From a bacterium (lineage in GTDB: Bacteria > Patescibacteriota > CPR2 > UBA1875 > JAJYID01), in the NCBI GenBank assembly GCA_021787535.1, contig JAJYLR010000001.1, positions 492,321 to 556,320 on the forward strand: a stretch of DNA of 64,000 nt. Direction: 5' to 3'. Made by a program: the position numbers and the translations under genes. Under the pieces are notes generated by a model, which was not told where the DNA came from, did no database searches, and saw nothing but the letters and a program-made list of their open reading frames with translations. Shown here one piece after another: positions 1-64,000 of the stretch (the first letter of the stretch is position 1; each line of letters starts with the position of its first letter).

Positions 1-251
1 GATTGCTCCGCTTATAGAAGTTGCTTTATACATATCCCGCAATTTTAATGCTTCCCTCAATTTCAACATCTTGTTTGTGCTCAAAAAGCCGAAATTTAGC
101 ATTAAAATCTTTTTCCTTTATAAAGCTAAAAATCATAAGTTTGAACGTAAACTGTGCTCATTTTTCCACATTTTGTTCTTGACAAAGCTTTTTCGCTCGT
201 TCAGGATAGCATTACGTGTAAAAAAACATTAGAGGAAAGGAGGTGATAGAT

Positions 252-407
252 ATGGCAGATGCAACAATGGGTTACTGTGTAAAATGCAAAGAAAAAAGAG
301 AAATGCAGGATGCACAAGAAGTTACTATGAAAAACGGCCGAAAAGCTATGAAAGGTAAATGCGGCGTTTGTGGTACTGGAATGTACAAGATTTTGGGTAA
401 AGCTTAG
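252..407 (+). CDS. small zinc-ribbon protein, DUF5679-like (51 aa)
   Basis: ATG preceded by AGGAAAGGAGGTG SD; MGYCVKCKEK...KGKCGVCGTGMYKI with two CxxC pairs, pattern typical of DUF5679 mini-proteins common in CPR genomes. Confidence 0.55.
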   Translation: MADATMGYCVKCKEKREMQDAQEVTMKNGRKAMKGKCGVCGTGMYKILGKA

Positions 408-570
408 GCTTAACTTTTTGAGAATTTAAGAGCCTGTTCAGAGTTCCATATTGAGTTAAAATTTCAATGTAAGCTGTGAACAGGCTCTTAGTCCGTTTAA
501 TAAACATATTCAGAACGGGTTCTCCACCTGCACAAAAGAAAATATACTATCTCTTGATGGCATATTTTCT

Positions 571-593
571 TGGTACCGCGTACGGGATTCGAA
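571..593 (-). other. 23-nt duplicate of tRNA-Glu 3' end (T-loop to CCA), adjacent to GCGGCTCAACCGC hairpin
   Basis: TGGTACCGCGTACGGGATTCGAA identical to 743..765; no D-arm/anticodon arm present. Confidence 0.6.
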
Positions 594-742
594 GCGGCTC
601 AACCGCTCTTTTTATATTCGATTCCAAAACAATAAAACAGTTGAAAAATTGAGACTTTTCGTTGCTTGATTTATGCGGCTTCAGACGAGTTCTCACCCAT
701 ACACACAGAAAACTGCCAAGAAAAGGATTCTTGCCAGTTTTC

Positions 743-819
743 TGGTACCGCGTACGGGATTCGAACCCGTGATCTCCTGGATGAGAACCAGGTATCCTAG
801 GCCACTAGACGAACGCGGC
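743..819 (-). tRNA. tRNA-Glu (anticodon CUC)
   Basis: cloverleaf readable on minus strand: acceptor GCCGCGU/ACGCGGU, anticodon stem CCUGG/CCAGG with loop UUCUCAU, T-loop UUCGAAU, encoded CCA; followed by hairpin CTGGCAAGAA/TTCTTGCCAG + T-run. Confidence 0.85.
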
Positions 820-1071
820 ATGACCTAGAAATTATAGCAAAAATTTGCCGATCCCTCAATGATCTGCTAAAATTCATATATGATAACAAAACGATTTTTT
901 AGCTTTTTCTTCTTTACCGGTCTTGCTTAGCGGAAGATAGTTTGAAAATTGTTCATAAAATCTTCCGCAAGGAAGATTTTTAGATTCCGGGGGTCAAACC
1001 CGGAATGACAGGGTAGAGGAAGATTTTTTTATTTGTCATGTACCATGACTAAAGTCTAGAAAGGAGATGCG

Positions 1072-1338
1072 ATGTCATCACCGGATGAACTCATTTCCAA
1101 GCTCGATCTTATGGTGATGAGGAATGAACCTATCGACAGAAAGCTTATTACTCCTATTAAAATGGAAAGGAATTTTTCTGACCTCGATATCCAGATGATG
1201 TTCGAAAAGGCGCTCGACGGAATGTGCTGGCATGCAGATCATGGCATGCCAACCGCGGTCCTCGAATACGCTCATCTAGTCGCGCACCTAAAAAATGAAA
1301 AGGAAAGAAGGGAAGCAAAAAGCATAACTCATGCGTAG
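1072..1338 (+). CDS. hypothetical small protein (88 aa)
   Basis: ORF with AAAGGAG SD 7 nt upstream; followed by intrinsic terminator; no recognisable family. Confidence 0.4.
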   Translation: MSSPDELISKLDLMVMRNEPIDRKLITPIKMERNFSDLDIQMMFEKALDGMCWHADHGMPTAVLEYAHLVAHLKNEKERREAKSITHA

Positions 1339-1360
1339 CTACCAGTGTCTTTCCCTAAGA

Positions 1361-1391
1361 AAGCCCCGAAAAAAAACGGGGCTTCTTTTTT
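1361..1391 (+). terminator. rho-independent terminator
   Basis: AAGCCCCG-A8-CGGGGCTT hairpin followed by CTTTTTT. Confidence 0.75.
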
Positions 1392-1407
1392 AGCAACCAA
1401 ATTCATT

Positions 1408-1436
1408 TTGACTAAAGCGCTTGTTTTATAGATAAT
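1408..1436 (+). promoter_or_regulatory. sigma70-like promoter TTGACT-N17-GATAAT, -10 ends 7 nt before ATG (leaderless)
   Basis: hexamers and spacing read directly; ATG of dac gene at 1444. Confidence 0.45.
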
Positions 1437-1443
1437 AGAACCC

Positions 1444-2388
1444 ATGAGAAAAAAGATTATTATAGGAGGATTGGTTCTGGCCGTCTTTTTTGTTTTGTCT
1501 CTTTCTTTCGGCAAGAAAGACAGTACTGCGAATCAGGCAAGCAATATCAATCCCAAGGTTGCAGCTCAGAAAGCAGCTTTAGAGAAAAAACAAATTGAGC
1601 AATACCGCCAAAAATACTCGCTGGACGAAGCCAACACTGCTTACAACGACTTTATGATTCAGGCCAAAGAAGGAATAGTGGTTGACGCGGAAAATGGCAA
1701 GGTTTTATACGAAAAAGACGCCCACGTGCCGCTTCCTCCGGCCTCAATTACTAAGATTTTAACCGGTACTATAGCCCTTGAAACATATGACATGAACCAG
1801 AAACTCACCGTCTCTAAGCACGCCGCCAATATGGAGGCCTATAATATGTCAACTCGGGCAGGTGAAAAACTCAAGGTCGAAGATATTATGCATGGACTCT
1901 TTATGATCTCGGCAAATGACGCGGCGGTGATTTTGGCCGAAGGAATCGACGGTAACGAAAAAACATTTATGGCTTTAATGAATGAGAAAATCAAGCTTTT
2001 GGATCTCAAAAATACAACATTTAAAAATCCTTCCGGCCTTGATGAACCAGGCCACGAGTCAAGCGCTTATGATATTTCAAAAATTACTTATTATGCCCTT
2101 AGATCACATCCGGAAATTTTAAAGTACATGGGTGATAAAGATCCTTACTCTATCGCTAAAACTGACGACAATGACGCTCACTACTGGCCCGGACATGTTT
2201 CACTGACTATGCGAACTTATCCTGAAATGCTGGGAGCAAAAACAGGGTTTACCGACAATGCTAGAAATACTTTTATTGGCGTAGCCCAAAAACAGGAACA
2301 TAAGTTTATTTTCGTCTTCATGGGTTCAGATCGCGGCAATGAAGATGCACATGCGCTCTTGAACTACGGCTTAACACATATTGAATAA
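1444..2388 (+). CDS. dacA: D-alanyl-D-alanine carboxypeptidase (peptidase S11, PBP5/6-like)
   Basis: signal/TM N-terminus; SxxK (ASITK), SxN (SAND) and KTG (KTGFT) active-site motifs. Confidence 0.85.
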   Translation: MRKKIIIGGLVLAVFFVLSLSFGKKDSTANQASNINPKVAAQKAALEKKQIEQYRQKYSLDEANTAYNDFMIQAKEGIVVDAENGKVLYEKDAHVPLPPASITKILTGTIALETYDMNQKLTVSKHAANMEAYNMSTRAGEKLKVEDIMHGLFMISANDAAVILAEGIDGNEKTFMALMNEKIKLLDLKNTTFKNPSGLDEPGHESSAYDISKITYYALRSHPEILKYMGDKDPYSIAKTDDNDAHYWPGHVSLTMRTYPEMLGAKTGFTDNARNTFIGVAQKQEHKFIFVFMGSDRGNEDAHALLNYGLTHIE

Positions 2389-2397
2389 GATTTTAGC

Positions 2398-2427
2398 TTG
2401 CCAAATCAAATATAAGTTCGTTATAAT
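2398..2427 (+). promoter_or_regulatory. putative promoter TTGCCA-N17/18-TATAAT
   Basis: read directly upstream of histidine kinase gene. Confidence 0.35.
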
Positions 2428-2455
2428 AACTTTAGTACTTATGTCTTAAATCCAA

Positions 2456-4159
2456 GTGAAGGAGGGTAATATAGAACTGGTAAGCTTGGGAGATTTAGAG
2501 GATCGGGATAAACTTGCTGATATAAGCAAATATTTTTTGTACTGCGTACTCGGACTAAATGTTATTGTTCTTCTAACTTTTTTAAGTTTAATTTTTTTGG
2601 CACGCAGCCAAGTTGGCGCAAATAATTTAGCAAAGATCACTCTAGGTATTGCCGTAACGGGAATCATCGTATTTTTCCCATCGCTGAAGGTGACTAAGAT
2701 GGAGCCAAAATATAATCTTTTGTTGCAATCATCTTTCATCTTGGCATATTTTGTAATTTTACTGGAGTTCACCGGCGGTACAGAGAGTTTATTTTATCCC
2801 CTAATTTTTCTTTTTATTATTTTGTCGGCTTTTTATTCACTGGTTGCCGGCATTTTAGTCGCAATCACTGCCTTTGCTTATTTTTTCTACCGCGAGCTAT
2901 ATTTAAATGGCCAAACATTAGCGCGCTTCTTTGTGCTAAATGGTTCCGGCCTTTTGACTCTTGCTTTAACTATAGTATTCTCTAGCTTGCTCGGCTTGAA
3001 ATATAGAAGAAGTACCTCAGAAAAATCAAGTCTTGAACAATATTCCAAAGATATCTCGGCTGATCAATCAAAAGATGAAGCAATTTTCGCTAATATCGGC
3101 GATGGCATATATGCAGTGAACACAAAAAGAGAGATGATACTTTTTAATCAAAGTGCAGAAAAGATCACTGGATGGAAATCAAAAGATACCCTTGGTCTTC
3201 CATGTAAAAAAATTATGAATTTAAAGGATGAGCAAAGCGTAAGCGTATGCGACAAGGACTGTCCGGCGCTTAGGGTTTGGAACACGGGAGAAAATATCAC
3301 GCGCGATGATCTCTGCTTTTTTGGAAATAGTAAAGAAGATTTAAGGATTGAGGGTACCTATGCTCCCATTAAGGATAAGGATGGAAAAGTCACCGGGGCA
3401 GTTTGTGTTTTTCGGGATGTGACTAAAAAGAAAGAAGTTGAGAGAATGCGCAGCGAATTTGTTTCAACAGCATCCCACGAGCTGCGTACGCCCATTACGG
3501 CAATATCCGGCTATATCGAACTGGTTTTGAATAATAAAGTCTGTACGGTTGACGACAAAGCAAAAGAATATTTAGGTAAAGCTTTTCAAACAGCCGCTTC
3601 AATGTCTAACTTAATTAAAAATCTGCTTGTCGTTACAAAAATCGAAGATAGAAAATTGCAATATAATGTCACTAATTTTTCTATGAAAGACTTGGTAGAA
3701 GAGGTAATAGAGGTTTTTCAAAATAAAGCTAGGGAGAAAAATATTGATCTCAAGTTTGAATCAAACCCGAACCTGACCGTAAAGGGTAAGGTGATTGATA
3801 GATCATTAAATGTCAAGGCCGACAAAGAACAAATCAGGGAAGTTTTGAATAACTTAATTGAAAATGCCATTAAATTTACTGCGAACGGAGGGGTGACAGT
3901 TTCGATCAGTTATGACAGCGACTTTGCAACCGTATGCGTTCGCGATAACGGAGTCGGCATACCTGAAACCGGGCAAAAGCATCTCTTTGAGAAGTTTTAC
4001 CAAGTTGATAATTCGGCCACAAGAGCAGTTGGCGGTACGGGTCTGGGACTCTATATCACAAGGGCAATTATAGAAGCGTTTGGCGGAAGAATATGGGTAA
4101 AAAGTATTGAAGGACAGGGCAGCAGTTTCTTCTTCACTGTACCCAGAGCACTTAGCTAA
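2456..4159 (+). CDS. sensor histidine kinase (multi-TM N-terminus, PAS, HisKA, HATPase_c)
   Basis: H-box STASHELRTPITAI; N/G boxes NLIENAIKFT...GTGLGLYI; several hydrophobic helices at N-terminus; GTG start as in ORF track. Confidence 0.85.
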   Translation: MKEGNIELVSLGDLEDRDKLADISKYFLYCVLGLNVIVLLTFLSLIFLARSQVGANNLAKITLGIAVTGIIVFFPSLKVTKMEPKYNLLLQSSFILAYFVILLEFTGGTESLFYPLIFLFIILSAFYSLVAGILVAITAFAYFFYRELYLNGQTLARFFVLNGSGLLTLALTIVFSSLLGLKYRRSTSEKSSLEQYSKDISADQSKDEAIFANIGDGIYAVNTKREMILFNQSAEKITGWKSKDTLGLPCKKIMNLKDEQSVSVCDKDCPALRVWNTGENITRDDLCFFGNSKEDLRIEGTYAPIKDKDGKVTGAVCVFRDVTKKKEVERMRSEFVSTASHELRTPITAISGYIELVLNNKVCTVDDKAKEYLGKAFQTAASMSNLIKNLLVVTKIEDRKLQYNVTNFSMKDLVEEVIEVFQNKAREKNIDLKFESNPNLTVKGKVIDRSLNVKADKEQIREVLNNLIENAIKFTANGGVTVSISYDSDFATVCVRDNGVGIPETGQKHLFEKFYQVDNSATRAVGGTGLGLYITRAIIEAFGGRIWVKSIEGQGSSFFFTVPRALS

Positions 4160-4210
4160 CTATTGCATTAGAAGTATTTTTTTTAGTAATATTATCTTTA
4201 GGAAATAAAT

Positions 4211-4597
4211 ATGGCAAAAGTATTACTAGTTGAAGATGATATCGCGCTCCGAGAAATTTACTCGGCCAGGTTTAGCGCAGAAAATTTCGAGGTCGTCACT
4301 GCTGACGATGGAGAACAAGCGCTTTCTCAAGCTATTAAAGAAAAGCCGGATATTATCATTCTTGATATTATGATGCCAAAAATCTCCGGTTTCGATGTTT
4401 TGGATATTTTAAGAAGCACCCCGGAAACGAAAAATACTAAAGTGATTGTTATGAGTGCTTTATCTCAAGAATCAGATATCCAGAAAGGCAGACAGCTTGG
4501 GGCAGATGCCTACCTTGTAAAATCTCAGACAACTTTATCTGACGTCATTGCTAAAACCAATGAGGTTCTTGGCGGTACCACAAACCAAGCCACTTAA
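4211..4597 (+). CDS. response regulator, stand-alone receiver (CheY-like)
   Basis: LLVEDD...D(52) IILDIMMP...KVIVMSA...GADAYLVK receiver signature; no output domain. Confidence 0.85.
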   Translation: MAKVLLVEDDIALREIYSARFSAENFEVVTADDGEQALSQAIKEKPDIIILDIMMPKISGFDVLDILRSTPETKNTKVIVMSALSQESDIQKGRQLGADAYLVKSQTTLSDVIAKTNEVLGGTTNQAT

Positions 4598-4636
4598 TCT
4601 AAATTAAATTAAGATGATTCCGAAGGGATTTTTTAT

Positions 4637-4665
4637 TTGGCTAAAAAGCTTACCACTGGTATAAT
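4637..4665 (+). promoter_or_regulatory. promoter TTGGCT-N17-TATAAT, leaderless (ATG 6 nt downstream)
   Basis: read directly. Confidence 0.45.
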
Positions 4666-4671
4666 TTGAGT

Positions 4672-5976
4672 ATGAAAAGAACACTGACCACTGATATAAA
4701 TAGACAAATTGGAAAAGAAATCACGCTTTATGGCTGGATTCACAAGCTTAGAAAACTTGGCGGCATCAGTTTTATTGTTTTGCGCGACCGTGCCGGACTG
4801 GCCCAAGCTGTTATTGATGGCGCGAGAGAAAATGATAAATTGAAAGAACTGACCACCGAAACGGTTGTGAAAATAACAGGAAAAGTTGTCAAAGAAGAGA
4901 GGGCTCCGTACGGCGCAGAACTTCATGACGCAAAGATTGAGGTGCTTTCACCGGTTAAAGAAGATATCCCGATTGCGATTAATAAAAAGGAAATAAATGT
5001 CAATCTTGATACCTTGCTTGACAACCGACCAATTACGCTAAGGAGTCCGAAACAAAGAGCGATTTTTAAAGTTCAAGCTGAAATAGTTGATGAATTCAGG
5101 AAATTTCTGACACAAGAAGGATTCACGGAGATTAACAGCCCAAGCATCGTTTCCTCCGGACTTGAAACCGGTGGAGCAGAAATGTTTGAAGTGAAATATT
5201 TCAAGCAAAAAGCATTCCTTTCCCAAAGCCCCCAGATGTACAAGCAAATTCTTGTTGGAGTTTACGAACGTGTTTTTGAAACTGCTTATATGTACCGTGC
5301 CGAAAAGCACTCTACTTCAAGACATCTCAATGAATATATGTCGCTTGACCTTGAGATGGGTTTCATAAATTCGTGGGAAGACATCATGGATCTGGAAGAA
5401 AAGTACTTAAATGTTCTCATAGAAAAATTAGGCAAAAATTGTACTGAACAGTTTGAAATGTTGGGAATCGATTTGCCGCAAATGTCAAAACGCATTCCGC
5501 GAATGAAGCTTATAGAAGCACAAGAAATATTAGAGAAAGAGTATAGGGAAAAGTGCCTTGGCGCGCCGGATCTTGATCCCAAACAGGAAAGGCAAATCTG
5601 CGAATATGCGGCAAAAAAGCACGGAAGCGAGTTTGTCTTCATTACGCATTACCCGAGCAAAAAAAGGCCTTTCTACACTTACGATGATCCGGATAATCCA
5701 AAAGAAACTTTGAGTTTTGACCTTCTTTTCCGAGGCCAGGAAGTGACAACCGGCGGACAGCGGCTGCATATTTATGAAGATTATATCAAGAAGATGAAAG
5801 ACAGGGGAATGGATCCGAAAAATTTTGAAGACTACCTGAGCGCCTTCAGGTATGGCATGCCTCCGCACGGCGGACTAGCCATAGGACTTGAACGCCTGAC
5901 GGCGCGTCTTTTGAATCTAGATAACATTCGCGAAGCTTCACTTTTCCCGCGCGACATTAACCGCCTGAGGCCATAA
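4672..5976 (+). CDS. aspS: class IIb aminoacyl-tRNA synthetase, archaeal-type aspartyl-tRNA synthetase (AspRS/AsnRS family)
   Basis: N-terminal OB anticodon-binding domain, class II motifs incl. FRGQEVTTGGQR and YGMPPHGGLAIGLERL; ~435 aa size typical of non-discriminating AspRS/AsnRS. Confidence 0.7.
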   Translation: MKRTLTTDINRQIGKEITLYGWIHKLRKLGGISFIVLRDRAGLAQAVIDGARENDKLKELTTETVVKITGKVVKEERAPYGAELHDAKIEVLSPVKEDIPIAINKKEINVNLDTLLDNRPITLRSPKQRAIFKVQAEIVDEFRKFLTQEGFTEINSPSIVSSGLETGGAEMFEVKYFKQKAFLSQSPQMYKQILVGVYERVFETAYMYRAEKHSTSRHLNEYMSLDLEMGFINSWEDIMDLEEKYLNVLIEKLGKNCTEQFEMLGIDLPQMSKRIPRMKLIEAQEILEKEYREKCLGAPDLDPKQERQICEYAAKKHGSEFVFITHYPSKKRPFYTYDDPDNPKETLSFDLLFRGQEVTTGGQRLHIYEDYIKKMKDRGMDPKNFEDYLSAFRYGMPPHGGLAIGLERLTARLLNLDNIREASLFPRDINRLRP

Positions 5977-6666
5977 ATGCTAACCGTGAGGGATAAAACA
6001 TTCGAAGGGCCGCTAGATCTTCTTTTGAATTTGATTGAGAAAGAAAAACTCGACATTTGCAAAATTTCTTTGGCAAAGATCACAAACTCCTATCTTAATG
6101 AGATTCAGAAGATTGACACATCAAATGAAAAACTAGCTGATTTTTTAATCGTAGCATCCAAGCTTTTGTATTTAAAGAGCCAAGCGGTTCTGCCGCTCCT
6201 CTCACCTAAGGAAGAAGAGGAAATTGATGATCTGGAAACGCAGCTCAAAGAATACAAAAAGTTCAAGGAACTTTCGCTAAAGTTTTCAGAAATTATCGAT
6301 CAAAACCAAAGATCTTTTGAACCGGGTGTCAGGAATTTTCAAACAGATTTGTTTCTGCCTCCGGTCGGCATAGACCTGGCATATCTAATGAATGTTTTAA
6401 ACGACGTTTTGAAGCGCATGCCAAAGAAAGAAAAGAAAGAGGAGAAAAAAATGGAAGTCAAAGTGACTCTCGAAGAAAAGCTAGAACAACTCTCTGCAAT
6501 AATCAAGAAAAATAAAAAATTTTCATTCCATCAGATTATCGAAAAATCAAAAAGCAGGGGAGAGGTGATCGTGACATTCCTCGCTCTTCTTGAAATGATT
6601 AAAAGAAAGGCTGTCAAAGTCAGCCAGACGAAAAATTTTGGCGACTTAACGGTACAAGGGATATGA
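5977..6666 (+). CDS. scpA: segregation and condensation protein A
   Basis: FEGPLDLLLNLIEKEKLDICKISLAKIT N-terminal ScpA signature. Confidence 0.85.
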   Translation: MLTVRDKTFEGPLDLLLNLIEKEKLDICKISLAKITNSYLNEIQKIDTSNEKLADFLIVASKLLYLKSQAVLPLLSPKEEEEIDDLETQLKEYKKFKELSLKFSEIIDQNQRSFEPGVRNFQTDLFLPPVGIDLAYLMNVLNDVLKRMPKKEKKEEKKMEVKVTLEEKLEQLSAIIKKNKKFSFHQIIEKSKSRGEVIVTFLALLEMIKRKAVKVSQTKNFGDLTVQGI

Positions 6667-6667
6667 G

Positions 6668-6946
6668 ATGGTTACTTTTGTCGGCCTTATAGCGTCAATC
6701 TTAACAGCAAGCGGGCTCGTACCGCAGGTGGTTAAAGGATTTATCAGAAAAAAAGTTGAAGATGTTTCCATGCTTTTTATTGTAATAGGCGGAGTCGGTA
6801 CGTTTCTGTGGTTTGTCTATGGTATATTAATTATGAACGGAGTAATCATCTTTGCAAACTCTATTAATGCCACCTGTTATGCTCTAATGTTTTTGCAAAA
6901 GGGAATTTATAAAGAAAGGGTGATGGAATGTCAAAAAACAACCTAA
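6668..6946 (+). CDS. SemiSWEET/PQ-loop family small membrane transporter (3 TM)
   Basis: 92 aa, three hydrophobic helices, GLVPQVVK PQ-motif in TM1; overlaps scpB start by 19 nt. Confidence 0.55.
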   Translation: MVTFVGLIASILTASGLVPQVVKGFIRKKVEDVSMLFIVIGGVGTFLWFVYGILIMNGVIIFANSINATCYALMFLQKGIYKERVMECQKTT

Positions 6947-7446
6947 AATCACAAATCGAAAGCCTGCTGCTTGCCTCCGGGAAGCCTATTTCTTTAAAGG
7001 AAATGGCGCATATCATTGGACAAAGCATGGCCGATATTCAAAAAGAGATTAATTCTTTGACTCAAGAATATAGGGAACGGGGGCTTCGCATTATCAAACA
7101 AGGCGAGAGTTACTTCATGACAACAGCCGGAGAAAACGCGGAAACAGTCGCCAAATTTTTAAATGAGGAGTTGCGCTATGAACTGTCGCCGGCGGCGCTT
7201 GAAGTTCTGGCAATCATAGTTTACAGGCAGCCGATTACCAGATCGGAAATAGAGAATATTCGCGGTGCCGACTCGTCCAAACCACTCAGAACTTTGATGA
7301 TAAGAGGGTTGATTTGTGAAACCGGGCGAAAAGACGCTCCCGGCCGGCCAATTCTATATGGCACAACGGTGAAAATGATGACATATCTGGGAATAGAAGA
7401 CGAGGGACAACTGCCAAAGCTAGAAGAAGTATTACCAGCAACCTAA
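6928..7446 (+). CDS. scpB: segregation and condensation protein B
   Basis: SLLLASGKPISLKEMAHIIG ... tandem winged-helix ScpB pattern. Confidence 0.85.
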   Translation: MSKNNLKSQIESLLLASGKPISLKEMAHIIGQSMADIQKEINSLTQEYRERGLRIIKQGESYFMTTAGENAETVAKFLNEELRYELSPAALEVLAIIVYRQPITRSEIENIRGADSSKPLRTLMIRGLICETGRKDAPGRPILYGTTVKMMTYLGIEDEGQLPKLEEVLPAT

Positions 7447-7460
7447 TTGCCACCCGGATT

Positions 7461-7483
7461 GTCATTCTGGCTTGGCCAGAATC
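7461..7483. repeat. short palindromic repeat GTCATTCTGGCTTGGCCAGAATC (family A)
   Basis: inverted repeat ATTCTGGC/GCCAGAAT; family recurs >=12x in window. Confidence 0.7.
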
Positions 7484-7660
7484 AATATTTTCATTTGCCT
7501 TCACTTGTCTAAACCGAGGTAGGGAAGTGAATCTACCACACTTAATTATGAAGGGGTGAGGAATGCTTTGTTGCGTAATACTACACTAATATGTATTAGT
7601 GTAGTGGTGGCCTCTCTTTTTATCATTCCCGCACACACGAAGATCTATTATAATCAACTT

Positions 7661-8422
7661 ATGCGTATCAATAAGTACATTGCTTCTTGCACTAACTTAT
7701 CCCGCCGAAAGGCCGAGGTGCTGGTTTTGACGGGCAGAATAAAAATAGATTCTTCGCCTGTCATTCCCGTCCGCCGAGAGTCGGGTAAACATCCGGCGGG
7801 AATCCAGTCAACTGCTGAGACCGTAACAAATTTAGCCACTGAAGTTAGTCCTTCTGACAAGGTATATTTAGATGACAAATTGATTACTCCCCAAAGATTT
7901 GTTTACTATGCGCTTAATAAACCGGTTGGGTACACAACAACGACTTCCGACCCACATGCCGAGAAATTGATTACCAACCTCGTCCCAAATGATCCGCCCG
8001 TTTTTCCGATCGGCCGGCTTGACAAAGACACCTCCGGACTTATATTTCTCACAAATGACGGCGACTTCGCCCAGAAAATGACTCACCCAAAATACGAGAA
8101 AGAAAAAGAGTATATCTTCCAAACTGACCGAAAATTATCTGAGGAATCACTTGAAAAATTGCGAAAAGGAATTGAACTTGATGACGGCATAACCGCACCC
8201 GCAAAAGTTAAATCCCTTGCCAAGGGATGGACCCTTGGCAGTCATTCTGGCCCTGACCAGAATCTATATTCCATCACCATTCACGAAGGCCGAAACCGCC
8301 AAATCCGCCGAATGATTGATGCCGCCTGCGCAAAGGTGATCACTTTAAAGAGAATTAGAGTAGGGGATTTTGAACTAGGGGATTTAAAAGAAGGAAAATA
8401 TCAAATCTTCAAGCCAAAATGA
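7661..8422 (+). CDS. rluB: pseudouridine synthase, RsuA/RluB family with N-terminal S4 domain (carries two in-frame palindromic-repeat insertions)
   Basis: MRINKYIASCTNLSRRKAEVLV S4 motif; FPIGRLDKDTSGLIFLTNDG catalytic Asp motif; EGRNRQIRRM; start moved to MRINKY (ORF track extension upstream unsupported). Confidence 0.8.
   Translation: MRINKYIASCTNLSRRKAEVLVLTGRIKIDSSPVIPVRRESGKHPAGIQSTAETVTNLATEVSPSDKVYLDDKLITPQRFVYYALNKPVGYTTTTSDPHAEKLITNLVPNDPPVFPIGRLDKDTSGLIFLTNDGDFAQKMTHPKYEKEKEYIFQTDRKLSEESLEKLRKGIELDDGITAPAKVKSLAKGWTLGSHSGPDQNLYSITIHEGRNRQIRRMIDAACAKVITLKRIRVGDFELGDLKEGKYQIFKPK
7760..7805. repeat. palindromic repeat GTCATTCCCG...CGGGAATC (family B) inserted in-frame in rluB S4 domain
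   Basis: GTCATTCCCGTCCGCCGAGAGTCGGGTAAACATCCGGCGGGAATC; near-identical copy (rc) at 9212..9256. Confidence 0.7.
8241..8265. repeat. palindromic repeat GTCATTCTGGCCCTGACCAGAATC in-frame in rluB
   Basis: family A copy; translated as GSHSGPDQNL inside catalytic domain. Confidence 0.7.
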
Positions 8423-8424
8423 TC

Positions 8425-8447
8425 GTCATTCTGGCTTGACCAGAATC
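8425..8447. repeat. palindromic repeat GTCATTCTGGCTTGACCAGAATC (family A)
   Basis: 3 nt after rluB stop. Confidence 0.7.
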
Positions 8448-8476
8448 TTCTTTATTTTCTCGAAAATTTTGCTATA

Positions 8477-9091
8477 ATGATTTCACTTGGAGGGAATGTA
8501 CCTTCTTTTTTAAATCTGCAAACCAACAAGGAAGGGAGCACCATGTACATGTCATTTTTAGACTTTGCTTATATCGTTGCTATGATGATAGTTATAGGCG
8601 TATCCGTAGCCATCATCATTGCGACAGCAAAGGGCAGGGGCGCGAGTGAGTTCTATTACTTCCTGCTCGGTTTAATCTCCTTCATCGGCGTATCCGGCAT
8701 CATTTTTAGAGCGCTCAGTATGGGAGGGGTTCTCGAAGGGCTGAGCAAAGAATTTACCTGGACTTTCTATATTGCCTTTCCGGCAATATCGTCTCTCGTG
8801 CTCCTTGCCGTTGTCTGTGTCCATGACGATTACGTCGATCTACAGAATGATAAAAGGGCGCTCGAAGACATCCAGAACAGTCTCGGCCATTACAAGCATG
8901 GTGATAAAGACCATAACCTTTTTGTTGCAATCAGCAACCTGCAAGGGCACGTGGCGAATCAGGAAGGGGTTATTAAGTCACAGGACGAGGAACTAGCAAA
9001 ATTAAGGAAAGATAACGATCTGCTTAGGCAAGAAATGGCAGATCTGATCGACTCTATAACCACGCCAACTGTTGAAGAAGTGCTTTCATAA
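8477..9091 (+). CDS. hypothetical membrane protein with C-terminal coiled coil
   Basis: 2-3 hydrophobic helices then heptad-like EELAKLRKDNDLLRQEMADL; start uncertain (alt. Met at 8543). Confidence 0.4.
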   Translation: MISLGGNVPSFLNLQTNKEGSTMYMSFLDFAYIVAMMIVIGVSVAIIIATAKGRGASEFYYFLLGLISFIGVSGIIFRALSMGGVLEGLSKEFTWTFYIAFPAISSLVLLAVVCVHDDYVDLQNDKRALEDIQNSLGHYKHGDKDHNLFVAISNLQGHVANQEGVIKSQDEELAKLRKDNDLLRQEMADLIDSITTPTVEEVLS

Positions 9092-9113
9092 CATCTCTCT
9101 ATTCAACAAAACC

Positions 9114-9146
9114 GAGGCCCGACTCGTTCGGGTCTCTTTCTTTTTC
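9114..9146 (+). terminator. rho-independent terminator
   Basis: GAGGCCCGAC-TCGT-TCGGGTCTC hairpin then TTTCTTTTTC. Confidence 0.7.
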
Positions 9147-9156
9147 TCGTTCTGCC

Positions 9157-9188
9157 AGTGGTACACTAGACTAGTCTAGTGTACCACT
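9157..9188. promoter_or_regulatory. perfect 32-bp palindrome AGTGGTACACTAGACTAGTCTAGTGTACCACT (candidate operator/structured element)
   Basis: sequence equals its reverse complement over 32 nt. Confidence 0.4.
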
Positions 9189-9211
9189 TCGTGGGATTTA
9201 TCCGCCAAATA

Positions 9212-9256
9212 GATTCCCACCGGATGTTTACCCGACCTTTGGCGGGCGGGAATGAC
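9212..9256. repeat. palindromic repeat family B copy (reverse orientation) plus partial GTCATTCTGAGTC copy at 9264..9276
   Basis: rc reads GTCATTCCCGCCCGCCAAAGGTCGGGTAAACATCCGGTGGGAATC, ~90% identical to 7760..7805. Confidence 0.65.
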
Positions 9257-9271
9257 AAAGGTGGACTCAGA

Positions 9272-10219
9272 ATGACATTGTTTTATAATGGTATTATGAA
9301 AACTTTGATAATAGTGGTTTTAATATTTTTAGATATCATTCCTCATGGCGTTCCATTTGTCTCTGATATCCAGAAAAGTCTTGAAAATAATGTTAAGGTG
9401 GAGACACATCAAGTAGCAGACAACACTAATGAACCACTCAACTTTTCACCTCTGCCGTACCAAAACAATAAATATTACACCCTGACCGCAAGCGCCAAAG
9501 CCTACATGGTGGTTGACATGGGCACGGGGGAGATATTGTTACACCATGCAGAGGACAGTCCTCTGCAAATCGCCAGCCTGACGAAACTAATGACTGCGCG
9601 ACTGCTTTTGAAAGATGGCGACTTATCCAAAACCATTACTGTTAGGGCAAGTGATTTAAATAAGGTCCCGGCAGAAGAAGCCAGGATGTGGCTGGCCGCG
9701 GGCGACAAAGTGACGTACAACACCCTGCTCCACGGGCTTTTAATCAACTCCGGGGCCGATGCTGCTGTAACCATTGCCGACAATCTGTACCCGGGCGGGT
9801 ATAACGAATTTATTAGCAAAATGAACGAAGAAGCGGCAAATCTCAACTTGAAAAACACCCATTTCGATAACCCCGTCGGTTGGGATAGCGCAAGCAACTA
9901 TTCCACCGCCCAAGACCTGCAAATCCTGGCAAGAACATTGCTTCAAAATGATACTTTTAAGAAAATCGTCGGCACAAAGAGCGAAACGGTCTACTCTGAG
10001 AATGGCAGACCGTACAATCTGCAAAATACCAACGAACTTCTAAACGGCACTACGGTTTTTGGCATCAAAACCGGCTTTACAAACGGTGCCGGGCAGTGCC
10101 TCATCGCTGCCGGAAAAGTCAAGGGTCAGAATGTTTTAACGGTTGTTTTGGGTACGGGAGATAGGTTTGGCCAGACAAAAAACCTTCTCGAATGGACTGA
10201 TTTAGTGTATAATTGGTAG
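9272..10219 (+). CDS. D-alanyl-D-alanine carboxypeptidase paralog (peptidase S11)
   Basis: signal-like N-terminus MTLFYNGIMKTLIIVVLIF; SxxK (ASLTK), SGAD (SxN-like), KTGFT; ORF-track N-terminal extension rejected (runs through repeats/palindrome). Confidence 0.8.
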   Translation: MTLFYNGIMKTLIIVVLIFLDIIPHGVPFVSDIQKSLENNVKVETHQVADNTNEPLNFSPLPYQNNKYYTLTASAKAYMVVDMGTGEILLHHAEDSPLQIASLTKLMTARLLLKDGDLSKTITVRASDLNKVPAEEARMWLAAGDKVTYNTLLHGLLINSGADAAVTIADNLYPGGYNEFISKMNEEAANLNLKNTHFDNPVGWDSASNYSTAQDLQILARTLLQNDTFKKIVGTKSETVYSENGRPYNLQNTNELLNGTTVFGIKTGFTNGAGQCLIAAGKVKGQNVLTVVLGTGDRFGQTKNLLEWTDLVYNW

Positions 10220-10224
10220 TCATT

Positions 10225-10249
10225 GTCATTCCGGACTTGATCCGGAATC
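10225..10249. repeat. palindromic repeat GTCATTCCGGACTTGATCCGGAATC
   Basis: family member; tandem with next. Confidence 0.65.
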
Positions 10250-10265
10250 CAGGTTTATTAGTATA

Positions 10266-10290
10266 GATCCTGAATCAAGTTCAGGATGAC
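10266..10290. repeat. palindromic repeat GATCCTGAATCAAGTTCAGGATGAC (family, reverse orientation)
   Basis: rc GTCATCCTGAACTTGATTCAGGATC. Confidence 0.6.
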
Positions 10291-10299
10291 AGAAGAATC

Positions 10300-11727
10300 A
10301 TGTACAAAGTAGCACTGATCGGAAAACCAAACGCCGGGAAAAGCACTCTTTTTAACACTTTGCTTAAAAAGAGACAAGCTATTACCACAAATATACCCGG
10401 CACAACCCGCGACTGGAACGAAGAAGCCGCTTCTTTTGATGGCTCCCAATTTATTCTAGCCGATACGGCCGGCATAGAGCTAAAAGTTCCGAAAGGCGAC
10501 GAACTGAAAGAAAAGGCCTATAAGAAAATCCGGCAAAACTTAAGCACAGCTGATCTTTTTATTTTTGTGGCAGATAGAGAAACCGGTATCACAGAAGAAG
10601 ACCGAAAAATTATTAAAGAAGTCAGAAAATATGGCAAAGACATCTTGCTTGTCGTAAATAAAATTGACAGCCCGAGGAATAAGCCATCTTTGGCAGAGTT
10701 TCATAAACTGGGACTCGGCGAACCGCTTGGGGTCTCAGCCGAGCATAAAAGGGGAATCGAAAATCTTTTGAATGAGATACAGAAACGAATTCCTTCTCCT
10801 GTCATCCCGAGCGAAGCCGAGGAATCCCTTATTAATCGAGAGAGAAATGGATTTCTCCATTCGTCACTCCTTGATGTCAGTCGAAATAACAAAGAGATCA
10901 AGGTGTCTATTCTTGGCCGGCCAAATGCCGGGAAATCATCGTTTCTAAATAAACTGATTAATGAAGAAAAGTTCATCGTCAGCGATATACCGGGTACTAC
11001 GAGAGACGTGAATTCAACTTATCTCGATCATGAAGGCCAGGTAATTAAATTTCTAGATACAGCAGGTCTCAGGCGCCGGGGCAAGATAGGCAAAATGCCC
11101 GGTAAAGGCAAGGAGGGTCTCATAGAAAAGTTCTCCGCTGACCGTGTCAGAAAAACCTTGGAAGAGTCCGACATCGCGCTTTTAGTTCTAGATCCGACCG
11201 AACCGATAACTTCACAGGATCTGCACGTGGCGGGCTATATCAAAGATGCGTATAAGGGAATCATAGTAGTTGTAAATAAATGGGATCTGGCAAAGGAAGA
11301 AAAGCTGGCTCACGGATATGATACGGTTGAGAAGTTTTCTCGCCTCGCTCAGCATAAACTCGACTTCCTGCCGTATGCGCCTATCATTTTTGTTTCTTCG
11401 CTGACCGGTAAAAACGTTTCCAAAGTTTTGGATCTTATTCTGGAAATCAAAAAAAGACGAGAACAAAAGATTCCTACCAGCGATTTAAATAGTTTATTAA
11501 ATGAGTCAATGGCTAGAAAGAAGCCGCAAAGCGTAGATAAACATCAGGTCAATATAAAATACGCCACGCAAACAGGCGTAAACCCTCCAGAGTTTATATT
11601 CTTTGCAAACTATCCTCAAAAAGTGCATTTTTCATACCGCCGATTTCTGGAAAACCGCATTCGGGAAAAGTGGGGCTTCACCGGTACCCCGATAAGAATT
11701 ATTTTCAAATCAAAAAGTAAGCCATAA
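10300..11727 (+). CDS. der: ribosome-biogenesis GTPase Der (EngA), tandem GTPase domains + KH-like domain
   Basis: two P-loops GKPNAGKST and GRPNAGKSS, DTAG motifs, NKxD (NKID/NKWD). Confidence 0.9.
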   Translation: MYKVALIGKPNAGKSTLFNTLLKKRQAITTNIPGTTRDWNEEAASFDGSQFILADTAGIELKVPKGDELKEKAYKKIRQNLSTADLFIFVADRETGITEEDRKIIKEVRKYGKDILLVVNKIDSPRNKPSLAEFHKLGLGEPLGVSAEHKRGIENLLNEIQKRIPSPVIPSEAEESLINRERNGFLHSSLLDVSRNNKEIKVSILGRPNAGKSSFLNKLINEEKFIVSDIPGTTRDVNSTYLDHEGQVIKFLDTAGLRRRGKIGKMPGKGKEGLIEKFSADRVRKTLEESDIALLVLDPTEPITSQDLHVAGYIKDAYKGIIVVVNKWDLAKEEKLAHGYDTVEKFSRLAQHKLDFLPYAPIIFVSSLTGKNVSKVLDLILEIKKRREQKIPTSDLNSLLNESMARKKPQSVDKHQVNIKYATQTGVNPPEFIFFANYPQKVHFSYRRFLENRIREKWGFTGTPIRIIFKSKSKP

Positions 11728-11732
11728 AAGTC

Positions 11733-11760
11733 TTGACAATCTCTTCACTTAGTGTATAAT
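11733..11760 (+). promoter_or_regulatory. consensus sigma70 promoter TTGACA-N16-TATAAT
   Basis: read directly. Confidence 0.5.
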
Positions 11761-11836
11761 ATAATGTCTGGTGAGAAAAGTATGGAAGCTTAACTCACCG
11801 GGCACGTACCTGAAAATCACTACCCAAGGAGGGGTC

Positions 11837-12097
11837 ATGAGTAAAACTGAAAGGTTTTGGGCAATCCTCGGTGCGGTCGGTCGAGGACTTTGGTGGTGTT
11901 TCAGACACCCAAAAGAGACGGCCGCCTCGCTCATAATATCCTTTTTCCTTTTAACTCTTTTCGTTAGCATCTTCTCTGAAAATTTAGCTAACGAAATCTT
12001 CGGTCGGGTATTATACACGATCGGAGTCCCTGTGATTATTAGCATTGCGCTATATATGATCATTGCAGGGAAGAAACCGGGGAAAAAGAAGGATTGA
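11837..12097 (+). CDS. hypothetical small membrane protein (86 aa)
   Basis: ATG with perfect AAGGAGG SD 6 nt upstream; two hydrophobic helices; lysine-rich C-terminus. Confidence 0.45.
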   Translation: MSKTERFWAILGAVGRGLWWCFRHPKETAASLIISFFLLTLFVSIFSENLANEIFGRVLYTIGVPVIISIALYMIIAGKKPGKKKD

Positions 12098-12191
12098 TGA
12101 ACCCAAAAACCAACCACAATCATGGACGGCAGAGATTTTATTGGTATCTTATACCTCTAATTCTCTCGCCGTCCTTTCTTTTGAAAAAGTA

Positions 12192-12220
12192 TTGACAAAT
12201 ATTTTTTATGATGTATAATG
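12192..12220 (+). promoter_or_regulatory. consensus sigma70 promoter TTGACA-N17-TATAAT
   Basis: read directly; drives GC-rich non-coding region. Confidence 0.55.
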
Positions 12221-12226
12221 GTAATC

Positions 12227-12587
12227 ATTGTTTGGTGTTTTACTGAGCCCATTGTCACGAAAAGAGAATCCCGAATTTCAAAAAAAGAACGTGAGTTTGA
12301 TAAGATGCCAAACATGACCTTTACACTTTCTCCTCAGTTCTCGGCGCCTCGCCGCCGCTTTGCGTTTATGCGTTCAGGGGGCGCAGGATGAAAAAAATAA
12401 GTCGAGAAGGAGAGGAGAAAGAAGCAGCGATTTTTCCGCGGAGAATCGCTGCGAGCAGTGGGAATTTTGGCAACATGAAGTCGACCGCCAATCTCACTGC
12501 ACCTCGCAAGGGATAGTTTATTTATCTGCACATGGCGGATAAATTGTTCTTGCGGGGCGAAAGGGGCGCATATGCGCCCCTTTTTTT
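12227..12587 (+). ncRNA. candidate structured non-coding RNA (~360 nt), unidentified class
   Basis: bounded by consensus promoter and strong terminator; locally GC-rich (>55%) in AT-rich genome; multiple complementary segments (CTTTCTCCTC/GAGGAGAAAG; GCAGCGATT/AATCGCTGC 9-bp stem); no convincing ORF. Confidence 0.35.
12563..12587 (+). terminator. rho-independent terminator
   Basis: 18-bp perfect palindrome GGGGCGCATATGCGCCCC followed by TTTTTTT. Confidence 0.8.
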
Positions 12588-12588
12588 A

Positions 12589-12617
12589 TTTACTTGGATT
12601 AGCCAAAACGATAAAAT
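12589..12617 (+). promoter_or_regulatory. putative promoter TTTACT-N17-TAAAAT, leaderless (ATG 7 nt downstream)
   Basis: read directly. Confidence 0.35.
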
Positions 12618-12624
12618 ATTAATT

Positions 12625-13245
12625 ATGAAAGTAAAAACGCTTATAGTAGGATTAGGAAATCCGGGTGAAAAATACGAAAAAACCCGACATAATGCAGGAT
12701 TTATGGTGCTGGACGTGCTCTGCAATAATTTTAAATTTGAAAAAAAATTTAATGCGGAAGTTTGCCGGCTCTCCTCCTGTCATTCCCGCGAAGACGGGAA
12801 TCTAGATTCTGAACAAGCCAGAATGACAAATGAAGGAGATATTATTTTGATGAAACCCCAAACCTTCATGAATTTATCAGGCGAGGCAGTCCAATCTTTT
12901 GCCGGTTATTACAAGATTCAACCAGGAAATATTTGGATAATCCACGATGATATAGATATTCCGTTTGGAGAAATTAGAGTGAAAAAAGGCGGTTCTTCGG
13001 CCGGACATAAAGGAGTTCAGTCGATAATTGAAAAAATGGGCACAGAAGATTTTTGGAGGTTTCGAGTTGGCGTTAAAAATAATGATTTAGCAAGAATAGA
13101 AACTGAGGATTTTGTACTGCAAAGATTTAACCCTGATGAAGCAGGAGTTTTGGATAAAATAATAAATTTAGCTGCAGATGAAATAAAACTGTTTTTAAAG
13201 GAGGGAACACTTGAGGCAAAAACTCTAAAATTGAATAAAAAATAA
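12625..13245 (+). CDS. pth: peptidyl-tRNA hydrolase (with in-frame palindromic-repeat insertion)
   Basis: MKVKTLIVGLGNPGEKYEKTRHNAGF ... KPQTFMNLSGEAV Pth signature; ~20-aa insert CRLSSCHSREDGNLDSEQARMT encoded by repeat 12779..12827. Confidence 0.85.
   Translation: MKVKTLIVGLGNPGEKYEKTRHNAGFMVLDVLCNNFKFEKKFNAEVCRLSSCHSREDGNLDSEQARMTNEGDIILMKPQTFMNLSGEAVQSFAGYYKIQPGNIWIIHDDIDIPFGEIRVKKGGSSAGHKGVQSIIEKMGTEDFWRFRVGVKNNDLARIETEDFVLQRFNPDEAGVLDKIINLAADEIKLFLKEGTLEAKTLKLNKK
12779..12827. repeat. compound palindromic repeat GTCATTCCCGCGAAGACGGGAATC + TAGATTCTGAACAAGCCAGAATGAC inside pth
   Basis: two family members fused; in frame. Confidence 0.7.
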
Positions 13246-13348
13246 GAAGAGAGCATAAAACTCTCTTCTTATTTTCAAAAAATCTCCCATTGATCAACAT
13301 CTGTCACGGAGACTTAGCCAAGTCACTGCCCATAGGCTGACTGGTGTG

Positions 13349-13436
13349 TTGTAGGGAGAAACCTACCAACAAGCAAGCAACTTAAAGGAGGGTGATTTAA
13401 GAAAGCTGAACTTGTTAGTAGGTTTCCGCCCTACAA
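13349..13436. repeat. long imperfect inverted repeat (25-bp arms, ~37-nt loop containing AAGGAGG)
   Basis: TTGTAGGGAGAAACCTACCAACAAG vs CTTGTTAGTAGGTTTCCGCCCTACAA. Confidence 0.45.
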
Positions 13437-13540
13437 AATCCCGCACCAAAAGGACTTTGAAATCCTTTCTTAGGTACGATAGAACATATTAACATATTAA
13501 AGTACTTATGTCAATACTTTTTTAATAAAACTCATGTTTT

Positions 13541-14641
13541 GTGCTTAAAATGAACGAAAAAAAGCTTAAAAAGAATAGAAAATATCTGCTGGCTCTGGAC
13601 ATCGCCTTGAACACTTTTGGATTTGAAAGATTGAAAAAAATAGAGAAAAGCGGTCTGAATTTTGAGGAAGTTTGGGAAATGCCCGCCGGACAGCTAAAGC
13701 AGAAATTGGGCAAATATAACTTTGTTGAAAAGTTGGCCAGCGAACGGGGGAAAATATACCCGGACACAGAGATTGAGAAACTGGAAAAACAAAAAATTGG
13801 CTTTATTACTATTTATGACGAAGAATATCCCAAAAATTTGAAGGAGATTTTCTCGCCTCCGGTTATTCTTTATTATAAGGGCGACTTAAACGTCTTAAAC
13901 GAAGTGTGTTTGGCAGTGGTGGGTTCGAGAAAATACACGACGTATGGGAAAAATGCTGCAGAAAAACTAGTTTACGGTTTATCTGAAAGCGGATTTACGA
14001 TCGTAAGCGGGATGGCCCTCGGGATAGACACATTTGCTCACACCTCTGCACTAAATGCCGAGGGTAAAACAGTAGCAGTGCTCGGATGCGGGCTTAACCA
14101 GCCATATCCTTCATCAAATACAAATCTTTTCCGGCAAATCATAAACTCCGACGGACTAGCACTTAGTGAATACATGCCGGGGAAACCGCCTCTCCCGCAG
14201 CATTTTCCAGCGAGAAACAGGATTATTTCCGGCCTTTCCAAAGGCATCCTAATAATAGAAGCGGGGATAAGGTCAGGGGCTCTTATAACCGCAAGAGATG
14301 GTCTGGAGCAAAACAAAGATATTTTTACCGTGCCCGGGCCGATATTCGGTGAATCTTCAAGCGGTACGAACCAGCTCTTGAAAATGGGAGCAAACCCGGT
14401 CACACAAGCAGAAGATATTATTGAATATTACGGCTATAAAACTAAGCCAAAGATAATATTAAAGCCGTCAAACAATACCGAAAAGGCTATTTTTGAAGCA
14501 CTGAATAAAGAAAAAATGCACGTTGATGACATTATTAAACACGCAAAACTTGAAAGCCAGCTGATTATTTCGACCTTGACACTTATGGAAATAAAAGGTA
14601 AGGTAAAAAACTTAGGAGGCATGGTTTATTGTTTAAATTAA
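13541..14641 (+). CDS. dprA: DNA processing protein DprA (Smf)
   Basis: VVGSRKYTTYGKNAAEKL...GMALGIDTFAHTSAL...VAVLGCGL Rossmann DprA core; C-terminal winged-helix extension. Confidence 0.85.
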   Translation: MLKMNEKKLKKNRKYLLALDIALNTFGFERLKKIEKSGLNFEEVWEMPAGQLKQKLGKYNFVEKLASERGKIYPDTEIEKLEKQKIGFITIYDEEYPKNLKEIFSPPVILYYKGDLNVLNEVCLAVVGSRKYTTYGKNAAEKLVYGLSESGFTIVSGMALGIDTFAHTSALNAEGKTVAVLGCGLNQPYPSSNTNLFRQIINSDGLALSEYMPGKPPLPQHFPARNRIISGLSKGILIIEAGIRSGALITARDGLEQNKDIFTVPGPIFGESSSGTNQLLKMGANPVTQAEDIIEYYGYKTKPKIILKPSNNTEKAIFEALNKEKMHVDDIIKHAKLESQLIISTLTLMEIKGKVKNLGGMVYCLN

Positions 14642-14653
14642 GTCCGCTCAATT

Positions 14654-14695
14654 GTCATTCAGACCGCTACCACTTTAGTGGAAAGTGGAGGAATC
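14654..14695. repeat. palindromic repeat GTCATTCAGACCGCTACCACTTTAGTGGAAAGTGGAGGAATC
   Basis: family termini with internal CCACTTT/AAAGTGG palindrome. Confidence 0.5.
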
Positions 14696-14772
14696 CCTCC
14701 CAAAAAAATAACCAATGACCAATTTCCAATATCCAACCAAATCCTAACTTTCAAATTATTGGAAACACAACT

Positions 14773-14796
14773 GTCATTCCCGCGAAGACGGTAATC
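14773..14796. repeat. palindromic repeat GTCATTCCCGCGAAGACGGTAATC
   Basis: one mismatch relative to copy in pth. Confidence 0.65.
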
Positions 14797-14856
14797 CAGA
14801 AAATGGCTTAGGCAATAAAAGATTCTCGTTTTTATGGCAATAACATAGTAGGAAAA

Positions 14857-15534
14857 ATGATTAACGAAACCGGAAGAAATATATATGATGAGCGGCCAGC
14901 CGATCTTGACTTAAAGGAGCATCAAGACCTAACCAATAGCCCACGTATTGAAATACTGAGAAAAGGATTTGAAGGCAGCACAAATGAACTGGAAGAGCTC
15001 CTAGAAAAGCATAATATTCCGCAAATGGTTAGTAATATAACCGGCCTGGATTGGAAAACTGCCTCTATTAAGCTAAGGCATACTGAGAGTCAGGCAGATT
15101 GGGAAGGAGATGATACTGTACTGGTAAACTTGGATCATGGGCCCTACTGCATAAGCGGCCTTTCCCATGAAATGGTTCATTTGCTTTTCCGCCAGAACAA
15201 CTGGCTTGAGTCCACTGAAATTTCTAAATTTATAGAAAATCATCCTGAAATGAGGGAATATTCTGCAGGAAAAGATGGCTATCCCATAGAACAAATGGTC
15301 GCATACCTCGTGCAGGATGAAATATGCAAGAAAATCGGTAAAAAAGAGGGTCTAAATATACTAGCCGAAACCGGCGGGCACGGAGATTTTGAAAAGATTT
15401 TAGATACAGAGTATGGTTCAGACATTAAAAAGAAGATAGGCAAAACAATGATGGAACGATGGACAAAGCTAGAAGATTATTCGGATGTGCTAAAATGGAT
15501 TGAATCATTGCTCAAGGAGATTGATAATGGCTAG
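14857..15534 (+). CDS. hypothetical protein with HEXXH motif (putative zinc metallopeptidase-like)
   Basis: SHEMVHLL HExxH; no other recognisable domain; stop overlaps topA start. Confidence 0.4.
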   Translation: MINETGRNIYDERPADLDLKEHQDLTNSPRIEILRKGFEGSTNELEELLEKHNIPQMVSNITGLDWKTASIKLRHTESQADWEGDDTVLVNLDHGPYCISGLSHEMVHLLFRQNNWLESTEISKFIENHPEMREYSAGKDGYPIEQMVAYLVQDEICKKIGKKEGLNILAETGGHGDFEKILDTEYGSDIKKKIGKTMMERWTKLEDYSDVLKWIESLLKEIDNG

Positions 15535-17512
15535 AAACCTAGTTATCGTCGAGTCGCCGGCAAAGTCGGCAACAATTGAAAAATACTTGGGGCCTGACTA
15601 CAAAGTTATGGCCAGCTATGGCCATGTCCGGGATTTGCCTAAAAGCCGGCTCGGCGTTGACGTAGAACATGACTTTGAACCGGAATATATCATTCCCATG
15701 AAGGCCAAGAAAAACCTGAACAATATTAAAAAGCAGGCAAAAGAAGCAAACATGGTGCTCCTGGCAACAGACCTTGACCGAGAAGGAGAGTCCATCGCCT
15801 GGCACATAGCCGAGTCCATCGATAACAAACATATAAAAAGAATCACTTTCTCGGAAATCACCAAGGACGCCATCCTGGAAGCCGTCAAAAATCCTGGCTC
15901 TCTAAATGAAGACCTCTTCAACGCGCAGCAAGCAAGACGTGTTCTGGACCGACTCGTCGGCTATTCTTTGAGCCCGCTGCTTTGGCAAAAAGTGCGAAGA
16001 GGACTGTCCGCCGGCCGAGTGCAATCCGTGGCTGTAAAGATAATTGTAGACCGGGAAAGAGAAATTCAAAACTTCAAACCGGAGGAATACTGGGAAATTT
16101 CTGTGGAACTGGATAAAAATCAGAGTAAATATCTCGCTCATTTAATTAAAATAGATGGAAAAAATGCAGAAATTAAAAACGAAAAGGAAGCCAAGAAAGT
16201 TGAATCAGATGTTCAAAACAAAACTTTCAAAGTCACAGATGTAACGAAGAAAGAAGTCAAAAGATCGCCGGCTCCGCCCTTTATAACCTCAACACTTCAG
16301 CAAGAGTCGGCAAGAAAACTGGGATTTTCAGCCAAGAAAACCATGATGCTCGCCCAACAGCTCTATGAAGGTATTAACGTAGGCAAAGGCAGCGAAGGCC
16401 TTATTACCTACATGAGAACAGACTCTCTAAATCTGTCGGCGCAGGCAAGAAGTCAAATTAAAGAATATCTTTTAAATAACTTCGGCAAAGATTACGTGAG
16501 CGAAAAGGCCAGAGTGTATAAAAAAAGCAAAGGCGCCCAGGAAGCGCACGAAGCTATCCGGCCGACGCACATCACCAACACTCCGGAAGCTATCAAAAGC
16601 TACCTAACGCCGGATCAGCTGAAACTTTATGCCCTGATATTTAACCGGACACTGGCTTCACAAATGTCGGATGCCAGATATATGCAAATCAGCGCCAAGA
16701 TCTCTGCCGGGAAATATCTTTTCAGGACAGGCGGAAGAGATCTGCTTTTCGACGGCTTCATGAAGGTTTACCTGGAAAAAGCAGAAGCCGAGGAAAAAGA
16801 CGCCAAGTTCTCAAATCTGAAAGAACTGGCCAAAGATGATATTTTGAAATATTTAAAGACGATTTCGGAGCAGAAGTTCACCTTAGCCCCTCCGAGGTTT
16901 ACCGAAGCGTCTTTAATTAAAGTGCTTGAAGAAAACGGCATCGGCCGGCCCTCGACTTACGCGCCGACTATTTCGACCATTATCGACCGCGGTTACGTAA
17001 AGCTGGAGGAACGGCGATTTCACCCTACCGAAATTGGTTTCATCGTTACGGATATGTTGAGTGAAAATTTCCCATTTGTCGTAAACGTAGACTTCACTGC
17101 GAACATCGAAAACGAACTTGATGAGATAGCGATCGGCAAAATGAAGTGGCAAAAAGCCATTGGCGAATTTTATCATCCTTTCAAGGAAGAGCTGGATAAA
17201 AAATCCGAGAAGATCGAGAGGGTGAAAATGCCGGAAAAGGAAACGGATGAGAAATGCGAGAAATGCGGCGGCCCGATGGTGATCAAGCTCGGAAGGTTCG
17301 GAGAGTTCATGGCCTGCAAAAATTTCCCCGAGTGTAAGTTCACCAAGGCAATCGTCAAAGGTACCGGTGTCAAATGTCCCGAGTGTGAAGAAGGAGACAT
17401 TATCGAACGAAAAACCCGGAAAGGCAGGACCTTCTGGGGCTGTTCCCGCTATCCGGACTGCAAATACGCTACCTGGCAAGACCCGCGAAAGAAAAAAGGA
17501 GCTTCAAGTTAA
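15527..17512 (+). CDS. topA: DNA topoisomerase I
   Basis: Toprim NLVIVESPAKSATIEKYLG, catalytic Tyr region GLITYMRTDS, C-terminal Cys4 zinc ribbons (CEKCGGPM, CPECEEGD). Confidence 0.9.
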   Translation: MARNLVIVESPAKSATIEKYLGPDYKVMASYGHVRDLPKSRLGVDVEHDFEPEYIIPMKAKKNLNNIKKQAKEANMVLLATDLDREGESIAWHIAESIDNKHIKRITFSEITKDAILEAVKNPGSLNEDLFNAQQARRVLDRLVGYSLSPLLWQKVRRGLSAGRVQSVAVKIIVDREREIQNFKPEEYWEISVELDKNQSKYLAHLIKIDGKNAEIKNEKEAKKVESDVQNKTFKVTDVTKKEVKRSPAPPFITSTLQQESARKLGFSAKKTMMLAQQLYEGINVGKGSEGLITYMRTDSLNLSAQARSQIKEYLLNNFGKDYVSEKARVYKKSKGAQEAHEAIRPTHITNTPEAIKSYLTPDQLKLYALIFNRTLASQMSDARYMQISAKISAGKYLFRTGGRDLLFDGFMKVYLEKAEAEEKDAKFSNLKELAKDDILKYLKTISEQKFTLAPPRFTEASLIKVLEENGIGRPSTYAPTISTIIDRGYVKLEERRFHPTEIGFIVTDMLSENFPFVVNVDFTANIENELDEIAIGKMKWQKAIGEFYHPFKEELDKKSEKIERVKMPEKETDEKCEKCGGPMVIKLGRFGEFMACKNFPECKFTKAIVKGTGVKCPECEEGDIIERKTRKGRTFWGCSRYPDCKYATWQDPRKKKGASS

Positions 17513-17542
17513 TGGCTATATCGTGCAAAATATGAGCATTTT

Positions 17543-17570
17543 GTCATTCTGAGCGCAGCCAAAGAATTAG
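17543..17570. repeat. palindromic repeat GTCATTCTGAGCGCAGCCAAAGAATTAG
   Basis: family termini. Confidence 0.5.
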
Positions 17571-17618
17571 AAAGGCGACGACACTGCTTTACTAAACTAC
17601 ATTAGTTTATTAAAAAAG

Positions 17619-17641
17619 TTCGAATCCGATAAGATCCACCA
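17619..17641 (+). other. orphan 23-nt tRNA 3'-end fragment (TTCGAATCCGATAAGATCCACCA)
   Basis: T-loop + T-stem 3' strand + acceptor 3' strand + CCA; no matching 5' half upstream; cognate tRNA not in window. Confidence 0.5.
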
Positions 17642-17772
17642 GATTTGTGTCTTGATATAATATCTTGCCTTAATAACTTTTTTCTTTAACATTATAATAT
17701 TGATAGGTTAGATTATAAGTGTTATAATACATTTTTACTGGTACCTTTTCCAATCTGACTAAGGAGATTCTT

Positions 17773-18363
17773 ATGTCAATCAATCAAATGGCTGAAACAA
17801 AGATTATCCAAGAAGCCAAGGAATATTTCCTTCTTACCTTAGAAGAAATGCCGAAACTCTTAGGAGATATCCTTTCAAAACATCTGCAAATCATGCCGAA
17901 ATGGACCGAAAAAATCCTCACGATGTATTCCGAAGCTGATCCGGAAATCGTGGGAATAGCAGCATGGTTCCATGATATTGGATATCTGGACTGCGAAAAT
18001 TTCTCCGAAGATGATCATGCGGTGTACTCTGAGAGAAGGGTGATAGATTTTCTGGTTGATCGCAGTTACCCGCAGGATAATCTCGAAAAAATAGCGCATT
18101 GCATCCGCGCCCATCGCTGTCGCGATATTCAACCTATTACTCTTGAAGCAAAGATTATCGCTGTAGCCGACTCCGCCAGTCATCTCACTGACTACGCTTA
18201 TATCAATCTCATTCAGTTGGAGAGTAGGGAATATGCTTTGCAGAAATTGAAACGAGATTATCGAGATCTCGGTCTTCTGCCTGAGGTAAAGGCAGAATTA
18301 AATCAACTTTATGCAGCATGGTTGCAGTTGATAGCATGTTTTCCTGAATGGAAAATAGCATAA
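17773..18363 (+). CDS. HD-domain phosphohydrolase-like protein
   Basis: AAWFHDIGY HD motif and upstream His; AAGGAG SD. Confidence 0.55.
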   Translation: MSINQMAETKIIQEAKEYFLLTLEEMPKLLGDILSKHLQIMPKWTEKILTMYSEADPEIVGIAAWFHDIGYLDCENFSEDDHAVYSERRVIDFLVDRSYPQDNLEKIAHCIRAHRCRDIQPITLEAKIIAVADSASHLTDYAYINLIQLESREYALQKLKRDYRDLGLLPEVKAELNQLYAAWLQLIACFPEWKIA

Positions 18364-18389
18364 GATCAAAACCAAGGTCTTTAAAACTC

Positions 18390-18413
18390 ACGCCCGGGTC
18401 AATGCCCGGGCGT
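18390..18413 (+). terminator. rho-independent terminator
   Basis: ACGCCCGGG-TCAAT-GCCCGGGCGT perfect hairpin then T-rich tract. Confidence 0.7.
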
Positions 18414-18447
18414 AGTTCATTTGATTTAAAATTTATCAAAAAAACAT

Positions 18448-18477
18448 TTGACATTTGAACTTGAGTTGTGCTATAAT
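18448..18477 (+). promoter_or_regulatory. consensus sigma70 promoter TTGACA-N17-(C)TATAAT
   Basis: read directly. Confidence 0.55.
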
Positions 18478-18494
18478 ATGGTTCAGATATTAGA

Positions 18495-18517
18495 AATCTG
18501 AATTCTGAATTCAGATT
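18495..18517. promoter_or_regulatory. 23-bp palindrome AATCTGAATTC-T-GAATTCAGATT in 5'UTR (candidate operator)
   Basis: 11-bp perfect arms around single central base, immediately downstream of promoter. Confidence 0.4.
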
Positions 18518-18536
18518 ATCGAAAAACAAGACAATT

Positions 18537-19607
18537 ATGGCAAAAATGCAAACAACATTGAAAAACAAAGATCTGGCAGGAGGAAAACAAGGAGATTTTA
18601 GCCAGATGGCTGCTTTAGTGTTGTCAAGAAATATCCTAAAAAAGGAACGGGATATCAATGTCCTTACAGAAAGATATGGCATAAAGGGCGAGAAACCCAA
18701 AACACTCGAGGCAATAGGAAAAAAACTGGGAGTCACTAGGGAAAGGGTGAGACAGATTGAAAAAGCAGCACTCACAAAAATCGAAAAACAAGCGTCGAAA
18801 ATAGAAAAAATTCAGAGCTTTCACCAAAAACTCGATAAAAAGATCGAGGATTTTGGCGGCCTTGTAAATGAAGAGAGGTTAATCTCCGCTTTTATTGAAA
18901 CAAAGAAACAAAATCCAGCGGAAGTTAATGCCTTTTTATTGCTTGTTCAGTTAGACACTAAGCTGATGCGCCACGGCGAGAGTAAAGAAACAAGAAACTA
19001 CTGGATTTTGAAAAAAGCTGATCAGAAAAAATTCCTCGAGCTTTCAAAAGAAATTAATAATCTCTTGGAGAGAAAGAAAAAAGTTATTAGCGCCGAAGAT
19101 ATAGCGAAAGAATTATCCGCTTCTCGGGTAACGATCGAGTCACTTTTGTGGATTAAGAAAAATACGCTTCAAACCGAGGAGAAAAAATGGGGGCTCATTA
19201 CTTGGCGCGAAGTAAACCCGAAAAGTATCAAAGACAAAACATATATCATTATGAAGAAGCATAAAAAACCGCTTCATTACAGTGAAATAACAAAGAAAAT
19301 CCTAGCACACAGACTTCAAAAAAGACCGGTTACTAAGCAAGCGGTACATAATGAACTGATAAGAGACGATAGATTTGTCCTGATAGGCCGAGGTATTTAT
19401 GCACTCAGTGAATGGGGCTATAAACCCGGGGTTGTCGAAGAGGTAATCGTTGAAATCCTGCGTGAAGCCGGCCACCCGATGCACAAAAATGAAATTATTG
19501 AACACGTTAAAAAACACAGAATTGTCAAAGAAACAACTGTTATCTTAAATCTGCAGAGGAATACTTTTAAAAGGGTAGCCAGAGCAACTTATACATTAGC
19601 AGACTAA
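18537..19607 (+). CDS. DNA-binding protein: N-terminal sigma-70 region-4-like HTH, C-terminal HARE-HTH (RNAP delta-like) domain
   Basis: ERYGIKGEKPKTLEAIGKKLGVTRERVRQIEKAALTKI = sigma r4 signature; C-terminus HYSEITKKIL...DDRFVLIGRGIYALSEWGY = HARE-HTH pattern. Confidence 0.5.
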   Translation: MAKMQTTLKNKDLAGGKQGDFSQMAALVLSRNILKKERDINVLTERYGIKGEKPKTLEAIGKKLGVTRERVRQIEKAALTKIEKQASKIEKIQSFHQKLDKKIEDFGGLVNEERLISAFIETKKQNPAEVNAFLLLVQLDTKLMRHGESKETRNYWILKKADQKKFLELSKEINNLLERKKKVISAEDIAKELSASRVTIESLLWIKKNTLQTEEKKWGLITWREVNPKSIKDKTYIIMKKHKKPLHYSEITKKILAHRLQKRPVTKQAVHNELIRDDRFVLIGRGIYALSEWGYKPGVVEEVIVEILREAGHPMHKNEIIEHVKKHRIVKETTVILNLQRNTFKRVARATYTLAD

Positions 19608-19692
19608 TTTAGGTTGGTGGGTGATTAGGTTAGTAGGTTAACAGAAAAAGACCCAATATACCAACACACCCATTAACCCATTAACCAAAACT

Positions 19693-22600
19693 ATGTTTGA
19701 AATCTTAATTTATATTTTAAAGGGAATTTTTCAGCTTTTAATGTGGACGTGGTGGATTATAGTGCCCATCATTGCCATCATCGCTTTTCAAAATCATAGA
19801 AAAACCAAATGGGTGGAGAAGCTTGAAAGTATTGTACTCTCAGTCAGAATACCTAAAAATAGCGAAAAAGGACCTACATCAGCTGAAATGATGTTTGCCA
19901 GCCTTCATGGTATTTTAAAACCGATTCAAGATCTCAAAAAAGAAGGCGCCATACAAGAACATATAAGCTTTGAAATGGTTGCGGACGCTAAGTCTATTAC
20001 ATTCTATGTATGGACTCCTAAACACTTGCAAAATTTTGTTGAGGGACAAATTTATGCGCAATACCCTACAGCTGAAATATCAGCAGTCGATGATTACTCA
20101 AAAAATATCGATGTGGACCATGACGGAATAGACGACTGCGTCGCAGGATGTGAACTGAAACTTGTGAGACCGGACTATTTTCCAATTAAAACTTTTGTGA
20201 ACTTTGAAGTAGATCCTCTGGCTGGGATAACCGGCGCATTATCTAAAATAGAGAATGCAGATGAAAAAATGTGGATTCAAATTCTTACAAGGCCTGTCTC
20301 AGATAGTTGGAGAGATAAAGGACTTGCATACGCTGAAAATTTAAAAAATGGAACCGGACCAAGCCTCTTCACAAAGGCAGGAATCACACATGGCCTGATA
20401 ACGCTTCCAATTACAATCCTGCATGGAATCTTCAATGTTATAATGCCAGCTGAAGATTCAAAAGGCGGAGGAGGAGACCAAAAACTGCCGCACAATGTGG
20501 AAACATCGCTCGCATGCCTGGAGGAAAAAGCGAACAAGCTTGGGTATCAGGTTAAAATCAGATTAGTGTATGTAGCAAAGTCTAGAGAATTGGCTCGCCA
20601 ACACTTAAGGATTACAGCCGGTGCCTTCAAGCAGTTTAATACGACAATAGGTAATGGGTTTGCGCCAACAAAGATTAAAACCGGAAGAGATGTTTTGGAG
20701 GAGTACCGTGCCCGGCTTTTTACAGATAAAGGATTTGTTTTAAATATTGAAGAAGTGGCCTCGCTTTACCATCTTCCTCATGCATCCGTAGAAACCCCAA
20801 ACATAGTCTGGACTTCATCTAAAAAGGGTGAACCGCCTGCGAATCTTCCTTATGAAGGAATGGTTGCGCCAGAAGACCTCACAGTTTTTGCTGAAACAAC
20901 TTTCAGGGGACAACCTAAAAGATTTGGAATAAAAAAAGACGATAGAAGAAGACATATGTATATTATCGGTAAAAGTGGTACCGGCAAATCAAAACTTTTA
21001 GAGATTCTGGCGGTAGATGATATCGAAAGAGGGCAGGGTGTCGGAATAGTCGATCCTCATGGAGAACTTGTCCATGATGTTTTAAAAAGAATACCTGCAC
21101 ACAGGGTTAATGATGTAGTTTATGTCAATCCAGCAGACAAAGATTTCCCGGTCGGTTTTAACCCATTGGAAACCACGCCAGAGTTTAGAGAAGAAACAAC
21201 ATCGGGTTTTGTCGTCGCTCTGGAACGGCTCTTCGGCTATAGCTGGGGTCCGCGTCTTGAGTATGTCCTGAGATATACTGTCTTAGCCCTTACTTATACC
21301 GAAGATGCTACCATGCTTTCAATCATCAGAATGCTGACTGACAAAGATTATAGAAAAAAGGTTCTGGAACGGGTAGAAGACCCTGTTGTAAAAACTTTCT
21401 GGCTTAAAGAATGGACTACATATAATGACCGATTTCAGGCAGAAGCAGTGGCTCCAATTTTAAATAAGGTCGGACAGTTCACTGCTTCGCCGATTATTCG
21501 AAATATTGTCGGACAAGCTAAGGGTACCATAGACTTCGCCGAAGCAATCAATAACCAAAAAATCTTGTTAGTCGACCTTTCGACTGGAAAAATAGGGGAG
21601 GATAACGCCGAACTTTTAGGTTCATTTATCATTACAAAACTTCAACTTGCCGCTATGGCCAGGTCAAAGATAAGACCGGAAGACAGAAAAGATTTTTATC
21701 TGTATGTTGATGAGTTTCAAAACTTTGCTACTAAATCTTTCGCCACAATCCTGTCTGAAGCCAGAAAATACAAGCTCAATCTAACATTGGCAAACCAGTA
21801 CATCGCTCAAATGGAAGAGACAGTCCGAGATGCTGTTTTTGGCAATGTCGGCTCGCTGATATCATTTAGGGTCGGGGCAACGGATGCTTCTTATTTAGAA
21901 AGAGAATTCAGTCCTGTCTTTGAGAAAAACGATCTCATTAATCTCGATAATCAGCATTTGTACCTTAATATGCTCATCGACGGTGTCACAACCATACCTT
22001 TCAGCGCTAAAACTATCAATGTGGCCGCTCCGGATCCGGCAAAAGATAATACTGAAAAAATTGTCCAAGCTTCAAGAGAGAGGTATAGTATCTCGAGACA
22101 GGAGATAGAAGATAAGATCACCAAATGGACCAATATTGATAAAATTGATATCGGCGCCAGAATGGATAAACAGGAAAAATCAAGATTTGAAAAAACTAAT
22201 GAAGAAATTGAACAAGAAGCGCGGATAAAAAAGAGCAGTCAATTTAAAAGAACCGATCCACAGAAAAGTACTAAACAAAATCCTGAAACGATCCAGGTTA
22301 AAAAGAGTGTTGATCCGGAAGAACTAAAGAAAATTATTCAGAAAGTAACCCGTCCCACCACTCAAAGCCAGAGCTTGGCAAAAGGAAGCAGCGACGAAAA
22401 TAAGCAAGAATCCCAAGACAATGTAAATCAAGTGAGGGGAGTTCAAAATGTCCAAAATGCACCTATACTTAAGAAAATTCAAGAGATCACTAATAAAGAA
22501 TCTGCACAGCCGTCAAACAAGATTCCAAACAAAGTAGAAGAAACAATTCGAGAAAAGCTTGCAAAACAAGCTTTAAGCGACAGCCCCAAAAACCGGGAAT

Positions 22601-23169
22601 CTATCGATCAAAAGACCGGCAAAGGCAGTCAAAACCAAGCATCTCAAGAGCAGCAGCCGAAAAAAACTCAGCCAGCGAGTATCGAAATTTCAAAAACATT
22701 CACGCCTGCAGCAAAATGGCAGGATAATAATATAAAAAGCAATATCGCAGCTCCAGCTCAAAAGCAGGACACGAAAAAGAACAAAGAACCGGAGGTCAAG
22801 ACGCAGCAAGACAATGAGATAAAAAAAGGCGGGCCTTCCGGCAATCAAGCTGAGCAAGAAAAGCCGCTTCAGAACAAGGTTAAGCCCTCAATTAAAATTA
22901 CAAGATTTACCGGCGCTGCTTCAGCGGAGAAGGCAGAATTTCCAAAGCAAGAACAAAAAACCCAGGAAGCGCCGCAAAAAAAGCTAAGCGACACCGATAA
23001 AGAACCCAATCAAGGCCAAGATAAAAGAGTAATTAATCCTGTAGGCATACCGGCTATCATGATGAAGAGGTTTATCCCGGATGATGAAAATATTAGAAAG
23101 TTGACTAGGGAAGAGTTCCTGAAACTTCAAGAGATACAGCCCAACGAGAAGATTATCATTATTGACTAG
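19693..23169 (+). CDS. membrane-anchored P-loop ATPase, TraD/VirD4 type IV coupling protein-like (also DUF87/HerA-like), with ~350-aa disordered K/Q/E-rich C-terminal tail
   Basis: N-terminal TM helices; Walker A IIGKSGTGKS, DPHGEL, Walker B FYLYVDEFQNF, ARKYKLNLTLANQYIAQ; residues ~800-1158 low complexity. Confidence 0.55.
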   Translation: MFEILIYILKGIFQLLMWTWWIIVPIIAIIAFQNHRKTKWVEKLESIVLSVRIPKNSEKGPTSAEMMFASLHGILKPIQDLKKEGAIQEHISFEMVADAKSITFYVWTPKHLQNFVEGQIYAQYPTAEISAVDDYSKNIDVDHDGIDDCVAGCELKLVRPDYFPIKTFVNFEVDPLAGITGALSKIENADEKMWIQILTRPVSDSWRDKGLAYAENLKNGTGPSLFTKAGITHGLITLPITILHGIFNVIMPAEDSKGGGGDQKLPHNVETSLACLEEKANKLGYQVKIRLVYVAKSRELARQHLRITAGAFKQFNTTIGNGFAPTKIKTGRDVLEEYRARLFTDKGFVLNIEEVASLYHLPHASVETPNIVWTSSKKGEPPANLPYEGMVAPEDLTVFAETTFRGQPKRFGIKKDDRRRHMYIIGKSGTGKSKLLEILAVDDIERGQGVGIVDPHGELVHDVLKRIPAHRVNDVVYVNPADKDFPVGFNPLETTPEFREETTSGFVVALERLFGYSWGPRLEYVLRYTVLALTYTEDATMLSIIRMLTDKDYRKKVLERVEDPVVKTFWLKEWTTYNDRFQAEAVAPILNKVGQFTASPIIRNIVGQAKGTIDFAEAINNQKILLVDLSTGKIGEDNAELLGSFIITKLQLAAMARSKIRPEDRKDFYLYVDEFQNFATKSFATILSEARKYKLNLTLANQYIAQMEETVRDAVFGNVGSLISFRVGATDASYLEREFSPVFEKNDLINLDNQHLYLNMLIDGVTTIPFSAKTINVAAPDPAKDNTEKIVQASRERYSISRQEIEDKITKWTNIDKIDIGARMDKQEKSRFEKTNEEIEQEARIKKSSQFKRTDPQKSTKQNPETIQVKKSVDPEELKKIIQKVTRPTTQSQSLAKGSSDENKQESQDNVNQVRGVQNVQNAPILKKIQEITNKESAQPSNKIPNKVEETIREKLAKQALSDSPKNRESIDQKTGKGSQNQASQEQQPKKTQPASIEISKTFTPAAKWQDNNIKSNIAAPAQKQDTKKNKEPEVKTQQDNEIKKGGPSGNQAEQEKPLQNKVKPSIKITRFTGAASAEKAEFPKQEQKTQEAPQKKLSDTDKEPNQGQDKRVINPVGIPAIMMKRFIPDDENIRKLTREEFLKLQEIQPNEKIIIID

Positions 23170-23554
23170 AGAGAAAACTCAATAAATGTAGGGAAGAGCA
23201 GGGTATTATTCACACTAATCGGTTAATATTTTATCAGCCGGACTCTTAATATTTCTATTCAAATCAAGTAATAAAAAAGTGGATTCTCTCCCCTTTTTCA
23301 AATGTAAAATTTTTAGCGCAAGCCAACTAAAGAAGCAAAGACGGCTGTAATATTTTAATTAAATAAAACAATAAACTCTTACCTCTATTCTAGAGCTGAG
23401 GGTCAAGAACTCAAAAGAAAAATATCAAAATTCACCCAAAACACTTGAAAATTCTAAGAAAGAAGGTAAGGTAACCCCGATGGACATAATGTCGTACAAT
23501 GTATCTTATGCGACATTTCGCTTACATATGCTGCGATACCTTATTTTGATCTTC

Positions 23555-24373
23555 TTACTTATAAAAAACCCTGTCTTTAATGCGCATATCCATATATGTA
23601 AGATGGTGGCCTTTAATCTCCGGGCTGTTGATAGCAGCTGCTAGATTTGCAAGTTCATGCGCCGGATCCCTTGTAGTATCAAAGGTAATATAAAAACCAA
23701 GCGTCGTTTGAACAACCGCCTCATTAAAATTATCATTAATTTCTATTTTCGTAATTTTAGCCCCCGTATCTTTAGTAAAGTTTTGGTTTAAATATTGAAT
23801 AAACCTAATAAACTCAGGAGTTACCATGCTCTTCCCTATTTCGACAGGCAGATTTTTTTTATCTTCGATTGTTACAAGATCGTTTCTCTTACCTGGTGCC
23901 ACTCCTACCACCTTGCCTTTTTCATCCACTAAATAATATTTCCCGCCGCTTAACCACTCAAGTTCCAAAACATATTCATCTAGATTAACGCTAATTCTGT
24001 CGGGATAATGTTTAGTAATTTTTAATGTTTTTAAAGCATACTTTTTCTTTAAATTTCTTTCCGCGCCATCCGTATCGAAAAAGAGAATATTGCCCTTAAA
24101 AAATTCTTTTTCCATACTAGCATTAATATCGGAGATAATTTGATCAGAAGAGAGTTCCCTTGTCCCTTTAACATCCACTGTCTTAACTCTAAAAACCCCG
24201 GAAAAAAGGATGAGATACAAAATGCCAGCCATTGATAAAAAGACAAGCGGGTAATATAAGCGAGTCATATCAAAACCGTCGGGTTCTTCTATTTCTGTAC
24301 GCTTATATACAAGTTTATTGCGGCTCTGCAATCTTTTTATTTTACCGGCCCTTCTCCCCTGCTGCCCTCTCAT
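23555..24373 (-). CDS. ftsQ: cell division protein FtsQ-like (POTRA)
   Basis: single N-terminal TM then POTRA-like region; last gene of dcw cluster. Confidence 0.7.
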   Translation of the reverse strand: MRGQQGRRAGKIKRLQSRNKLVYKRTEIEEPDGFDMTRLYYPLVFLSMAGILYLILFSGVFRVKTVDVKGTRELSSDQIISDINASMEKEFFKGNILFFDTDGAERNLKKKYALKTLKITKHYPDRISVNLDEYVLELEWLSGGKYYLVDEKGKVVGVAPGKRNDLVTIEDKKNLPVEIGKSMVTPEFIRFIQYLNQNFTKDTGAKITKIEINDNFNEAVVQTTLGFYITFDTTRDPAHELANLAAAINSPEIKGHHLTYMDMRIKDRVFYK

Positions 24374-25526
24374 CGCGAACCCTTTCTCTTTGTTCTCTCT
24401 TATAATAATTGATTAAATGTTCGGCAATGATTTTTGCCGCATCTTCTTTGTAAAAACTATGAATTTTTTCCGATAAATATCCCAGTTCATCCGGATCTTC
24501 TAGAAGCTTGTCTGCTTGTCTAAAAAGTTTTTCCGGCGTTAAATGACTCTGAAGCATCACATAAGCAGCGCCTTCTCTAGAATATGCCTTGGCGTTTGCT
24601 AGCTGATGATCGCCTGCCGATGACTCAAGAGGAATAATGATGGCCGGTTTTTTCATGGCAGCTATTTCAGTCAAGGCATTATTCCCAGCCCTTGATATAA
24701 TAAGGTCAGAGATACTGTAAGCGTCCTTGAGTTCATTAGTCAGAAAACTAAAAAGCCGGTATCTTTCAAGATGATTATATGTTCTGCTCTTATATTCCAG
24801 CCAATCGTAATCCAAATCTCCTGAGAGATGGATGACCTGATATTTTTCCAAATAATTTTCTAATTTCTGGGAAAAAACCTCATTAATCTTTCTCGCGCCC
24901 TGGCTGCCGCCTAAAATAAGAATGGTTTTTAGTTTTCTATCAAAATCAAATGTTTTATAGGCCTCTTTCTTATCACCCAAAAGCAAACCGCGTCTCAGAG
25001 GATTACCTGAATAGATCAGCCGTTCCCTATTCATCTCAGGGAAATTTTCTAATGGATATGAAACAAAAATCCTTCGAGCTTTCTTAGCCAGAATCCTATT
25101 AGAAAGACCTGAGATAATATCAGATTCATGGATAAAATATGGATACCTTTTTATACGGCAAGCCAGACCGATAGGAAGACTGACATATCCGCCTTTCAAA
25201 AAAACCATGTCAGGATCTTCTGCTTTTAAAATTTTAAAAGCATCAAAAATCCCTCGGATGAAATTTATAAAGTCGAAAAGGTTTTTAAGAAAAGTAGTAG
25301 GATTTAATATATTCAAAATCATACTTCGATAGTATCTTCTGAATTTCCCGCTATGGATAGATAGAGTCTTGATATCTGCTTGAGGAATCAGCTTCTCTTC
25401 AATACCCCCCTTGGAGCCGACATACGTTAAATTGATATCCTGTTTTCTCGCTCTCAGCTCTTCAGCAACTGCTAAAAGCGGTGCGACGTGCCCTCCTGAT
25501 CCTCCTCCTGCTATAATAACTTTCAT
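24342..25526 (-). CDS. murG: UDP-GlcNAc:lipid I N-acetylglucosaminyltransferase MurG
   Basis: MKVIIAGGGSGGHVAPLLAVAEEL G-loop; GT28 C-terminal domain; start placed at MKVII. Confidence 0.9.
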   Translation of the reverse strand: MKVIIAGGGSGGHVAPLLAVAEELRARKQDINLTYVGSKGGIEEKLIPQADIKTLSIHSGKFRRYYRSMILNILNPTTFLKNLFDFINFIRGIFDAFKILKAEDPDMVFLKGGYVSLPIGLACRIKRYPYFIHESDIISGLSNRILAKKARRIFVSYPLENFPEMNRERLIYSGNPLRRGLLLGDKKEAYKTFDFDRKLKTILILGGSQGARKINEVFSQKLENYLEKYQVIHLSGDLDYDWLEYKSRTYNHLERYRLFSFLTNELKDAYSISDLIISRAGNNALTEIAAMKKPAIIIPLESSAGDHQLANAKAYSREGAAYVMLQSHLTPEKLFRQADKLLEDPDELGYLSEKIHSFYKEDAAKIIAEHLINYYKREQRERVRDERAAGEKGR

Positions 25527-26653
25527 TTTCTGTCCTCTCCTAAAGTTTTTCTGGAAATATTTAATAAGATACCGCAAGACGCGATAACCATTGCCACAGA
25601 AGTGCCACCAAAACTTATAAACGGTAATGTCACCCCAGTTAAAGGCAGAAGCGATAAAGCAGCGGCAATATTTAAAATAGCTTGAAAAACAATCCAGCTT
25701 GTTATCCCTACGGCAAGCAAACGCGTATACATATCGCGCGCGTTTCCGGCAATTCTAAAGCCATAATAACCAAAGAGCGCAAAAAGGACGGTAATAACAG
25801 CTGTACCGATAAGACCTCCTTCCTCACCGATAATTGCAAAGATCGAGTCTGTAGCCGCTTCGGGCAAATATCTGTATTTTTGCAGTGATTGGCCGAAACC
25901 TTTACCTATTAATCCTCCTGATCCTATTGCAATCAACGCTTGTTTAGTCTGATAACCGGCCGCATGATTGGCATAAGCCCCAGGATTTAAAAATACTAAG
26001 AATCTCTGCATTCTATAAGGAGAAACTTTAATAAGCAAAAGAAGACCTGCCGCCCCGGCCGCCAAAAGCGAGAGAAGATGACTTATTTTTGCCCCGGAAA
26101 CAAAGTACATCACACCAGCAATCATGATAATCACAATCAGAGTACCCATATCCGGCTGCGCCATGATTAAAATGCCCATTAACCCCAGAAGAGCCAGAAA
26201 AGGCAAAAGTCCGCTCGTCAGATCTCTCACTTCGCGCCCCTTTTTCTCAAAGAGAGCGGCCAGATAAACAATAACTGAAAATTTTAGAAAATCAGACGGC
26301 TGAATCTGAATAGGACCGATGTCAATCCATCTGCGCGCGCCTCCATGTTCCACGCCTACATGTGGAATAAAAACAGCTATAAGAACGAGAATGCTGGCAA
26401 CGAGCATCGGAAATGCCAGTTTTTTCCAATATTCCACGTCAATTTTATAGAAAATGCCCATTAAAACAAAGCCGGTGATAATGCTAAAAACTTGCTTTAC
26501 AAACATATAACGTGAATCGCCGTACTGCTGGAAACTGATTACGCTTGAAGCTGATGAAAGAAAAATTATACCGGCGACAACAAGGAACATGATAACGATA
26601 AAGAGGCGGAAATCCGGAGAAGTTTTTCTAAGGCGGTGTCTAAAAGTACTCAT
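25523..26653 (-). CDS. ftsW: SEDS-family peptidoglycan glycosyltransferase FtsW
   Basis: 10-TM profile, position in dcw cluster between mraY and murG. Confidence 0.85.
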   Translation of the reverse strand: MSTFRHRLRKTSPDFRLFIVIMFLVVAGIIFLSSASSVISFQQYGDSRYMFVKQVFSIITGFVLMGIFYKIDVEYWKKLAFPMLVASILVLIAVFIPHVGVEHGGARRWIDIGPIQIQPSDFLKFSVIVYLAALFEKKGREVRDLTSGLLPFLALLGLMGILIMAQPDMGTLIVIIMIAGVMYFVSGAKISHLLSLLAAGAAGLLLLIKVSPYRMQRFLVFLNPGAYANHAAGYQTKQALIAIGSGGLIGKGFGQSLQKYRYLPEAATDSIFAIIGEEGGLIGTAVITVLFALFGYYGFRIAGNARDMYTRLLAVGITSWIVFQAILNIAAALSLLPLTGVTLPFISFGGTSVAMVIASCGILLNISRKTLGEDRK

Positions 26654-26654
26654 T

Positions 26655-27689
26655 CTAGCTGCCTCCGGATATAAATCTGAGTATCACCCCCAAAACTGCG
26701 GCGAAAGCGCCGATAATCCAAAACCTCATTGTTACCTTTGTCTCAGGCCATCCTTTAGCTTCAAAATGATGATGAATAGGAGCAACAATAAAGATCTTCT
26801 TCTTTTTCAGGGCCTTCCAAGAAATAATTTGCAGTAGAGAAGAACCGGCTTCAACGACAAATATTAACCCAATGATAGGCAGCACTAGGGCAGAATTCGT
26901 CAGCATAGCAATAACTCCAAGCGCAGCTCCTAAAGAAATCGCGCCTGTGTCTCCCATGAAAAATCGTGCCGGATAAATATTAAACCATGTGTAGGCCAAA
27001 ATCGCGCCAACCAAAGTTCCGCAGAAAGCCGCAATACCATAGTTGCCCTGAAAAAATGCAATGACAAGGTATGCAAAGAAAGATGTGGCAAGCAGCCCGC
27101 CTGATAGCCCATCCAAACCATCTGTAATATTAACTGCATTGGCGGTAGCAACAAAAACCAAAATAAAAAAGGGCACATATAGCCAGCCAACTTCTAGGTT
27201 GCCGTTAAAAGGAATGTTAATAGCATTGTGGCCAAGTTTTACATAAAACCAATACGCTCCCAAAAAGGCGATAAGAAGCAGCCAGCTCATTTTTACTTTT
27301 GCTTTCATGCCCGCTACTCCGCCTTCAGATCTCACATTGATAATGTCATCAAAAATTCCAAGAATACCTACAGAAACAAGTGCGAAAAGCGGAAGCCATG
27401 TTTGAGATCTGTCTAAATTAAAAAATAAAGTCAAAATAAGCACCGTACCCCAGATGAGCACACCGGCCATAGTCGGAATGTTTCGTTTGTGTTTCTCGCC
27501 ATGTAGTTTTTGAAAGATTTTAGCTTTTTCTCCATCCACTGTCTTAGTTCTGATTTTCTTCCACCACTCATGTTTATAGGCAAAATGGGTGTAAACCGGT
27601 GTCAAAACCATAGCTAATACAAATGCTCCCGCGCTTAAGAGCCCTATCTTTAATATTTGAGATATCATTTCAGGATTTGTTATATTCAT
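26655..27689 (-). CDS. mraY: phospho-N-acetylmuramoyl-pentapeptide transferase MraY
   Basis: polytopic membrane protein with DD/NxxD motifs (NITDGLDGL), cluster context. Confidence 0.9.
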   Translation of the reverse strand: MNITNPEMISQILKIGLLSAGAFVLAMVLTPVYTHFAYKHEWWKKIRTKTVDGEKAKIFQKLHGEKHKRNIPTMAGVLIWGTVLILTLFFNLDRSQTWLPLFALVSVGILGIFDDIINVRSEGGVAGMKAKVKMSWLLLIAFLGAYWFYVKLGHNAINIPFNGNLEVGWLYVPFFILVFVATANAVNITDGLDGLSGGLLATSFFAYLVIAFFQGNYGIAAFCGTLVGAILAYTWFNIYPARFFMGDTGAISLGAALGVIAMLTNSALVLPIIGLIFVVEAGSSLLQIISWKALKKKKIFIVAPIHHHFEAKGWPETKVTMRFWIIGAFAAVLGVILRFISGGS

Positions 27690-27756
27690 AAATAAAACCT
27701 TTAGTTAATGGGGACTTCAGTTAATGAGTTCATTAGGTTTTGCCTAGTTCCTTGAG

Positions 27757-29007
27757 CTATCTCCTCTCCCATTCTTTTCCTTGCCTGGGCAACCTTCGAA
27801 AGGCGCTTTCAGGACTTTTCATGACTATTTTAACTGCCTTTTCCATTCTTGACGCATTCTGGGAACCTTTAAAAAGCACTATATCTCCGCTTTGCAAAAT
27901 CTCCTTCACATACTTTCCCGCAATAGCTGAGCCATTAAAACTATAAACATTTTCTTCTGCTAAACCCGCGTCAATTGCAGACTTAGCTAAGTATTTTTTA
28001 CTTATATCTCCTACCGTTACTAGAATATCACATTTTCCAACTAAATATGAGCCGATTTTCTGATGGGCCTCTTTTGCTTGTCCGCCTAATTCGCCCATAG
28101 CGCCTAGAACAGCGATCTTTCTTTTGCCAGGAAATTTTTCTAAAACATCTAAAGCGTTTTTCATGGAAGCCGGACTTGCGTTATAAGAGTCGTCTAAAAT
28201 AACCGAGCCGCTTGCCCCTTCAATAATATTTATTCTACCTCTCACCGGCAGATATTTTCCCAATGCGGAAACTATAAGATTTGAGTCAATTTTCTCCGAG
28301 ACGCCAACAGCGATTGCTGCGGCAAACGAGTACAAAAGATGTTCCCCGACAGCATTTGATTTGATTTCCAAGACCTTATCATAAACTTTGAAACGGTTTA
28401 AAGAACTGTGACTGTCAAAACTTTGCCCTATAATTTTTATCTCATTTGATTTTCTTCCGAAGGTTATCTTTCGCACTCCTTGCGGAACGGCCATCTTAGC
28501 GGTAAATTCATTATCTGTGTTTATAATTGCAGCGCCGCCTTCTGCGAGCGCCGATAATATTTTTGCCTTCTCTTTTGCAACATTATTAACCGTGCCAAAC
28601 TTTTCCAGATGTACGCCGGAAACATTAGTGATAATGGCAATATCCGGTTTAACTAAGTTAGTCAAATATTTAATGTCGCCCGGCCTATCTGCACCCATTT
28701 CTAAGACTGCATAATCATAATTGCGCTTTTTAAGAGCTTCAAGCGGTAAAAGCAGCATTAAAATAAACCAGCCAAGTTTTGACCGGGGAATTTTTCTCTC
28801 CAAAAGTATAAGCGGCAAACCAAACTCGGTGTTGTAACCTTCCTCTACGAAAGAAAGAACCTTGTATTTTTCCTGTAATACTAAAGAAACGGCCTTCTTA
28901 GTTGAGGTCTTTCCTACACTGCCGGTAATCGCTATGATGCGATAATGATTTCTCGCAATCGCTGCCTTAGTAGCTGCGCCTAATATAGTTTTTGCAATTT
29001 TTTTCAT
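27757..29007 (-). CDS. murF: Mur ligase, UDP-MurNAc-tripeptide--D-Ala-D-Ala ligase MurF
   Basis: ITGSVGKTSTK P-loop of Mur ligases; position between ftsI and mraY. Confidence 0.8.
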   Translation of the reverse strand: MKKIAKTILGAATKAAIARNHYRIIAITGSVGKTSTKKAVSLVLQEKYKVLSFVEEGYNTEFGLPLILLERKIPRSKLGWFILMLLLPLEALKKRNYDYAVLEMGADRPGDIKYLTNLVKPDIAIITNVSGVHLEKFGTVNNVAKEKAKILSALAEGGAAIINTDNEFTAKMAVPQGVRKITFGRKSNEIKIIGQSFDSHSSLNRFKVYDKVLEIKSNAVGEHLLYSFAAAIAVGVSEKIDSNLIVSALGKYLPVRGRINIIEGASGSVILDDSYNASPASMKNALDVLEKFPGKRKIAVLGAMGELGGQAKEAHQKIGSYLVGKCDILVTVGDISKKYLAKSAIDAGLAEENVYSFNGSAIAGKYVKEILQSGDIVLFKGSQNASRMEKAVKIVMKSPESAFRRLPRQGKEWERR

Positions 29008-29010
29008 TTT

Positions 29011-30738
29011 CTACTTGCTCTCTGTCGGCGGAACCTGATAATAGTTGAGAAGCTTTTGCAGCATTTCCCCAACTGTTGGCGCAGCCGAAAGCTCTGCCCA
29101 ATCTACATTTTTGGGTTCGTCAATCTTTGCCATCACTACAAATCTCGGATTTTCAGCGGGTGCAAAGCCGATAAACGAACCAATTTCTCTATTAGCATAA
29201 TAACCTCCTTGAGGATCAGGTACTTGGGCCGTACCGGTCTTGCCGGCCACTTTGTATCCGGGTACTTTAGCTAAGTGACCCTCACCATGATCCACTGTAT
29301 CCACAAGCATTTGAGTGAGTTTTGCCGCTGCCTCTTCGGAAATAACTTGCTTGCCGGGTTTTTCATCACCGCCTCCAACATCTTGCCCATTGGCAACCTT
29401 GCCTTCTATAAGATAGGGCTCTATCATCTTACCATCATTTGCAATAGCTGAATATGCAGTAATCATTTGGAGAGGCGTCACAGCAATACTTTGTCCGAAA
29501 CTCATAGTTGCATAGGTATGATCATTTGAATCAGCCGGCTTGTTCAAGATACCGCCCGCTTCAGTACCCTGTGGCGCTTCGATACCCGTAGGCAAACCAA
29601 AGCCAAATTTTTTTAGATAATTATAAAATAAATCCTTGCCAAGCAACCTTTGGACATAAGTGGCGCCAGTATTCAAGGAATATTCCAAAACAAATGTCAT
29701 ATTAACATTCCCATATGCCTTTAAAAGGGCATTTTTGATAGTATATCCATCTAAAGTAATACTTCCAGTATCGGTAAAAGGAGTGTCTGGTTCTATTTTT
29801 CCTGTATCCAATCCCGCCGCCATGGTAATCGCTTTAAAGATTGATCCCGGCTCATAGACATTGCTAATGGCCGAGTTTTTAAACAGAGAATAATCTTTAA
29901 CATCATTATAGTTGTTTGGATCAAAAGAGGGATTATTTGCCATAGCCAAAATAGCGCCGTTTTTAGGATCCATGACAATAATTGATCCGGACTTCCCTCC
30001 ATACTTTTTAATCGCACTCGCAAGCGTTTCTTCGGCCATAGCTTGAACATCGCGATTAATTGTAAGGACAATATCTTGGCCATCTTTTGCCGGCACCGAG
30101 ACATCTCTGCCGGTAAGAATCTTATTTCCCAGAGAATCAGACTCTGCCTTATAAAGACCGGGCGTACCTTTCAGTTCATCATTAAAATATTGCTCAATAC
30201 CTCCAACACCGTTGTCATCTCCATTTACATATCCGAGAACCTGGCTGGCCAAGGTGTTCTCCGGGTAAACTCTCCATGGCTCTGGTTCCAAACCTATTGA
30301 TGGATCATTTAGATCTTTTATGCTTTGAGTTTCCTGATCACTGATTTTTCTTTTTATGGGAATATATCTTTTTGACTGAGAAGTGTTAAAAAGATTTAAG
30401 ATATCATCTTTTTTCATTTTTAAAATTTCAGCTAGATTTTCAGCTGTTTTATCTTGGTCTTTACTGTTTGCGAGATCCACAAAAACCTTATTCAGTGTTA
30501 TATTAGTTGCCAAAGGATATAGATTACCATCCATATCTTTAACATAGATATTGCCTCTTTTGGGCTGAATCTCGTACTCTGACCAATGCTGGCTATTAGC
30601 AGCTTGAGCATATGTCTGATGCTCTAGGACCTGTAGTTGGAATAGCCGAAATAAAATTGCCGCGCTCGCTAAAATAATGAAAAAGAACAAGTATTTTGTT
30701 CTTTTTCTTTGTAATTGTGTATCGGTATGACTAATCAT
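29011..30738 (-). CDS. ftsI: penicillin-binding protein 2/3 transpeptidase (FtsI)
   Basis: N-terminal TM, dimerisation domain, transpeptidase SxxK (SIFK), SxN, KTGT motifs. Confidence 0.85.
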   Translation of the reverse strand: MISHTDTQLQRKRTKYLFFFIILASAAILFRLFQLQVLEHQTYAQAANSQHWSEYEIQPKRGNIYVKDMDGNLYPLATNITLNKVFVDLANSKDQDKTAENLAEILKMKKDDILNLFNTSQSKRYIPIKRKISDQETQSIKDLNDPSIGLEPEPWRVYPENTLASQVLGYVNGDDNGVGGIEQYFNDELKGTPGLYKAESDSLGNKILTGRDVSVPAKDGQDIVLTINRDVQAMAEETLASAIKKYGGKSGSIIVMDPKNGAILAMANNPSFDPNNYNDVKDYSLFKNSAISNVYEPGSIFKAITMAAGLDTGKIEPDTPFTDTGSITLDGYTIKNALLKAYGNVNMTFVLEYSLNTGATYVQRLLGKDLFYNYLKKFGFGLPTGIEAPQGTEAGGILNKPADSNDHTYATMSFGQSIAVTPLQMITAYSAIANDGKMIEPYLIEGKVANGQDVGGGDEKPGKQVISEEAAAKLTQMLVDTVDHGEGHLAKVPGYKVAGKTGTAQVPDPQGGYYANREIGSFIGFAPAENPRFVVMAKIDEPKNVDWAELSAAPTVGEMLQKLLNYYQVPPTESK

Positions 30739-30771
30739 TTACATAAGTCCCGAGGTATGCCGGTTACAATG

Positions 30772-31110
30772 CTAGCGATTGACGGCAACACCCGTCGCAG
30801 AATTTACATAATCTACTTGCTTTGTCGGCACCATATCCGTTTTTGGCACATCTTTTTGAATTGACTCGACAGACTGTAATCTTGCTGCTTCAACTTGCAA
30901 TATCTGGTTTTCATCGGTCAACTCCTTCTTTTTCTGTTCCAGCTTCGCAATTTGGTCATTTGTCATAGTCATTTGGTTTCTCTGGGAAAGGAGAAAAATA
31001 AAAAGAGGAAGAATAACAAATACTGCCGTAAAGACAATAGTCATTTTACCCATCTTGAATTGCCTTTTATAACTTTTATTAAATTTTTTCTTTTTCTTTC
31101 TGTCTCTCAT
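30772..31110 (-). CDS. ftsL: FtsL-like cell division protein (single TM + coiled coil)
   Basis: basic N-terminus, TM helix, leucine-heptad periplasmic segment; between rsmH and ftsI. Confidence 0.5.
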   Translation of the reverse strand: MRDRKKKKKFNKSYKRQFKMGKMTIVFTAVFVILPLFIFLLSQRNQMTMTNDQIAKLEQKKKELTDENQILQVEAARLQSVESIQKDVPKTDMVPTKQVDYVNSATGVAVNR

Positions 31111-31236
31111 TTTAATCTCCTTTGTTTTTTGTTTTTAATCACCCTCCTTTAAGGTGTTTGTTTGTAAAATCGTTGTAATTGATGTATCGCTTCGCTTAAG
31201 GAAATGGCCTGTTTTCTTCCTTATAAACTTATTAAC

Positions 31237-32181
31237 TTACAACTTTATCACTACTCTCAGTTTTGCGCTTCGAGCACGCGGATTTTCTAGTATTTCCTCT
31301 GAACTTGCAACAATCGGTTTTCTTGTTACAATTTTTAATCTTTTTTTGTGGTTGCATTTGCAAGTCGGAAACTCCGGCGGACAAATACATCCTTTTGCCT
31401 CTTGCTGAAAAAAGTCTTTCACTATACGATCTTCGAGTGAATGAAATGTAATCACTGCCAATCTACCTTTTGTAACCAGCAAATCCACCGCCTGAGGCAA
31501 AAACTTCTCCAAATGCCCTAACTCGTCATTAACCTCTATCCGAAGTGCCTGAAATACTTTTGTAGCGGGATGGATTTTACCGATTTTAATGCTCTTTGCA
31601 TGGTAGATATCTCTAACTAGTTCAGCAAGCTGTACAGTTTCTTTGAAAGGATTTTTCTTTCGTCTCTGAACAATTTTTGCAGCTATGGTTTTCGATAATC
31701 TCTCCTCGCCATATCGGCTCAATATATCGGCTAATTGCTGTTCGCTATATCTCGCCAAAATATCTGCTGCTGTTACTTCCCTGCTCTGATCCATTCTCAT
31801 GTCAAGCGGTCCGGTATTTTTAAATGAAAATCCTCTCTCCGGTTCATCAAGTTGAATAGAAGAAACACCGATATCGGCCAAAATCCCATTTGCCTTCATA
31901 AATCCTTTTTCCTGAGCAATTTTTCCAACCTCGGAAAAATTTGCCTTTTCTAAGGTTAGATTTGAATACCTAGCTTGTAAATTGGCCCCCGACCAATTTA
32001 AAGCCCCAATATCTTGATCTAATCCCAAGAGTTTCCCATAAGGTCCGATTTTCTTTAAGATAGCTTCTGTATGACCGCCAAACCCCACCGTTGCGTCAAT
32101 GTAGACTTGCCCGGGTTTCGGGTCAAGCAAGCGGATAACTTCTTGTAAAAGTACGCTCTTATGTATTTTTTTCTTTTCCAT
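31237..32181 (-). CDS. rsmH: 16S rRNA (cytosine1402-N4)-methyltransferase RsmH (MraW)
   Basis: HKSVLLQEVIRLL...YIDATVGFGGHTEAIL SAM motif; ITFHSLEDRIVK. Confidence 0.9.
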   Translation of the reverse strand: MEKKKIHKSVLLQEVIRLLDPKPGQVYIDATVGFGGHTEAILKKIGPYGKLLGLDQDIGALNWSGANLQARYSNLTLEKANFSEVGKIAQEKGFMKANGILADIGVSSIQLDEPERGFSFKNTGPLDMRMDQSREVTAADILARYSEQQLADILSRYGEERLSKTIAAKIVQRRKKNPFKETVQLAELVRDIYHAKSIKIGKIHPATKVFQALRIEVNDELGHLEKFLPQAVDLLVTKGRLAVITFHSLEDRIVKDFFQQEAKGCICPPEFPTCKCNHKKRLKIVTRKPIVASSEEILENPRARSAKLRVVIKL

Positions 32182-32410
32182 AAGTACCCGGCAGCAACCA
32201 AATGTGTTAGAACTTTTTCAGTTCTTATTTTTATTTTTGTTTTTTAGAACAAAAAGCAGGATTTTATTGGGCTTAAATTTTTGAGAACAACCCGCCAGCG
32301 GGCGGATTAAATTTAAGAGATGGATGTTGTTTTATTAAAGCCTTAAACAGACTTCTTAGGTTCGTGATTACTACCGGATATCTACGGAAAATATTTAGTT
32401 TTCAATGTGC

Positions 32411-32842
32411 TTACATTCCAAAGGAATCAAGCTGTTCTGCAATCTGGCCGGAATCTTTTTCGATCCTCGACTGATACTCTTCCCATTCTTTTACATCCCA
32501 GATTTCAATTCTTGAATAAACTCCCACAACTACGGCATTAGTTTTGAGCCCGGCAAATTCTCTCAAGTTTTGCGGAATGTTTATTCTTCCCTGTCTGTCA
32601 AGATTACAATCATTTGCGCCTGCTAGAACCATTCGTGAGAATGCTCTGGCATTTCCTTTGGTATAAGGCATGTTGGCGATCTCAGATGCTATTTTCTCCC
32701 ATTCATCGCGCGTATAAATCACAAGCGCGTTTTCCAGACCTTTAGTGATCACTACTCCACTAGCAAGTTTCCCTCTAAACTTTGCCGGAAGAGCCAGTCT
32801 TCCTTTCTCATCTATTGAATGTTTGTATTCTCCGATAAACAT
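32411..32842 (-). CDS. mraZ: transcriptional regulator MraZ
   Basis: MFIGEYKHSIDEKGRLALPAKFR ... tandem SpoVT/AbrB-like halves; start placed at MFIGEY. Confidence 0.85.
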   Translation of the reverse strand: MFIGEYKHSIDEKGRLALPAKFRGKLASGVVITKGLENALVIYTRDEWEKIASEIANMPYTKGNARAFSRMVLAGANDCNLDRQGRINIPQNLREFAGLKTNAVVVGVYSRIEIWDVKEWEEYQSRIEKDSGQIAEQLDSFGM

Positions 32843-33010
32843 CTTTGTTCCCCACTTTTCACCACTTTCTCCCATTTTATACCACTTATGACCACTGTGT
32901 AAAGACTTTTTTGCTTATGCCCCCACTTTCTGTATCCTTTTAAAAGCGGTTTCAATGCACTGACTTTTTTTGCTTATACAGAGGTAAATATTAGACTTTA
33001 TTAAGCAAAT

Positions 33011-33044
33011 CAAAAAAGAACAGCTTTTAAAGCTGTTCTTTTGT
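33011..33044 (-). terminator. rho-independent terminator downstream of rplA
   Basis: AAGAACAGCTTT-TAA-AAGCTGTTCTT perfect hairpin flanked by A/T runs. Confidence 0.65.
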
Positions 33045-33096
33045 ATACTAGTTTTCCACAGGTATTATTGCATAGAATATTGAATTTTAAATAAAT

Positions 33097-33930
33097 TTAC
33101 ACTAAAACCTTAATCCCAGGTCCCATTGTTGTTGCTAAGGTAATAGACTGAATGTAAGTACCTTTGGCGCCAGATGGCTTGGCATGCTTTAATGCATCCA
33201 TGAATGTATTGTAATTTGTCTCCAGCTTCTTTTCATCAAAAGAAACCTTGCCTATTACTTGATGAACTATCGCATTTTTATCTAACTTGAACTCAACCCT
33301 GCCTGCTTTAAGCTCTTTGACGGCCTTTGTTACGTCAGGTGTAACCGTTCCCGCTTTCGGATTTGGCATCAAACCTTTGGTCCCGAGAATTTTACCCAGT
33401 TTACCAACTTTCGCCATCATATCCGGAGTGGCTACCAGCGTATCAAAGTCCAGTTTTCCTTTTTCAATTTCAGCTATAAGAGAGTCGCCGCCCACTTTAT
33501 CAGCTCCGGCTCCTTTTGCCTCTTTCTCTTTATTCGAATCACAAATTACTGCAACTCTCTTTGTCTTCCCGGTTCCCTCAGGAAGCACTACAGTTCCTCT
33601 GAGCTGCTGGTCTCCTTTTGAAGGGTCTAAACCTAATCTGACATGTATTTCAACCGAAGAATCAAACTTCGTCGTTGAAGTCTTCTGAATAAGACTCATG
33701 GCCTCTTCAACCGTGTAATATTTATCTATTTCTAAAAGCTCAGTAACTTTCCTATATTTTTTGGAATGCTTTCGCTCTTCTTTTGAAAGTTTATTTTTTT
33801 CTTCTTTGGCTTTAGCGGCTTTTGTAACCGGTTTCTCGGATTTTTTGGCAGTTACTTTCTTCCCTGTCTTAACTTTTACCTCTTTTAATTCTGGTGTTTC
33901 TTTAGTCTCGGTTTCTTTCTTCTTTGGCAT
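33097..33930 (-). CDS. rplA: 50S ribosomal protein L1 with lysine-rich N-terminal extension
   Basis: conserved L1 core from [22 protein letters not shown]...; start set at MPKKKETE with AAAGGAG SD; longer ORF-track start runs through a palindromic repeat. Confidence 0.8.
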
Positions 33931-34038
33931 TTTTTCTCCTTTACCCTTCCGTAGCTTTAGCGTAGGAGGGTCGTGGTCCAAACGGCTATCGCCTCCCACA
34001 TTAATTATAGTTCTCATTTTTAAGGGATTTCTCCGCTC

Positions 34039-34066
34039 GTCACTCCGTGAAGTCGGTCGGAATGAC
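34039..34066. repeat. palindromic repeat GTCACTCCGTGAAGTCGGTCGGAATGAC (family, reverse orientation)
   Basis: rc GTCATTCCGACCGACTTCACGGAGTGAC. Confidence 0.5.
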
Positions 34067-34115
34067 AAGCCTGAGATTATACTCAATACACAATACCGAA
34101 TACTCTATACTAACT

Positions 34116-34541
34116 TTATTTTTCTACCTCGACACCCATACTGCGGGCAGTGCCGGCAATGATCTTTTCTGCTTGCTCTATGGAGTTGGCATTTAAATCT
34201 TCCATTTTCGCTTCCGCAACACGGCGCACTTGTTCTTGAGTCATCTTCCCCACCTTCTCTTTCTTCGATGAACCAGAACCCTTTTTTAAATTGATTTCCT
34301 TTTTTATAAGCTCTGCTGCCGGCGGCTGTTTGGTTATAAAGTCAAACGTCCTATCTTCATAAACTGTTATCACAACAGGAAGCTTAGTGCCTGTCATTTC
34401 CCGAGTCTTTTCGTTAAAGGCGGTACAGAAATCCATAATATTTAAACCATGCTGGCCCAGTGCCGGACCAACCGGAGGCGCAGGATTTGCCTGACCTGCT
34501 ATAACTTGTAGTTTGATTTTTGTCTTAATTTTCTTTGCCAT
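34116..34541 (-). CDS. rplK: 50S ribosomal protein L11
   Basis: [36 protein letters not shown]. Confidence 0.93.
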
Positions 34542-34586
34542 TTCTTTTTCCTTATTACCTTACCAACTAATCTCTTATTAACTAAC

Positions 34587-35129
34587 CTATACTTTTTTAA
34601 CCTGCAACGAGTCGAGTTCAACCGGTGTTTCTCTGCCGAACATACTAACGAGAACTTTAATCTTGCCTTTTTCCTCATCCACCGAGTCAACTGTGGCATC
34701 AGAACCTTTAAACGGTCCGTCTGTCACATTAACAAGATCGCCTTTTCGAAGATCAATCTTGTATTTCGGTTCCTCGACACCCATTCTTTTCTGAATATTT
34801 TTAATCTCTTTCTCTGAAAGAGGGATCGGCGTAGTACCTGAACCGATAAAACCGGTCACTTGGGGAGTATTTCTGACAATATACCAGGAGTGATCAGTCA
34901 CAATCATTTCAACCAGAACATAACCCTGGAAGATTTTCTTTTCTACAACACGTCTTTTACCATTTCTAATCTCAATGGTTTTCTCTTTCGGGACAATTAC
35001 ATCAAAGATGAGATCCTGCATGCCTAAGCTTTCTGTCCTTTGGCGCAAGTTCTCCGCTACTTTCTCCTCATAACCTGAGTAAGTGTGAAGCGCATACCAG
35101 TTTTTACCTTCAGAATGTTGTTTTGCCAT
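34587..35129 (-). CDS. nusG: transcription antitermination factor NusG
   Basis: WYALHTYSGYEEKVAENL NGN domain; C-terminal KOW (GDLVNVTDGPFKG). Confidence 0.9.
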   Translation of the reverse strand: MAKQHSEGKNWYALHTYSGYEEKVAENLRQRTESLGMQDLIFDVIVPKEKTIEIRNGKRRVVEKKIFQGYVLVEMIVTDHSWYIVRNTPQVTGFIGSGTTPIPLSEKEIKNIQKRMGVEEPKYKIDLRKGDLVNVTDGPFKGSDATVDSVDEEKGKIKVLVSMFGRETPVELDSLQVKKV

Positions 35130-35174
35130 ATAATATTGCTCCTTTGTCCTTCCGTAACCCCTGGCGCAGGAGGA

Positions 35175-35456
35175 TTACTTTAGTATAAACGATAAACCTT
35201 TTAATAAGACGAAATCGACAGCACCCAGAAATATTGCAACGGCTCCTGAAATGATGATAACGGCAATAGTCATATTCAAAGTAGTTCTTCTATCCGGCCA
35301 TACAACCTTCAGAAGTTCGTTTTTCGATTCTATGAAGTATTTTAAACTTTGCTTTACCTTTTTCATTATTTCCAACTGCCTCTTTAGAACATGGACTTTG
35401 TTATCCTTGTCGGAATTGTTGAATCGCTTCGCTTGCGGGAATTGTTTGTTGCTCAT
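35175..35456 (-). CDS. secE: preprotein translocase subunit SecE
   Basis: 93 aa, single C-terminal TM, KVVWPDRRTT motif, position upstream of nusG. Confidence 0.8.
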   Translation of the reverse strand: MSNKQFPQAKRFNNSDKDNKVHVLKRQLEIMKKVKQSLKYFIESKNELLKVVWPDRRTTLNMTIAVIIISGAVAIFLGAVDFVLLKGLSFILK

Positions 35457-35539
35457 CCCCTCATTTCCTACAATTCCATCATTTCCAACATATTTCAGTA
35501 TTTTAAAAAAGCCTCTCGGCTTCTATGCTTAATATGGTA

Positions 35540-35872
35540 CTAAATTTCACTGGATTTGTCAAATGTTTTATGGGATGGGCTCGGGCGCTTTTGCGCCCGA
35601 GTTTTTGCACCTAGACTATTTTGCTTTTTTAATTCTTCTATCGAGAAGATATTATATGACCAGAAACAGCCCTGCACGAAACCTAACCATCGATGAGCTT
35701 TGTCTGTTTTACATATGTTTTGATATTCTCTTATCTTTTGGCACATCCAAAGCACATGACATATCCTCGCTTGATCAGTTCCAGCCAGGTTATTTTCTTC
35801 CAGAGAAAAACCTTTCGTCTCTAAAATCCTCTCATAATCTTGAATAATTTTTAGAAACTTCCTTTCATCCAT
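35540..35872 (-). CDS. hypothetical protein (110 aa)
   Basis: ORF only; no family recognised. Confidence 0.35.
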   Translation of the reverse strand: MDERKFLKIIQDYERILETKGFSLEENNLAGTDQARICHVLWMCQKIREYQNICKTDKAHRWLGFVQGCFWSYNIFSIEELKKQNSLGAKTRAQKRPSPSHKTFDKSSEI

Positions 35873-35874
35873 GC

Positions 35875-36072
35875 CTATCCCGCATCATAATAGCGAATAA
35901 ACTGTCCGCACTTACAGTAAATGTCGCCATCGTTAAAGAAAATATTGTAGTTTTTCACCTCCCAATCCTCTACTCCGGAGCCACACTTGGGACATTTGTC
36001 AATCTGCGAAGTGTTTATACCATGCATCATTCCGCTCACAAAAGTAGTTTTAGTTTCCTTTTCTTTAGCCAT
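35875..36072 (-). CDS. hypothetical zinc-ribbon protein
   Basis: CPKCGSG...CKCGQF two Cys pairs; start placed at MAKEKETK with SD-like AGGGGAAG. Confidence 0.4.
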   Translation of the reverse strand: MAKEKETKTTFVSGMMHGINTSQIDKCPKCGSGVEDWEVKNYNIFFNDGDIYCKCGQFIRYYDAG

Positions 36073-36180
36073 CTTCTTCCCCTTTCCTTTGTTTAGGTGC
36101 AAAATCATTTTCTTACCTATAACACCAAAGCAAAAGCAAGGAGTTCTGACTCAAAAATATTTGAGTAAATAACAGTATGC

Positions 36181-36837
36181 TTGGGGTATAATGGAGATAT
36201 GAATTGGATTCAGAAGGAAATTTTTAGAAAACTAGTTCTAAGTGATGAGCTTCGTTATACAGAACTAAAACCCGAAAGTGTCGAAGGCAATCTCTTCACT
36301 TATCATTTAAATCAATTAGTCTATGACGGCTATGTCACGAAAATAGATAAAAAATATACTTTATCGGAAACTGGGAAGTCTTACGTCAGTTCCATGAGTT
36401 TGGCAACCGGAGCTAAAAGAAAACAGCCTAAAATAGTTGTCATGATTGCCGGAAAAAATGAAAATGGCGAGTTTTTGCTTTTCAAATGGAAAAGGCAACC
36501 GTATAGAGAGCTAGTCAGTTTTCCATTTGGGAAAGTCCAGTATGGCAAACCAGTTCTCGATCTAACCAAAAAAGAACTCGACTGGAAAACAGGACTTAAA
36601 GGCGATTTAAGATACCAGGGAGATATTTATGTACAAACAACAAATGAACATTATCTCGCCCATATTTTTAAATTAAGCGCATTGAGCGGAAAAATTGGAT
36701 CAAATGGCATCCTAGGAAAACCTTTTTGGGGCAAAGTTGAAGAATTAAACGAAAATGAACTGATTCCCGGTTTCAAAGCAATCGTGGAGATCCTGGAAAC
36801 CAAAAAACCTCCATATTTGGAAGAAGTTATAACCTAG
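36181..36837 (+). CDS. putative regulator with N-terminal winged-helix domain and C-terminal Nudix-like fold
   Basis: IQKEIFRKLVLSDELRYTEL...YHLNQLVYDGYV wHTH pattern; C-terminal half degenerate Nudix-like. Confidence 0.35.
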   Translation: MGYNGDMNWIQKEIFRKLVLSDELRYTELKPESVEGNLFTYHLNQLVYDGYVTKIDKKYTLSETGKSYVSSMSLATGAKRKQPKIVVMIAGKNENGEFLLFKWKRQPYRELVSFPFGKVQYGKPVLDLTKKELDWKTGLKGDLRYQGDIYVQTTNEHYLAHIFKLSALSGKIGSNGILGKPFWGKVEELNENELIPGFKAIVEILETKKPPYLEEVIT

Positions 36838-36857
36838 ATTCTATAAATAATTAACTC

Positions 36858-37382
36858 TTATGTTTTTATTCCCTCTAAAGGTAACTGAAGTAAAGCTTTT
36901 CTTAAATTTAAAAACGGCAAGATTTCCTTTTTCCCCTCATAAATCTCAGCTTTTATTACACAACCATTCTGATCATAAATATTAGAAATTACCTTCTCTT
37001 TATCAAAGATCATTGTGTCGCCTGCTGGCAGTTGAATATCTCCGATTTTTTTGCAATCAATAAGATATATATTTTCACCAACCAAAGGGATATTTATATT
37101 TTTATAACACTCTATCTCCCACTTGATATAATCGCTTAGAGGATAATCTACCACATGAATCCTGATTTTCTTTACGTTCTCCTTACCCTCGGCCCATGGT
37201 TTGGCATTTTCTTTCATTATTCTGAGCGATTTTTCCCGATCACCAGCCAGCCAGCTGTCAAGCGACGGCCCGTTATCTTCGCCGTAAAACTGCAGAACTT
37301 CAACTTTAAAAAACTCTTCCTGCATTTCATTCCAAAAAGAGTTAAAAGTCTGGTCAAGATCTTTTTCATCGATGATTTTCAT
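36858..37382 (-). CDS. hypothetical protein (174 aa)
   Basis: ORF only, convergent with preceding gene. Confidence 0.35.
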   Translation of the reverse strand: MKIIDEKDLDQTFNSFWNEMQEEFFKVEVLQFYGEDNGPSLDSWLAGDREKSLRIMKENAKPWAEGKENVKKIRIHVVDYPLSDYIKWEIECYKNINIPLVGENIYLIDCKKIGDIQLPAGDTMIFDKEKVISNIYDQNGCVIKAEIYEGKKEILPFLNLRKALLQLPLEGIKT

Positions 37383-37390
37383 AAAAAATT

Positions 37391-37413
37391 TGGCAGGGGT
37401 GGCAGGCTTCGAA
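37391..37413 (-). other. 23-nt duplicate of tRNA-Trp 3' end, adjacent to GCGGCTCAGCCGC hairpin
   Basis: TGGCAGGGGTGGCAGGCTTCGAA identical to 37570..37592. Confidence 0.6.
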
Positions 37414-37569
37414 GCGGCTCAGCCGCCAGTTTGCAAATACCTTATACTTAATACATTTAGCTTATTTTAGCATAAAATCAATCAATTTTCGATTTTGGCG
37501 TCTTCATAACAGTTTCTCAGCTACCACCCTACAAAACAAGAACCCCATCAAAAGATGGGAACCTTGTCT

Positions 37570-37645
37570 TGGCAGGGGTGGCAGGCTTCGAACCCGCGAC
37601 CTTCGGTTTTGGAGACCGACGCTCTACCAACTGAGCTACACCCCT
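37570..37645 (-). tRNA. tRNA-Trp (anticodon CCA)
   Basis: AGGGGUG...CACCCCU acceptor, D-arm GCUCAGUUGGUAGAGC, anticodon loop CUCCAAA, T-loop UUCGAAG, encoded CCA; terminator hairpin CCCATC/GATGGG downstream. Confidence 0.85.
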
Positions 37646-37662
37646 AAAAAGTCCTTTTGGGA

Positions 37663-37827
37663 CTATTTTATCTCTTTATGAACGGTATGCTTTTTGTCTC
37701 TTTTACAGTATTTATTCAATTCCAACTTATCGGTAGTATTTCTATCGTTCTTCTTGGTTGTATAATTCCTCTCCTTGCATTCCTTACATTCAAGAGTAAT
37801 AATTTTCCGTGGTCCTTTCTTTGCCAT
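37663..37827 (-). CDS. rpmG: 50S ribosomal protein L33
   Basis: [27 protein letters not shown]... CxxC pairs; start at MAKKG (longer ORF runs into tRNA-Thr). Confidence 0.8.
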
Positions 37828-37853
37828 TTTATCCTTTCTATTAGTTATCTCTC

Positions 37854-37929
37854 TGGAGCCCACCACCGGGATTGAACCGGTGACCTCATCCTTACCATGG
37901 ATGCGCTCTACCAACTGAGCTAGGTGGGC
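37854..37929 (-). tRNA. tRNA-Thr (anticodon GGU)
   Basis: GCCCACC/GGUGGGC acceptor, anticodon stem CAUCC/GGAUG loop AUGGUAA, T-loop UUCAAAU, encoded CCA. Confidence 0.85.
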
Positions 37930-37949
37930 AAAATACTAGTAATATCTTT

Positions 37950-38210
37950 TTATCGCCATTCCCTAGATATTAGCTTCAATTTTTTTTCATGTGACCACTT
38001 CTTAGCCTGTATTTCCCTTTGTCTAGCCTCTGATTTACTGCCAAAAGGTTGCGACACATAAACTAGCTCAAATGGTCCTTGGTCTACTGCAAATTTAGCG
38101 CCATTACCAGAGTTGTGCTTTTTAATTCTCTCCACCAGATCAGTAGTCATGCCCACATATAACCTATTTGTCCTCGCTTTAGCTAAATAAATATACCATG
38201 GTTTCATCAC
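37950..38210 (-). CDS. GIY-YIG nuclease family small protein
   Basis: WYIYLAKARTNRLYVGMTTDLVERIKKHNSG GIY-YIG motif. Confidence 0.7.
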   Translation of the reverse strand: MMKPWYIYLAKARTNRLYVGMTTDLVERIKKHNSGNGAKFAVDQGPFELVYVSQPFGSKSEARQREIQAKKWSHEKKLKLISREWR

Positions 38211-38335
38211 AAATATTTCTTTATGGGCCTCTCGATAAACTCGAGGTCATTCGACTCTTCCAAACTCAAACCCTCCTAATTAATGATAATTCATCTAATA
38301 TCTTGGCTTGCCATGAGCGAACATAGTGAGTCGAA

Positions 38336-38421
38336 TGGTGGCGGGGGAGGGATTCGAACCCCCGAAGGCAAATGCCAGCAGATTTACAGTCTGCCCCGGT
38401 TGACCGCTTCGGTACCCCGCC
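38336..38421 (-). tRNA. tRNA-Tyr (anticodon GUA), long variable arm
   Basis: GGCGGGG/CCCCGCC acceptor, anticodon loop CUGUAAA, extended variable arm, T-loop UUCGAAU, CCA. Confidence 0.85.
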
Positions 38422-38503
38422 AGGTTTAATTAATAATTATTGATTAAAAATTCACAATTTTAGGAATATTTTAATTATGAATTTATTAATTTTTAATTGT
38501 CAC

Positions 38504-38578
38504 TGGAGCCGCCTGTCGGATTTGAACCGACGACCTACTGTTTACAAAACAGTTGCTCTACCACTGAGCTAAGGCGGC
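38504..38578 (-). tRNA. tRNA-Thr (anticodon UGU)
   Basis: GCCGCCU/AGGCGGC acceptor, anticodon stem ACUGU/ACAGU loop UUUGUAA, T-loop UUCAAAU, CCA. Confidence 0.85.
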
Positions 38579-38659
38579 AAAAATACTGAAATATTATACT
38601 CGTTTTTGCTTCCCTGGTCAATTATAATAGTAACATCAATTAATATAACTAGCCATCTT

Positions 38660-39913
38660 ATGCCAAAAATAAAGTCAGAATTCCCCAGCGGTTTTTTATG
38701 GGGTGCTAGTACATCAGCGCATCAGGTTGAAGGCGGCACGTATAATCAATGGGACCGTTGGGAAATGAAAAATGCCGAAAGATTGGCCGGTGAAGCTGAA
38801 CAGGCATTATCGCACTGGCTGCCTAACTGGAATCGTATTAAACCGCAAGCTCAAAATATTCAAAATTATATTAGCGGACGCACCTGTGATCATTGGAACC
38901 GTTACGAGGAAGATGTCCGCTTAGCTAAATCACTGGGCATGAACGCATATCGCTTCTCTATCGAATGGTCCCGTGTTGAACCTCAAGAAGGACAGTTTAG
39001 CCGAGAGGCAATCAAACACTACCAGCAAATGATTGATTCATTGAGAAAGCATGATATTCAACCATTTGTTACGTTGTGGCACTGGACAGTGCCTTTATGG
39101 TTCGAGGATGGGGGCGGCTGGAAAAATAGCAATGCTCCGGATCAGTTTGCAAGTTTCGTGTCATATGTTGGAAAAAACTTAAAGGGAGTGCAGTTTTGGA
39201 TTACCTTAAATGAACCTAATGTTTATATATACTTCTCACTTCTAAAAGCCGCCTGGCCCCCTCAAAATAGAAGCTTCCGGGCTGCACAGAAGGCTCGGCG
39301 CAATCTGGCTCGCGGACATCGTTTGGCTTATAAAATACTCAAATCATTCTCTGATGAATTTCAGGTGGGTTTATCGGAAAACCTTGCTTGGTTTGAGTTA
39401 GGTGATAACTCTCCAACTACCTATGTGAACAAACTGGTAAATGAACGCCTCAGCCATTACTTCTTTCGGCATAATATCTCAAAGATGGATTTTATCGGTT
39501 TAAACCATTATTTTCACAATCGTTTGAAGGGATGGAAACAAAATCAAAATGCAAATAAAAAACTATCTGATCTGGGCTGGGAACTATATCCTGAGGGGCT
39601 TTACCATGCTGCTCAGACTGCTTCAGCTTACAAAAAACCAATATATATTACAGAGCATGGCTTAGCAGACGCCGAAGATAAAAATCGCAAATGGTTTTTA
39701 ACTGAAAGCTTAAGAGAATTGTCAAGAGCGATCAGCGAAGGTGCGGATGTGCGCGGTTATATGCACTGGTCACTTTTGGACAATTTTGAATGGGCTTATG
39801 GATTCTGGCCTCGTTTCGGCCTCATTGAGGTTGATTATAAAACGTTAAAGCGTACAGTACGTCCGTCTGCGAAAGAGTATGCTCAGATAATTCAGCAGAA
39901 TGGAGTAAAGTAA
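38660..39913 (+). CDS. glycoside hydrolase family 1 (beta-glucosidase-like)
   Basis: FLWGASTSAHQVEGG, YRFSIEWSRVEP, acid/base TLNEP, nucleophile region YITEHG (variant of ITENG). Confidence 0.8.
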   Translation: MPKIKSEFPSGFLWGASTSAHQVEGGTYNQWDRWEMKNAERLAGEAEQALSHWLPNWNRIKPQAQNIQNYISGRTCDHWNRYEEDVRLAKSLGMNAYRFSIEWSRVEPQEGQFSREAIKHYQQMIDSLRKHDIQPFVTLWHWTVPLWFEDGGGWKNSNAPDQFASFVSYVGKNLKGVQFWITLNEPNVYIYFSLLKAAWPPQNRSFRAAQKARRNLARGHRLAYKILKSFSDEFQVGLSENLAWFELGDNSPTTYVNKLVNERLSHYFFRHNISKMDFIGLNHYFHNRLKGWKQNQNANKKLSDLGWELYPEGLYHAAQTASAYKKPIYITEHGLADAEDKNRKWFLTESLRELSRAISEGADVRGYMHWSLLDNFEWAYGFWPRFGLIEVDYKTLKRTVRPSAKEYAQIIQQNGVK

Positions 39914-39938
39914 GAAAAGAAATGATCGCGCATAAATT

Positions 39939-40694
39939 TCACTCCCGTCTGGCGAGCTGCCTTTTTACATCAGCATCTTCAGGGTCTATCTCTAAAATAT
40001 GAGTTAAGACGCGAGTGTATTTATCAGACTGCCCATTATCTTTATAAGCATCAGCCAGCATTTTGAGATGTTTAACATTTGGCTCCGCTTCAAGCGATGT
40101 CAAGCTCTCTAATGCTTTCACGGCCAATTTTTTATCCTTATTTTTTTTTGCAGCCAGAGCCAGGTTGATATAACGGCCGCTTGCATTAGGATTGATAGCA
40201 ACAGCTTTTTCGAATGCGGAGACAGCATTTTTATAATCTCTCATTTTTAAATAGCTAAGTCCCAGATTATTAAATGCTGTGTCGTTAACCGGATCATACT
40301 CCACTGTTTTTTGAAAAGCATTCACAGCATCCTCGAGATTATTTTCTTTAAAGAAGATATTTCCAAGCGCAAGATAAGCATGGTGGTTTTTTCTATCAGC
40401 TTTTATAGCATCGATCAGCAGTTTTTCAGCTTCTCGCAAATTACCTTGTTCAAGTTCGCTATGAGCATCAGAAATCAGCCGATCGGCGCCCTTCTCGTCA
40501 TTTGATTCTTCCTCCAGAAGCCCTTCTTCGATAAGTTCTTCTTTGTCAGCATCCGGCGACTCCTTTTTTTGTTTTTCTACAGGTTGAGCTTCTTTTTCTT
40601 GCACTAAAGTATCTTCCATATCACGGAAGTTGATTTTTCGAACTAGGTAATAAGATACGCCGGCAATAATTGCAAAAGTTATAATTTCCCACAT
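39939..40694 (-). CDS. TPR-repeat protein with N-terminal TM anchor
   Basis: repeated AxxxG/AYxxLG 34-residue motifs (HAYLALGNIFF, AFNNLGLSYL, ...). Confidence 0.7.
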   Translation of the reverse strand: MWEIITFAIIAGVSYYLVRKINFRDMEDTLVQEKEAQPVEKQKKESPDADKEELIEEGLLEEESNDEKGADRLISDAHSELEQGNLREAEKLLIDAIKADRKNHHAYLALGNIFFKENNLEDAVNAFQKTVEYDPVNDTAFNNLGLSYLKMRDYKNAVSAFEKAVAINPNASGRYINLALAAKKNKDKKLAVKALESLTSLEAEPNVKHLKMLADAYKDNGQSDKYTRVLTHILEIDPEDADVKRQLARRE

Positions 40695-41360
40695 TTACTT
40701 TTTCTCCTTTGCTGTTTTTCTATCTTTATGACCATTTTCATAAGCTAAGCAGCACATAAGTTTTCCGCAGATACCGGAAACTTTACTTGCATTTCTCGAC
40801 CCCTCAAACTGTTCTCTCACCATATCCATAGAGATATTATCGAGCTTGGTCAGAAAATTCTTACAGCATATCGGCCTTCCGCAAGGTCCGAAGCCGTCCA
40901 AAACTCTCGCTTCATCGCGCTGGCCCATCTGCCGAAATAAAACAGTTTTCTGAAGCTGCCTGGACATCTCTCTAACTAAATTTCGAAAGTCCACTCTGGA
41001 GTCAGCGGTAAAGTAGAAAGTCACTTTCTCGCCGTCCAGGGAAAACTCAAAGTCAACGAACTTCATGGGTAATCCATGCTCCTCCGTTTTTTTTCTAAAA
41101 ACTTCGATGTAGCCCTGGTGGTCTTCTTTTAATCTTTCAAGTCGCGCTACATCCTTTTCACTTAAAATTCTTTGAATTCCTTTCAGCGGTTCGTCTTTTG
41201 AGCTTTTCACCTGTTTATCCGTATACCTCACTTTGCCTGCTTCTTCCCCGTATGCGGTCTCGACGAGAACAAAATCTCCAATCCTCACATCTCCTTCGGG
41301 CGCGCGAAAATCATAAATTTTGATACCTGATCGAAACTGTACCCCTATAGCTTTTGACAT
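40695..41360 (-). CDS. ricT: PSP1/RicT (YaaT) family regulatory protein
   Basis: IGVQFRSGIKIYDFRAPEGDVRIGDFVLVETAYGEEAGKV; C-terminal Cys cluster GPCGRPICC...GICGKLMCC; adjacent to holB as in Bacillus. Confidence 0.8.
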   Translation of the reverse strand: MSKAIGVQFRSGIKIYDFRAPEGDVRIGDFVLVETAYGEEAGKVRYTDKQVKSSKDEPLKGIQRILSEKDVARLERLKEDHQGYIEVFRKKTEEHGLPMKFVDFEFSLDGEKVTFYFTADSRVDFRNLVREMSRQLQKTVLFRQMGQRDEARVLDGFGPCGRPICCKNFLTKLDNISMDMVREQFEGSRNASKVSGICGKLMCCLAYENGHKDRKTAKEKK

Positions 41361-42175
41361 TATAACTCCATATTTAAAACTAAATTTTCTAAGACAAACT
41401 TAGCCGAAACGTTTGCCCTAAGGTAACCTCGCGATTTCTGTACCAGTTCCAAAGCTTTTATAATATTGCGTTCATTATCTTTATTCTGAAGCAGCTCGTT
41501 TCTTAAATCCATTTCCAGACTATCCAAAAGGTCTTTTGCTAAATTCTTATCCTTTGCATACCTTTGAATGATGGCAAATTTTTCAAAAATTTTTTTACTT
41601 TTACTAAAAATAGTCTGAAGCTCTTGATTGTCTATTTTATCAAATCCCACCTCGGCTTTTGTGCCAAAGTTGATCATCTGGCTTCTGGATGTAATCGTTT
41701 CCGGCAAAAGAGTTTTATCCGGGACAGTCATGATAATAACACTGTTTTCCGGCGGCTCCTCCAATATTTTCAGCATAGCATTGGCGCTTTCTTCGGTTAA
41801 AAAATGAGAATCTTTGATGATTGCGACCTTATGCGCAGCTTGATATGGCTTCAGAAACAAATTCCTCTGTAGATCTCTAATCTCGGCGATTTTAATCGCG
41901 CCTTCTCCGCCCAATTTAATTAAATCGGGATGATTGCCTGCCTCTATCAGCTTGCAATTTCTGCAAGTTGAACAAGCTGTATCGCTTCCCTCTGCACATA
42001 GAACAGCTTTTGCAAAGTCGAGAGCCGCGCCAAGTTTCCCGGTTCCTTCCTGCCCGGCAAAAAGCATAAAATGAGTAAACTCTCTGCTCCTCAGCTGATT
42101 TTTTAAATATTTATCCTGCACTATTTTTGCCATAACTTGTGATAAATTATAGCAGTTTATAGTTAAAAAATCCAT
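41360..42175 (-). CDS. holB: DNA polymerase III delta' subunit
   Basis: HFMLFAGQEGTGKLGAALDFAKAVLC + CSTCRNCKLIEAGNHPDL zinc module; alternative start MAKIVQ at 42133. Confidence 0.75.
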   Translation of the reverse strand: MDFLTINCYNLSQVMAKIVQDKYLKNQLRSREFTHFMLFAGQEGTGKLGAALDFAKAVLCAEGSDTACSTCRNCKLIEAGNHPDLIKLGGEGAIKIAEIRDLQRNLFLKPYQAAHKVAIIKDSHFLTEESANAMLKILEEPPENSVIIMTVPDKTLLPETITSRSQMINFGTKAEVGFDKIDNQELQTIFSKSKKIFEKFAIIQRYAKDKNLAKDLLDSLEMDLRNELLQNKDNERNIIKALELVQKSRGYLRANVSAKFVLENLVLNMEL

Positions 42176-42187
42176 TGAACTATAGTT

Positions 42188-43045
42188 TTACAAAATTTTT
42201 TCCAAATCCTCAGGCAAATCTGATTTGAAATGGTATTTTTTACCAAATAATTCAAACGCCAGTTCATGAGCATGAAGAAACTGCCTTTTTAATAATCCCA
42301 AGGAATCGCCTTTTTTGCCATATGCTTTATCCCTCACAACCGGATAACCGATCCCGGCAAAGTGAACGCGAATCTGATGCGTCCTGCCGGTAATAATGCG
42401 AACCTTCAAATAACTCATATTAGCAATGTATTTTATTAGTTCATACTTTGTTAGCGCTTCCCGGCCGGATACGCTCGCTTCCATTTTTTTGCGGTCTTTT
42501 TCGCTGCGTTTAATAGGAATATCAATACTTCCCTTCTCCGGTTGAATTTTTCCCCAAACTAAAGTGAGATATGTCTTTTCAAATTTCCTGTCTTTAATCA
42601 GTTTTTTTAATTCTTGCTCTGACTTTGAATTTTTTGCGAAAACTATCAGTCCTGATGTATCTTTATCAAGCCGATGTACTACCCCCGGCCGTTCTTCATC
42701 TGAAACTTGCATCTTATCTTTGATAGCATCAAGCAAAGTACCGCTTTTATGGCTTTCATCGGGGTAAACAACAATACCAGGTTGTTTATTCAAGACAATA
42801 ATATTTTCATCTTCATAGATGATATCGATGGCCGGCTTTTCCGCCTCCTTTTGGGGTATTTCCTCTTTCACAATTATCTTGTCACCCTGGACAACTATTT
42901 TGTTCGGTTTCGCCTTTTGGCTATTAACTAAAACTAATGCTGTTTTAATCTTTTTCTGGGCTTGGCTTCTTGTAATACCTAAGAGACTTGATACTACCGC
43001 ATCAAGTCTCCCTCCCTCGCCTTTATAAATTATATGCTTCGTCAT
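42188..43045 (-). CDS. rluD: RluA-family pseudouridine synthase (RluD/RluC-like) with S4 domain
   Basis: HRLDKDTSGLIVFAKN catalytic motif; N-terminal S4-like segment. Confidence 0.8.
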   Translation of the reverse strand: MTKHIIYKGEGGRLDAVVSSLLGITRSQAQKKIKTALVLVNSQKAKPNKIVVQGDKIIVKEEIPQKEAEKPAIDIIYEDENIIVLNKQPGIVVYPDESHKSGTLLDAIKDKMQVSDEERPGVVHRLDKDTSGLIVFAKNSKSEQELKKLIKDRKFEKTYLTLVWGKIQPEKGSIDIPIKRSEKDRKKMEASVSGREALTKYELIKYIANMSYLKVRIITGRTHQIRVHFAGIGYPVVRDKAYGKKGDSLGLLKRQFLHAHELAFELFGKKYHFKSDLPEDLEKIL

Positions 43046-44062
43046 TTAGCTGACTTTGTCCGTTACTTTCTCTAGTTGTTGCCTATTGCCCATTAAAATT
43101 AATCTGTCATTTAGAGCTAAGATCTCATTGCCGGCCGGATTAATTGTACTAGTACCGTCAACTCTATTAATTGCCAAAATTGAAACGCAGTTTTCCACTT
43201 GATTTAAATAAAACGAAACTGGCCTGTTAATATACTCTGATCTTGGCCCGATTTGCAGTTCCTCGATCTGCAGCTCATCATGCTTGCCGTCAACAATTAC
43301 GTCAAGAAAATCTACAACAGCAGGCCGAAGTGCCATAGTCGCCATATGATATCCGGCTATTTGCGCAGGCATCGTCACTTTGTTCGCACCCGCTTTCTTC
43401 ATTTTGGCAATCCCTTCCTCTCTTTCAGCGCGAGCAATAATGAAAACATCCGGGTTTAAAGATCTGGCTGACAGTACTATATATAAGCTATCCACTTCTG
43501 AGCCGGGTACTACAATGACAGACTTCGCTTTTAGAATGCCTGCTTTAAGCAAAGTCTTTTCTTCTGTCGGATCTCCATTGACCGCTAAAAAGCCGCTGTC
43601 TTCAGCATTTTTAGCTTCTTTCGGATCCCTATCTACGATAACAAATTTCTTTTTTTCATCTGATAACTCCTCGGCGATTTGTTTTCCGACTCTGCCATAA
43701 CCGCAAATAATGAAGTGATCATGGCAGGCGTCTATTGTTTTTTTCATAACCCTCCTTTTTCTGTTTTCTTTAAAGGTCCCTTCAAAAAGATATTCTGCAG
43801 CAAACTTTATTACATATGCTACAATAATATAACTTCCTAAAATTAGGATAAGTATGAGAATTTGTACTGGGAAAGGTTCTAGTGTCTCATGATAGAAATG
43901 TTCCAGAAGAACGCTAATGGTCTGATAGAAAGCATTCCATGGAGAGAAATCCTTTAATATCATAAATCCAGCTGTCCCTATTGTCAAAAGAGCAACAATC
44001 ACCAGCGCTAAAACTTTCAGCACATCGTTTTGGGATTCTTCTTTGCCTATACCCTCCTTCAT
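43046..44062 (-). CDS. membrane protein with two TM helices and tandem RCK (TrkA-N/TrkA-C) domains; K+ channel-like
   Basis: HFIICGYGRVGKQIAEEL Rossmann GxGxxG; N-terminal helices; no canonical TVGYG filter. Confidence 0.55.
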   Translation of the reverse strand: MKEGIGKEESQNDVLKVLALVIVALLTIGTAGFMILKDFSPWNAFYQTISVLLEHFYHETLEPFPVQILILILILGSYIIVAYVIKFAAEYLFEGTFKENRKRRVMKKTIDACHDHFIICGYGRVGKQIAEELSDEKKKFVIVDRDPKEAKNAEDSGFLAVNGDPTEEKTLLKAGILKAKSVIVVPGSEVDSLYIVLSARSLNPDVFIIARAEREEGIAKMKKAGANKVTMPAQIAGYHMATMALRPAVVDFLDVIVDGKHDELQIEELQIGPRSEYINRPVSFYLNQVENCVSILAINRVDGTSTINPAGNEILALNDRLILMGNRQQLEKVTDKVS

Positions 44063-44134
44063 AGCTTTTATTATAGCGTTTTACACTATAAAGAACAATA
44101 TAATCAAGAAGCTAAAGTTTGATCATTTTCAATA

Positions 44135-44551
44135 CTAACGTTTTGAGAACTGAGGGGCCTTGCGAGCGCGCTTGAGCCCGTATTTTTTTCTCTCCTTTGC
44201 CCTTGGATCGCGAGTCAGAAAGCCCGATTTTCTAAGAGTAGTCTTATTGCTTTCATCATATATAACCAAAGCTCTCGATATGCCGTGGTTAATCGCATCA
44301 ATTTGTGCCCTCTTCCCTCCGCCGGCTACAATAGCTGAAATATCAAATTTATCTTTCAAACCCAGTGTTTCCAGCGGAACAAAAATAGAGTCCTGATCGA
44401 GAGGATTTGTAAAATATTCTTTATAATCTTTGCCGTTTATAATTACCTGGCCTTTACCTGAGTAAATCCTCACTCTGGCCACTGCCTCTTTTCTTCTGCC
44501 GACTGCGCAAAAGTATTTACCTTTGAAATCTACAATATTTTCATTAGCCAT
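44135..44551 (-). CDS. rpsI: 30S ribosomal protein S9
   Basis: C-terminal ...RKAPQFSKR. Confidence 0.93.
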   Translation of the reverse strand: MANENIVDFKGKYFCAVGRRKEAVARVRIYSGKGQVIINGKDYKEYFTNPLDQDSIFVPLETLGLKDKFDISAIVAGGGKRAQIDAINHGISRALVIYDESNKTTLRKSGFLTRDPRAKERKKYGLKRARKAPQFSKR

Positions 44552-44558
44552 TATTTTC

Positions 44559-45008
44559 TTAACCTCTTAACCTTCCTTTTTCAATCTTTAGTTCAACGGG
44601 CTTCTGCGCCTCATGGTCATGATCTTGGCCTCGATAAACCCTGAGTTTTTTCATAAACTCTTTCTGCAACCTGTTTTTTGGCAGCATTCCGCGAACTGCA
44701 TGTTCTATTACATACTCCGGCTTTTTTGCAATCATATCTTTAAATGCTGTTTCTTTGAGACCGCCCGGATACCAGCTATGAGAATAATATTTCTTATCCT
44801 GAAATTTATTGCCGCTCACTTTCACCTTAGCTGCATTAATAATTATTAAATGATCACCCATATCCATATGCGGCGAAAAACTCGGTTTGCCTTTGCCTCT
44901 TAAGATATCGCTGGCAAGCACCGCTAGTTTGCCTAAAGTCTGGCCTTCGGCGTCAATTAAAAGCCATCGCCTTTCTACATCGCCTTGTTTCGCTATATAT
45001 GTTTTCAT
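44559..45008 (-). CDS. rplM: 50S ribosomal protein L13
   Basis: MKTYIAKQGDVERRWLLIDAEGQTLGKLA. Confidence 0.93.
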   Translation of the reverse strand: MKTYIAKQGDVERRWLLIDAEGQTLGKLAVLASDILRGKGKPSFSPHMDMGDHLIIINAAKVKVSGNKFQDKKYYSHSWYPGGLKETAFKDMIAKKPEYVIEHAVRGMLPKNRLQKEFMKKLRVYRGQDHDHEAQKPVELKIEKGRLRG

Positions 45009-45466
45009 TTCTTTTTCTCCGTAACTTTTTTCTCAGCCGGTTTTTTTGCGGTTTTCTTATCTTTAGTATCTTTCGCTTGATTATCTTTATCTTTTTTCAC
45101 CAGTTGCTCGGTGTCTAAAAGTTCTATAAGAGCCATCTCAGCGTTATCCCCCACCCGCGGACCGATTTTTGTAATCCTGAGATAACCACCTTGTCTTTTT
45201 CCATACAAAGGCGCAAGCTCTTTGAGAAGTTTCTGGCTGGCATTCACATCAAGAAAATAAGAGTTAAGCTTTCGAATGGCTGCGAGATCCCCCTTCTTTG
45301 CCACTGTAATCATTTTCTCTAGTTGCGGACGGATTGCCTTTGCCTTCGGCAAGGTTGTTTTGACTTTTTCATGCAGAACAATAGAAGTTGCCAAGTTTCT
45401 AAGCATCAATTCTCTTGGTTGCTTTTCCCTTCCTAATTTTCTTGTGTTAATACCATGTCTATGCAT
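45005..45466 (-). CDS. rplQ: 50S ribosomal protein L17 (K-rich C-terminal extension)
   Basis: MHRHGINTRKLGREKQPRELMLRNLATSI. Confidence 0.9.
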   Translation of the reverse strand: MHRHGINTRKLGREKQPRELMLRNLATSIVLHEKVKTTLPKAKAIRPQLEKMITVAKKGDLAAIRKLNSYFLDVNASQKLLKELAPLYGKRQGGYLRITKIGPRVGDNAEMALIELLDTEQLVKKDKDNQAKDTKDKKTAKKPAEKKVTEKKK

Positions 45467-46424
45467 CTTGGCTATTGTCCTCTTCTTTCTTGTCTGTTAA
45501 AAGTCCGAGTTCATCAAGTTTTTCCAGTACTTCTTCATATGCTTTTGCTCCAAATCCTTTCAGATTCTTCAGTTCATCAAGACTTCTTTTTAAAATATCA
45601 TCAACAGTCTTGATATCATTATTAAGAAGAGCATTAGTAGTTCTTGGAGAAAGGTTGATTTCTTCTACCATAATGCCGGATGATTGATTATCACCATCTA
45701 TTTCCGCAACTTCCGGCTTTCTCACTGTAGCAGATTCTTTGCCGCTTAATACCAGAAAATGATCCACTAGAATCTCAGATGATTTCTGTACTGCCTCCTC
45801 AGGAGTCACCGTACCATCGGTTTCAATTTCTAAGATAAGCTTGTCAAGGTTAGTCATCTGTCCGACACGAGTACTTTCAACATTATATCTGACTCTTCTA
45901 ACCGGTGAATAAAGCGCGTCAAGAGCGATAAAACCGACCCCCGTCTTTTCTTTCTTTCTTTTTTCCGCTGTCACATATCCGCGGCCTCGATCAATGCAAA
46001 GCTCCACATCAAACTTTGCCTTTTTATTATCCAAAGTGGCAATATGCAGATCAGGATTTACAACTTCTACGTTTTGATTTGTTTTAATATCCGCCGCCGT
46101 CACTTTAGCCGGTCCCGTTTTCGAGAGTGTTATATACTGCGGTTCATCAAAGTCGGACACTGCTTTCACTCTCAGCTGCTTCAAGTTCATCATTATTTCT
46201 ACAACATCCTCTTTAATATTAGGTATAGTAGAAAACTCATGAAGCACACCTTCAATCTTAGCTGAAGTCACAGCCGCGCCATCCAAAGACGACAAAAGCA
46301 CTCTCCTTAAAGAATTACCTAAAGTCATGCCGTAACCCGGGTGCAGGGGTTCGATCGCAAAGACAGCAGTATTGCCCTTTGACTCTAGCTTTTTAATTTC
46401 CGGAAGTTGTATTTCGTATAACAC
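45459..46424 (-). CDS. rpoA: DNA-directed RNA polymerase subunit alpha
   Basis: N-terminal dimerisation domain + C-terminal alpha-CTD; position after rpsD. Confidence 0.92.
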   Translation of the reverse strand: MLYEIQLPEIKKLESKGNTAVFAIEPLHPGYGMTLGNSLRRVLLSSLDGAAVTSAKIEGVLHEFSTIPNIKEDVVEIMMNLKQLRVKAVSDFDEPQYITLSKTGPAKVTAADIKTNQNVEVVNPDLHIATLDNKKAKFDVELCIDRGRGYVTAEKRKKEKTGVGFIALDALYSPVRRVRYNVESTRVGQMTNLDKLILEIETDGTVTPEEAVQKSSEILVDHFLVLSGKESATVRKPEVAEIDGDNQSSGIMVEEINLSPRTTNALLNNDIKTVDDILKRSLDELKNLKGFGAKAYEEVLEKLDELGLLTDKKEEDNSQDA

Positions 46425-46465
46425 TTTTCTCCCTTCTGGCCCCGCATTTAGCGGTTCAAGCCATA

Positions 46466-47092
46466 TTATTTAGAATATAATTCAACAATTAGTTGTTCTT
46501 GAATATTTGGATCAAGGTCTTCCCTTGCCGGCACTGACTTTACTTCTCCTCTCAGCTTAGCTAGATCGACTATAAGCCAGCTTATTTCAATGGTATCTTT
46601 TTTATCTTTCATTCGAGAGAAGTAAGGGTTTTTCTGACTGGATTTTTTTACTTCCAGTTTGTCACCGGCTTTCAGTTCATATGAAGGAACATCGACCTTC
46701 TTACTATTAACCGTGAAGTGCCCATGCCCGACAATCTGCTTTGCGGTCCTTCTGGATGGTGCAAAACCCATTCTATAAACTACATTATCAAGACGCATTT
46801 CCAGAGTTTGCAGCAAAAGTTCACCAGTAAGGCCGCGTTTTCTCTCAGCTTTCTTATAGTAGTTTCTAAATTGTTTCTCTAAAACGCCATAAATCCTTTT
46901 AACCTTTTGCTTTTCTCGAAGTTGGATGCCGTAATCGCTCATCTTTCTCCTACCGGAAGCCAGGCCGTGTATGCCTGGAGCATATGACCTTCTGAAAACC
47001 GCGCATTTCTGGGAGGAGCATCTCTCTCCTTTTAAGAAGAGTTTTTCGCCTTCCCGGCGGCATTGTCTGCATTGTTCTTGAATCTTTGCCAT
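46466..47092 (-). CDS. rpsD: 30S ribosomal protein S4
   Basis: N-terminal Cys4 (CRQCRREGEKLFLKGERCSSQKC) and S4 domain. Confidence 0.93.
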   Translation of the reverse strand: MAKIQEQCRQCRREGEKLFLKGERCSSQKCAVFRRSYAPGIHGLASGRRKMSDYGIQLREKQKVKRIYGVLEKQFRNYYKKAERKRGLTGELLLQTLEMRLDNVVYRMGFAPSRRTAKQIVGHGHFTVNSKKVDVPSYELKAGDKLEVKKSSQKNPYFSRMKDKKDTIEISWLIVDLAKLRGEVKSVPAREDLDPNIQEQLIVELYSK

Positions 47093-47135
47093 TAAATTTT
47101 TACCCTAATAATTTTACTTTTGAATTTTGAATTAA

Positions 47136-47528
47136 TTAAACTCTCCTCGGTTTCTTAGCCCTGCAACCGTTATGAGGAAGTGGTGTAACATCTTTAATCG
47201 ATTTTACATATACGCCTAAAGCTTGAAGCGCTCTGACAGCCATATCTCTGCCGGAACCAACACCTTTCACATAAACATCAACTTCTGAGAGTCCATATGG
47301 CTTTGCTTTTGTGATCGCTGCTTCCATAGCAACCTGGGCGGCATATGGGGTGGACTTTCTTGAACCTTTAAACCCGGCTGCTCCTGCTGAACCGGAAGCG
47401 ATAACATTGCCACTTTCATCAGTAATAGAAATCACTGTATTATTAAATGTAGCCTTAATATGAACAGCGCCTTTTGTAACTGTTTTTTTAGTCTTATGTC
47501 TTTTTTTCGTTGTAACTTTCTTTGCCAT
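47136..47528 (-). CDS. rpsK: 30S ribosomal protein S11
   Basis: [28 protein letters not shown]. Confidence 0.93.
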
Positions 47529-47605
47529 ATGAATTGTTTTAACTGTTCAAAATGTTCTAACTGTTCTTTATCAATAATTTCAACATTCAAACATTTTTAA
47601 CATTA

Positions 47606-47992
47606 TTAAGTTTTTGCTGCCGGTTTTTTCCTTCCACTTCCTACAGTAACTCGCTTGCTTCTTTTAGTTCTGGAATTTGTTTTTGTCCTTTGTCCTCTCA
47701 CAGGCAAGCTAAGTTTATGTCTTAATCCTCTGTATGTGCCAACTGCTTTTAATCTCTGAATGTTTTGGCTGGTTGCTCTTCTAAGCTCACCTTCTATAGA
47801 ATAATTTTTAGTAATATAATCCCTGAGCTTTGTAATCTCCGTATCCGTCAGTTCTTTGGTGCGTTTATCGGGACTAATCCCGGTATTTACCAATATCTTT
47901 TGGCTGCGAGTCAGTCCAATGCCATAAATATACTGAAGCGATGCTTCAATTCTTTTTTCTTCCGGTATATTTACTCCTGCTATTCTTGCCAT
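47606..47992 (-). CDS. rpsM: 30S ribosomal protein S13
   Basis: MARIAGVNIPEEKRIEASLQYIYGIG. Confidence 0.93.
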   Translation of the reverse strand: MARIAGVNIPEEKRIEASLQYIYGIGLTRSQKILVNTGISPDKRTKELTDTEITKLRDYITKNYSIEGELRRATSQNIQRLKAVGTYRGLRHKLSLPVRGQRTKTNSRTKRSKRVTVGSGRKKPAAKT

Positions 47993-48084
47993 TTTAATTT
48001 GTTGAGATTATTATATCGCTTCGCTTGTGGGAATTGTTTTTTCGTCTCCAACGTCTCGAACAGTTCCAACAACTCTAGTATTAT

Positions 48085-48198
48085 TTATCCTTGCCTTTGT
48101 TTGTGTTTAGGATTTTCACAAATAACCCTAACCACACCTCTACGTCTGATGACCTTGCATTTTGAACAAATTTTTTTAACCCCTGCTCTAACTTTCAT
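48085..48198 (-). CDS. rpmJ: 50S ribosomal protein L36 (37 aa; below ORF-track threshold)
   Basis: own translation of minus strand: [37 protein letters not shown]. Confidence 0.9.
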
Positions 48199-48502
48199 CT
48201 TTTATCTCTTGTGTTGGATCCGACTGATCGTCAGAACCTCCCTTGTTTTCATTATTTTCTGTTTCTTCTTGCCTTTTCGGCTTTTCCTTGTGTCTATATG
48301 TAATCCTGCCCTTTGTCAGGTCATAAGGCGTCATCTCAACCGTCACCTTGTCACCCGGCAGAATTTTTATATAATGCATTCTCATCTTCCCGGAAATATG
48401 CGCCAAAATAATATGCCCGTTCTCTAGCTCTACTTTAAACATTGCATTCGGAAGAGTTTCGAGGACGGTTCCTTCTACTTCAATTACTTCCTTTGTACTC
48501 AT
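48188..48502 (-). CDS. infA: translation initiation factor IF-1 with ~30-aa acidic C-terminal tail
   Basis: [35 protein letters not shown]1-like core. Confidence 0.9.
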
Positions 48503-48587
48503 TGCCTAAAAATTTCCTTTATCTGATTTTCGTGCGCTAAACATTATTATACATGAAAGCGCATTAAATTACAACATTTTTTTAATA

Positions 48588-49898
48588 CTAAACAATTTCC
48601 TCATAGCTTCTGGTAATAATCTGGGCTTTCAGCTGGTTTGCTATCTCTATGGCTACTGCAACTACGATCAATATACCGGTACCGCCGATAGCTATATTCT
48701 GATCGGCAGCAAAAAATATTCTCATGACAAATGGAAAGACAGCAATAATACTAAGAAATATTGCCCCCCAAAGAGTCACTCTCATAATTAGGTAACTCAA
48801 ATATTTTTCTGTTTGTGTTCCCGGCCTGATTCCCGGAATAAAACCCCCTTGCTTTTGCAGATTTTCGGCTACATCTTTGGGTTTGAAGTATAGGAATGTC
48901 GAGAAAAAGGTAAAACCGAAGATCAAAACAAAATATAGTACTGCATAAGATATAGTCGTGGTTGCAAAGGTGGTTTTAATAAAGTCGGCAGCATTTTTAA
49001 CCCACATAGTCTTTGCGTTTGATAAAAATCCGATTACCTGAGGTATATTCATGAATGCCCCGGCAAAGATAATCGGAATCACTCCTGCCATATTAAGCCG
49101 AAGCGGCAGATGAGTATCTATACCGCCGTAGAGCTTTGTGCCGCGCATCCTTTTGGCATAGGAAATCGGTACCTTTCTTTTAGCTTCTGTAATAAAGACA
49201 ATAGCCGCCACCATCACAAGCGCCAGAACTGTTATCCCGCCATATTTCACGACAGATGCTGTATCAAAACTACCGCTCGAAAAAATATTTGATACGGCAT
49301 TTCCAACATATTGAGGAAGCCGTGCGATAATACCGGCAAAGATAATAATAGAAATACCATTTCCTAAACCTTTTTCCGTTACGAGTTCTCCTAACCACAT
49401 CAGAAAGAGCGTACCGGCGGTAATAGATAAGAGCATTATAAACCACCCGAAAATATTCACATGGGCAAGCAAGGTTTTATTGCTTACGTTATTAAGCAAG
49501 GTGATCATACCGAATCCTTCAATAAAACACAGCGGAACAGTCAGATATCGCATATACTGATTCAACTTTTTTCTATCCTCAGTGTCTTTGTTCATCTCCT
49601 CGAACTTTGGAAAGACAATTGTGAGAAGCTGTATCATAATTGAAGCGGTAATGTATGGGCCGAGCCCCATCAGTGCAACCGAAAATCTTGATGTTCCTCC
49701 TCCGGAGAACAAATCAAATAAAGGAAATAGGCTATTTTTGGAAGAAAATGCCTGATTAAAAAAGTTTTTTAGATCATCTGTTGACGGCCCGGGTATCGGG
49801 ATATGGGAAAAAACTCTAAAGATAACAAGTATAAAAAGAATAAATAAAATCTTTTTGATAAGATCTTTGTTTTTTAAGACTTTTATCCAGTAGTTCAT
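48588..49898 (-). CDS. secY: preprotein translocase subunit SecY
   Basis: 10-TM profile, position after rplO. Confidence 0.92.
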   Translation of the reverse strand: MNYWIKVLKNKDLIKKILFILFILVIFRVFSHIPIPGPSTDDLKNFFNQAFSSKNSLFPLFDLFSGGGTSRFSVALMGLGPYITASIMIQLLTIVFPKFEEMNKDTEDRKKLNQYMRYLTVPLCFIEGFGMITLLNNVSNKTLLAHVNIFGWFIMLLSITAGTLFLMWLGELVTEKGLGNGISIIIFAGIIARLPQYVGNAVSNIFSSGSFDTASVVKYGGITVLALVMVAAIVFITEAKRKVPISYAKRMRGTKLYGGIDTHLPLRLNMAGVIPIIFAGAFMNIPQVIGFLSNAKTMWVKNAADFIKTTFATTTISYAVLYFVLIFGFTFFSTFLYFKPKDVAENLQKQGGFIPGIRPGTQTEKYLSYLIMRVTLWGAIFLSIIAVFPFVMRIFFAADQNIAIGGTGILIVVAVAIEIANQLKAQIITRSYEEIV

Positions 49899-49952
49899 TT
49901 ATTGCCTATCAATTACTAATTAAAACAAATCCGCGAATTAATATACCAGATG

Positions 49953-50426
49953 TTATTCTGTTTTTTCGTTCTTTCGGTCTTTTGTTGATTGGCGCTTAGC
50001 CAATTTATTAACCTTGCCGCCTTTTTTCACAATCTCTTTTTCTGCCTTTTCCGAAATATGCTCAACTGATACTTCTACTGCTTTATCAAGCTTACCGTTT
50101 GCCAAAACTTTAACCGGTAACTTGGTATTCTCAATAATTCCTTTTTCGAGAAGTTTTTCTTTGGTGACTTTGCCGCTGAACTGGTTTAAATCAGACAGAT
50201 TGACAACTTGATTTTTGGGCCGGCGGGACTTGAATCCTTTAAGCTTGGGTACTCTCTGAATAAGCGGCATCTGGCCTCCTTCGAAACCAACTCTCACCTT
50301 GCCGCCGGATCTTGATTTCTGGCCCTTTGTACCTCGTCCGGAGGTTTTCCCCAAACCGCTTCCTATACCTCTGCCAACCCTTTTGCTTGTTTTGCTTTTA
50401 ATACTGGATAGTCCGTGTAGATTCAT
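49953..50426 (-). CDS. rplO: 50S ribosomal protein L15
   Basis: G/K-rich N-terminus [20 protein letters not shown]. Confidence 0.92.
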
Positions 50427-51010
50427 TTTTTACCTTTCGCTTTTTCCTTAGATTTAACGGTTTTTTTTGCCTTGCTTTCCGTTTCTTTTTTCGTTTTAAC
50501 TGCTTCCGGCTTTTGTTTTTTCTCTTTTTTTAATGCTTGCCCTTCTCTTTCTGATAAGCTTTTTAATGCCTCGAAAGTTGCATAAACGTTATTAATCTTG
50601 TTTGATGACCCGATCATCTTAGACAGGATGTCTGTAATACCGGACACCTCAACTACCGCCCTTACCGCGCCGCCGGCTATCACACCCGTACCGGGATGCG
50701 CCGGTTTCAAGAATACTTTAGCGCCGCAATATTCTTTCATAACCTCATGAGGAATACTAGTTTCGTGAATGTTGATAGTCACCAAGTTTTTCTTTGCCTG
50801 CGCCACAGCTTTTTGAATAGCCAAAACCACCTGAGAAGCTTTAGCGACTCCCACACCAACTCTGCCTTTTCTATCGCCGATAACAACAGTAGCTCGAAAT
50901 CTAAGCCGCCGGCCGCCTTTTACCACTCTCGTGACACGATCAATTTGGACAACCTTTTCTTCAAACTCCTTCGGTTCTCTTTCAAATGTTCTGCGTATAT
51001 TTTCTGCCAT
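50423..51010 (-). CDS. rpsE: 30S ribosomal protein S5 (K-rich C-terminal extension); no rpmD follows
   Basis: dsRBD + S5 C-domain ([15 protein letters not shown]...). Confidence 0.92.
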
Positions 51011-51034
51011 ATTATTTTTCCTAATTTTATGCTG

Positions 51035-51391
51035 CTAAAATTCTAATCCGCTTTCACGAGCGCCTTCTGCTATAGCTTTAACTCTTCCGTGATAAAGCTT
51101 GCCTCCGCGATCAAAGACGGCTTTTCTAATATTTTTCGCCTTGGCTCTCTGTCCTAATGTCTTTCCTATCTGCTTTGCAACTTCGGCTTTGGTCCCGGCG
51201 ATTTTCTTTGTCCCTTTCTCATAGTCACTAGCTGAAACAAGAGTTTTACCTGTGGTGTCATCAATAATCTGGGCAAAGATATGCTTGTTCGACGAAAAAA
51301 CAGAAATACGCGGACACTTGCTTGTGCCATATATTTTAAATCTGACTCTTCTTTTTCTGGATTGCCTGTTTTGGACTTTTTTGCTTTTCAT
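51035..51391 (-). CDS. rplR: 50S ribosomal protein L18
   Basis: order and conserved C-terminus [17 protein letters not shown]. Confidence 0.92.
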
Positions 51392-51438
51392 TTTTATTCC
51401 TTAGTAACTCACTAACTTCAAACTTATAAACTAATGTG

Positions 51439-51975
51439 CTATTTGCCTGCCGCTTTTCCGGCTTTTCTCTTTATTACTTCATCTGAATACCTTATACCCT
51501 TGCCTTTATAAGGTTCTGGTTTTCTGACTTTTCTAATATCAGCAGCAAACTGGCCGACACACTGTTTATCGCTTCCTGATATGGTGATAGTGTTTTTCTG
51601 GACCTTTGTTTCCAAACCTTCAGGAACAGCCATTTCCACAGGTTTGTTATAGCCCATATGCAAAACAAGTTTTCTTCCATCCACCGCAGCTCTATAACCC
51701 GTTCCTTTAAACTCTAATTTTTTATCAAAACCTTCACTCACACCTTGTACCATATTAGCGATTAATGTCCTGGTTAAACCCCACATGGCACCGGCTTCTT
51801 TAGTATCTTCTTTTTTGGAAACTAGAATTTGGTTTTCTGAAACTTTGACGTCTACTTTTTTGTTTTTAACAAAATTAAGCTCGCCTTTGGGGCCTTTGAC
51901 CGAAATTTGGCTGCCCGAAAGACTAACGCTCACCCCTTCTTTAATTTCTATTGGTAGTTTTCCTATTCTTGACAT
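51439..51975 (-). CDS. rplF: 50S ribosomal protein L6
   Basis: MSRIGKLPIEIKEGVSVSLSG. Confidence 0.93.
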   Translation of the reverse strand: MSRIGKLPIEIKEGVSVSLSGSQISVKGPKGELNFVKNKKVDVKVSENQILVSKKEDTKEAGAMWGLTRTLIANMVQGVSEGFDKKLEFKGTGYRAAVDGRKLVLHMGYNKPVEMAVPEGLETKVQKNTITISGSDKQCVGQFAADIRKVRKPEPYKGKGIRYSDEVIKRKAGKAAGK

Positions 51976-52006
51976 TTTAAATTTCCTAATCTCTCATTTA
52001 TCTCAC

Positions 52007-52393
52007 TTAATATATCGTACAAATTATTTCACCGCCAAGCCCTAGTTTTTTTGCCTCTGATCCTGCCATTACTCCTTTTGAGGTAGAAACAATAACCATC
52101 CCCATTCCCTGCAGAACAGTCGGAATATCACTCTTTTTCGTATAGACTCTGCATCCGGGTTTGGAAACTCTTTCAATCTTTTTCGGCTGTTTTTGGCCGG
52201 CTGAAAGCATCACTTCTATATAACCGGACTCTTCTTTAGACACGCTAAAATCTTGAATATATTCCTTCCTCTTCATCACGTTAAGAACATCTCTTTTAAG
52301 TCGAGAGTCAGGTACAAGAACGCTTTTCTTTTCAACCATATAAGCGTTTCTTATTCGTGTTAACATATCTGCTATTGGATCATTTACTGCCAT
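52007..52393 (-). CDS. rpsH: 30S ribosomal protein S8
   Basis: DPIADMLTRIRNA. Confidence 0.93.
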   Translation of the reverse strand: MAVNDPIADMLTRIRNAYMVEKKSVLVPDSRLKRDVLNVMKRKEYIQDFSVSKEESGYIEVMLSAGQKQPKKIERVSKPGCRVYTKKSDIPTVLQGMGMVIVSTSKGVMAGSEAKKLGLGGEIICTIY

Positions 52394-52405
52394 ATTTTTC
52401 TCCTT

Positions 52406-52591
52406 TTACCAACTTGATTTTGTTACGCCTGGTATTTCACCCTTATTTGCCATTTCTCTAAAACAAATACGGCAAAGCTCAAACTGCCTCATATATCCCC
52501 TGGGTCTTCCGCAAGCTTTACATCTGGCAACCTTTCGAGTTGAATGTTTAGGTTTTCTCTCTGATTTTACTACTAACGCTTTTTTTGCCAT
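52406..52591 (-). CDS. rpsN: 30S ribosomal protein S14 type Z (zinc-binding, 61 aa)
   Basis: [23 protein letters not shown]. Confidence 0.92.
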
Positions 52592-52599
52592 ATCTTCTC

Positions 52600-53139
52600 C
52601 TATTTTTTAAAAGGAAATCCCATATTGCTTAATAATTCTTTTGCTTCTTCATCCGTTTCAGCTGTAGTTTTAATATTAATCTGGATGCTAAAGGGATGCG
52701 GGAATTTATCATACGGTACCTCAGGGAAAATGCCGTGATCTTTGATCCCTAAACTGTAGTTTCCATGACCGTCAAATGCACCTGTTTTTAAACCTCTGAA
52801 GTCTCGAACACGCGGCAATGCGATGCTTATAAGGCGATCAAGAAAATCATACATCTTTTCGCCTCTTAAGGTCACTTTAGCGCCTATTTCCATCTCTTCT
52901 CGTATCTTAAACCCGGCAATTGACTTTTTAGCTTTAGTTTTGACCGGCGCCTGACCGGTAATAATTTTTAATCCTTCAATCACATCGTCCAATTCTTTTG
53001 AATCTTTAGCCCCCCGCCCGACTCCGGCATTAATAAAAACACAGTCGATTTTCGGAATCTGCATAACATTCTTATAACCAAACTGGCTTTTCAGTTTGTC
53101 TTTAATTTCTTTTTTATATAAATCTAATGTTTGTGACAT
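52600..53139 (-). CDS. rplE: 50S ribosomal protein L5
   Basis: order; conserved L5 core. Confidence 0.92.
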
Positions 53140-53152
53140 ATCTAAATCCCAA

Positions 53153-53473
53153 TTAACTTAATAACTCTTTGCCGCATTTTCTGCAGATTCTCTCTTTATT
53201 TCCGTTTTTTAAAACTTTAAAACCAACTTTGTTTGATTTGTTGCAACCCGGACAAATGACCTGAATGTTTGAAATATCAACCGGAGATGCCTTTTCAACA
53301 ATACCTCCCTGCGGGTTTGACGAATTGCCTTTGACTGCTTTTTTCATAACATTGATGCCTTCTACGATTGCCTTTTTTTCTTTTGGCATCACAGTTAAAA
53401 CTTTGCCGGATTTTCCTCGATCTTTCCCCGTCAAGATGTAAACTTTATCTCCTTTTTTGATTTTTACTTTCAT
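53153..53473 (-). CDS. rplX: 50S ribosomal protein L24 with C-terminal Cys4 zinc-ribbon extension
   Basis: KOW KIKKGDKVYILTGKDRGKSGKV; C-terminal CPGC...CRKC. Confidence 0.9.
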   Translation of the reverse strand: MKVKIKKGDKVYILTGKDRGKSGKVLTVMPKEKKAIVEGINVMKKAVKGNSSNPQGGIVEKASPVDISNIQVICPGCNKSNKVGFKVLKNGNKERICRKCGKELLS

Positions 53474-53508
53474 TTTTATTCCTAAATTCCTAATTACTTA
53501 ACTTCTAG

Positions 53509-53877
53509 CTAAAGCACTTCCGGAGCCAGAGAGACAATTTTCATATAGCCTTTTTCTCGCAGTTCTCTTGCTACCGGCCCGAAAATCCTGGTTCCTCGTG
53601 GCTGCCCGTCTTTATTGATGATAACTGCTGCATTATCGTCAAATCTGATAGTTGACCCATCTTTTCTTCTATAACCGCTTCTGGCTCTGACTACTACCGC
53701 CCGCACTACTTCCTTTTTCTTAACCGTGCCTTGCGGAATAGCGGTTTTTACACTGCAGGTAATGATATCGCCCACTCGAGCATATCTTCGCCTTGTGCCG
53801 CCAAGAACCTTGATGCACATTATCTCCTTTGCACCAGTGTTATCAGCCACTTTTAACTTTGTTTGCATCTGTATCAT
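53509..53877 (-). CDS. rplN: 50S ribosomal protein L14
   Basis: [27 protein letters not shown]. Confidence 0.94.
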
Positions 53878-54125
53878 TTCTTACTTCCTTTTTCTTCTAT
53901 AACTTTCCATCTTTTGTTTTTGCTCTCCGGCTTTGTTTCCTGAATTTCGACAATGTCTCCTTCTTTATGTCCCAGAGTGTCTGCCGCCATGAATTTAGTC
54001 GAAACCTTATATTGTTTACGATAAATAGGATGAGTTTTGACTCTGTCAACTCTAACAACTACGGTTTTATCTTGTTTTGCGGAAACAACTGTTCCTTTTA
54101 ATATTCTGGTCATTTTTTCTCTCAT
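53874..54125 (-). CDS. rpsQ: 30S ribosomal protein S17
   Basis: [27 protein letters not shown]. Confidence 0.93.
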
Positions 54126-54168
54126 TCTTTGAATAACTCCGACCGAAGCGTCGGAGCTTCATTATTAA

Positions 54169-54396
54169 TTATTTCTTAATTTCCTTATCTGCCTTGTTTT
54201 CTTCTGATACCAACTCTCTCTGCCTTTTGACTGTCAAAGCTTTTGCGATATCTTTCTTGATAGACCTAAGCTCACGAACTTTGTTCGATTCCTTGGTTCT
54301 TACGTCAAATGACAGTTTAAGCAATTTGCCTTTGGAATCGTTGATAAACTTATCCAGTTCCTTGTCTTTTTTCTCTGCTATTTCTTTAATCTTCAT
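54169..54396 (-). CDS. rpmC: 50S ribosomal protein L29
   Basis: position and helical K/E-rich 75-aa protein. Confidence 0.85.
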
Positions 54397-54817
54397 TTTT
54401 TACCTCTTGAATAGTCTTCATTACTACCTTTGTCTTCATAGGCAGCTTATGTGAAGCCAGTCGCAGAGCTTCCTTGGCCGCTTCTTCGCTGATACCATCC
54501 ATTTCGAAAATTATTCTTCCCGGCTTTACAGTATAAACGAAATGATCAGGTGAACCTTTGCCTTTTCCCATGCCAACTTCGTTTGGTTTTTTTGTAACCG
54601 GCTTATCGGGAAACACTCTAATCCAGATCTTGCCGCCGCGTTTGACTGATCTTGTCATTGCCCTCCTTGCTGCTTCAATCTGTCTTGAATTCAGCCAAGC
54701 AGGTTCAGTGGCCTTCAGCCCGTATCGGCCAAATGAAATTTCATTGCCTCTCGTGGATTTGCCGGTTTGAGGATTTTTTTGGCTTTTTCTAAATTTTGTC
54801 TTTTTCGGCATTAACAT
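54386..54817 (-). CDS. rplP: 50S ribosomal protein L16
   Basis: [11 protein letters not shown]...[12 protein letters not shown]. Confidence 0.93.
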
Positions 54818-55470
54818 TATTTTTTCTCTCCGGCTTTATTCCTAGTAACTGAACCGTCATAAATCCAAACTTTTATACCTATCACTCCATATGTTGTGTT
54901 TGCTTCAGCTGTGCCATAGGCAATGTCTGTGCGAATGGTTTGCAAGGGAATTTTTCCTTCTGAGGTAAACTCGCTTCTGGCAATTTCGGCTCCATTTAAT
55001 CTTCCCGAAACCATTACCTTCACTCCTTTAGCTCCGGCTTTAAGCGCTTTATCAACCGCCTGTTTTATAGCCCTTTTATAAGCCATTCTTCTCTCAAGCT
55101 GTGAGGCAATATTCTCAGCAACCAGCTTTGGATTAATCTCCGGATTTCTAATTTCTTCAATATTGATATCTTTTACTTGACCTTTAACTATTTTCTGAAG
55201 GTTTTTCTTGAGTTCCTGAGCTCCTGATCCTCCGCGACCAATCAAAACTCCGGGCCTTGAGGTATAAATATTTAGAGAAACCTGGTTTGCATTTCTTTCT
55301 ATTTCAACTCGAGCTACGCCTGCTTTTCGCCCCAGGTTTTTCATAATAAAGTTTCTAAGCTTAATATCCTCATGCAACTTTTGAGAATAATCTTTATCAG
55401 CATACCATTTGCTTGACCAGTCTTTGGATACTTGCAATCTAAAACTTATTGGACTAACTTTATGACCCAT
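54817..55470 (-). CDS. rpsC: 30S ribosomal protein S3
   Basis: [26 protein letters not shown] domain. Confidence 0.93.
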
Positions 55471-55904
55471 TACTTACCTTCCTCCACTTTTACTTTTGCC
55501 GTCTTTTTTACATTTTCTTTTTTATCATTAACACTATCTTTTTTGTTTTCCGCTGTTTTTTTAACCGGCTTTTCCTTACCTTCCAGAACGATAGTTACAT
55601 GAGAAGTCCTCTTTCTTATTGCGCTTGCCATACCTCTGGCACGGGGACGGTGGCGTTTCAATGTCGGCCCTTCGTCTATCATAATCGTTGAAATCAAAAG
55701 ATCTTTTTTATCCATGCCGTGATTATTTTCAGCATTGGCAACGGCTGACTTTAAAGTTTTTTCTATAAGTCTGGCCGCCTTTTTAGGAGTAAATTTCAAA
55801 ATATCAAAGGCACGGTTAGTGTTTTCCCCTCTAACCATATCAGCGACCAATCTTGTTTTTCTTGCTGAAATTCTATTGTATTTTGATACTGCTTTAACTT
55901 TCAT
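55470..55904 (-). CDS. rplV: 50S ribosomal protein L22 (C-terminal K-rich extension)
   Basis: [22 protein letters not shown]. Confidence 0.92.
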
Positions 55905-55951
55905 CTTCTTAATTTAATCCTTAGTAACTTACCAACTTATGAACTTATGAA

Positions 55952-56230
55952 CTACTTCCCCTTTGCTTGTTCTTTAGCCATTTTACCGCCATGCCCTCTA
56001 AACTTTCTAGTCGGCGCAAACTCGCCAAGCTTATGTCCTACCATATCTTCAGTCACAAAAACCTGCACATGAATTTTACCGTTATGGACTCCAAAAGTAT
56101 GTCCTACCATTTCAGGAGAAATACTGGATCTTCTGGCCCATGTTTTAATGATTTTTTTGTCTGCATTAGCAAGAACCTTCTTCAATAATTTTTCGTCCAC
56201 ATAAGGACCTTTTTTAAGCGATCTAGACAT
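55952..56230 (-). CDS. rpsS: 30S ribosomal protein S19
   Basis: [19 protein letters not shown] ... [10 protein letters not shown]. Confidence 0.94.
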
Positions 56231-56283
56231 TCTTCTTCTGCTCCTTTTTGGAAATTGTTAATTGGAAATCGATCATTTTCAAC

Positions 56284-57111
56284 CTACCTCTTCCTTCCTC
56301 TAACTATCATTTTTGATGACCGTGCTTTTCTGTTTCTGGTTTTAAATCCAAGCGCGGGCATCCCCCAAGGAGTCTTTGGATGAACCAAACCGATATCTGT
56401 TCCGCCTTCACCGCCTCCATGAGGGTGATCAACCGGATTCATAGCTTTACCGCGAACAGTCGGACGAATACCCATATGCCTTTTTCTTCCGGCTTTTCCG
56501 ACTTTGATATTTTTGTGTTCCGGATTTGAAACCTCGCCAACCTGTGCCAAACATTCTTTCAGAACAAGCCGTTGTTCACCTGAGGGAAGCTTCACTTGAA
56601 CATACTTGCCTTCTTTTGCCATAAGCTGAGCTCGCGCCCCAGCACTTCGAGCTAACTGCCCGCCTTTACCGGGGATAAGTTCGATATTATATATTACGGT
56701 ACCAACAGGAATGTCTTTTAGCGACATGCGATTGCCGCTTCTCACATCAGCTTTTTCACCGGCCATTATTTTTTTGCCGACACGAGCATTTTTCGGCGCT
56801 ATCATATAAAATTTCCCGCCGCCTGTTTTCTCTACAAGAGCAATACGGGCATTTCTGTTCGGGTCATACTCAATAGCCGTGATTTTTCCTTCGATATTGC
56901 CTGTCATCTTAAAGTCAATAATGCGATATTTCCTCTTTGCTCCTCCACCTCTGTGCCTTACTGTAATTTTACCTTGAGCGTTACGGCCGGCTTTTTTCTT
57001 TATCACAGTAACTAAAGATTTTTCCGGTTTCTTTTTGGTAATATCCAAAAAGTCGTCCATACTCATCTTTCTTCTTGCATTGGTTGTAGGTTTTACAAAC
57101 TTTACTGCCAT
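56284..57111 (-). CDS. rplB: 50S ribosomal protein L2
   Basis: conserved C-terminus HPHGGGEG... Confidence 0.94.
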
Positions 57112-57396
57112 TTAAATCCCCTTAAACTCCTCAATCTTATCGCCTTTCTTAACAGTCACATATGCTTTCTTAAAATCCGATCTTTTGCCAAACTTTCTTC
57201 CTACTCTTTTTACCTTACCTTTCATAACAACTGTTTGAATATTTACAACTGTGACTTTAAAAAGTTTCTCAATTGCCTTTGCTATTTCAATCTTATTCGC
57301 ACGGCTATCTACCACAAAAACATATTTTCCTTCCTCAGCTTTTGCAAAACTTTTCTCGCTTATAACCGGCCTTTTTAAAATTTTTGTTGTTTCCAT
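57112..57396 (-). CDS. rplW: 50S ribosomal protein L23
   Basis: ILKRPVISEKS. Confidence 0.92.
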   Translation of the reverse strand: METTKILKRPVISEKSFAKAEEGKYVFVVDSRANKIEIAKAIEKLFKVTVVNIQTVVMKGKVKRVGRKFGKRSDFKKAYVTVKKGDKIEEFKGI

Positions 57397-58013
57397 TATT
57401 TATCCCCCTTAACTGATCCTAAAGAATTGCCTAAAAATACAATCTTTTTAGCCCAAAGCACATCGTAAACATTCATATTTTTCTTTACGCAAACCTTTAC
57501 TCCGGTTTTTAAATTCCTTAAACTTTTAGTAATTTTTTCATCTGATTCTTCTGTTACAACTAATACATTTCTGTCTAACCCTATTTTTTTAAATAAATCA
57601 GCAAATACCTTTGTAGAAGGTTTTTCAAGCTTTATTGCCTTTATCGCCAGGATATCTTCGTTTTTCTTCGTTGCAAGGGCCGCGGCCAGTGCGGCCTGGG
57701 CTTTCTTCTTTGGCATTTTCAGTTTGAAGCTTTGCTCGCCGGTCGGGCCAAATGTCACTCCGCCTCCGCGCCAAATAGGTGATCGGTTTGATCCTGCTCT
57801 GGCTCTGCCTGTGCCTTTCTGCCTCCACGGCTTCTTGCCTCCGCCTGAAACTTCGGACCTGTCAAGCGTGTTGGCCGGAGCTTGTCTTTTATTGGATGAA
57901 ATAATATAAACTGCCTCGGTCACAAGAGCCGGGTTGACTTTCCCGTCAAAAAGTTTGGTATTTAAACTTTCTGCCGTCTTTTTCCCTGTTTTATCGTAAA
58001 CTGCTACTTTCAT
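57396..58013 (-). CDS. rplD: 50S ribosomal protein L4
   Basis: GGGKKPWRQKGTGRARAGS. Confidence 0.93.
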   Translation of the reverse strand: MKVAVYDKTGKKTAESLNTKLFDGKVNPALVTEAVYIISSNKRQAPANTLDRSEVSGGGKKPWRQKGTGRARAGSNRSPIWRGGGVTFGPTGEQSFKLKMPKKKAQAALAAALATKKNEDILAIKAIKLEKPSTKVFADLFKKIGLDRNVLVVTEESDEKITKSLRNLKTGVKVCVKKNMNVYDVLWAKKIVFLGNSLGSVKGDK

Positions 58014-58092
58014 CTTACAATGTTTGAATTGTTGGATCGCTTCGCTTGCAGAAATTGTTTGTTTTCACCTTCCAACATTTCTTTCAACTCCT

Positions 58093-58728
58093 TCAATTAC
58101 AACTTCTTATTAAAAGTAATGACTTTTTAGGCCCTGGTACGGCACCTCGAATAGCTAGAATGTTGTTTTCTTTATCTACTTTGCCAACTTTCAGGTTTTT
58201 CACTGTAACGCGAGAATGCCCCATCTGGCCCGGCATCTTCATTCCTTTGAAAACATGTTGGGGATACATAGCGCCGATCGAACCCGGTTTTCGCTGATTT
58301 CTGGAACCATGTGTCATGGGTCCGCGATGGAAACCATGTCTTTTGATGGTTCCGGCGAAACCCTTGCCCTTGCTTAATCCTGAAACGTTTATCTTCTCTC
58401 CTTCATCAAAAATATTGCAGGTTATTTCATCTCCGACTTTTATGTTTTCTGTGTTTATTTTAACTTCCTGCAAATATTTTGATTGTGATTTTGATGTTTT
58501 AAGATGCCCTTTTAAGGGTTTGGAAATCTTTTTAGCCAATCCAAAACCAATCTGTACGGCCTCATATCCATCTTTGTCCATAGACTTAATCTGGGTCACT
58601 GTGCAAGGTCCTGCTTCAACCAAAGTAATAGGAACTATTTCACCGCTTTCTGCGAAATAGTTTGTCATACCTATTTTCCTAGCCAATATCGCCTTCATTT
58701 TTCCAGACAAAAAAAACGTTTTCGACAC
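58093..58728 (-). CDS. rplC: 50S ribosomal protein L3
   Basis: ILARKIGMTNYF...KGKGFAGTIKRHGFHRGPMTHGS. Confidence 0.93.
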   Translation of the reverse strand: MSKTFFLSGKMKAILARKIGMTNYFAESGEIVPITLVEAGPCTVTQIKSMDKDGYEAVQIGFGLAKKISKPLKGHLKTSKSQSKYLQEVKINTENIKVGDEITCNIFDEGEKINVSGLSKGKGFAGTIKRHGFHRGPMTHGSRNQRKPGSIGAMYPQHVFKGMKMPGQMGHSRVTVKNLKVGKVDKENNILAIRGAVPGPKKSLLLIRSCN

Positions 58729-58843
58729 ATGGATAGTTTCCCTAAGGACTTTTCCATACCCCGACGGTTAAATATTCATTCCGTTATATTGCAATAACTT
58801 AAAAGATTATAAGGCTTCTCACACTAAAAGTCAACTCTAAAAC

Positions 58844-59386
58844 CTACTGTCTACGTTTTTTTTTAAAAATATTCAAAGGAATCAAAAGTATTTTCTTTGC
58901 TTCGGCCTTTACTGGAACATTCCAACCTATTTTTTCTTTAGCTTGAATCATCGAAAGCAGTTGAAAAGGATGAAGTTTAGTGAAATTGCCTTCAAAAGCG
59001 TGTTTTATCTTTTTTCTATCGTCTTTTGGCAACAATTTTTTGAGTTCATCTTTGATAGTCGAAGGAGTAAAAATATAAATATCAGTTATACCTTTTCGTT
59101 TAATAATATCATCCAGGATTTTATCCATTTCCTTCAAAAAACGGTGCCTGATTTCAACTTTGTTTGTCTCAAGAACAGACCCGGATTCTAAAACCCTGCC
59201 ATGCCCGGCAGTTTCAAAAAATCCTTCTTTATCTGAATAGTGTGGATATAGAAGCTTGAACTCTCCTATTTTTTCTATTCTGCCATTTTTAGCAATATAG
59301 AAATCAGCTTCGTGAAGGCCGGTAACGACAATTAAAGCTTTTTGATTTTGGAACTGTGGCAAATCTCTGGTTATCTTCATAATCAA
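58844..59386 (-). CDS. hypothetical protein (180 aa); speculative eRF1/Pelota-like fold
   Basis: ORF only; part of non-ribosomal block inserted between rplC and rpsJ. Confidence 0.4.
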   Translation of the reverse strand: MIMKITRDLPQFQNQKALIVVTGLHEADFYIAKNGRIEKIGEFKLLYPHYSDKEGFFETAGHGRVLESGSVLETNKVEIRHRFLKEMDKILDDIIKRKGITDIYIFTPSTIKDELKKLLPKDDRKKIKHAFEGNFTKLHPFQLLSMIQAKEKIGWNVPVKAEAKKILLIPLNIFKKKRRQ

Positions 59387-59434
59387 AAATATAACAAATA
59401 TTATACAAATTTTATTTGTTTAATTTTATAAATT

Positions 59435-59471
59435 AGACCCCCAGAGTGTGAACACCCTGAGGGTCTTTTTT
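59435..59471. terminator. hairpin + T-run (bidirectional terminator-like)
   Basis: AGACCCCCAGAGTGTG-AAC-ACCCTGAGGGTCT imperfect stem then TTTTTT. Confidence 0.5.
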
Positions 59472-59476
59472 AGAAA

Positions 59477-60184
59477 CTACTTGCGATGCCCAATAAATGA
59501 AAGGTTGGGTATCGACTCCTCGGCTTCCTCCACACCATCTATAACCAGATTCTCCTGTGTCCCTACTACAGCACCGCATTTTATGCAGAAACTGGTATAG
59601 ATGTGTTTATACCCTGAGGTTGCAGGAGGGGTAACCAAAGGACCTGCTTGCCCAACTGCCTCAAGCTGGCCTCCCACAAGACGCATTTTCCCGCGGCGTC
59701 TAGGCTGACAACTCTCAACCGTATAGATGGAACCGGTTTTCTCAACTTTCGAACGGCATGGTTTTCCGTCAATGTGTCCTCCACAGAGTGGTTTCATATT
59801 CTCGGGTTTGCCTTGCTGATAGCAAGCACCCCAGAGGTATGAAGGCCGAAATGCCTCGGCATAGGTCAGTATGTCTTGAGGCGGCCTACCCGCAATGCAT
59901 ACAACATTCTCAACTCCTCTACCATTGCCGAATGTGTGATCAGCCGGAAGACTAATCGAGATCTCAGGCAAATCAAACTCGATGTACATCCCTTGCGCTT
60001 TCACAAGTAGAGACTGCCTGAAAGTCTGTAATTGTACTGTCCCCCCCTTCCCGCTAGATAAACCAAAGAGTTTAAAAGATCTGAGATGCCGGCAAGCATG
60101 ACATGACCCAAGCAATGGATAAGGATTCCCTTCTCTGTCAGCGGATTTGTAATAACTTTCTGCTGTGACACTAGTATCGTCCAT
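59477..60184 (-). CDS. hypothetical Cys-containing protein (235 aa), moderately GC-elevated (~48%)
   Basis: only long ORF in any frame here; Cys pairs (CHAC, CIKCG); no family recognised. Confidence 0.35.
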   Translation of the reverse strand: MDDTSVTAESYYKSADREGNPYPLLGSCHACRHLRSFKLFGLSSGKGGTVQLQTFRQSLLVKAQGMYIEFDLPEISISLPADHTFGNGRGVENVVCIAGRPPQDILTYAEAFRPSYLWGACYQQGKPENMKPLCGGHIDGKPCRSKVEKTGSIYTVESCQPRRRGKMRLVGGQLEAVGQAGPLVTPPATSGYKHIYTSFCIKCGAVVGTQENLVIDGVEEAEESIPNLSFIGHRK

Positions 60185-60193
60185 GATATCTCC

Positions 60194-60556
60194 TTAATCT
60201 TCGGCTGTCAGTAAAAAATCGAGGTCAAGTGATACAGTTGCCAGCAAGGCGTCTTGATAATTTTTGACTCCCGAAAGACAAATAAAACCCGGATGGCTAA
60301 AATCAGGATCCTCGTCGTGATTGTTAAAATATATCACGCTTCCGGTCGACGTTTGGCAAAGGTAAACATCATGACGGTCTTTTAGCTTAAAAACTCTTCT
60401 TTCTCCCAAAAAAGTACAAAATCGACATCCGCTATCCGGACCTCCGCATTTGATTTTCTCTACAGGGAAAAAATCTTTTTTCAAAAGTCCCATCGTATCC
60501 CCTCTCTCAATCTTGAGTAGTTCATTTGAAAAGTTGCACATAAAAAAGGAGGCCAC
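60194..60556 (-). CDS. hypothetical Cys-containing protein (120 aa)
   Basis: GTG start with GGGAGG SD; CGGPDSGCRFC motif; no family recognised. Confidence 0.3.
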   Translation of the reverse strand: MASFFMCNFSNELLKIERGDTMGLLKKDFFPVEKIKCGGPDSGCRFCTFLGERRVFKLKDRHDVYLCQTSTGSVIYFNNHDEDPDFSHPGFICLSGVKNYQDALLATVSLDLDFLLTAED

Positions 60557-60684
60557 CCCTCCCTTTTATGAATTTATTTAAATCAAATTTACCACAAACT
60601 TTTTCAAGGTGTCAAATCTGTCCCATTGAAATATGGAATTTCGCTCAATTCGTCAGTTAAACTTGTCAAAACAAGATAAAATTT

Positions 60685-61164
60685 CTACTCTAAAATCGGG
60701 TGTTTTTTGACAAAGTTATGATTTTTCCACCACTTTTCGAGACCTAAATATTGTCCGGCGCCGACTGAAGCCAGGGTCAGTAAAACAAGGATGTAAATGA
60801 TGTGTTCGTCAATGAATGGATTAGTTTTGATTGGCATCACGCTAAGCCAGATTAGAAACATCAACACTGATCCCACGTAAGCAGACAGTTTCATATGAGT
60901 ACCAAGCAAAAACCCAATTCCCGCAAAAAGCAGTCCCAGTATGAAAAGCCAGTCAACCAAGGGATTGCCTGCCATACTATGAAATGTAGAAGCAAATGGT
61001 CCATGAACGCTCTTTAAATACCCGGCTGTAGGCGAAACCCCATCGATCCATGCCTTGCCGGCTTTGGTAGCATACCCCAAGCCAAATATTTTATCCAGCC
61101 CAGCCCAGAAAAGTATCCACCCTATTGCGATCCTTAAAAGTCCGAATAAATATTCTTTTTTCAT
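60685..61164 (-). CDS. DoxX-family integral membrane protein
   Basis: 4 TM helices, LLRIAIGWILFWAGLDKI DoxX signature. Confidence 0.7.
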   Translation of the reverse strand: MKKEYLFGLLRIAIGWILFWAGLDKIFGLGYATKAGKAWIDGVSPTAGYLKSVHGPFASTFHSMAGNPLVDWLFILGLLFAGIGFLLGTHMKLSAYVGSVLMFLIWLSVMPIKTNPFIDEHIIYILVLLTLASVGAGQYLGLEKWWKNHNFVKKHPILE

Positions 61165-61263
61165 TTTTTACTCCTTTAACCCTTATTTGTAAGGATTTTA
61201 ATAAATCTAAGCTTATAATAGCTTAACATAAACATATTACAATACTTTTTTTGGATTTGAAAA

Positions 61264-61289
61264 GGGCCGGCGCGCATGCGCGCCGGCCC
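61264..61289 (-). terminator. GC-rich rho-independent terminator (26-bp perfect palindrome)
   Basis: GGGCCGGCGCGCATGCGCGCCGGCCC followed on minus strand by TTTTCAAATCCAAAAAAAG. Confidence 0.65.
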
Positions 61290-61326
61290 TTAGGCGAGAA
61301 TATGTTACTTTCTCACCTTGTTACTT

Positions 61327-61932
61327 TCAGCGAGTGTTGAAATGCTCCGCCAGTTTCGCGGTATCGATTTCAACAGATTCCACAGAGATTTTCACCCCAA
61401 GAAGCCCCGGAATCTCCATTGCCTTGCATACCCCATCGGCCTCTTCGACAACCGGTTTCACGATGAAGACGTAGCCGTGAGAGTGAGAAATCTCCACGGA
61501 AGTTCCCGCTTTGATCACCTCGCCAGTCGAGGAGATCAAATAAATCGGAGTCGCCCCGACCATGACCCGGGCCATCATTGCACCGCCTCTGCCCTCATGG
61601 CAGATATCCTGGTCCATGATGGCCGTCTTCACACTCTTCCTCGGCTTTCTCTGCCAAGGCTTTGTGGACTGCACTCCGAGAAGCATACACAGATCTTCGG
61701 CAGAATTGACCACCGTTGAACCGCCCTTCTTCTGGCCGGCCTTCGGCTTGAACAGCTCCAGTCCGACTCCATTTCTGCCGTTCAGTCTTGCAACCACCCT
61801 GGTGTTTAACTGGATTGGAGCACCAGTGTGGTTATTGATGAACATTTTCCCGGTCTTGCTGTTGCCGATCGTGAGACCGTCCGTGGGTACTACAAACCCA
61901 CGGATCTTGACATGCTTCGGGTTGTTGCTCAT
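61327..61932 (-). CDS. hypothetical protein (201 aa) in a 52-55% GC compositional island
   Basis: long ORF, strong GC3 bias unlike neighbours; no family recognised. Confidence 0.4.
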   Translation of the reverse strand: MSNNPKHVKIRGFVVPTDGLTIGNSKTGKMFINNHTGAPIQLNTRVVARLNGRNGVGLELFKPKAGQKKGGSTVVNSAEDLCMLLGVQSTKPWQRKPRKSVKTAIMDQDICHEGRGGAMMARVMVGATPIYLISSTGEVIKAGTSVEISHSHGYVFIVKPVVEEADGVCKAMEIPGLLGVKISVESVEIDTAKLAEHFNTR

Positions 61933-62029
61933 GACAACCTCCTGATTGCACGGCTAACCTTTTGTAGCCGAATAGAAAAGTCTAACATAAAATCTTCATG
62001 TTGTCAATGTTTTTATGCTTCAATTTGCG

Positions 62030-62064
62030 TAAAAATCAAAGAAACCCGCAAATTGCGGATTTCT
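62030..62064 (-). terminator. hairpin terminator-like element directly after rpsJ
   Basis: GAAAcCCGC-AAATT-GCGGaTTTC stem, T-rich on both sides. Confidence 0.4.
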
Positions 62065-62094
62065 TTTTCAGTCTCTAACCAAAGTTAGAATAAA

Positions 62095-62418
62095 TTACAT
62101 TTTAATTTCGATATTCACACATGATGGCAGAGAAAGTTCCATAAGAGTATCGATCGTCTTTGCTGTCGGTTCTGTGATGTCGATTAATCTCTTGTGAGTT
62201 CGCATTTCAAACTGCTCCCGAGAGTTTTTATCAATATTTGAAGCACGGTTCACCGTCATTGATTTTCTCTCGGTCGGAAGCGGGATAGGTCCATGAACTT
62301 GTGCTCCGCTTCTTTCCGCCGTCTCGATGATCTGTTTGGCTGACTGATCTATCAGCTTATGATCATAAGACTTTAGTTTGATGCGTATTCTTTGCTTTTC
62401 TTTTGTCTCTGTTGCCAT
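62095..62418 (-). CDS. rpsJ: 30S ribosomal protein S10
   Basis: [41 protein letters not shown]. Confidence 0.94.
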
Positions 62419-62442
62419 TTGTTAATGTGCTTAATATCTTTC

Positions 62443-63624
62443 TTATTTTGTAATCTTTGATACGACACCTGCTCCAACTGTTCGGCCGCCTTCACGGATA
62501 GCAAATCTAAGTCCTTCTTCGATAGCAACCGGCTGGATAAGTTTAACATTCATAGTGATCTCATCGCCGGGCATAACCATCTCTACCTTTTCAGGCAAGA
62601 TTACTTCACCAGTAACATCAGTGGTTCTGATGTAGAACTGCGGTTTGTAACCTTTGAAAAATGGAGTATGCCGTCCGCCTTCTTCTTTGGTCAAGATATA
62701 TGCTGATGCTTCAAACTCTGTGTGAGGTGTAATAGTACCCGGCTTTGCCAGAACTTGTCCTCTTTCAATACCGGTTTTCTCAACGCCTCGGAGAAGAACA
62801 CCTGCATTATCTCCGGCTTGGCCTGAATCAAGTGATTTCTTAAACATTTCAATACCGGTTACAGTTGTTTTTTTGGTCGGCTTTAGTCCAACCATTTCAA
62901 CTTCATCACCAACTTTGACCTGGCCTCTCTCGATTCTTCCTGTCGCAACAGTACCTCTTCCTTTGATAGAGAAAACATCTTCTACCGGCATAAGGAATGG
63001 CTTATCTATATCTCTTTTCGGTTCAGGAATATATGAGTCAAGAGCGTCCATCAGATCCATAATTGCTTTCTCTTGTGTCTCGTCGCCTTCAAGAGCTTTG
63101 AGAGCGCTTCCTCGAACAATAGGAATATCTTTTCCGGGGAATTCATATTTAGTCAAAAGCTCTCGGATTTCTTCCTCAACAAGATCAAGCATTTCAGGGT
63201 CATCAACCTGATCAACTTTGTTCATGAAAACTACAATGTAAGGCACACCAACTTGGCGGGCAAGCAGGATGTGCTCTCTGGTCTGAGGCATCGGTCCGTC
63301 AGCGGCTGAAACCACTAGGATAGCTCCGTCCATCTGAGCTGCGCCGGTAATCATGTTTTTCACATAGTCAGCATGTCCCGGACAGTCAACGTGAGCATAG
63401 TGCCTTTTATCTGTTTCATATTCAACATGAGCGGTAGCAATGGTAATACCACGTTCCCGCTCTTCCGGAGCATTGTCAATCTGGTCGAATTTCTTAACCT
63501 CAGCTTTTCCTTGCTTTCCAAGCACTGCCAAAATAGCCGCTGTCAAAGTAGTCTTGCCATGATCGACATGTCCGATAGTACCGACATTAATATGCGGTTT
63601 GGTTCTTTCAAATTTTTCTGCCAT
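62443..63624 (-). CDS. tuf: elongation factor Tu
   Basis: [27 protein letters not shown]-motifs. Confidence 0.96.
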
Positions 63625-63746
63625 ATCGCGTCTCCTTTTTCCCTGCCGAGATTATCGAAAGCAGGTTTCCTTTATTTGTTATTTAATTTTTTATATAAGC
63701 TACCGGTATATTTTACTCTAGTTTTTTATTTTTTGCAAGCGGGTTT

Positions 63747-64000
63747 TTATTCTGTACTCCCTTTGCCTCGTTTTGATTTAATTTCCTCTGCAACATTACC
63801 CGGAACTTCTTCATAATGGTCGAATTCCATGGAATATGCCGCTCTGCCTTGAGACATAGACCTAAGTGTTGTTGCATAACCAAACATTTCCGCTAGCGGC
63901 ACATGCGCATCAATAATTTTAGAGCCCAGCCGATCTTCCATTTTCTGGATTCTGCCGCGTTTTGAGTTTATATCGCCCATGACATCTCCCATAAATTCTT
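63747..64000 (-). CDS. fusA: elongation factor G, C-terminal part (gene continues beyond window end)
   Basis: [36 protein letters not shown]-terminus; str-operon order fusA-tuf. Confidence 0.85.

Follow-up and report, generated by a model that had tools for sequence, protein, structure and literature searches.

Exact duplicates of tRNA 3′ ends in a low-GC candidate-phylum lineage are probably the termini of divergent RtT-like tRNA-trailer RNA units

The window, i.e., the whole 64-kb stretch of DNA analysed here, carries a tRNA-Glu gene on its minus strand, and the last 23 nt of that gene are found again beyond its 3′ end. The two copies agree at 23 of 23 nt and are separated by 149 nt (594-742). 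The window has two, and only two, exact occurrences of the 23-mer (TGGTACCGCGTACGGGATTCGAA when read on the plus strand), at 571-593 and 743-765, and a search allowing up to 3 mismatches gave 0 matches in 100 dinucleotide shuffles. We call the copy within the gene proximal and the other distal. On the tRNA strand, the junction into the distal copy invariably reads GCGGYTGAGCCGC followed directly by TTCGAA; the distal copy is the segment from T-loop position 54 to CCA76. Adjoining it is a GC hairpin, GCGGCTCAACCGC at 594-606, and then a plus-strand T-run, which together look terminator-like to a simple scan. Both the exact duplicate and the adjoining hairpin with its T-run had been described in the original prediction, and both are borne out. 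A second instance of the arrangement, which that prediction did not include, is present in the window at a tRNA-Trp gene. The features of the two loci are collected in Table 1.

Table 1. Features of the tRNA-Glu and tRNA-Trp units in the window, with the basis of each assignment.
Feature	Position	Strand	Basis
tRNA-Glu(CTC)	743-819	-	ARAGORN; Rfam tRNA 60.4 bits
Proximal copy, last 23 nt of tRNA-Glu	743-765	-	
Hairpin 1, terminator-like CUGGCAAGAA/UUCUUGGCAG stem-loop and U-tract directly after CCA	708-742	-	Inverted repeat, 17-nt arms, 94% complementary
P1 5′ strand UGUGUGUAUGGG	696-707	-	Complementary (U-G wobbles) to CCCGUACGCG of distal copy; duplex energy and covariation
Conserved UGAGAA (with next base, UGAGAAC)	690-695	-	Alignment of 12 units
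Inner copy of T-stem 3′ strand, CUCGU (relatives: CCCGU)	685-689	-	Alignment
Conserved motif CUGAAGCCGC, consensus nUGAAGNCGC	675-684	-	Alignment columns 26-34, nearly invariant
AU-rich variable segment	607-674	-	31% mean identity among orthologous Glu units (saturated)
GC hairpin GCGGU-UGA-GCCGC, 5 bp, closing pair U-G wobble	594-606	-	98% of cells paired across 12 units
Distal copy of tRNA-Glu positions 54-76, UUCGAAUCCCGUACGCGGUACCA on tRNA strand	571-593	-	Exact 23-mer match
Hairpin 2, AU-rich stem-loop and U-run directly after distal CCA	536-570	-	Inverted repeat
Partial second unit: GGUGGAGAACCCGUUCUGAAUAUG (degenerate 5′ strand), GAGAAC, CCCGU, UGAA	505-528	-	Sequence reading
tRNA-Trp(CCA), host of second window unit	37570-37645	-	ARAGORN, Rfam
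Hairpin 1 of Trp unit, AGACAAGGUUCCCAUCUUUUGAUGGGGUUCUUGUUUUGU	37532-37569	-	Sequence
Body of Trp unit	37427-37531	-	Fold, duplex, alignment
Trp P1 5′ strand	37520-37531	-	Duplex 9 bp, -17.4 kcal/mol
Trp UGAGAA	37514-37519	-	
Trp inner T-stem copy	37509-37513	-	
Trp UAUGAAGACGCC	37497-37508	-	
Trp variable segment	37427-37496	-	
Trp GC hairpin GCGGCUGAGCCGC (tRNA strand; plus strand GCGGCTCAGCCGC)	37414-37426	-	
Exact 23-nt copy of tRNA-Trp 3′ end	37391-37413	-	Adjoins GC hairpin

Read on the tRNA strand, the units have a common layout. The tRNA is followed by a hairpin with a U-tract, a 12-nt strand, UGAGAA(C), a 5-nt copy of the T-stem 3′ strand and the motif nUGAAGNCGC. The 3′ part consists of about 70 nt of AU-rich sequence, the hairpin GCGGC-UGA-GCCGC, the exact 23-nt copy and often a second hairpin. 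In the tRNA-Glu unit, the 12-nt strand is partnered by CCCGUACGCG, which is the T-stem 3′ strand plus the acceptor 3′ strand within the distal copy; the distal copy (571-593) supplies both the 3′ strand of this helix, P1, and a free NCCA tail. The 5-nt inner copy can also form an alternative hairpin, with the final 5 nt of the P1 5′ strand as its partner (88% of cells paired). Across 12 units, the U, A, G, A and A of UGAGAA are invariant and position 2 is G or A, while the GC hairpin has two U-G variants on the tRNA strand. A covariance model, R1, built from these 12 window-type units only, scores the Trp unit at 107.6 bits over 37391-37531. The start codon of a DUF6879 gene lies 9 nt past the end of that unit. 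The counterpart of the Trp-unit hairpin 1 in the related locus L048 stands after the distal copy.

The arrangement recurs in related genomes. One genome per species was scanned with the pattern GCGGYTGAGCCGCTTCGAA, which returned 57 loci, about 47 of them chance matches in GC-rich genomes; the unit end fits the pattern GCGGYTGAGCCGCTTCRA, then 15 N, then CCA. In 9 of the 10 remaining loci, the GC module is fused to a tRNA 3′ end, and all but one are on low-GC (0.37-0.43) MAG contigs. The association of the GC module with tRNA 3′ fragments, raised in the original prediction, holds wherever the module is present in the low-GC relatives. At six scan loci, the identical 23 nt are found at a tRNA end 135-169 nt upstream; these are units of tRNA-Glu(CTC) (L003 and L046), tRNA-Arg(CCU) (L005), tRNA-Tyr (L017), tRNA-Trp (L048) and tRNA-Lys (L049). 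Contigs reached through homologues of L33 and a D-Ala-D-Ala carboxypeptidase add units of tRNA-Tyr (L066) and tRNA-Glu (L073), a disrupted tRNA-Glu unit (L074) and a compressed 69-nt tRNA-Tyr variant (L065). The hosts in the lineage are the Glu, Trp, Tyr, Lys and Arg tRNAs and one unidentified tRNA, i.e., at least six species. A scan of viral contigs gave two chance matches only, both in 60%-GC contigs. The closest labelled relative is a 'candidate division WS5 bacterium'.

Every unit lies 0-45 nt downstream of its tRNA and on the same strand, and in every complete unit the 23-nt copy is 100% identical to its own tRNA. The interval is of near-uniform size at the different tRNAs (112-146 nt), and the conserved motifs are shared. 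The hairpin 1 position is occupied in 10 of 12 related units, with none in L005. The units are a conserved family found at no fewer than six tRNA species, with a fixed core of UGAGAAC, nUGAAGNCGC and the hairpin GCGGCUGAGCCGC. At the ends, the sequence depends on the host tRNA: positions 54-76 are copied exactly at the 3′ end, and the 5′ strand is complementary to the T-stem and acceptor 3′ strands within that copy. When the four orthologous Glu units are compared, the variable segment is saturated (31% identity), whereas identity is 80-91% in the motifs and 100% in the copy; this difference indicates constraint on both the motifs and the copy. A partial tandem unit comparable to that at 505-528 of the window is present in L049 (26.7 bits with R1). 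The units of L065, L073 and L020 look decayed. L074 contains nested tRNA-Glu fragments, and L020 has a hybrid unit.

The two ends of the unit are complementary to one another. In single-sequence folds, the T-stem and acceptor 3′ strands of the distal copy are paired with the 12 nt that precede UGAGAA. The partners are UGUGUGUAUGGG with CCCGUACGCG in the Glu unit and GGGUGGUAG with CUGCCACCC in the Trp unit, and the disrupted Glu unit of L074 pairs AGUUUUAAGGGG with CCCCUUGGGACU over 12 bp, 3 of them U-G. The Glu duplex has 10 bp at -14.4 kcal/mol, as against -4 to -7 for non-cognate tails; overall, cognate P1 duplexes range from -12 to -17 kcal/mol and non-cognate ones from -4 to -9. In a block alignment of the 12 units, P1 and the GC hairpin together have 82.8% of cells paired, as against 33-54% with the partner slid by 1-3 columns. 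For P1 alone, the value is 76%, and 10 of its 12 pairs are changed on both sides. The covariation score is 0.404, compared with 0.17 in shuffles, and was reached in 0 of 500. These statistics come from 12 units, 11 of them distinct and several of them orthologues. P1 is weak in the Tyr unit and in the units of L019 and L073, and the inner hairpin competes with the T-stem part of P1; RNAalifold prefers the inner hairpin.

The wobbles of P1 also indicate which strand is under selection. Nearly all are U on the 5′ side and G on the 3′ side, and transitions that preserve pairing are found at 14 of 35 eligible positions, compared with 4 of 75 for those that break it (Fisher p = 1.5e-5). Because these wobbles would be A-C mismatches on the opposite strand, selection must act on the tRNA-sense strand; as judged from the sequences, this pattern shows that the pairing is selected there, i.e., as RNA. 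A retroviral-type primer-binding site on the opposite strand was considered and rejected, as the wobble pattern favours the tRNA strand. The P1 5′ strand is equivalent to the acceptor 5′ strand of the tRNA fused to its T-stem 5′ strand. Folded in this way, the paired ends can mimic the top half of a tRNA, the acceptor/T-arm, with the discriminator base and CCA of that same tRNA single-stranded and about 110 nt inserted between positions 53 and 54 of the mimic.

An insertion at that point brings to mind a split tRNA, in which the interval would intervene at 53/54 and the tRNA body could be joined to the distal copy as a second 3′ end, an alternative exon. The boundary of the duplication is exactly at 53/54, and in L074 tRNA halves are bridged by a complementary leader and trailer. 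But the proximal tRNA is complete and scores normally, which leaves splicing unneeded; neither group I nor bulge-helix-bulge features are seen in the interval, which also has no Rfam match. Moreover, the helix between the 5′ strand and the distal copy leaves the tRNA body out. We consider an alternative exon extremely unlikely. Several other RNA classes were also rejected. A hammerhead core (CUGANGA/GAAA) fails as its C is not conserved and there is no space for the helices. A box C/D RNA or kink-turn was considered from the sequence and dropped. The unit is too small for a group I or group II intron and is without their core. A CRISPR or omega-RNA-like guide, a CAST homing spacer and an IS110 bridge RNA are each without an associated protein gene, and the supposed guide is paired inside the unit.

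A known RNA with a comparable position and comparable ends exists in Escherichia coli. The tyrT operon of E. coli contains 178-bp repeats, each with a tRNA-Tyr 3′ end, that encode the rtT RNA. RtT has been known since 1991, with a stringent-response phenotype reported, and is still without a mechanism. It is released from tRNA operon transcripts in the course of processing, and its function is unclear (PMC4986893; bioRxiv 10.1101/2024.07.17.603846). We found no description of RtT outside Gammaproteobacteria in the literature. The E. coli RtT units sit downstream of tyrT, lysT and argV, with 3.14 tandem repeats at the tyrT locus. The tyrT/tyrV units read GGGGAAGG-(A/G)UGAGAA(G/C)-CUUCG and have AAUCCUUCCCCCACCACCA at the unit end; GGGGAAGG is complementary to the T-stem/acceptor 3′ strand, and the CUUCG after UGAGAA is a copy of the T-stem 3′ strand. 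In the Rfam consensus for RF00391, GgGaaGGAUGAGAAcCUUCG...AUCCuuCcCccaCCACCA, the outer helix is the same pairing of 5′ strand with 3′ copy. The E. coli units at tRNA-Lys (47-60 bits with the Rfam RtT model) and tRNA-Arg have the 18-nt end of their own tRNA and a 5′ strand to match.

Like the window units, RtT comes immediately after a tRNA, in the same orientation, and ends with a copy of the upstream tRNA terminus including CCA; in both, an upstream strand pairs with the T-stem/acceptor 3′ strand of this copy as an outer helix. In RtT of the tyrT type, as in the window units, the 5′ strand of the outer helix leads straight into UGAGAA(C/G), after which the T-stem 3′ strand is repeated. Both have tandem and partial units and a unit length of about 130-180 nt. 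They differ in the length of the copy, which in E. coli is 19 nt for Tyr and 18 nt for Lys and Arg and in the window type is 23 nt and takes in the whole T-loop. The interior of RtT has GC-rich AACGUUGC/GCAACGG and CCCGAAGGG hairpins that the window units lack; the interior of the latter is AU-rich and unconserved and terminates in the GCGGCUGAGCCGC hairpin. In the window type, but not in RtT, the tRNA is set apart from the unit by a terminator-like hairpin. The hosts are also different: E. coli and Pasteurellaceae for RtT, and an uncultivated low-GC lineage for the window type.

The similarity is not of a kind that a family model detects. Rfam finds only tRNAs in the window, and RF00391 has no match to either window unit at the gathering threshold (45 bits) or at E <= 10, while its E. 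coli positive control scores 133-137 bits. For the compressed Tyr unit of L065, the Rfam RtT model does give an in-register alignment, with a sub-threshold score of 16.9 bits. In the other direction, R1 aligns all four E. coli tyrT units over their full length and in register, the best at 16.8 bits (E = 0.0013 within that locus and 0.15 in a 264-kb search). Beyond the architecture, the sequence likeness to RtT is confined to UGAGAAC and the GAAG-CG motif. We conclude that the element has the RtT architecture and one key motif but is too diverged, or partly convergent, to count as a member on the score of the family.

Other known RNAs have some of these features. The consensus of the sX4 sRNA of Proteobacteria (RF02223) is a tRNA followed by ...GGGGGGUGAGA, with a strand complementary to the CCCCCC 3′ strand of the tRNA and then UGAGA; compared through that Rfam consensus, the model consists of the tRNA and the start of the trailer only. 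It aligns the Tyr locus of L065 at 27.9 bits (E = 2e-4), with a family threshold of 70 bits. The E. coli 3′ETS-leuZ sponge is a functional RNA from a tRNA-operon spacer. By description, it is like the window units in being an RNA from a tRNA trailer or spacer freed by tRNA processing, but it is without mimicry of a tRNA end. The tRNA-like domain of tmRNA and the viral tRNA-like structures likewise have 5′ and 3′ ends paired as an acceptor/T-arm and a CCA tail. They have one fixed tRNA identity and an intact T-arm, whereas each window-type unit mimics its own neighbour and has about 110 nt between 53 and 54.

Taking the host-matched ends, the paired helix and the comparison with E. coli together, we think that the 23-nt repeat is probably the 3′ terminus of a divergent RtT-like tRNA-trailer RNA unit of about 150-180 nt on the tRNA strand. 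Such units might instead be functionless by-products, leftovers of unequal crossing-over in which the distal copy is kept identical by gene conversion only. The tandem partial units at window 505-528 and in L049, the tandem repeats at E. coli tyrT and the decayed look of the units in L065, L073 and L020 would all be expected of such leftovers. However, core motifs 100 nt from the tRNA sequence are 80-90% conserved where the neighbouring bases are saturated, the 5′ strand has the bias towards preserving wobbles described above, and the same design is found in Gammaproteobacteria. We judge it improbable that the units are by-products.

Empty and filled sites are both found among the relatives. 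The original prediction had proposed a comparison of this kind, and it finds the tRNA-Glu site filled in L046 and L073 but without a unit in L071 and L077; the flanking sequences are shared on either side. The empty site of L077 and the filled site of L073 differ by one clean indel of 178 nt, which starts at position 54 and stops where the GC hairpin does. In L071, the tRNA-Glu is followed by the flank that in L046 is found after the distal copy; this identity was read from the sequences directly, as MAFFT misplaced the gap. Among orthologues of the Tyr locus, L017 and L066 are filled, and the window and L048 are empty. For the Trp locus, the window and L048 are filled, and L017, L065 and L066 are empty; the tRNA-Trp genes at those empty sites differ in the T-loop. 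Insertion would explain the indels, and exact removal of the unit through recombination of the two 23-nt repeats would do so equally well. Homologous recombination between 23-nt direct repeats would yield either precise loss of the unit or its tandem amplification, and we propose that it is the cause of both the empty sites and the partial second units.

The presence/absence boundaries are exact, which also bears on the interpretation given in the original prediction. There, the repeats were taken as attL and attR, left by an excised or deleted integrative element or bounding a miniature one. The first case would be an integrase scar or a CIME (an integrase-less element flanked by att sites); in the second, a tyrosine recombinase crossing over in the T-loop would have to mobilise the mini-element in trans. 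A block from T-loop to CCA is what is expected of integrases that cross over in the T-loop, and the repeat spans exactly that. The tRNA loci of the lineage are also dynamic, as seen in the nested fragments of L074 and the hybrid unit of L020. In attL/attR islands and CIMEs, a duplicate of a tRNA 3′ end likewise bounds a discrete segment with presence/absence polymorphism. Against this, no recombinase family is called within about 10 kb in the Pfam-annotated L065, L066, L071, L072 and L077, and the 149-nt interval is without a conserved ORF or an integrase. The window units have no cargo, have a wobble-paired RNA-type helix and share a core across tRNA targets, unlike such islands. The same size and internal motifs at six or more tRNAs are not expected of independent deletion remnants. 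In a core site, the sequence 5′ of the T-loop would be symmetric with the T-stem 3′ strand, but at the distal T-loop that sequence is GCCGC and lacks this symmetry. The viral-contig matches, being by chance and in 60%-GC DNA, give the idea no help. In addition, the interior includes the fused acceptor-5′/T-stem-5′ strand and the inner 5-nt copy, both of which covary with the host tRNA. This is not a property of att arms, and because of it a foreign element or deletion remnant is disfavoured. With the RtT-like architecture added, we give the integrase scar little credence. What stands of the tRNA-targeting element that had been predicted is that it is discrete, recurrent, associated with tRNAs and polymorphic for presence; the integrase-scar reading of it does not.

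The clean indels could alternatively come from a MITE-like transposable element inserting at T-loop position 54 with a 23-bp target-site duplication. This would suit a common core lying at different tRNAs between host-specific 23-nt direct repeats, and a Lys-type unit is found in a foreign context in L020. But a mobile copy could not bring with it a 12-nt 5′ strand and an inner T-stem copy that match the new host. Apart from the duplication, terminal inverted repeats are absent, as is a candidate transposase; the single inverted repeat draws on the duplicated tRNA sequence, and the variable interiors are 31-35% identical. Orthologous units also persist between genomes whose neutral DNA is saturated. 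To our knowledge, a 23-bp target-site duplication is unlike those made by known transposases. A transposable element is highly improbable on these grounds.

If the units are RtT-like, their expression can be sketched by analogy. As in E. coli rtT, the unit would be transcribed by read-through from the tRNA promoter, and the tRNA-maturation machinery would release it and give it a CCA 3′ end. By analogy with RtT, the top-half mimic with its NCCA tail may define and protect the 3′ end of the RNA, and the unit may persist, like rtT, as a small RNA with a tRNA-like end. One candidate role, also drawn from analogy, is as a mimic of uncharged tRNA. Another is as a cis-acting leader for the downstream gene, given that the Trp unit ends so close to the DUF6879 gene. 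Against an RtT-like RNA, hairpin 1 looks like an efficient intrinsic terminator standing between the tRNA and the unit, and no separate promoter for the unit was found by eye. A further difficulty for an RtT-like RNA is that three tRNA-specific segments are needed at each new tRNA.

The practical consequence is that duplicates of tRNA 3′ ends do not by themselves count as evidence of integrase activity, and island-detection pipelines based on repeats of tRNA fragments would mis-call units of the window type. A broader and on the whole unlikely extension is that RtT-like units are ancient and widespread, from Gammaproteobacteria to a candidate phylum, as per-tRNA mimics of the top half that arise by templated copying and act in trans as decoys for uncharged tRNA. 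If that were true, they would compete for the CCA-adding enzyme, EF-Tu, synthetases, stringent-response factors or tRNA-targeting toxins, and would amount to a tRNA-specific regulatory layer. The RtT-like assignment itself would place RNAs of the RtT type in a distant uncultivated lineage and isolate their conserved core. What the divergent relative keeps is the host-matched end-to-end helix, UGAGAAC and the exact copy of the tRNA 3′ end, and these three features may point to what is essential in RtT.

The tRNA-Glu block of the window differs in its surroundings from its counterpart in another contig, L046. With the DUF5679 and carboxypeptidase genes taken as the reference, the tRNA gene and its unit, together with the promoter TTTTTGCTATAAT, are inverted in the window, and the intervening genes are also not the same. 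The hairpin ACAAGGTTCCCATCTTTTGATGGGGTTCTTGTTTT is common to contig L048 and the window, only it follows the distal copy in L048 and the tRNA itself in the window, which suggests that the units were reshuffled by recombination between repeats.

In the window, a stand-alone GIY-YIG nuclease-domain frame sits between tRNA-Tyr and tRNA-Thr(GGU). Since L048 has 4 nt between those two tRNAs and L065 has ~95 nt, the frame is probably an insertion. In one sublineage (contigs L066-L070), a protein that weakly matches HTH_23 has been inserted; it is missing from the window and L065.

Feature coordinates in the window and in the contigs compared with it (model R1, covariance model built from 12 window-type units)
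Feature	Location	Strand	Details
GC hairpin then T-run	window 594-616	plus (opposite tRNA)	
tRNA-Glu and unit block	window 253-819		
tRNA-Glu and unit block	L046 1460-2166		
Hairpin ACAAGGTTCCCATCTTTTGATGGGGTTCTTGTTTT	L048 4387-4430		
Hairpin ACAAGGTTCCCATCTTTTGATGGGGTTCTTGTTTT	window 37532-37569		
Lys-type unit	L020 2875-3100		116 bits with model R1
Nested tRNA-Glu genes	L074 ~2580-3080		same sequence in L075
Partial second unit	window 505-528	minus	beyond distal copy: degenerate 5' strand, GAGAAC, T-stem copy, UGAA
Partial second unit	L049 4680-4804		beyond distal copy; 26.7 bits with model R1
Compressed Tyr unit, 69 nt	L065 9805-9893		GGGAUGAGAAGUUUAUCCCGACCGAAGCGUCGG then 20-nt copy
GIY-YIG ORF, 85 aa	window 37950-38210	minus	Pfam E = 5e-16
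223-aa protein, weak HTH_23 match	L066 6563-7234 (L067-L070 too)		between L33 gene and tRNA-Trp

Contig L074 carries a nest of tRNA-Glu genes. A complete tRNA-Glu(CTC) is flanked by the 5' and 3' pieces of two older, split tRNA-Glu genes, one of them broken within the anticodon loop, and the inverted repeats CCCCGCACTTATAA and TTATAAGTGCGGGG form the borders of the inserted cassette. The RtT-like unit is still found behind the 3' fragment of the oldest, disrupted gene. The arrangement looks like a mobile tRNA-gene cassette replacing the gene it disrupts, or like the leader/trailer pairing of split tRNAs.

The partial second units of the window and L049 recall E. coli tyrT with its fractional "3.14" repeats. 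The tyrT type is closer in look to the compressed Tyr unit than to the window type, and the compressed unit may be an intermediate form. The Lys-type unit lies in a contig of 56-62% GC from a "Thermoleophilia" MAG, where it comes after tRNA-Val and after an isolated 3' piece of a different tRNA. The copy in this unit has GCA in place of the final CCA and is mismatched to the local tRNA-Lys; the unit could reflect horizontal transfer, decay or a chimeric assembly.

The GC hairpin of the window and the T-run after it score as an intrinsic terminator when read on the strand opposite to that of the tRNA. On the tRNA strand, most units have an A-rich run ahead of the GC hairpin, and because of this feature of the sequence the module could also stop antisense transcription.

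Follow-up and report, generated by a model that had tools for sequence, protein, structure and literature searches.

Oriented hairpin repeats, probably of the CGTC-tagged type, between and within genes of a candidate-phyla-radiation-type bacterium

Introduction

What are the short palindromes that crowd one part of a 64-kb stretch of DNA (the whole of which is called the window here) from a candidate-phyla-radiation-type bacterium, and to which class of repeat do they belong? A preliminary description had seen in them a mobile, MITE- or REP-like family concentrated in about 10 kb.

Two known groups of repeats are relevant. The CGTC superfamily, with families CGTC-1 to CGTC-4, includes Neisseria dRS3 and Rickettsia RPE-4/6, RPE-4 being equated with CGTC-4 and RPE-6 with CGTC-1 (Di Nocera, De Gregorio and Rocco 2013, PMC3733652). 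Its members have an unpaired 5′ tag CGTC (TGTC or CCTC are allowed), a stem of 8-9 bp beginning with A-T and T-A, a loop of 4-5 nt and an unpaired 3-nt 3′ tail with the consensus CCA. Among dimers the HH arrangement predominates, TT is rare and tandem negligible. The surveyed hosts were Proteobacteria, Chlorobi, Bacteroidetes, Spirochaetes and Thermotogae, and no transposase was associated with the repeats in that survey (PMC3733652).

The second group is formed by the Neisseria NTS, whose 28-nt consensus is CGTCATTCCCGCGMAVGCGGGAATCYRG, and the wider set of Ssn-related motifs (SRMs), found with the search pattern HGTCWYN(0-2)YYVSBRHN(0-5)WNVSBRGN(0-2)RNCYNB (Chenal et al. 2025, PMC11893778). 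The small GIY-YIG nuclease SsnA binds the motif as single-stranded DNA only and cuts just upstream of it; cutting needs three bases upstream of the palindrome, binding needs the C that follows it, and the RNA form is not bound. In N. meningitidis, 2% of NTS lie inside genes (PMC11893778).

Results

A hairpin family concentrated in 10 kb

Seventeen units of a single oriented hairpin repeat were located in the window (Table 1). Of these, 15 lie between 7461 and 17568, which bears out the concentration in about 10 kb seen in the preliminary description; the family is not confined to this stretch, because units also lie at 983 and 34025. That the family is real is evident from counts that exceed those in shuffled sequence: GTCATTC occurs 15 times versus 6.9 +/- 2.6 in shuffles, none of 100 reaching 15, and TGTCATYC 14 times versus 3.55 +/- 2.0 expected (shuffle maximum 8). 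The proposed sub-families were recovered by an independent repeat finder, as families D1 (12777/14771, 93% over 30 nt), D8 (7457/8421, 93%) and D2, and the long-form pair 7760(+)/9212(-), said to be about 90% identical over 45 bp, differs at 5 of 45 positions. Such hairpin repeats are also abundant in relatives (locus L005) and, among the matches listed, in metagenomes.

Other parts of the preliminary description needed amendment. All 13 positions named there carry the motif; 9264, however, falls in a truncated - strand unit and 34039 is part of a 42-nt - strand unit, and four units had escaped notice (983-1009(-), 10801-10826(+), 10849-10890(-) and 12805-12827(-)). The GAATGAC termini are present but represent units on the other strand, often as inverted pairs. 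The elements are indeed palindromic, but the asymmetry that orients them (head GTC, tail C) had been missed, and so had six in-frame coding units and a match to Neisseria NTS/dRS3, even though the family call itself holds.

Table 1. Hairpin repeat units in the window, with strand and genetic context
Position	Strand	Unit	Context and remarks
983..1009	-	single unit GTCATTCCGGGTTTGACCCCCGGAATC	intergenic
7461..7483	+	single unit GTCATTCTGGCTTGGCCAGAATC	start 14 nt past scpB-like stop at 7446
7760..7804	+	45-nt long form	in rluB-like gene, in frame, reads VIPVRRESGKHPAGI
8241..8264	+	24-nt unit	in rluB-like gene, in frame, reads SHSGPDQN
8425..8447	+	single unit	start 2 nt past rluB-like stop at 8422; 93% identical to 7461 unit
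9212..9256	-	45-nt long form	intergenic; 89% identical to 7760-7804
9257..9276	-	truncated unit GTCATTCTGAGTCCACCTTT	abuts unit 9212..9256
10225..10249	+	left unit of HH dimer	start 5 nt past S11 peptidase stop at 10219
10266..10290	-	right unit of HH dimer, GTCATCCTGAACTTGATTCAGGATC	end 9 nt before der start codon
10801..10826	+	degenerate unit, left half of HH dimer	in der linker, in frame, reads VIPSEAEES
10849..10890	-	degenerate 42-nt long form, right half of HH dimer	in der linker, in frame; same sub-family as 34025-34066
12779..12802	+	unit	in pth, in frame, reads CHSREDGN
12805..12827	-	unit	in pth, in frame, reads LDSEQARMT; HH dimer with 12779 unit, 2 nt spacing
14654..14696	+	long degenerate unit	start 12 nt past dprA stop at 14641
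14773..14797	+	unit with one stem mismatch (GGTAATC)	intergenic; 93% identical to 12779 unit
17543..17568	+	decayed unit GTCATTCTGAGCGCAGCCAAAGAATT	start 30 nt past topA stop at 17512
34025..34066	-	42-nt long form	rplK/rplA intergenic

Anatomy and relation to the CGTC superfamily

Each unit consists of an unpaired head (T/C)GTC, a stem of 7-9 bp, a loop and an unpaired tail C(T/C)A. Conservation was assessed on 24 aligned units from the window and its relatives, and pairs were counted by indexing inward from head and tail because the MAFFT alignment gapped the 3′ stem. The head GTC is invariant (24/24), preceded mostly by T (C in 8425, A in 8241), and the first two stem pairs are A-T and T-A throughout (24/24); pair 4 is C-G in 23 of 24, and the tail C, present in 23 of 24, is followed mostly by TA or CA. 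Stem pairs 3 and 5-8 covary, with 92% of cells at positions 5-8 paired versus 61% (maximum 75%) in 2000 partner shuffles. Loops span 3-7 nt in short units, and the long forms (7760, 9212, 10849, 14654, 34025) have at least 20 nt between their outer stems. When folded as DNA, 7 of 10 hairpins exceed the stability of shuffles (z -2.8 to -4.5), and as RNA they are likewise more stable than shuffles. The window contains three HH (tag-outside) dimers, no TT dimer and one tandem pair involving the truncated unit; in metagenomes 23 HH, 5 TT and 2 tandem dimers were counted (140 clusters, among the matches listed).

These are the defining features of the CGTC superfamily (a CGTC/TGTC head, the start of the stem, a loop that is short except in the long forms, a 3-nt tail and HH-dominant dimers), and the REP-like half of the earlier proposal thereby stands. 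Also shared are positions near the 3′ ends of ORFs and the presence of some units in frame within genes, in other species including pseudouridine synthase genes. The window differs from the superfamily as described in its host, which is of the candidate phyla radiation type and outside the surveyed phyla, in its 3-7-nt loops and additional 42-45-nt long forms, and in the coexistence of several stem sub-families side by side within 10 kb. Taken together, we regard the units as probably CGTC-tagged repetitive palindromes, which have also been called Ssn-related motifs, of the Neisseria dRS3/NTS type, that is, small oriented DNA hairpin repeats.

The general shape of a REP, with tag, hairpin and inverted dimers, would also suit classical REPs moved by an IS200/IS605-type RAYT, and a DDE transposase moving MITEs might be considered as well. 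In one related locus, L011, a Y1_Tnp gene lies 1 kb away from the GIY-YIG gene. GTAG REPs with their RAYT (REPtrons) furthermore share intergenic clustering and a DNA hairpin recognised by a small nuclease. However, the tag here is (C/T)GTC, followed by AT, rather than GTAG; CGTC repeats had no associated transposase in the 2013 survey (PMC3733652); no transposase Pfam family, Y1_Tnp included, was found among the 28 ORFs of the window; and the proposed partner is a GIY-YIG nuclease, not a Y1 transposase. The MITE half of the earlier proposal fails on structure, too, since the units are hairpins of 23-45 nt with neither the long (15-30 bp) terminal inverted repeats nor the fixed-length target duplication of a MITE: flanking repeats are mostly absent and measure 11-17 bp where present. 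A TA duplication in Tc1/IS630 style was rejected, as the 5′ flank is never TA. Movement by a RAYT or DDE transposase is thus hardly credible.

DNA or RNA elements

Five intergenic sites lie 2-30 nt past the stop codons of + strand genes, which raises the question whether the units act as RNA, either as transcript 3′-end hairpins that terminate transcription or as shields of mRNA against 3′ exonucleases, as proposed for classical REPs. Many REPs have been argued to be transcribed (Di Nocera et al., PMC3733652), and the hairpins at 7464-7482 and 8428-8446 precede T-rich tracts and were flagged by a terminator scan. Since these two resemble weak intrinsic terminators, some RNA-level effect may exist, but they were the only matches, both weak, and a terminator role was rejected. 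Against a general function as RNA, conservation of the asymmetric head and tail does not depend on which strand is transcribed (six - strand units lie in a + strand gene block), six units lie within coding sequences, most units have no T tract, and the region's strong terminators (9114, 12559, 1361, 18390) are hairpins that do not belong to the family. In addition, an Rfam scan of the whole window matched tRNAs alone and no family for the hairpin units, and SsnA does not bind the RNA form of its motif (PMC11893778). We therefore judge a role as RNA decidedly improbable.

In-frame copies within genes

Six of the 17 units, representing four insertions, lie in frame within the rluB-like, der and pth housekeeping genes, in loops or linkers that are permissive for inserts, as opposed to the 2% of NTS found inside genes in N. 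meningitidis. Alignments with orthologues showed that the coding inserts are missing in relatives. In the rluB-like gene, the 7760 unit contributes to an insert of 21 aa that two orthologues lack, with a 24-nt unit at the same site in related locus L005, and the 8241 unit contributes to one of 12 aa that three orthologues lack. The der units fall in the linker that joins the two GTPase domains, and in Pth different units occupy the same loop in different relatives. In family D2, the sequence TCYYCKCCT precedes GTC in three coding copies that are read in different frames, which speaks for a leader copied along with the unit.

In every coding copy the frame is open and free of stop codons. The units should therefore be translated, as predicted 8-21-residue inserts, in the manner known from Rickettsia; for the same reason translational bypass or splicing of these copies was rejected as unneeded. 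A literature search gave no match for the repeat-derived peptide strings, and one with the DNA strings led to the Ssn study (PMC11893778). By description, the situation resembles that of Rickettsia RPE-4/RPE-6, where a host-dependent bacterium with a small genome carries in-frame palindromes in housekeeping genes that remain intact, except that the host lineage is unrelated.

Comparison with the Neisseria NTS, and the question of a nuclease

With the NTS and SRMs the units share architecture and orientation signals, and like them they are clustered rather than evenly spread. The bases that match the requirements of SsnA for cutting and binding (GTC head, C tail) are conserved in the aligned units. 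The 12779 unit with its flanks (12778-12805) matches the Neisseria consensus at 26 of 28 positions; this is the best match, with two mismatches, and no unit in the window fits the consensus with at most one. The same copy is the only one of the 17 units to match the SRM pattern (versus 0.085 matches per shuffle), leaving 16 outside it. The other stem sub-families (ATTCTGGC, ATTCCGGA and ATCCTGAA) are among these, and in metagenome loci Ssn-type genes are flanked by units with just such stems. The published pattern is too narrow for the present genome. At the level of sequence, the near-identity of one copy to Neisseria suggests either strong conservation of the recognition system or horizontal spread.

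No single-domain GIY-YIG gene of the Ssn type (cd10448) was found within the 64-kb window. Its sole GIY-YIG gene (37953-38210, - strand) was rejected as the partner nuclease: its product is YhbQ/UPF0213-like (62.8 bits to E. coli YhbQ versus 43.5 bits to a repeat-flanked Ssn-type protein), the gene has no canonical units at its flanks, and only about 5 such units were counted in 673 kb from 80 loci that encode close relatives of the protein. Ssn-type genes that are flanked by such units were seen in Novosphingobium pNL2 and three metagenome loci. With no such gene in the window, the present host would either carry it in another part of its genome or have lost it.

Active family or relics

The lack of an Ssn-type gene in the window would also be expected if the units were inert relics that spread in an ancestor and now decay, with neither present function nor partner protein. 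Several units are degenerate (10801, 10849, 14654, 14773 and 17543), and genomes with only 61-77% identity in the proteins from rluB and pth share the units at these sites. On the other hand, copy pairs at unrelated sites are 89-93% identical, the expanded 45-nt form was copied further after it had arisen, and compensatory changes keep the stems paired. Moreover, an insertion polymorphism separates Levybacteria contigs that are 99.8% identical. This polymorphism, the near-identical copies and the differing units in the Pth loop support the mobility that had been proposed at the outset, and we consider it unlikely, though conceivable, that the family consists of relics.

Discussion

How might CGTC-tagged repeats of this kind work and multiply? 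By analogy with SsnA (Chenal et al. 2025, PMC11893778), a unit would act as DNA, not RNA, with the hairpin forming when its strand becomes single during replication, repair or DNA uptake. A single-domain GIY-YIG nuclease of the Ssn type would then bind the stem and the following C and cut a few bases upstream of the GTC head. New copies may arise from a copied piece whose start, 7-10 nt upstream of GTC, coincides with the expected cut site or lies close to it, and those that leave genes intact would be the ones to survive.

The flanks of the copies bear on this question. In the host's lineage, 4 of 26 copies carry direct repeats of 11-17 bp, for instance the 983-1009 unit, which is flanked by the 12-bp repeat AGGAAGATTTTT (970-981 and 1017-1028). 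Target duplication as a general feature was rejected, as the flanks of the 133 metagenome clusters listed match like controls (matches of at least 9 nt in 1.5% versus 1.2% of controls, none of at least 11). Because only a YhbQ-like GIY-YIG was seen in the window, spread without a cognate Ssn-type nuclease is conceivable. The repeats of this lineage might then still be spreading by a route undescribed for CGTC repeats, in which a piece with a 7-10-nt leader (a unit or a heads-out pair) is inserted with an 11-17 bp target duplication and adds loops to essential proteins, but we regard this as speculative and rather unlikely.

The repeat family itself is known and widespread, and the present host, a candidate-phyla-radiation-type bacterium, extends it. 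Having been characterised earlier in Proteobacteria and a few other phyla, with its tie to a site-specific single-strand DNA nuclease being recent, the family now reaches the reduced, host-dependent bacteria of the candidate phyla radiation. As in Rickettsia, a high share of the copies is in frame, here in pth, der and a pseudouridine synthase gene. This matters for annotation, because predicted proteins contain repeat-derived peptides (for example VIPxxxGIQ, LDSxQARMT and DSRLRGND). Finally, should the direct repeats at the flanks and the leader copied along with the unit prove general in the lineage, they would bear on how such repeats multiply, and duplication-linked spread, if true, would offer the first clue to the movement of this repeat superfamily.

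Anatomy and distribution of the units

The repeat unit is asymmetric: an unpaired head, (T/C)GTC, leads into a stem-loop hairpin, and behind the second arm of the stem comes an unpaired tail C, followed mostly by TA or CA. Every position that the preliminary description had listed bears the motif. The window contains 15 copies of GTCATTC, versus 6.9 ± 2.6 in dinucleotide shuffles, and 14 of TGTCATYC, versus 3.55 ± 2.0 (shuffle maximum 8). A scan of the window for a head, then a hairpin, then a matching 3′ end returned 10 clean units, and reading the sequence added 7 degenerate or long ones, giving a total of 17. The clustering proposed earlier was borne out, with 15 of the 17 in one stretch (see table), and the sub-families named were recovered by an independent repeat finder. 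The list of copies was sound as far as it went, but had overlooked the units at 983, 10801, 10849 and 12805. Likewise, the sequences described as GAATGAC termini are present, but they are actually units on the other strand.

Indexing 24 units from the window and relatives inward from head and tail showed no variation in the head GTC or in the first two pairs (A-T, T-A). The C-G at pair 4 and the tail C are each present in 23 of the 24. Pairs 3 and 5-8 vary on both sides (T-A/C-G, C-G/T-A, G-C/C-G, G-C/A-T). Because 92% of the cells at positions 5-8 are paired, compared with a mean of 61% and a maximum of 75% after shuffling the 3′ partners between units, the hairpin is kept while its sequence varies. 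When folded as DNA, the hairpins were more stable than shuffles, with z from -2.8 to -4.5 for 7 of 10, and RNA folds were likewise more stable.

Units stand singly or as inverted heads-out pairs, with the GTC heads at the outer ends. Among the matches listed for 140 metagenome clusters, found with one sub-family pattern, 23 pairs were heads-out, 5 tails-out and 2 tandem. Comparison locus L140 carries 4 tandem units at a spacing of 91 nt.

Location of features (window coordinates, unless a comparison locus is named)
Feature	Position	Strand	Remark
Gene block	1 to 23 kb	+	
Repeat cluster	7461-17568		
Outlying unit	983-1009		
Outlying unit	34025-34066		
Heads-out pair	10225/10266		
Heads-out pair	10801/10849		
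Heads-out pair	12779/12805		
Copy closest to NTS	12778-12805		
GIY-YIG gene	37953-38210	-	86 aa
L1 ribosomal protein	33097-34086	-	longest ORF 329 aa
pth-dprA gap	13270-13500		270 nt
GC skew peak	~23000-24500		
tRNA-hairpin-GIY-YIG module	37950-38421		between tRNA-Tyr and tRNA-Thr/rpmG
Same module, L006	8225-10273		
Same module, L008/L009	~9650-10255		
Same module, L011	9650-10315		
TACACTA-N8-TAGTGTA	7582-7603		
TACACTA-N8-TAGTGTA	9162-9183		
tRNA-Glu 3′ end and its copy	566-593, 738-765		28 nt, 93%
Tandem units, L140	2713-3010		
Half-site-like arrays, L143	1-300, 650-900		
Hairpin insertion, L008	10397-10425		29 nt

Relation to published repeat families

A full-text literature search with repeat DNA strings led us to Chenal et al. 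2025 (PMC11893778), which describes the 28-nt Neisseria Transformation Sequence (NTS), CGTCATTCCCGCGMAVGCGGGAATCYRG, containing the dRS3 repeat, and defines the broader 'Ssn-related motifs' (SRM). One window copy (TGTCATTCCCGCGAAGACGGGAATCTAG) is identical to the NTS consensus at 26 of 28 positions. Several stem sub-families lie side by side in the window, and most fall outside the published SRM search pattern.

Di Nocera et al. 2013 (PMC3733652) defined the CGTC-tagged REP superfamily by its tag (CGTC or TGTC), a stem of 8-9 bp whose first pairs are A-T and T-A, a loop of 4-5 nt and a tail of 3 nt. Heads-out dimers predominate, copies lie near the 3′ ends of ORFs or in frame within genes, and there is no associated transposase; dRS3 and Rickettsia RPE-6 belong to CGTC-1 and RPE-4 to CGTC-4 (PMC3733652). 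The window units share all of these features, except that their loops are somewhat more variable, and heads-out pairs are in excess in the metagenome clusters; their membership of the superfamily is therefore secure. They differ in how often they are intragenic (6 of 17 in the window versus 2% in N. meningitidis).

The earlier label 'MITE/REP-like' thus stands for its REP part, whereas MITE fails on transposase and target duplication; no transposase family was found among the 28 window ORFs scanned. Movement by RAYT or MITE mechanisms, which neither tag, transposase nor target duplication fits, is very improbable.

Position relative to genes

Five intergenic sites start 2-30 nt past a stop codon (scpB-like, rluB-like, S11 peptidase, dprA and topA genes). 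This placement, together with two weak terminator-like matches, would suit units that act as RNA, as terminators or mRNA stabilisers. We consider such a role quite unlikely, as T tracts are lacking from most units, the asymmetric head and tail are conserved on both strands, and copies occur inside coding sequences.

Six units, in 4 insertions, lie within coding sequences and leave the reading frame open. The rluB-like gene has insertions of 21 aa (containing a 45-nt unit) and 12 aa, both missing from the orthologues of comparison loci L001 and L003; at the first site, the L005 orthologue has an insert of 13 aa that includes a 24-nt unit. Heads-out pairs lie in der, in the variable linker joining its two GTPase domains, and within pth. 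In an alignment of the 20 nearest Pth proteins, 12 lack an insert and 8 have inserts in the same loop, built from different units and reading CHAREGGNLDSGQARMT, DSRLRGND or LDSSLREVTRNDKE. Coding units are read in differing frames, and in those read in frame 1 (7760, 10801) the tail is never TAG, which would give a stop codon.

In the L1 ribosomal protein gene the Pfam match begins at residue 134, and the N-terminal extension of the longest ORF runs through the outlying unit at 34025-34066, so that translation probably begins further downstream; gene callers may make the gene too long. The pth-dprA gap holds no ORF and no Rfam match, and could contain an undescribed small RNA or regulatory region. 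Cumulative GC skew peaks, with a change of sign, where gene orientation switches from + to -, at 6-16 kb from the repeat cluster; this region may be the replication terminus.

How copies arise

Near-identical copies occupy unrelated sites (7457/8421 and 12777/14771, 93% each), and the 7760/9212 pair, put earlier at about 90%, is 89% identical. Decayed units, and sites common to distant relatives, would be expected of inert relics; given these recent copies and the maintained stem pairing, we regard that explanation as rather unlikely.

Three coding copies share the leader TCYYCKCCT upstream of GTC, though they are read in different frames. Compared with the 99.8%-identical contig L008, an old assembly with other gaps, two independent Levybacteria assemblies (L009 and L010) have an insertion of 99 nt. 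The inserted sequence is made up of a heads-out pair and 10 and 7 additional nucleotides, with a 17-bp direct repeat at its borders. The window unit at 983, an L005 pair and an L011 unit are also flanked by direct repeats, of 11-12 bp. Checking for target duplications thus gave a divided answer: direct repeats were found at 4 of 26 lineage sites (about 0.07 expected), whereas flank matches in 133 metagenome clusters, among the matches listed, were no better than controls. Neither Chenal 2025 (PMC11893778) nor Di Nocera 2013 (PMC3733652) mentions target duplications. With low confidence, we propose that the copied piece would start 7-10 nt upstream of the head, at the expected Ssn-type cut position, and that insertions in this lineage could duplicate their target.

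A second kind of small hairpin insertion is also polymorphic among these nearly identical Levybacteria contigs: L008 has 29 extra nt, missing in L009 and L010, composed of an unrelated hairpin (CCAGCACCGATTCGGTGCTTGG) and a direct repeat of 7 bp, ATTTTAT.

The nuclease partner

SsnA, a 94-aa single-domain GIY-YIG protein, binds its motif as single-stranded DNA only and on one strand only, cuts a few nucleotides upstream, and leaves RNA and duplex DNA unbound; cutting requires the three bases that precede the palindrome, and binding requires the C that follows it (PMC11893778). The 64-kb window holds no Ssn-type gene. Its sole GIY-YIG protein (Pfam E 5.6e-16; best solved relative, UPF0213 protein BH0048) matches E. 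coli YhbQ with 62.8 bits, but only with 43.5 bits the GIY-YIG protein of Novosphingobium plasmid pNL2, whose gene has inverted CGTC repeats on both sides, the Ssn architecture. Among the matches listed, repeat-selected metagenome loci contain 3 GIY-YIG ORFs, all of pNL2 type (42-78 bits); each adjoins a unit and reaches less than 28 bits against the window protein. Close relatives of the latter lie in 80 genome loci, mostly of candidate-phyla-radiation lineages and Omnitrophota, with about 5 canonical units in 673 kb versus 17 in the 64-kb window. Being YhbQ-like, with relatives in loci nearly without units while pNL2-type ORFs sit beside them, the window gene is ruled out as the cognate nuclease. 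At L143, an Ssn-type GIY-YIG gene is flanked on either side by arrays of half-site-like repeats (GTCATCCTGAAT..., ...GTTCAGGGTGAC).

The window gene belongs to a conserved module, in which a YhbQ-like GIY-YIG gene (84-90 aa) follows a tRNA gene and a long hairpin directly at the tRNA 3′ end (C(A/T)TTCGACTC ... GAGTCGAA(T/G), loop 36-92 nt). The 2 or 3 consecutive copies in L006 suggest a tRNA-linked mobile or duplicating module. Elsewhere, the 3′ end of tRNA-Glu recurs 172 nt from the gene, which looks like the scar of a tRNA-integrated element. Two perfect TACACTA-N8-TAGTGTA palindromes (chance expectation, none), upstream of the rluB-like and S11 peptidase genes, may be operator sites of one regulator.

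What is new

The kind of repeat is already known, having been described in 2013 and 2025, and dRS3 and the RPEs (Rickettsia palindromic elements) earlier. The host group is new for CGTC-type repeats: among the papers searched, none combines the candidate phyla radiation with REP or palindromic elements. The closest relatives that bear a name are 'candidate division WS5' and 'Patescibacteria group'. Also new are the lack of an Ssn-type gene in 64 kb, the high intragenic share, the coexistence of sub-families and, in the host lineage, the direct repeats that flank some of the copies.

Follow-up and report, generated by a model that had tools for sequence, protein, structure and literature searches.

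The synthase gene and the surrounding features

The analyzed stretch of DNA, a window of 64 kb, contains a gene for an rRNA pseudouridine synthase that carries copies of a short palindromic repeat and is flanked by further copies. The features of the locus are the following.

7461..7483, + strand: intergenic repeat copy of the TCTGG subtype, sequence GTCATTCTGGCTTGGCCAGAATC, 15 nt past the ScpB stop codon
7617..7640, + strand: decayed repeat copy, ATCATTCCCGCACACACGAAGATC, directly 5' of TATTATAAT and the ATG
7661..8422, + strand: gene for an RsuA/RluB/RluF-family rRNA pseudouridine synthase, 253 aa, with matches to PF00849, TIGR00093, and PDB entries
7751..7816, + strand: insertion A, about 63 nt (+21 aa, SSPVIPVRRESGKHPAGIQSTA), in the S4 beta-hairpin, absent from the orthologues of 219-224 aa
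7760..7804, + strand: 45-nt long-variant repeat with outer stem ATTCCCG/CGGGAAT, an inner hairpin, and the conserved GTAAACATCC
7777..7905, + strand: recombination or gene-conversion tract, 128 of 129 nt identical to the orthologous locus L001, beginning inside the site-A repeat
8218..8240, + strand: 23-nt palindrome TGCCAAGGG-ATGGA-CCCTTGGCA, encoding AKGWTLG, part of insertion C
8241..8264, + strand: 24-nt repeat copy of the TCTGG subtype, sequence GTCATTCTGGCCCTGACCAGAATC, read in frame as SHSGPDQN(L)
8425..8447, + strand: intergenic repeat copy, terminator-like, beginning 3 nt past the stop codon

The synthase gene is the sole long ORF in the region (7556/7661..8422, + strand; stop codon 8420-8422). 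Its start is assigned to the ATG at 7661, because the close homologues and orthologues all begin with MRINKY. The product matches PF00849 (PseudoU_synth_2) with E=3e-25 and passes the TIGR00093 subfamily model (148 bits, cut-off 109). The scores for the RluB equivalog NF007976 (90 bits, cut-off 290), the RluF model (114 bits), and the RsuA model (106 bits) are all below the respective cut-offs. Thus the name rluB, which an earlier note on this DNA had given to the gene, holds at the level of the family but not at that of the RluB equivalog. The PDB matches of the protein are RluF, RluB, and RsuA, and its predicted fold likewise matches RluF, RsuA, and RluB. As a member of the RsuA family, it combines a PseudoU_synth_2 domain bearing the catalytic GRLD aspartate with an N-terminal S4 fold in the model.

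A protein search retrieves orthologues that are 57-72% identical; their source bacteria are uncultivated and carry the annotation candidate division WS5 or Patescibacteria group. Ten of them were retrieved with their DNA for comparison (loci L001 and so on). The loci have a common gene order, ScpA-ScpB-synthase-(small ORF)-S11 peptidase-Der, and the proteins, counted from MRINKY, range from 219 aa (L009) to 281 aa (L005). In the orthologue alignment the catalytic motifs GRLD (G118-R119-L120-D121) and HEGRNRQ(I/V)RR are invariant. The dN/dS of the core is 0.05-0.15 against nine orthologues (eight with computable dS, one saturated), indicating that the core is under purifying selection. Given a confidently modeled core, a matching fold, unchanged catalytic motifs, and a low dN/dS, the insert-bearing gene is, as judged from its sequence, functional.

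Two insertions in the protein

In the shortest syntenic orthologues (219-224 aa), two segments of the window protein are absent and the S4 domain is detectable. When the protein is aligned with RluB/RsuA homologues, the segments match no conserved sequence. The alignment thus identifies the segments at 7760 and 8241, for which the earlier note had proposed an origin by insertion, as true insertions, with 33 extra residues (21 + 12). We infer from the intact frame that they are translated. The stretches spanning the inserts read VIPVRRESGKHPAGIQ and GSHSGPDQN.

In insertion A, the 45-nt palindrome is preceded by a CT-rich flank and followed by a CAG tail. Insertion C (+12 aa) lies in the loop 5' of ITIHEGRNRQIRRM and is made up of the palindrome at 8218/8219-8240 and the repeat at 8241-8264, which together encode AKGWTLG and SHSGPDQ in place of two baseline residues. 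It had been described as a repeat copy alone; the repeat is present, but the insertion is a compound of this repeat and a palindrome that is not dispersed. The palindrome, overlooked before, abuts the in-frame copy at 8241 and is unrelated to the repeat family. It is found only at this orthologous site, with a compensatory stem change in L006.

In the AlphaFold model the core is confident. The pLDDT is below 50 for residues 34-49 (insert A) and averages 56 for residues 191-200 (insert C), and both inserts are predicted to form floppy surface loops that are probably disordered. In particular, the model positions insert A in the S4 beta-hairpin and insert C in the hairpin before the HEGRNRQ strand. 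Insert C is a pure gap against E. coli RluF in the PDB alignment. The low-pLDDT loops and the low dN/dS support the earlier proposal that the protein tolerates the extra residues, with the number corrected from about 25 to 33.

The insertions are also a warning for annotation, as inserts of this kind break the detection of the Pfam S4 domain, extend ORFs upstream, and supply stop codons. Pfam S4 is undetected in the window protein and detected in the orthologues without inserts, because insert A splits the S4 fold.

A dispersed family of hairpin repeats

The four copies that the earlier note had placed at 7461, 7760, 8241, and 8425 are all confirmed at those positions. As it had stated, the ORF includes the 7760 and 8241 copies, whose in-frame readings are VIPVRRESGKHPAGI and SHSGPDQNL, and the last copy follows the stop codon by 3 nt. 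All four fold as single-strand hairpins, with z of about -3.6 to -4.8 relative to shuffles. The 7461 copy (DNA fold -7.7 kcal/mol, z -4.3) contains a terminator-like match at 7464-7482 with a T-rich tail and is, together with its flank, identical in L001 and L007 over 44 of 44 nt (three genomes, 100%). The 8425 copy (z -3.55) contains a terminator-like match at 8428-8446, followed by CTTCTTTATT. The 7760 copy (-11.9 kcal/mol, z -3.6) differs by 3-4 substitutions from the consensus of its subfamily in other genes and is evidently old and partly decayed. There are three occurrences of GTCATTCTGG-N(1-12)-CCAGAAT in the 64 kb, always beside the synthase gene, and none in 100 dinucleotide shuffles.

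A fifth, decayed copy at 7617-7640 had escaped the first reading. It has lost its hairpin (fold energy 0); its counterpart in L001 (403-426) is intact and canonical.

From 5' to 3', the repeat unit has a flank rich in pyrimidines, the tag (T/C)GTC, one stem arm ATTCNNN(N), a loop, the second and complementary arm (N)NNNGAAT, and a C-YA(G/T) tail. The 11 nt 5' of the repeat are 72-93% C+T in 75 copies. The copies have the core GTCATTC ... GAATC in common, and their inner stems are complementary in several versions (CCCG/CGGG, CTGG/CCAG, CCGG/CCGG, CTGA/TCAG). Of the stem cells, 94.6% pair and 38 differ on either side of the stem together, values that are not reached in 500 shuffles, in a test that is partly circular since the copies had been selected for pairing. 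An Rfam scan of 7000-13000 returns nothing relevant.

About 11-13 copies are present in the 64-kb window, where none are expected, and about 75 in 206 kb of the window and related loci; about one-third of the latter are intragenic. The length is divisible by three for 25 of 26 intragenic copies vs. 13 of 46 copies outside genes (Fisher p = 1e-8; these counts, and with them the p value, include orthologous copies that are not fully independent), indicating that copies inside genes pass a filter for lengths of 3n. Repeat-bearing host genes include those for the pseudouridine synthase, der, pth, scpA, ligA, tsaB, and rmlD-like and miaB-like genes. In the window, der contains an in-frame 93-nt doublet (10798-10890) with an intergenic counterpart in L002 and L006, and pth contains an in-frame doublet at 12779-12827. 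Inverted doublets are present in the window at 10225/10266 and 12779/12805.

Long variants of 45-56 nt carry an inner hairpin and a conserved TAAAC(A/T)(T)CC segment; their outer arms are 21-32 nt apart. In a search with one genome per species, the core of the 45-nt form has 13 copies, which are confined to four related MAGs. The copies of this subfamily are mostly inside long ORFs in one orientation and frame, encoding (S/P)VIPARQRSGKHPAGIQ; seven of eight gene sites read VIPARQRSGKHPAGIQ. The hosts are LigA, TsaB, RmlD-like, MiaB-like (twice), and the synthase, and one copy is antisense in a FemAB-like gene.

Turnover of the repeats across orthologues

Three sites in the synthase gene hold repeats: site A in the S4 hairpin, site B after KVYL, and site C before ITIHEGRNRQ. 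Site A is occupied by the 45-nt variant in the window, L001, and L005, by a 24-nt copy in L002, and by a truncated plus an intact copy in L006. Site B is occupied by the 45-nt variant in L007 and by a 24-nt copy in L008. At site C, the TCTGG type is found in the window and L008, and the canonical CCCGCG type, read as CHSREGGNP and sometimes accompanied by additional sequence, in L001, L003, L005, and L007. At sites A/B and C, the window, L001, and L007 are wholly unlike one another. A comparison of the orthologous sequences thus shows that family members have repeatedly been gained, been replaced, and decayed at these three sites.

The earlier suggestion that the gene is a hotspot is supported by the three sites, their differing subtypes, and the protein lengths of 219 to 281 aa; the gene is not unique in this respect, as der and pth in the window also contain in-frame copies. 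The orthologues provide a natural experiment: over three sites, an enzyme of 220 aa has acquired anywhere from none to about 60 extra residues, which reveals insertion-tolerant loops of the S4 and catalytic domains.

The orthologues are 65-85% identical in DNA, and no target-site duplication or clean pair of empty and filled sites is definable among them. At site C, the net difference between L004 and the window is 18 nt, which is not an element length, and the flanks are too diverged.

A candidate mobilizing enzyme

No mobilizing enzyme is visible in the 64-kb window. The single GIY-YIG gene in the window (37950-38210) lies among tRNA genes; it was rejected as the cognate nuclease, since it is UPF0213-like and has no repeats nearby.

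In relatives, a single-domain GIY-YIG gene of 92-96 aa is located between tsaE and tsaB, a locus outside the window, with family repeats on both sides (L017, L020, and L022). The gene is intact in L022, where a repeat supplies its stop codon, and has an in-frame stop in L017. In L020 it is truncated and has inverted copies on both sides, which are of the same TCTGG type as the focal copies. The same repeat-flanked architecture is present in an unrelated organism (L024). In the Ssn system, the gene and its repeats are arranged as NTS-ssnA-NTS, and Ssn (cd10448) is a single-domain protein of about 94 aa (PMC11893778). The gene of the relatives and its repeats have this same arrangement, and the gene is a candidate for an Ssn-type nuclease. 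A PDB search for a solved Ssn structure returns UPF0213 proteins only. As a candidate partner enzyme, the repeat-flanked GIY-YIG gene between tsaE and tsaB could bear on how CGTC repeats, long said to have no transposase of their own, propagate.

Origin and maintenance of the copies

The explanation that best fits the whole, and that we consider probable, is that a CGTC-type hairpin family inserts in frame into loops, is filtered by selection, and spreads through hairpins of single-stranded DNA. Copies would be spread or exchanged via single-stranded DNA hairpin intermediates acted on in trans, most likely by a small Ssn-type GIY-YIG nuclease, and break repair or gene conversion would then copy from other copies. 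Selection would retain only copies that are 3n long, free of stop codons, and located in loops. The two copies in the synthase gene have been retained since they preserve the reading frame, bring no in-frame stop, and are located in two surface loops. The intragenic copies appear to be selfish or neutral. The two flanking intergenic copies, which follow stop codons and have T-rich tails, may double as weak terminators.

Alternatively, homologous recombination or gene conversion, among existing copies as well as among related genomes, could be the main source of the pattern, with the inserts as ancient fossils that are swapped and the repeats as junctions. The 128/129-nt tract begins inside the site-A repeat, and the chance of such a tract is about 6e-14, as the rest of the coding sequence is 75% identical to L001. 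In addition, the similarity between the window and L001 ends exactly at the end of the 7461 copy. Therefore, recombination at repeats contributes to the turnover. The occupation of one site by short, long, or double copies across the orthologues and the divergence of the site-A copy from its subfamily consensus are also consistent with exchange, and gene conversion alone could yield much of the pattern. However, the 45-nt subfamily is found in many unrelated genes with different flanks and must therefore have inserted de novo at some time. As the main cause, recombination is possible but doubtful; it complements the spread of hairpins by insertion, and the two are not mutually exclusive.

The hairpins might be kept for a host function (termination, mRNA stabilization, or the control of DNA uptake or recombination) rather than be purely selfish. 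The intergenic copies are terminator-like, 3-15 nt past stop codons and with T-rich tails, and the 7461 copy with its flank is fully conserved in three genomes. Moreover, REPs are mostly found downstream of ORFs (PMC3733652), and SsnA/NTS modulates transformation in Neisseria (PMC11893778). However, decay affects both the sequence and the stem of the intragenic copies, no hairpin is left in the 7617 copy, orthologues without inserts function, and the stems are weak (7-8 bp, with 3-4 GC pairs). A host function as the reason for their maintenance is unlikely.

Instead of a GIY-YIG nuclease, a RAYT (an HUH Y1 tyrosine transposase) could mobilize the repeats as REP/REPIN elements. The same core sequence has been treated as the REP of the Neisseria REPIN-RAYT system (Bertels and Rainey), inverted doublets are present in the window, and a related MAG encodes a RAYT-like protein. 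This gene (L016, 2403-3077), first seen as a weak tblastn match, has a PF01797 match with E=5e-8 and scores 53 bits with NF047646, below the NCBIfam cut-off. It was rejected as the mobilizer, since it is flanked by a different palindrome, CCACACACC-N-GGTGTGTGG. A tblastn search with approximate IS200 TnpA and E. coli RAYT queries finds no Y1 transposase in the window or in L001-L009, and Di Nocera et al. (PMC3733652) report that in no species did they find a RAYT with CGTC repeats at its flanks. Mobilization by a RAYT is quite unlikely.

A more far-reaching reading, which we regard as very improbable, takes the NTS-type hairpins as a mobile module adapted to coding sequence (3n length, pyrimidine-rich leader, one preferred frame that yields a flexible basic peptide), maintained by nuclease cutting and thereby shaping gene flow. 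The cognate nuclease would cut incoming or replicating single-stranded DNA at the copies in essential genes and so shape recombination between relatives; a footprint of such cutting might be seen in the 129-nt conversion tract with its start in the site-A copy.

That the segments are native lineage-specific loops, assembly artefacts, or signs of a pseudogene is scarcely credible and is refuted by the orthologue alignment: although members of the RsuA family differ in the length of the loop before HEGRNRQ and that of E. coli RluB is similarly long, the segments are copies of a dispersed DNA repeat and orthologues without them exist, the same or similar inserts are present in independent assemblies (ENA, JGI, NCBI, and Logan), and the frame is intact, with invariant catalytic motifs and low dN/dS.

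Comparison with known repeat families

By their sequence and structure, the repeats belong to the CGTC/TGTC-tagged REP superfamily, which comprises the Neisseria dRS3/NTS elements, Ssn-related motifs, and Rickettsia RPE-4/-6. In this superfamily (Di Nocera, De Gregorio and Rocco 2013; PMC3733652), CGTC-1 is the Neisseria dRS3, and RPE-4 and RPE-6 of R. conorii are CGTC REPs. In 75 copies of our family, the GTC of the tag is invariant and position -1 is T in 72% and C in 21%; the focal tags are TGTC, TGTC, AGTC, and CGTC. The stems have the form ATTC.../...GAAT, with 7-8 bp and loops of 3-6 nt (8-9 bp and about 4-5 nt in the superfamily). In the tail after GAAT, the same 75 copies have C, then C/T, A (89%), and G/T, where the superfamily consensus is CCA; the focal tails are CAA, CCA, CTA, and CTT. 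The family is dispersed in many copies, far above chance. Thus it resembles the CGTC REPs in the unpaired (C/T)GTC tag, a stem beginning with A-T/T-A, a short loop, possibly a CCA-like tail, mixed stem subtypes, occasional inverted dimers, copies just 3' of ORFs, and intragenic in-frame copies. Intragenic in-frame copies of CGTC REPs are known, pseudouridine synthase genes among their hosts, and the superfamily has "no dedicated transposase" (PMC3733652). Unlike CGTC REPs as described, the present family has stems of 7-8 bp, about one-third of its copies inside genes, lineage-specific variants of 45-56 nt, and a pyrimidine-rich 5' flank.

SsnA, a small GIY-YIG nuclease, binds the Neisseria dRS3/NTS element CGTCATTCCCGCGMAVGCGGGAATCYRG and Ssn-related motifs in single-stranded form and cuts a few nt upstream of the hairpin; intragenic copies are not discussed in that paper (PMC11893778). 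The canonical copies of the orthologues, TGTCATTCCCGCG(A/C)AGGCGGGAATCCAG, are the 28-nt NTS with only the first base different (at most one mismatch). We searched with the degenerate SRM pattern, HGTCWYN(0-2)YYVSBRHN(0-5)WNVSBRGN(0-2)RNCYNB, and with the NTS 28-mer at no more than one mismatch. Copies at the same gene sites in L001, L003, L005, L006, and L008 match NTS/SRM, and in the window 12778-12805 matches SRM. None of the four focal copies does; with their CTGG stem they fail the SRM pattern because the stem is shorter. As in the NTS/Ssn system, copies cluster around particular genes and the GIY-YIG gene of the relatives is repeat-flanked; unlike it, the focal copies fail SRM and the window is without an Ssn-type gene.

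The Rickettsia palindromic elements (RPE; Ogata et al. 2000, summarized in PMC10969869 and PMC3733652) include the classical RPE-1, which is about 100-150 bp long and restricted to Rickettsia. Like our family, they are palindromic selfish DNA that has entered numerous unrelated housekeeping genes in frame; one frame is used throughout and gives a conserved peptide, and surface regions tolerate the inserts. The same is seen here, with in-frame copies in many unrelated genes and one peptide at seven of eight gene sites of the 45-nt subfamily. In contrast to RPE-1, our units are 23-56 nt long, occur in a free-living or episymbiotic lineage with small genomes, and compete as several subtypes for the same sites in one gene.

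For the REPIN-RAYT system of Neisseria, Bertels and Rainey give ATTCCCGCGCAGGCGGGAATC as the REP. In both cases the hairpin repeats are short, form inverted doublets, and persist vertically over long times, and the core sequence is that of the Neisseria system. However, REPINs are essentially extragenic, and no RAYT flanked by these repeats was found: the window holds no single-copy flanked RAYT, and the RAYT-like gene of L016 has its own palindrome. The four focal copies are singletons, with doublets elsewhere in the window.

The CGTC superfamily has been reported from Proteobacteria, Chlorobi, Bacteroidetes, Spirochaetes, and Thermotogae, not from Patescibacteria or WS5 (PMC3733652). Among the top results of a literature search on REP, REPIN, or RAYT in Patescibacteria or CPR, no such case was listed, and a search for the encoded peptides (IPAKAGIQ, CHSREGGNP, and others) gave no papers. 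In-frame selfish hairpin DNA is thus a known phenomenon, for which we found no earlier report in the WS5/Patescibacteria lineage. Accordingly, our finding adds useful detail and no new principle: it extends the CGTC/NTS superfamily, together with in-frame colonization of housekeeping genes, to a lineage absent from two published surveys.

In-frame repeat copies in genes around the synthase

Copies of the hairpin repeat family are translated in two further genes of the window.
12779-12802 (+) and 12805-12827 (-): inverted doublet, in frame within the ORF 12532..13245
10798-10890: repeat doublet with a CT-rich leader, 93 nt, in frame within the der ORF 10300..11727

The ORF 12532..13245 is the peptidyl-tRNA hydrolase gene (pth), as indicated by synteny with L007, one of the orthologous loci of related uncultivated bacteria (L001-L009). 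Its doublet is translated as CHSREDGNLDSEQARMT, directly ahead of the conserved KPQTFMNLSG, and L007 pth carries a 45-nt repeat copy at the matching position. The in-frame translation of the der doublet is SPVIPSEAEESLINRERNGFLHSSLLDVSRNN. Its counterpart is intergenic in L002 (5129-5227) and also in L006, where the orientation is inverted.

Genes next to that of the RsuA/RluB/RluF-family pseudouridine synthase carry further in-frame copies in the orthologous loci (L007 1687-1734, L002 4294-4317, and L006 4664-4687). ScpA is 253 aa long in L007, compared with 229 aa elsewhere, and antisense copies in the S11 peptidase of orthologous loci are translated as DSGQSQND.

Repeat copies between genes and at gene starts

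Other window copies lie on either side of the S11 peptidase gene.
9212-9256 (-): second window copy of the 45-nt long variant
9257-9275: partial copy adjoining it
10225-10249 (+) and 10266-10290 (-): REPIN-like inverted doublet

The first two are upstream of ATG 9296 (MKTLIIVV), which is likely the true start of the peptidase. The ORF taken mechanically from GTG 9179 would read 9212-9275 as ...RMFTRPLAGGNDKGGLRMT; because it would thus translate repeat copies, the annotated N-terminus is probably wrong. The REPIN-like doublet fills the 80-nt gap from the peptidase stop to the der start, and a similar doublet is found in L003 and L008.

Upstream of the synthase gene, a repeat copy lies directly 5' of TATTATAAT / CAGTATAAT (window 7613-7660, L001 395-445, and L002 2955-3000), which is positioned 7-8 nt ahead of the synthase ATG in several orthologues. 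This arrangement hints at a promoter that would overlap the repeat, with a leader that would be very short or absent.

Palindromes outside the repeat family

Two perfect palindromes are unrelated to the hairpin repeats and may be operator or regulatory sites.
7580-7605: ACTACACTAATA-TG-TATTAGTGTAGT, just 5' of the synthase gene, kept in L007 and L003
9157-9188: AGTGGTACACTAGACTAGTCTAGTGTACCACT, 32 nt, just 5' of the S11 peptidase gene

Within the synthase coding sequence, the palindrome GCCAAGGG-N5-CCCTTGGC (window 8218-8240, L004 553-573, L005 3523-3543, and L006 3586-3606) is seen only at one orthologous position, also in one orthologue otherwise without inserts. The L006 stem has a compensatory change (GCCAAGGTT...AACCTTGGC). 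Directly 3' of this palindrome is site C, the insertion site before ITIHEGRNRQ, where the repeat copies are inserted.

GIY-YIG and RAYT-like genes

The window encodes a single-domain GIY-YIG protein.
37950-38210 (-): UPF0213/YhbQ-like, 85 aa (PDB 1zg2, E=1e-13), flanked by tRNA-Thr and tRNA-Tyr within a four-gene tRNA cluster

No repeat-family copies lie near this gene. In further relatives, a GIY-YIG gene like those of the small single-strand nuclease family Ssn occupies the tsaE-tsaB interval, with family repeats on either side.
L022 1440-1725: starts at GTG (the gene caller had chosen an internal ATG); the stop codon falls within the downstream repeat
L017 7335-7610 (-): contains an in-frame stop
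L020 4874-5060: 5' fragment only, between inverted TCTGG-type copies

A related MAG carries a gene resembling RAYT, the Y1 tyrosine transposase of REPIN systems (L016 2403-3077). It is bracketed by its own ~45-nt repeat with the palindrome CCACACACC-N-GGTGTGTGG, and gene and repeats together are a second, independent REP-type system of the lineage.

Follow-up and report, generated by a model that had tools for sequence, protein, structure and literature searches.

An orphan candidate structured RNA gene in the der-pth gap of an uncultured Patescibacteria-like bacterium

Introduction

RNAIII of Staphylococcus aureus is a dual-function regulatory RNA that also encodes delta-haemolysin. It is a stand-alone transcript of several hundred nucleotides, made from its own strong promoter, ended by an intrinsic terminator, and folded into a series of stable hairpins with an embedded short open reading frame (ORF). 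The CsrB/RsmZ RNAs, of about 350 nt, are likewise chains of hairpins with an independent promoter and terminator, and the type I toxin mRNAs, such as hok, tisB, and zorO, carry a small ORF whose Shine-Dalgarno (SD) sequence is sequestered in a stable fold. Structured RNAs have also been sought in AT-rich genomes by a logic that singles out long, GC-rich intergenic regions (GC-IGRs) (PMC6429828, PMC8632094), and a noncoding RNA candidate so obtained gains acceptance only once covariation has been analysed among its homologues (PMC6429828, PMC8632094, PMC11109978).

Here we describe an element of about 360 nt in the gap between der and pth of an uncultured bacterium. It lies in a 64-kb stretch of DNA of low GC content (0.40), hereafter the window, which belongs to a source contig of 635,771 bp. 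The genes around it run in the order D-Ala-D-Ala carboxypeptidase, der, pth, dprA, and topA. The nearest relatives are metagenome-assembled genomes (MAGs) that bear the label Patescibacteria group or candidate division WS5, and their identity to the proteins of the window is only 57-59% for Der and at most 66% for Pth.

In its predicted layout, the element resembles RNAIII as a stand-alone transcript of several hundred nucleotides with its own strong promoter, an intrinsic terminator, a series of stable hairpins, and an embedded short ORF. On the other hand, it has no sequence or Rfam similarity to that RNA, no C-rich apical loops able to pair with an SD sequence, and no quorum-sensing context, and its embedded ORF of 42 codons, here called p42, is hydrophilic and a candidate only. 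With the CsrB/RsmZ RNAs it shares the length, the chain of hairpins, and the independent promoter and terminator. We rejected a sponge of that type because repeated GGA motifs in loops are absent (the element has 7 GGA motifs against 6.5 expected, only one of them unpaired) and because there is no Rfam match. As in the type I toxin mRNAs, the SD of the small ORF is predicted to be sequestered in a stable fold, and the element adjoins a gene for a small membrane protein, of 86 aa, in a variable islet. Unlike them, it encodes a hydrophilic candidate product, it has no antisense partner, and both units of the islet are on the same strand. The best complementarity between the element and the mRNA of the 86-aa gene covers just 28 nt at 71%, with a 10-bp AU-rich core, for which about 0.15 occurrences are expected by chance; this and the hydrophilic nature of p42 led us to reject a type I toxin-antitoxin pair formed with that mRNA. 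Finally, the element falls in the same region of the length-versus-GC plot as the GC-IGR candidates of the Breaker laboratory, its intergenic region being the longest internal one of the window and among the most GC-rich; those candidates are backed by covariation among homologues, whereas no homologue of the element was found.

Results

The der-pth gap is occupied by two compact transcription units, that of the 86-aa gene and, 10 bases on, the element (Table 1).

Table 1. Features of the der-pth gap and its surroundings (positions are those of the window)
Feature	Position	Strand	Details
der	10300-11727
First unit of the lineage-specific islet	11733..12182	+	promoter, 5' UTR, 86-aa protein gene, terminator-like hairpin
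Perfect consensus promoter of 86-aa gene	11733-11760	+
86-aa two-helix membrane protein gene	11837-12097	+
Terminator-like hairpin after 86-aa gene	12124-12174	+	U-rich tail
Sigma-70-type promoter of the element	12185..12219	+	A-tract; TTGACA 12192-12197; 16-nt spacer; TATAAT 12214-12219
H1, long AU-rich imperfect 5' hairpin (predicted)	12226..12316	+	30 pairs as part of the complete fold; 8 G-U as an isolated hairpin; z = -2.7 (+ strand) and +0.3 (- strand); pair probability 0.84 on average
Single-stranded linker ACCUUUACA between H1 and H2 (predicted)	12317..12325	+	9 nt; unpaired probability >0.7
H2, 96-nt hairpin (predicted)	12326..12421	+	closed by CUUUCUCCUC/GAGGAGAAAG; z = -4.3; pair probability 0.92; GC-rich helix and A-rich internal loop (12390-12400) in its interior
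Candidate small ORF p42, MKKISREGEEKEAAIFPRRIAASSGNFGNMKSTANLTAPRKG	12376..12516, including SD	+	ATG 12388; stop TAG 12514-12516
H3, 13-bp hairpin (predicted)	12424..12452	+	3-nt loop; z = -4.9; pair probability 0.97
H4, 14-bp hairpin (predicted)	12455..12500	+	15-nt apical loop with ACAUG; 12472-12482 predicted unpaired; z = -3.5; pair probability 0.99
H5, 23-bp hairpin (predicted)	12502..12557	+	5 G-U pairs; ACAUG in apical loop; z = -6.2 on the + strand and -3.7 on the - strand
Intrinsic terminator of the element	12559..12587	+	11-12-bp GC-rich stem, 4-nt loop, T7 tail; hairpin at 12559-12584 in the predicted fold
pth unit	12589..13245	+	promoter-like TTTACT-17-TAAAAT; TAAAAT 12612-12617; ATG 12625
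pth	12625-13245	+	PF01195
Clade-conserved small RNA, pth-dprA spacer	13238-13514	-	promoter TTGACA-N17-TAATAT, 13514-13486

The two hexamers of the element promoter match the sigma-70 consensus at 12 of 12 positions. A preliminary description of this DNA had noted a perfect promoter here with a 17-nt spacer; its hexamers are as described, although the spacer is of 16 nt and the -10 hexamer ends at 12219. Perfect TTGACA-N16-18-TATAAT sites occur three times in the 64 kb against 0.03 expected by chance, and the remaining two precede the 86-aa gene (11733) and a sigma-factor-like gene (18448). The promoter at 12192 also has an extended motif, AAAAAGTATTGACA, in common with the clade-invariant promoter of a neighbouring RNA on the minus strand, described below. 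From the position of the promoter, we infer a transcription start near 12226. At the other end, the terminator is a perfect 12+12 palindrome of 24 nt, AAAGGGGCGCAT/ATGCGCCCCTTT (12560-12583), with seven T residues at 12581-12587; the strong terminator of the preliminary description is thus borne out, its 18-nt palindrome being the GC core of the longer one. Both internal complementarities quoted there hold at 100%, CTTTCTCCTC/GAGGAGAAAG at 12326-35 and 12412-21 and GCAGCGATT/AATCGCTGC at 12424-32 and 12444-52. A promoter and a Rho-independent terminator are thereby found in the same orientation between protein genes, as is generic for small RNA genes.

The GC content of the element is 0.50-0.53 over 12300-12500, against 0.31-0.37 in the flanks and 0.40 for the window; the 5' part, over some 90 nt of the predicted transcript, is AT-rich (0.32-0.41). 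With this small correction, the earlier view of a segment far richer in GC than its surroundings is confirmed. The intergenic region as a whole has a GC content of 0.43, compared with a typical 0.30-0.38; the same zone of length and GC is also occupied by intergenic regions of the window that bear tRNAs.

The plus-strand RNA of 367 nt has a minimum free energy (MFE) of -149.3 kcal/mol, against -105.7 +/- 5.8 for dinucleotide shuffles (z = -7.5), and 0 of 100 shuffles were as stable. The reverse strand, terminator included, folds at -116.2 kcal/mol (z = -4.2). When the terminator is left out, the plus strand has z = -7.8, with 19 G-U among its 111 pairs, and the minus strand z = -1.8, with 6 G-U pairs. 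Since a G-U pair corresponds to a C-A mismatch in the opposite strand, this asymmetry argues for structure at the level of RNA rather than for DNA palindromes. On these predictions, the structure resides in the RNA rather than in the DNA, and it appears to be kept up on the strand that would be transcribed. The asymmetry agrees with the orientation of the promoter and the terminator, and a stable fold specific to the transcribed strand is, again, a generic mark of small RNA genes. Among controls of the same length, drawn from the der-pth gaps of the relatives and from coding sequence, z ranged from +1 to -4 with little difference between strands. In a scan of the 64 kb by folds of 200 nt, the segment 12401-12600 ranked top on the plus strand. 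With a mean probability of 0.90 for its MFE pairs, the predicted fold is well defined; it forms a linear chain of six hairpins, H1-H5 and the terminator, with only 1-2 nt between successive hairpins from H2 through the terminator.

The preliminary description had seen only short, unconvincing ORFs in the element. The short ORFs are as it described them, yet the judgement was too strong, as it omitted the 42-codon ORF at 12388-12516 with its good SD. The SD-like AGGGGG (12376-12381) stands 6 nt before the ATG, and the duplex predicted between it and the anti-SD (-9.4 kcal/mol) outranks those of 96% of the gene starts of the window and falls among the top 1.3% when random positions are scored. 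The codon-usage score, 0.207 per codon, is within the range of true genes and is exceeded by 1.4% of noncoding frames; the remaining reading frames of the same DNA score as noncoding, as do most short ORFs. The start codon and the A-rich codons after it are predicted to be unpaired, and the product would be basic and hydrophilic. A ribosome-binding site at the correct spacing together with gene-like codon usage is what a small protein gene would present, although the purine-rich composition may inflate both measures. Against 1.84 billion representative proteins, p42 had no credible homologue, the two weak matches being to a repeat protein and to an unalignable sequence. No ORF of the element matched Pfam or PHROGs, and exact look-ups of p42 and of the 65-aa ORF on the minus strand retrieved no other contig. 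No gene is called at p42 in the public assembly; small ORFs are under-called in databases, which limits the weight of the negative homologue searches. A search with concatenated six-frame pseudo-proteins was also empty, and it carries no negative weight since it also missed the known 32-aa overlap with P0001.

Known RNA families offered no match either. At the gathering threshold, Rfam 15 (4227 models) left the element unmatched and identified five tRNAs only in the window; at E <= 10, it returned terminator look-alikes only, the best being STnc40, with 26 bits against a threshold of 45 and on the wrong strand. The models took in RNase P RNA, tmRNA, SRP RNA, 6S RNA, T-box, riboswitches, OLE, raiA, ROOL, GOLLD, and HEARO. 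A tmRNA would need a tRNA-like acceptor domain and a reading frame for a tag peptide; ARAGORN found no tmRNA in the window, and this family was rejected on that ground. The scan of Rfam proposed in the preliminary description has thereby been carried out, with no family matched apart from the terminator look-alikes, and its statement that the element bears no signature of RNase P, tmRNA, T-box, or SRP RNA is upheld.

Nine related lineages, found through homologues of Der (by genome scan) and of Pth, were searched at their syntenic der-pth sites with blastn, nhmmer, and tblastx, and none showed similarity to the element. The cargo at these sites is diverse: it consists of nothing in L001 and L096, cysteine-rich small ORFs in L003 and L082, a 206-aa ORF in L083, a 272-aa ORF in L084, a gene remnant in L002, and two small ORFs with MITE-like palindromes in L095. 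Searches of phage and plasmid collections with blastn gave one chance match of 41 nt only; pattern scans of IMG/VR gave two chance matches in coding sequence or none; and a single pattern of 28 specified bases, from H2-H3, had no match in the JGI metagenomes, where only exact patterns were sought and distant homologues would escape. No second copy of any part of the element is present in the 64 kb. The element is, therefore, an orphan that matches no known RNA or protein family. No homologue in which to look for compensatory changes was found in any collection searched, and under the clause by which the preliminary description counted a lack of conservation against it, the case for a structured RNA is unproven. 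At the same time, the lineage is thinly sampled, its nearest Pth being 66% identical, and the absence of conservation thus says little.

The downstream gene, confirmed as pth by PF01195, has a separate promoter-like site, and the terminator of the element does stand just ahead of it, as first described. In the window, precisely 7 nt separate the -10 hexamer of pth from the ATG, and the spacing is identical in the relatives L002, L003, L004, L082, and L095, where the hexamer reads TATAAT. This spacing implies a leaderless pth mRNA with a conserved position of the promoter. In L001 and L096, the der-pth distance is only 85-110 nt, from which it follows that pth does not need an upstream element. 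A T-box, riboswitch, or attenuator leader of pth was rejected, given the fixed position of its own -10 hexamer and the lack of a leader model at E <= 10.

The 86-aa membrane protein of the first unit is itself an orphan that matches only itself and a copy in a sister strain, and it is absent from IMG/VR. The sister strain (L094; ENA ERZ27237541) is 94-95% identical over the 3' end of der and the 86-aa gene, in which 11 synonymous changes stand against 5 nonsynonymous codon changes. This suggests that the islet is real and under selection rather than junk. The contig of the sister strain, of 583 nt, stops 19 nt after the 86-aa gene, before the element.

About 700 nt from the element, the spacer between pth and dprA encodes a small RNA on the minus strand. 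Its ~240 nt are almost invariant across seven lineages whose proteins are ~60% identical; the stem of the terminator at its end shows covariation, its fold has z = -9.6, and it carries an anti-SD-like loop, UCACCCUCC. It is not in Rfam. This RNA and the element are alike in having the AAAAAGTATTGACA promoter motif, a 5' hairpin, adjacent hairpins, and a terminator, without any sequence similarity between the two, and they differ in that the former is near-invariant in seven lineages whereas the latter has no detectable relative. The minus-strand RNA is thus much better supported than the element. It serves as a positive control, which shows that signals like those of the element do belong to genuine small RNA genes in this clade.

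Discussion

A strong promoter of its own, a terminator, and an unusually stable fold together indicate that the element is probably a small RNA gene. The fuller reading, a stand-alone, independently transcribed, lineage-specific, and highly structured small RNA gene, is one to which we would give an even chance on the predicted signals and fold. The candidate structured RNA of the preliminary description is accordingly strengthened by the promoter-terminator unit, by the extreme and strand-specific fold, and by the separate promoter of pth, and weakened by the lack of a homologue or an Rfam match.

Inside H2-H5, p42 combines a strong SD with codon usage like that of genes, and this raises the prospect that the transcript could be simply an mRNA. 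The element would then be mainly the message of a basic, hydrophilic protein of 42 residues (12388-12516), with a structured 5' UTR of 162 nt, an inner helix of H2 that sequesters the SD, and hairpins that tune translation and stability. The exposed start codon and the small orphan ORFs found at the same site in relatives are also consistent with such a message. However, chance alone would yield an ORF this long in 365 nt, the very scores that speak for it are raised by the purine-rich tract, and p42 has neither a credible homologue, nor a Pfam or PHROG match, nor a gene call in the public assembly. Moreover, it runs through three very stable hairpins (H3-H5) with a strand asymmetry based on G-U pairs, which is unusual for plain coding sequence. 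We consider this reading unlikely, yet it is the main rival, and p42 might otherwise be the coding half of a dual-function RNA. The asymmetry bears equally on the improbable case that the element is a nonfunctional or decaying insert, such as a palindromic or MITE-like cluster or a dead gene, left in a hypervariable hot spot with a promoter and terminator that are leftover or fortuitous. Such an insert would suit an element without relatives at a site where each of the lineages examined has its own cargo, MITE-like palindromes and a gene remnant among them. The genome, too, has active palindromic elements, which occur in frame even within der and pth. Yet DNA palindromes should not fold in a strand-asymmetric, G-U-rich manner, each part of the element is present only once in the 64 kb, the MITE-family termini GTCATTC...GAATGAC are absent from it, and tblastx against the der-pth gaps of the relatives found no protein similarity. 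The promoter is, furthermore, a perfect consensus with the extended motif of the lineage, in a genome that is small and compact, and the adjacent gene of the islet is under purifying selection. A REP, BIME, or MITE cluster in particular was rejected, as the element is single-copy in the 64 kb and strand-asymmetric and as the family of this clade, GTCATTCCCGC...GCGGGAATGAC, has other termini.

That the element ends 37 nt before the start codon of pth, and that relatives also have GC-rich terminator hairpins directly upstream of the pth promoter, might instead point to a role in cis, either as a leader with a regulated terminator or as a stack of hairpins insulating the leaderless pth promoter from read-through. 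The motif GGGGCG(C/A)A, present three times, could allow the terminator arm to pair in other ways. This we hold to be a poor prospect, for pth has its own -10 hexamer at a fixed 7 nt from the ATG, the short gaps of relatives dispense with the element, no T-box or riboswitch model matched at E <= 10, and the perfect 12-bp GC-rich terminator stem with its T7 has no convincing antiterminator; an insulator, for its part, would not need a consensus promoter of its own. RNAs in Patescibacteria-like lineages can be divergent, and a length of ~360 nt would fit RNase P RNA and tmRNA; one could therefore envisage a universal RNA (RNase P RNA, tmRNA, 6S, or SRP) so divergent that the models missed it. 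We regard this as extremely improbable. Terminator look-alikes aside, 0 of 4227 Rfam models matched at E <= 10, ARAGORN found no tmRNA, and in the predicted fold the hairpins simply follow one another, without a multihelix junction or pairing between the two ends. A universal RNA would, in addition, be kept in relatives, whereas the syntenic sites of the relatives lack the element, and in L001 and L096 there is next to no gap to hold it.

If the element is a small RNA gene, RNA polymerase would start at ~12226 from the consensus sigma-70 promoter and stop at the terminator (12559-12587), and the resulting transcript of ~360 nt would fold into six consecutive stable hairpins. We infer that it may act in trans, with its structure serving regulation or the binding of a protein; transcription, action in trans, and any specific partner are all projected from the predicted signals and fold. 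Contacts would likely be made through the few segments that the fold leaves exposed, namely, ACCUUUACA between H1 and H2, the A-rich loop of H2 (12390-12400), and the loops of H4 and H5 that contain ACAUG; no recurring loop motif, target, or partner of the element was established. The transcript would perhaps be dual-function, carrying the 42-codon ORF. More tentatively still, and with doubt outweighing confidence, the element may be the founding member of a lineage-restricted class of large multihairpin RNAs, perhaps dual-function with a structure-gated peptide of 42 residues, that was acquired together with the orphan membrane protein as a two-unit islet at the hypervariable der-pth site.

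As an orphan, the element is not yet generalizable. The analysis has by-products that reach beyond it, namely, evidence for the use in this clade of consensus sigma-70 promoters with an A-tract, the leaderless pth, and the neighbouring clade-conserved small RNA with its anti-SD-like loop, which is already open to comparison. Very little is known of the regulatory RNAs of reduced-genome Patescibacteria-like bacteria. A strongly expressed, structured RNA of 360 nt in a 0.6-Mb genome, if true, would give rare access to lineage-specific regulation among bacteria that have not been cultured.

A conserved small RNA gene between pth and dprA

The spacer between pth and dprA holds a small RNA gene on the minus strand that, as a novel noncoding RNA, is much better supported than the candidate structured RNA between the 86-aa protein gene and pth (12192-12587). 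About 240 nt of it are almost unchanged in seven lineages, as against roughly 60% identity of those lineages' proteins; its promoter (TTGACA-N17-TAATAT) is invariant, its fold has a z of -9.6, and covariation is seen in the terminator stem. The RNA contains a rod-like hairpin of about 88 nt whose apical loop, UCACCCUCC, resembles in sequence the 3' end of 16S rRNA (anti-Shine-Dalgarno). It has no match in Rfam. Its core occurs in only three contigs of the JGI metagenomes and is therefore restricted to this rare clade.

The candidate structured RNA carries ACAUG three times, and two of these copies lie in the apical loops of H4 and H5, predicted hairpins that adjoin each other. Being self-complementary, the CAUG in these loops could allow a loop-loop contact or dimerization, which is not statistically compelling.

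Features in the window and at loci (L numbers) fetched from related lineages; L094 is the sister strain
Feature	Window position	Other loci	Remarks
Small RNA gene, pth-dprA spacer	13238-13514 (minus strand)	L001-L004, L081, L084, L091-L093	conserved across clade; promoter, hairpins, terminator
ACAUG copies	12311-12315; 12473-12477; 12530-12534		
86-aa two-helix membrane protein gene, orphan	11733-12182	L094	perfect consensus promoter, strong SD
pth -10/start region	12589-12627	L002 ~6855-6878; L003 ~6915-6935; L004 ~6938-6957; L082 ~2505-2533	
MITE-like elements	12779-12827 (within pth); ~10805-10890 (within der)	L081 1548-2013; L095 1340-2510; L004 3813-3881	
A-tract and -35 sites	12185-12197; 11726-11738; 13514-13526 (minus strand); 18441-18453		
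Perfect 32-nt palindrome (AGTGGTACACTAGACT/AGTCTAGTGTACCACT)	9157-9188		directly upstream of carboxypeptidase gene
GC-rich palindrome, 30 nt	61262-61291		

Variable cargo between der and pth

Comparison of window positions 11728-12590 with L001, L002, L003, L004, L082, L083, L084, L095, and L096 shows a hypervariable hot spot between der and pth, whose length varies between 85 nt and about 1.3 kb. Its cargo is orphan and unrelated between lineages: small proteins rich in Cys, ORFs of 206 aa and 272 aa, the remnant of a gene, and palindromic elements. The 86-aa ORF is a real gene, because it is kept in the sister strain (94% nucleotide identity) with 11 synonymous versus 5 non-synonymous codon changes; beyond that strain, no homologue was found among 5.8 billion proteins.

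Small palindromes resembling MITEs form a family with the pattern GTCATTCCCGCG...CGGGAATC...ATTCTG...CAGAATGAC. Where these elements have inserted in frame into housekeeping genes, Pth and Der are longer by about 16-30 residues; further members occur in the relatives' intergenic regions. The two other palindromes listed both lie within strongly structured intergenic segments.

Promoters and the start of pth

Strong promoters of this genome share an A-tract that, in the manner of an UP element, abuts the -35 hexamer on its 5' side (AAAAAGTnTTGACA), and a TG directly 5' of the -10 hexamer. The public Pth call (P0001; 12544-13245, 233 aa) begins at a TTG within hairpin H5, and its frame crosses the terminator. 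Judged by its homologues and by the conserved promoter, the protein truly starts at the ATG at 12625 (206 aa). In each of the six lineages read, the -10 hexamer of pth ends exactly 7 nt upstream of the ATG. The gene lacks a Shine-Dalgarno sequence (anti-SD duplex, +0.3 kcal/mol) and appears to be expressed from a leaderless mRNA.
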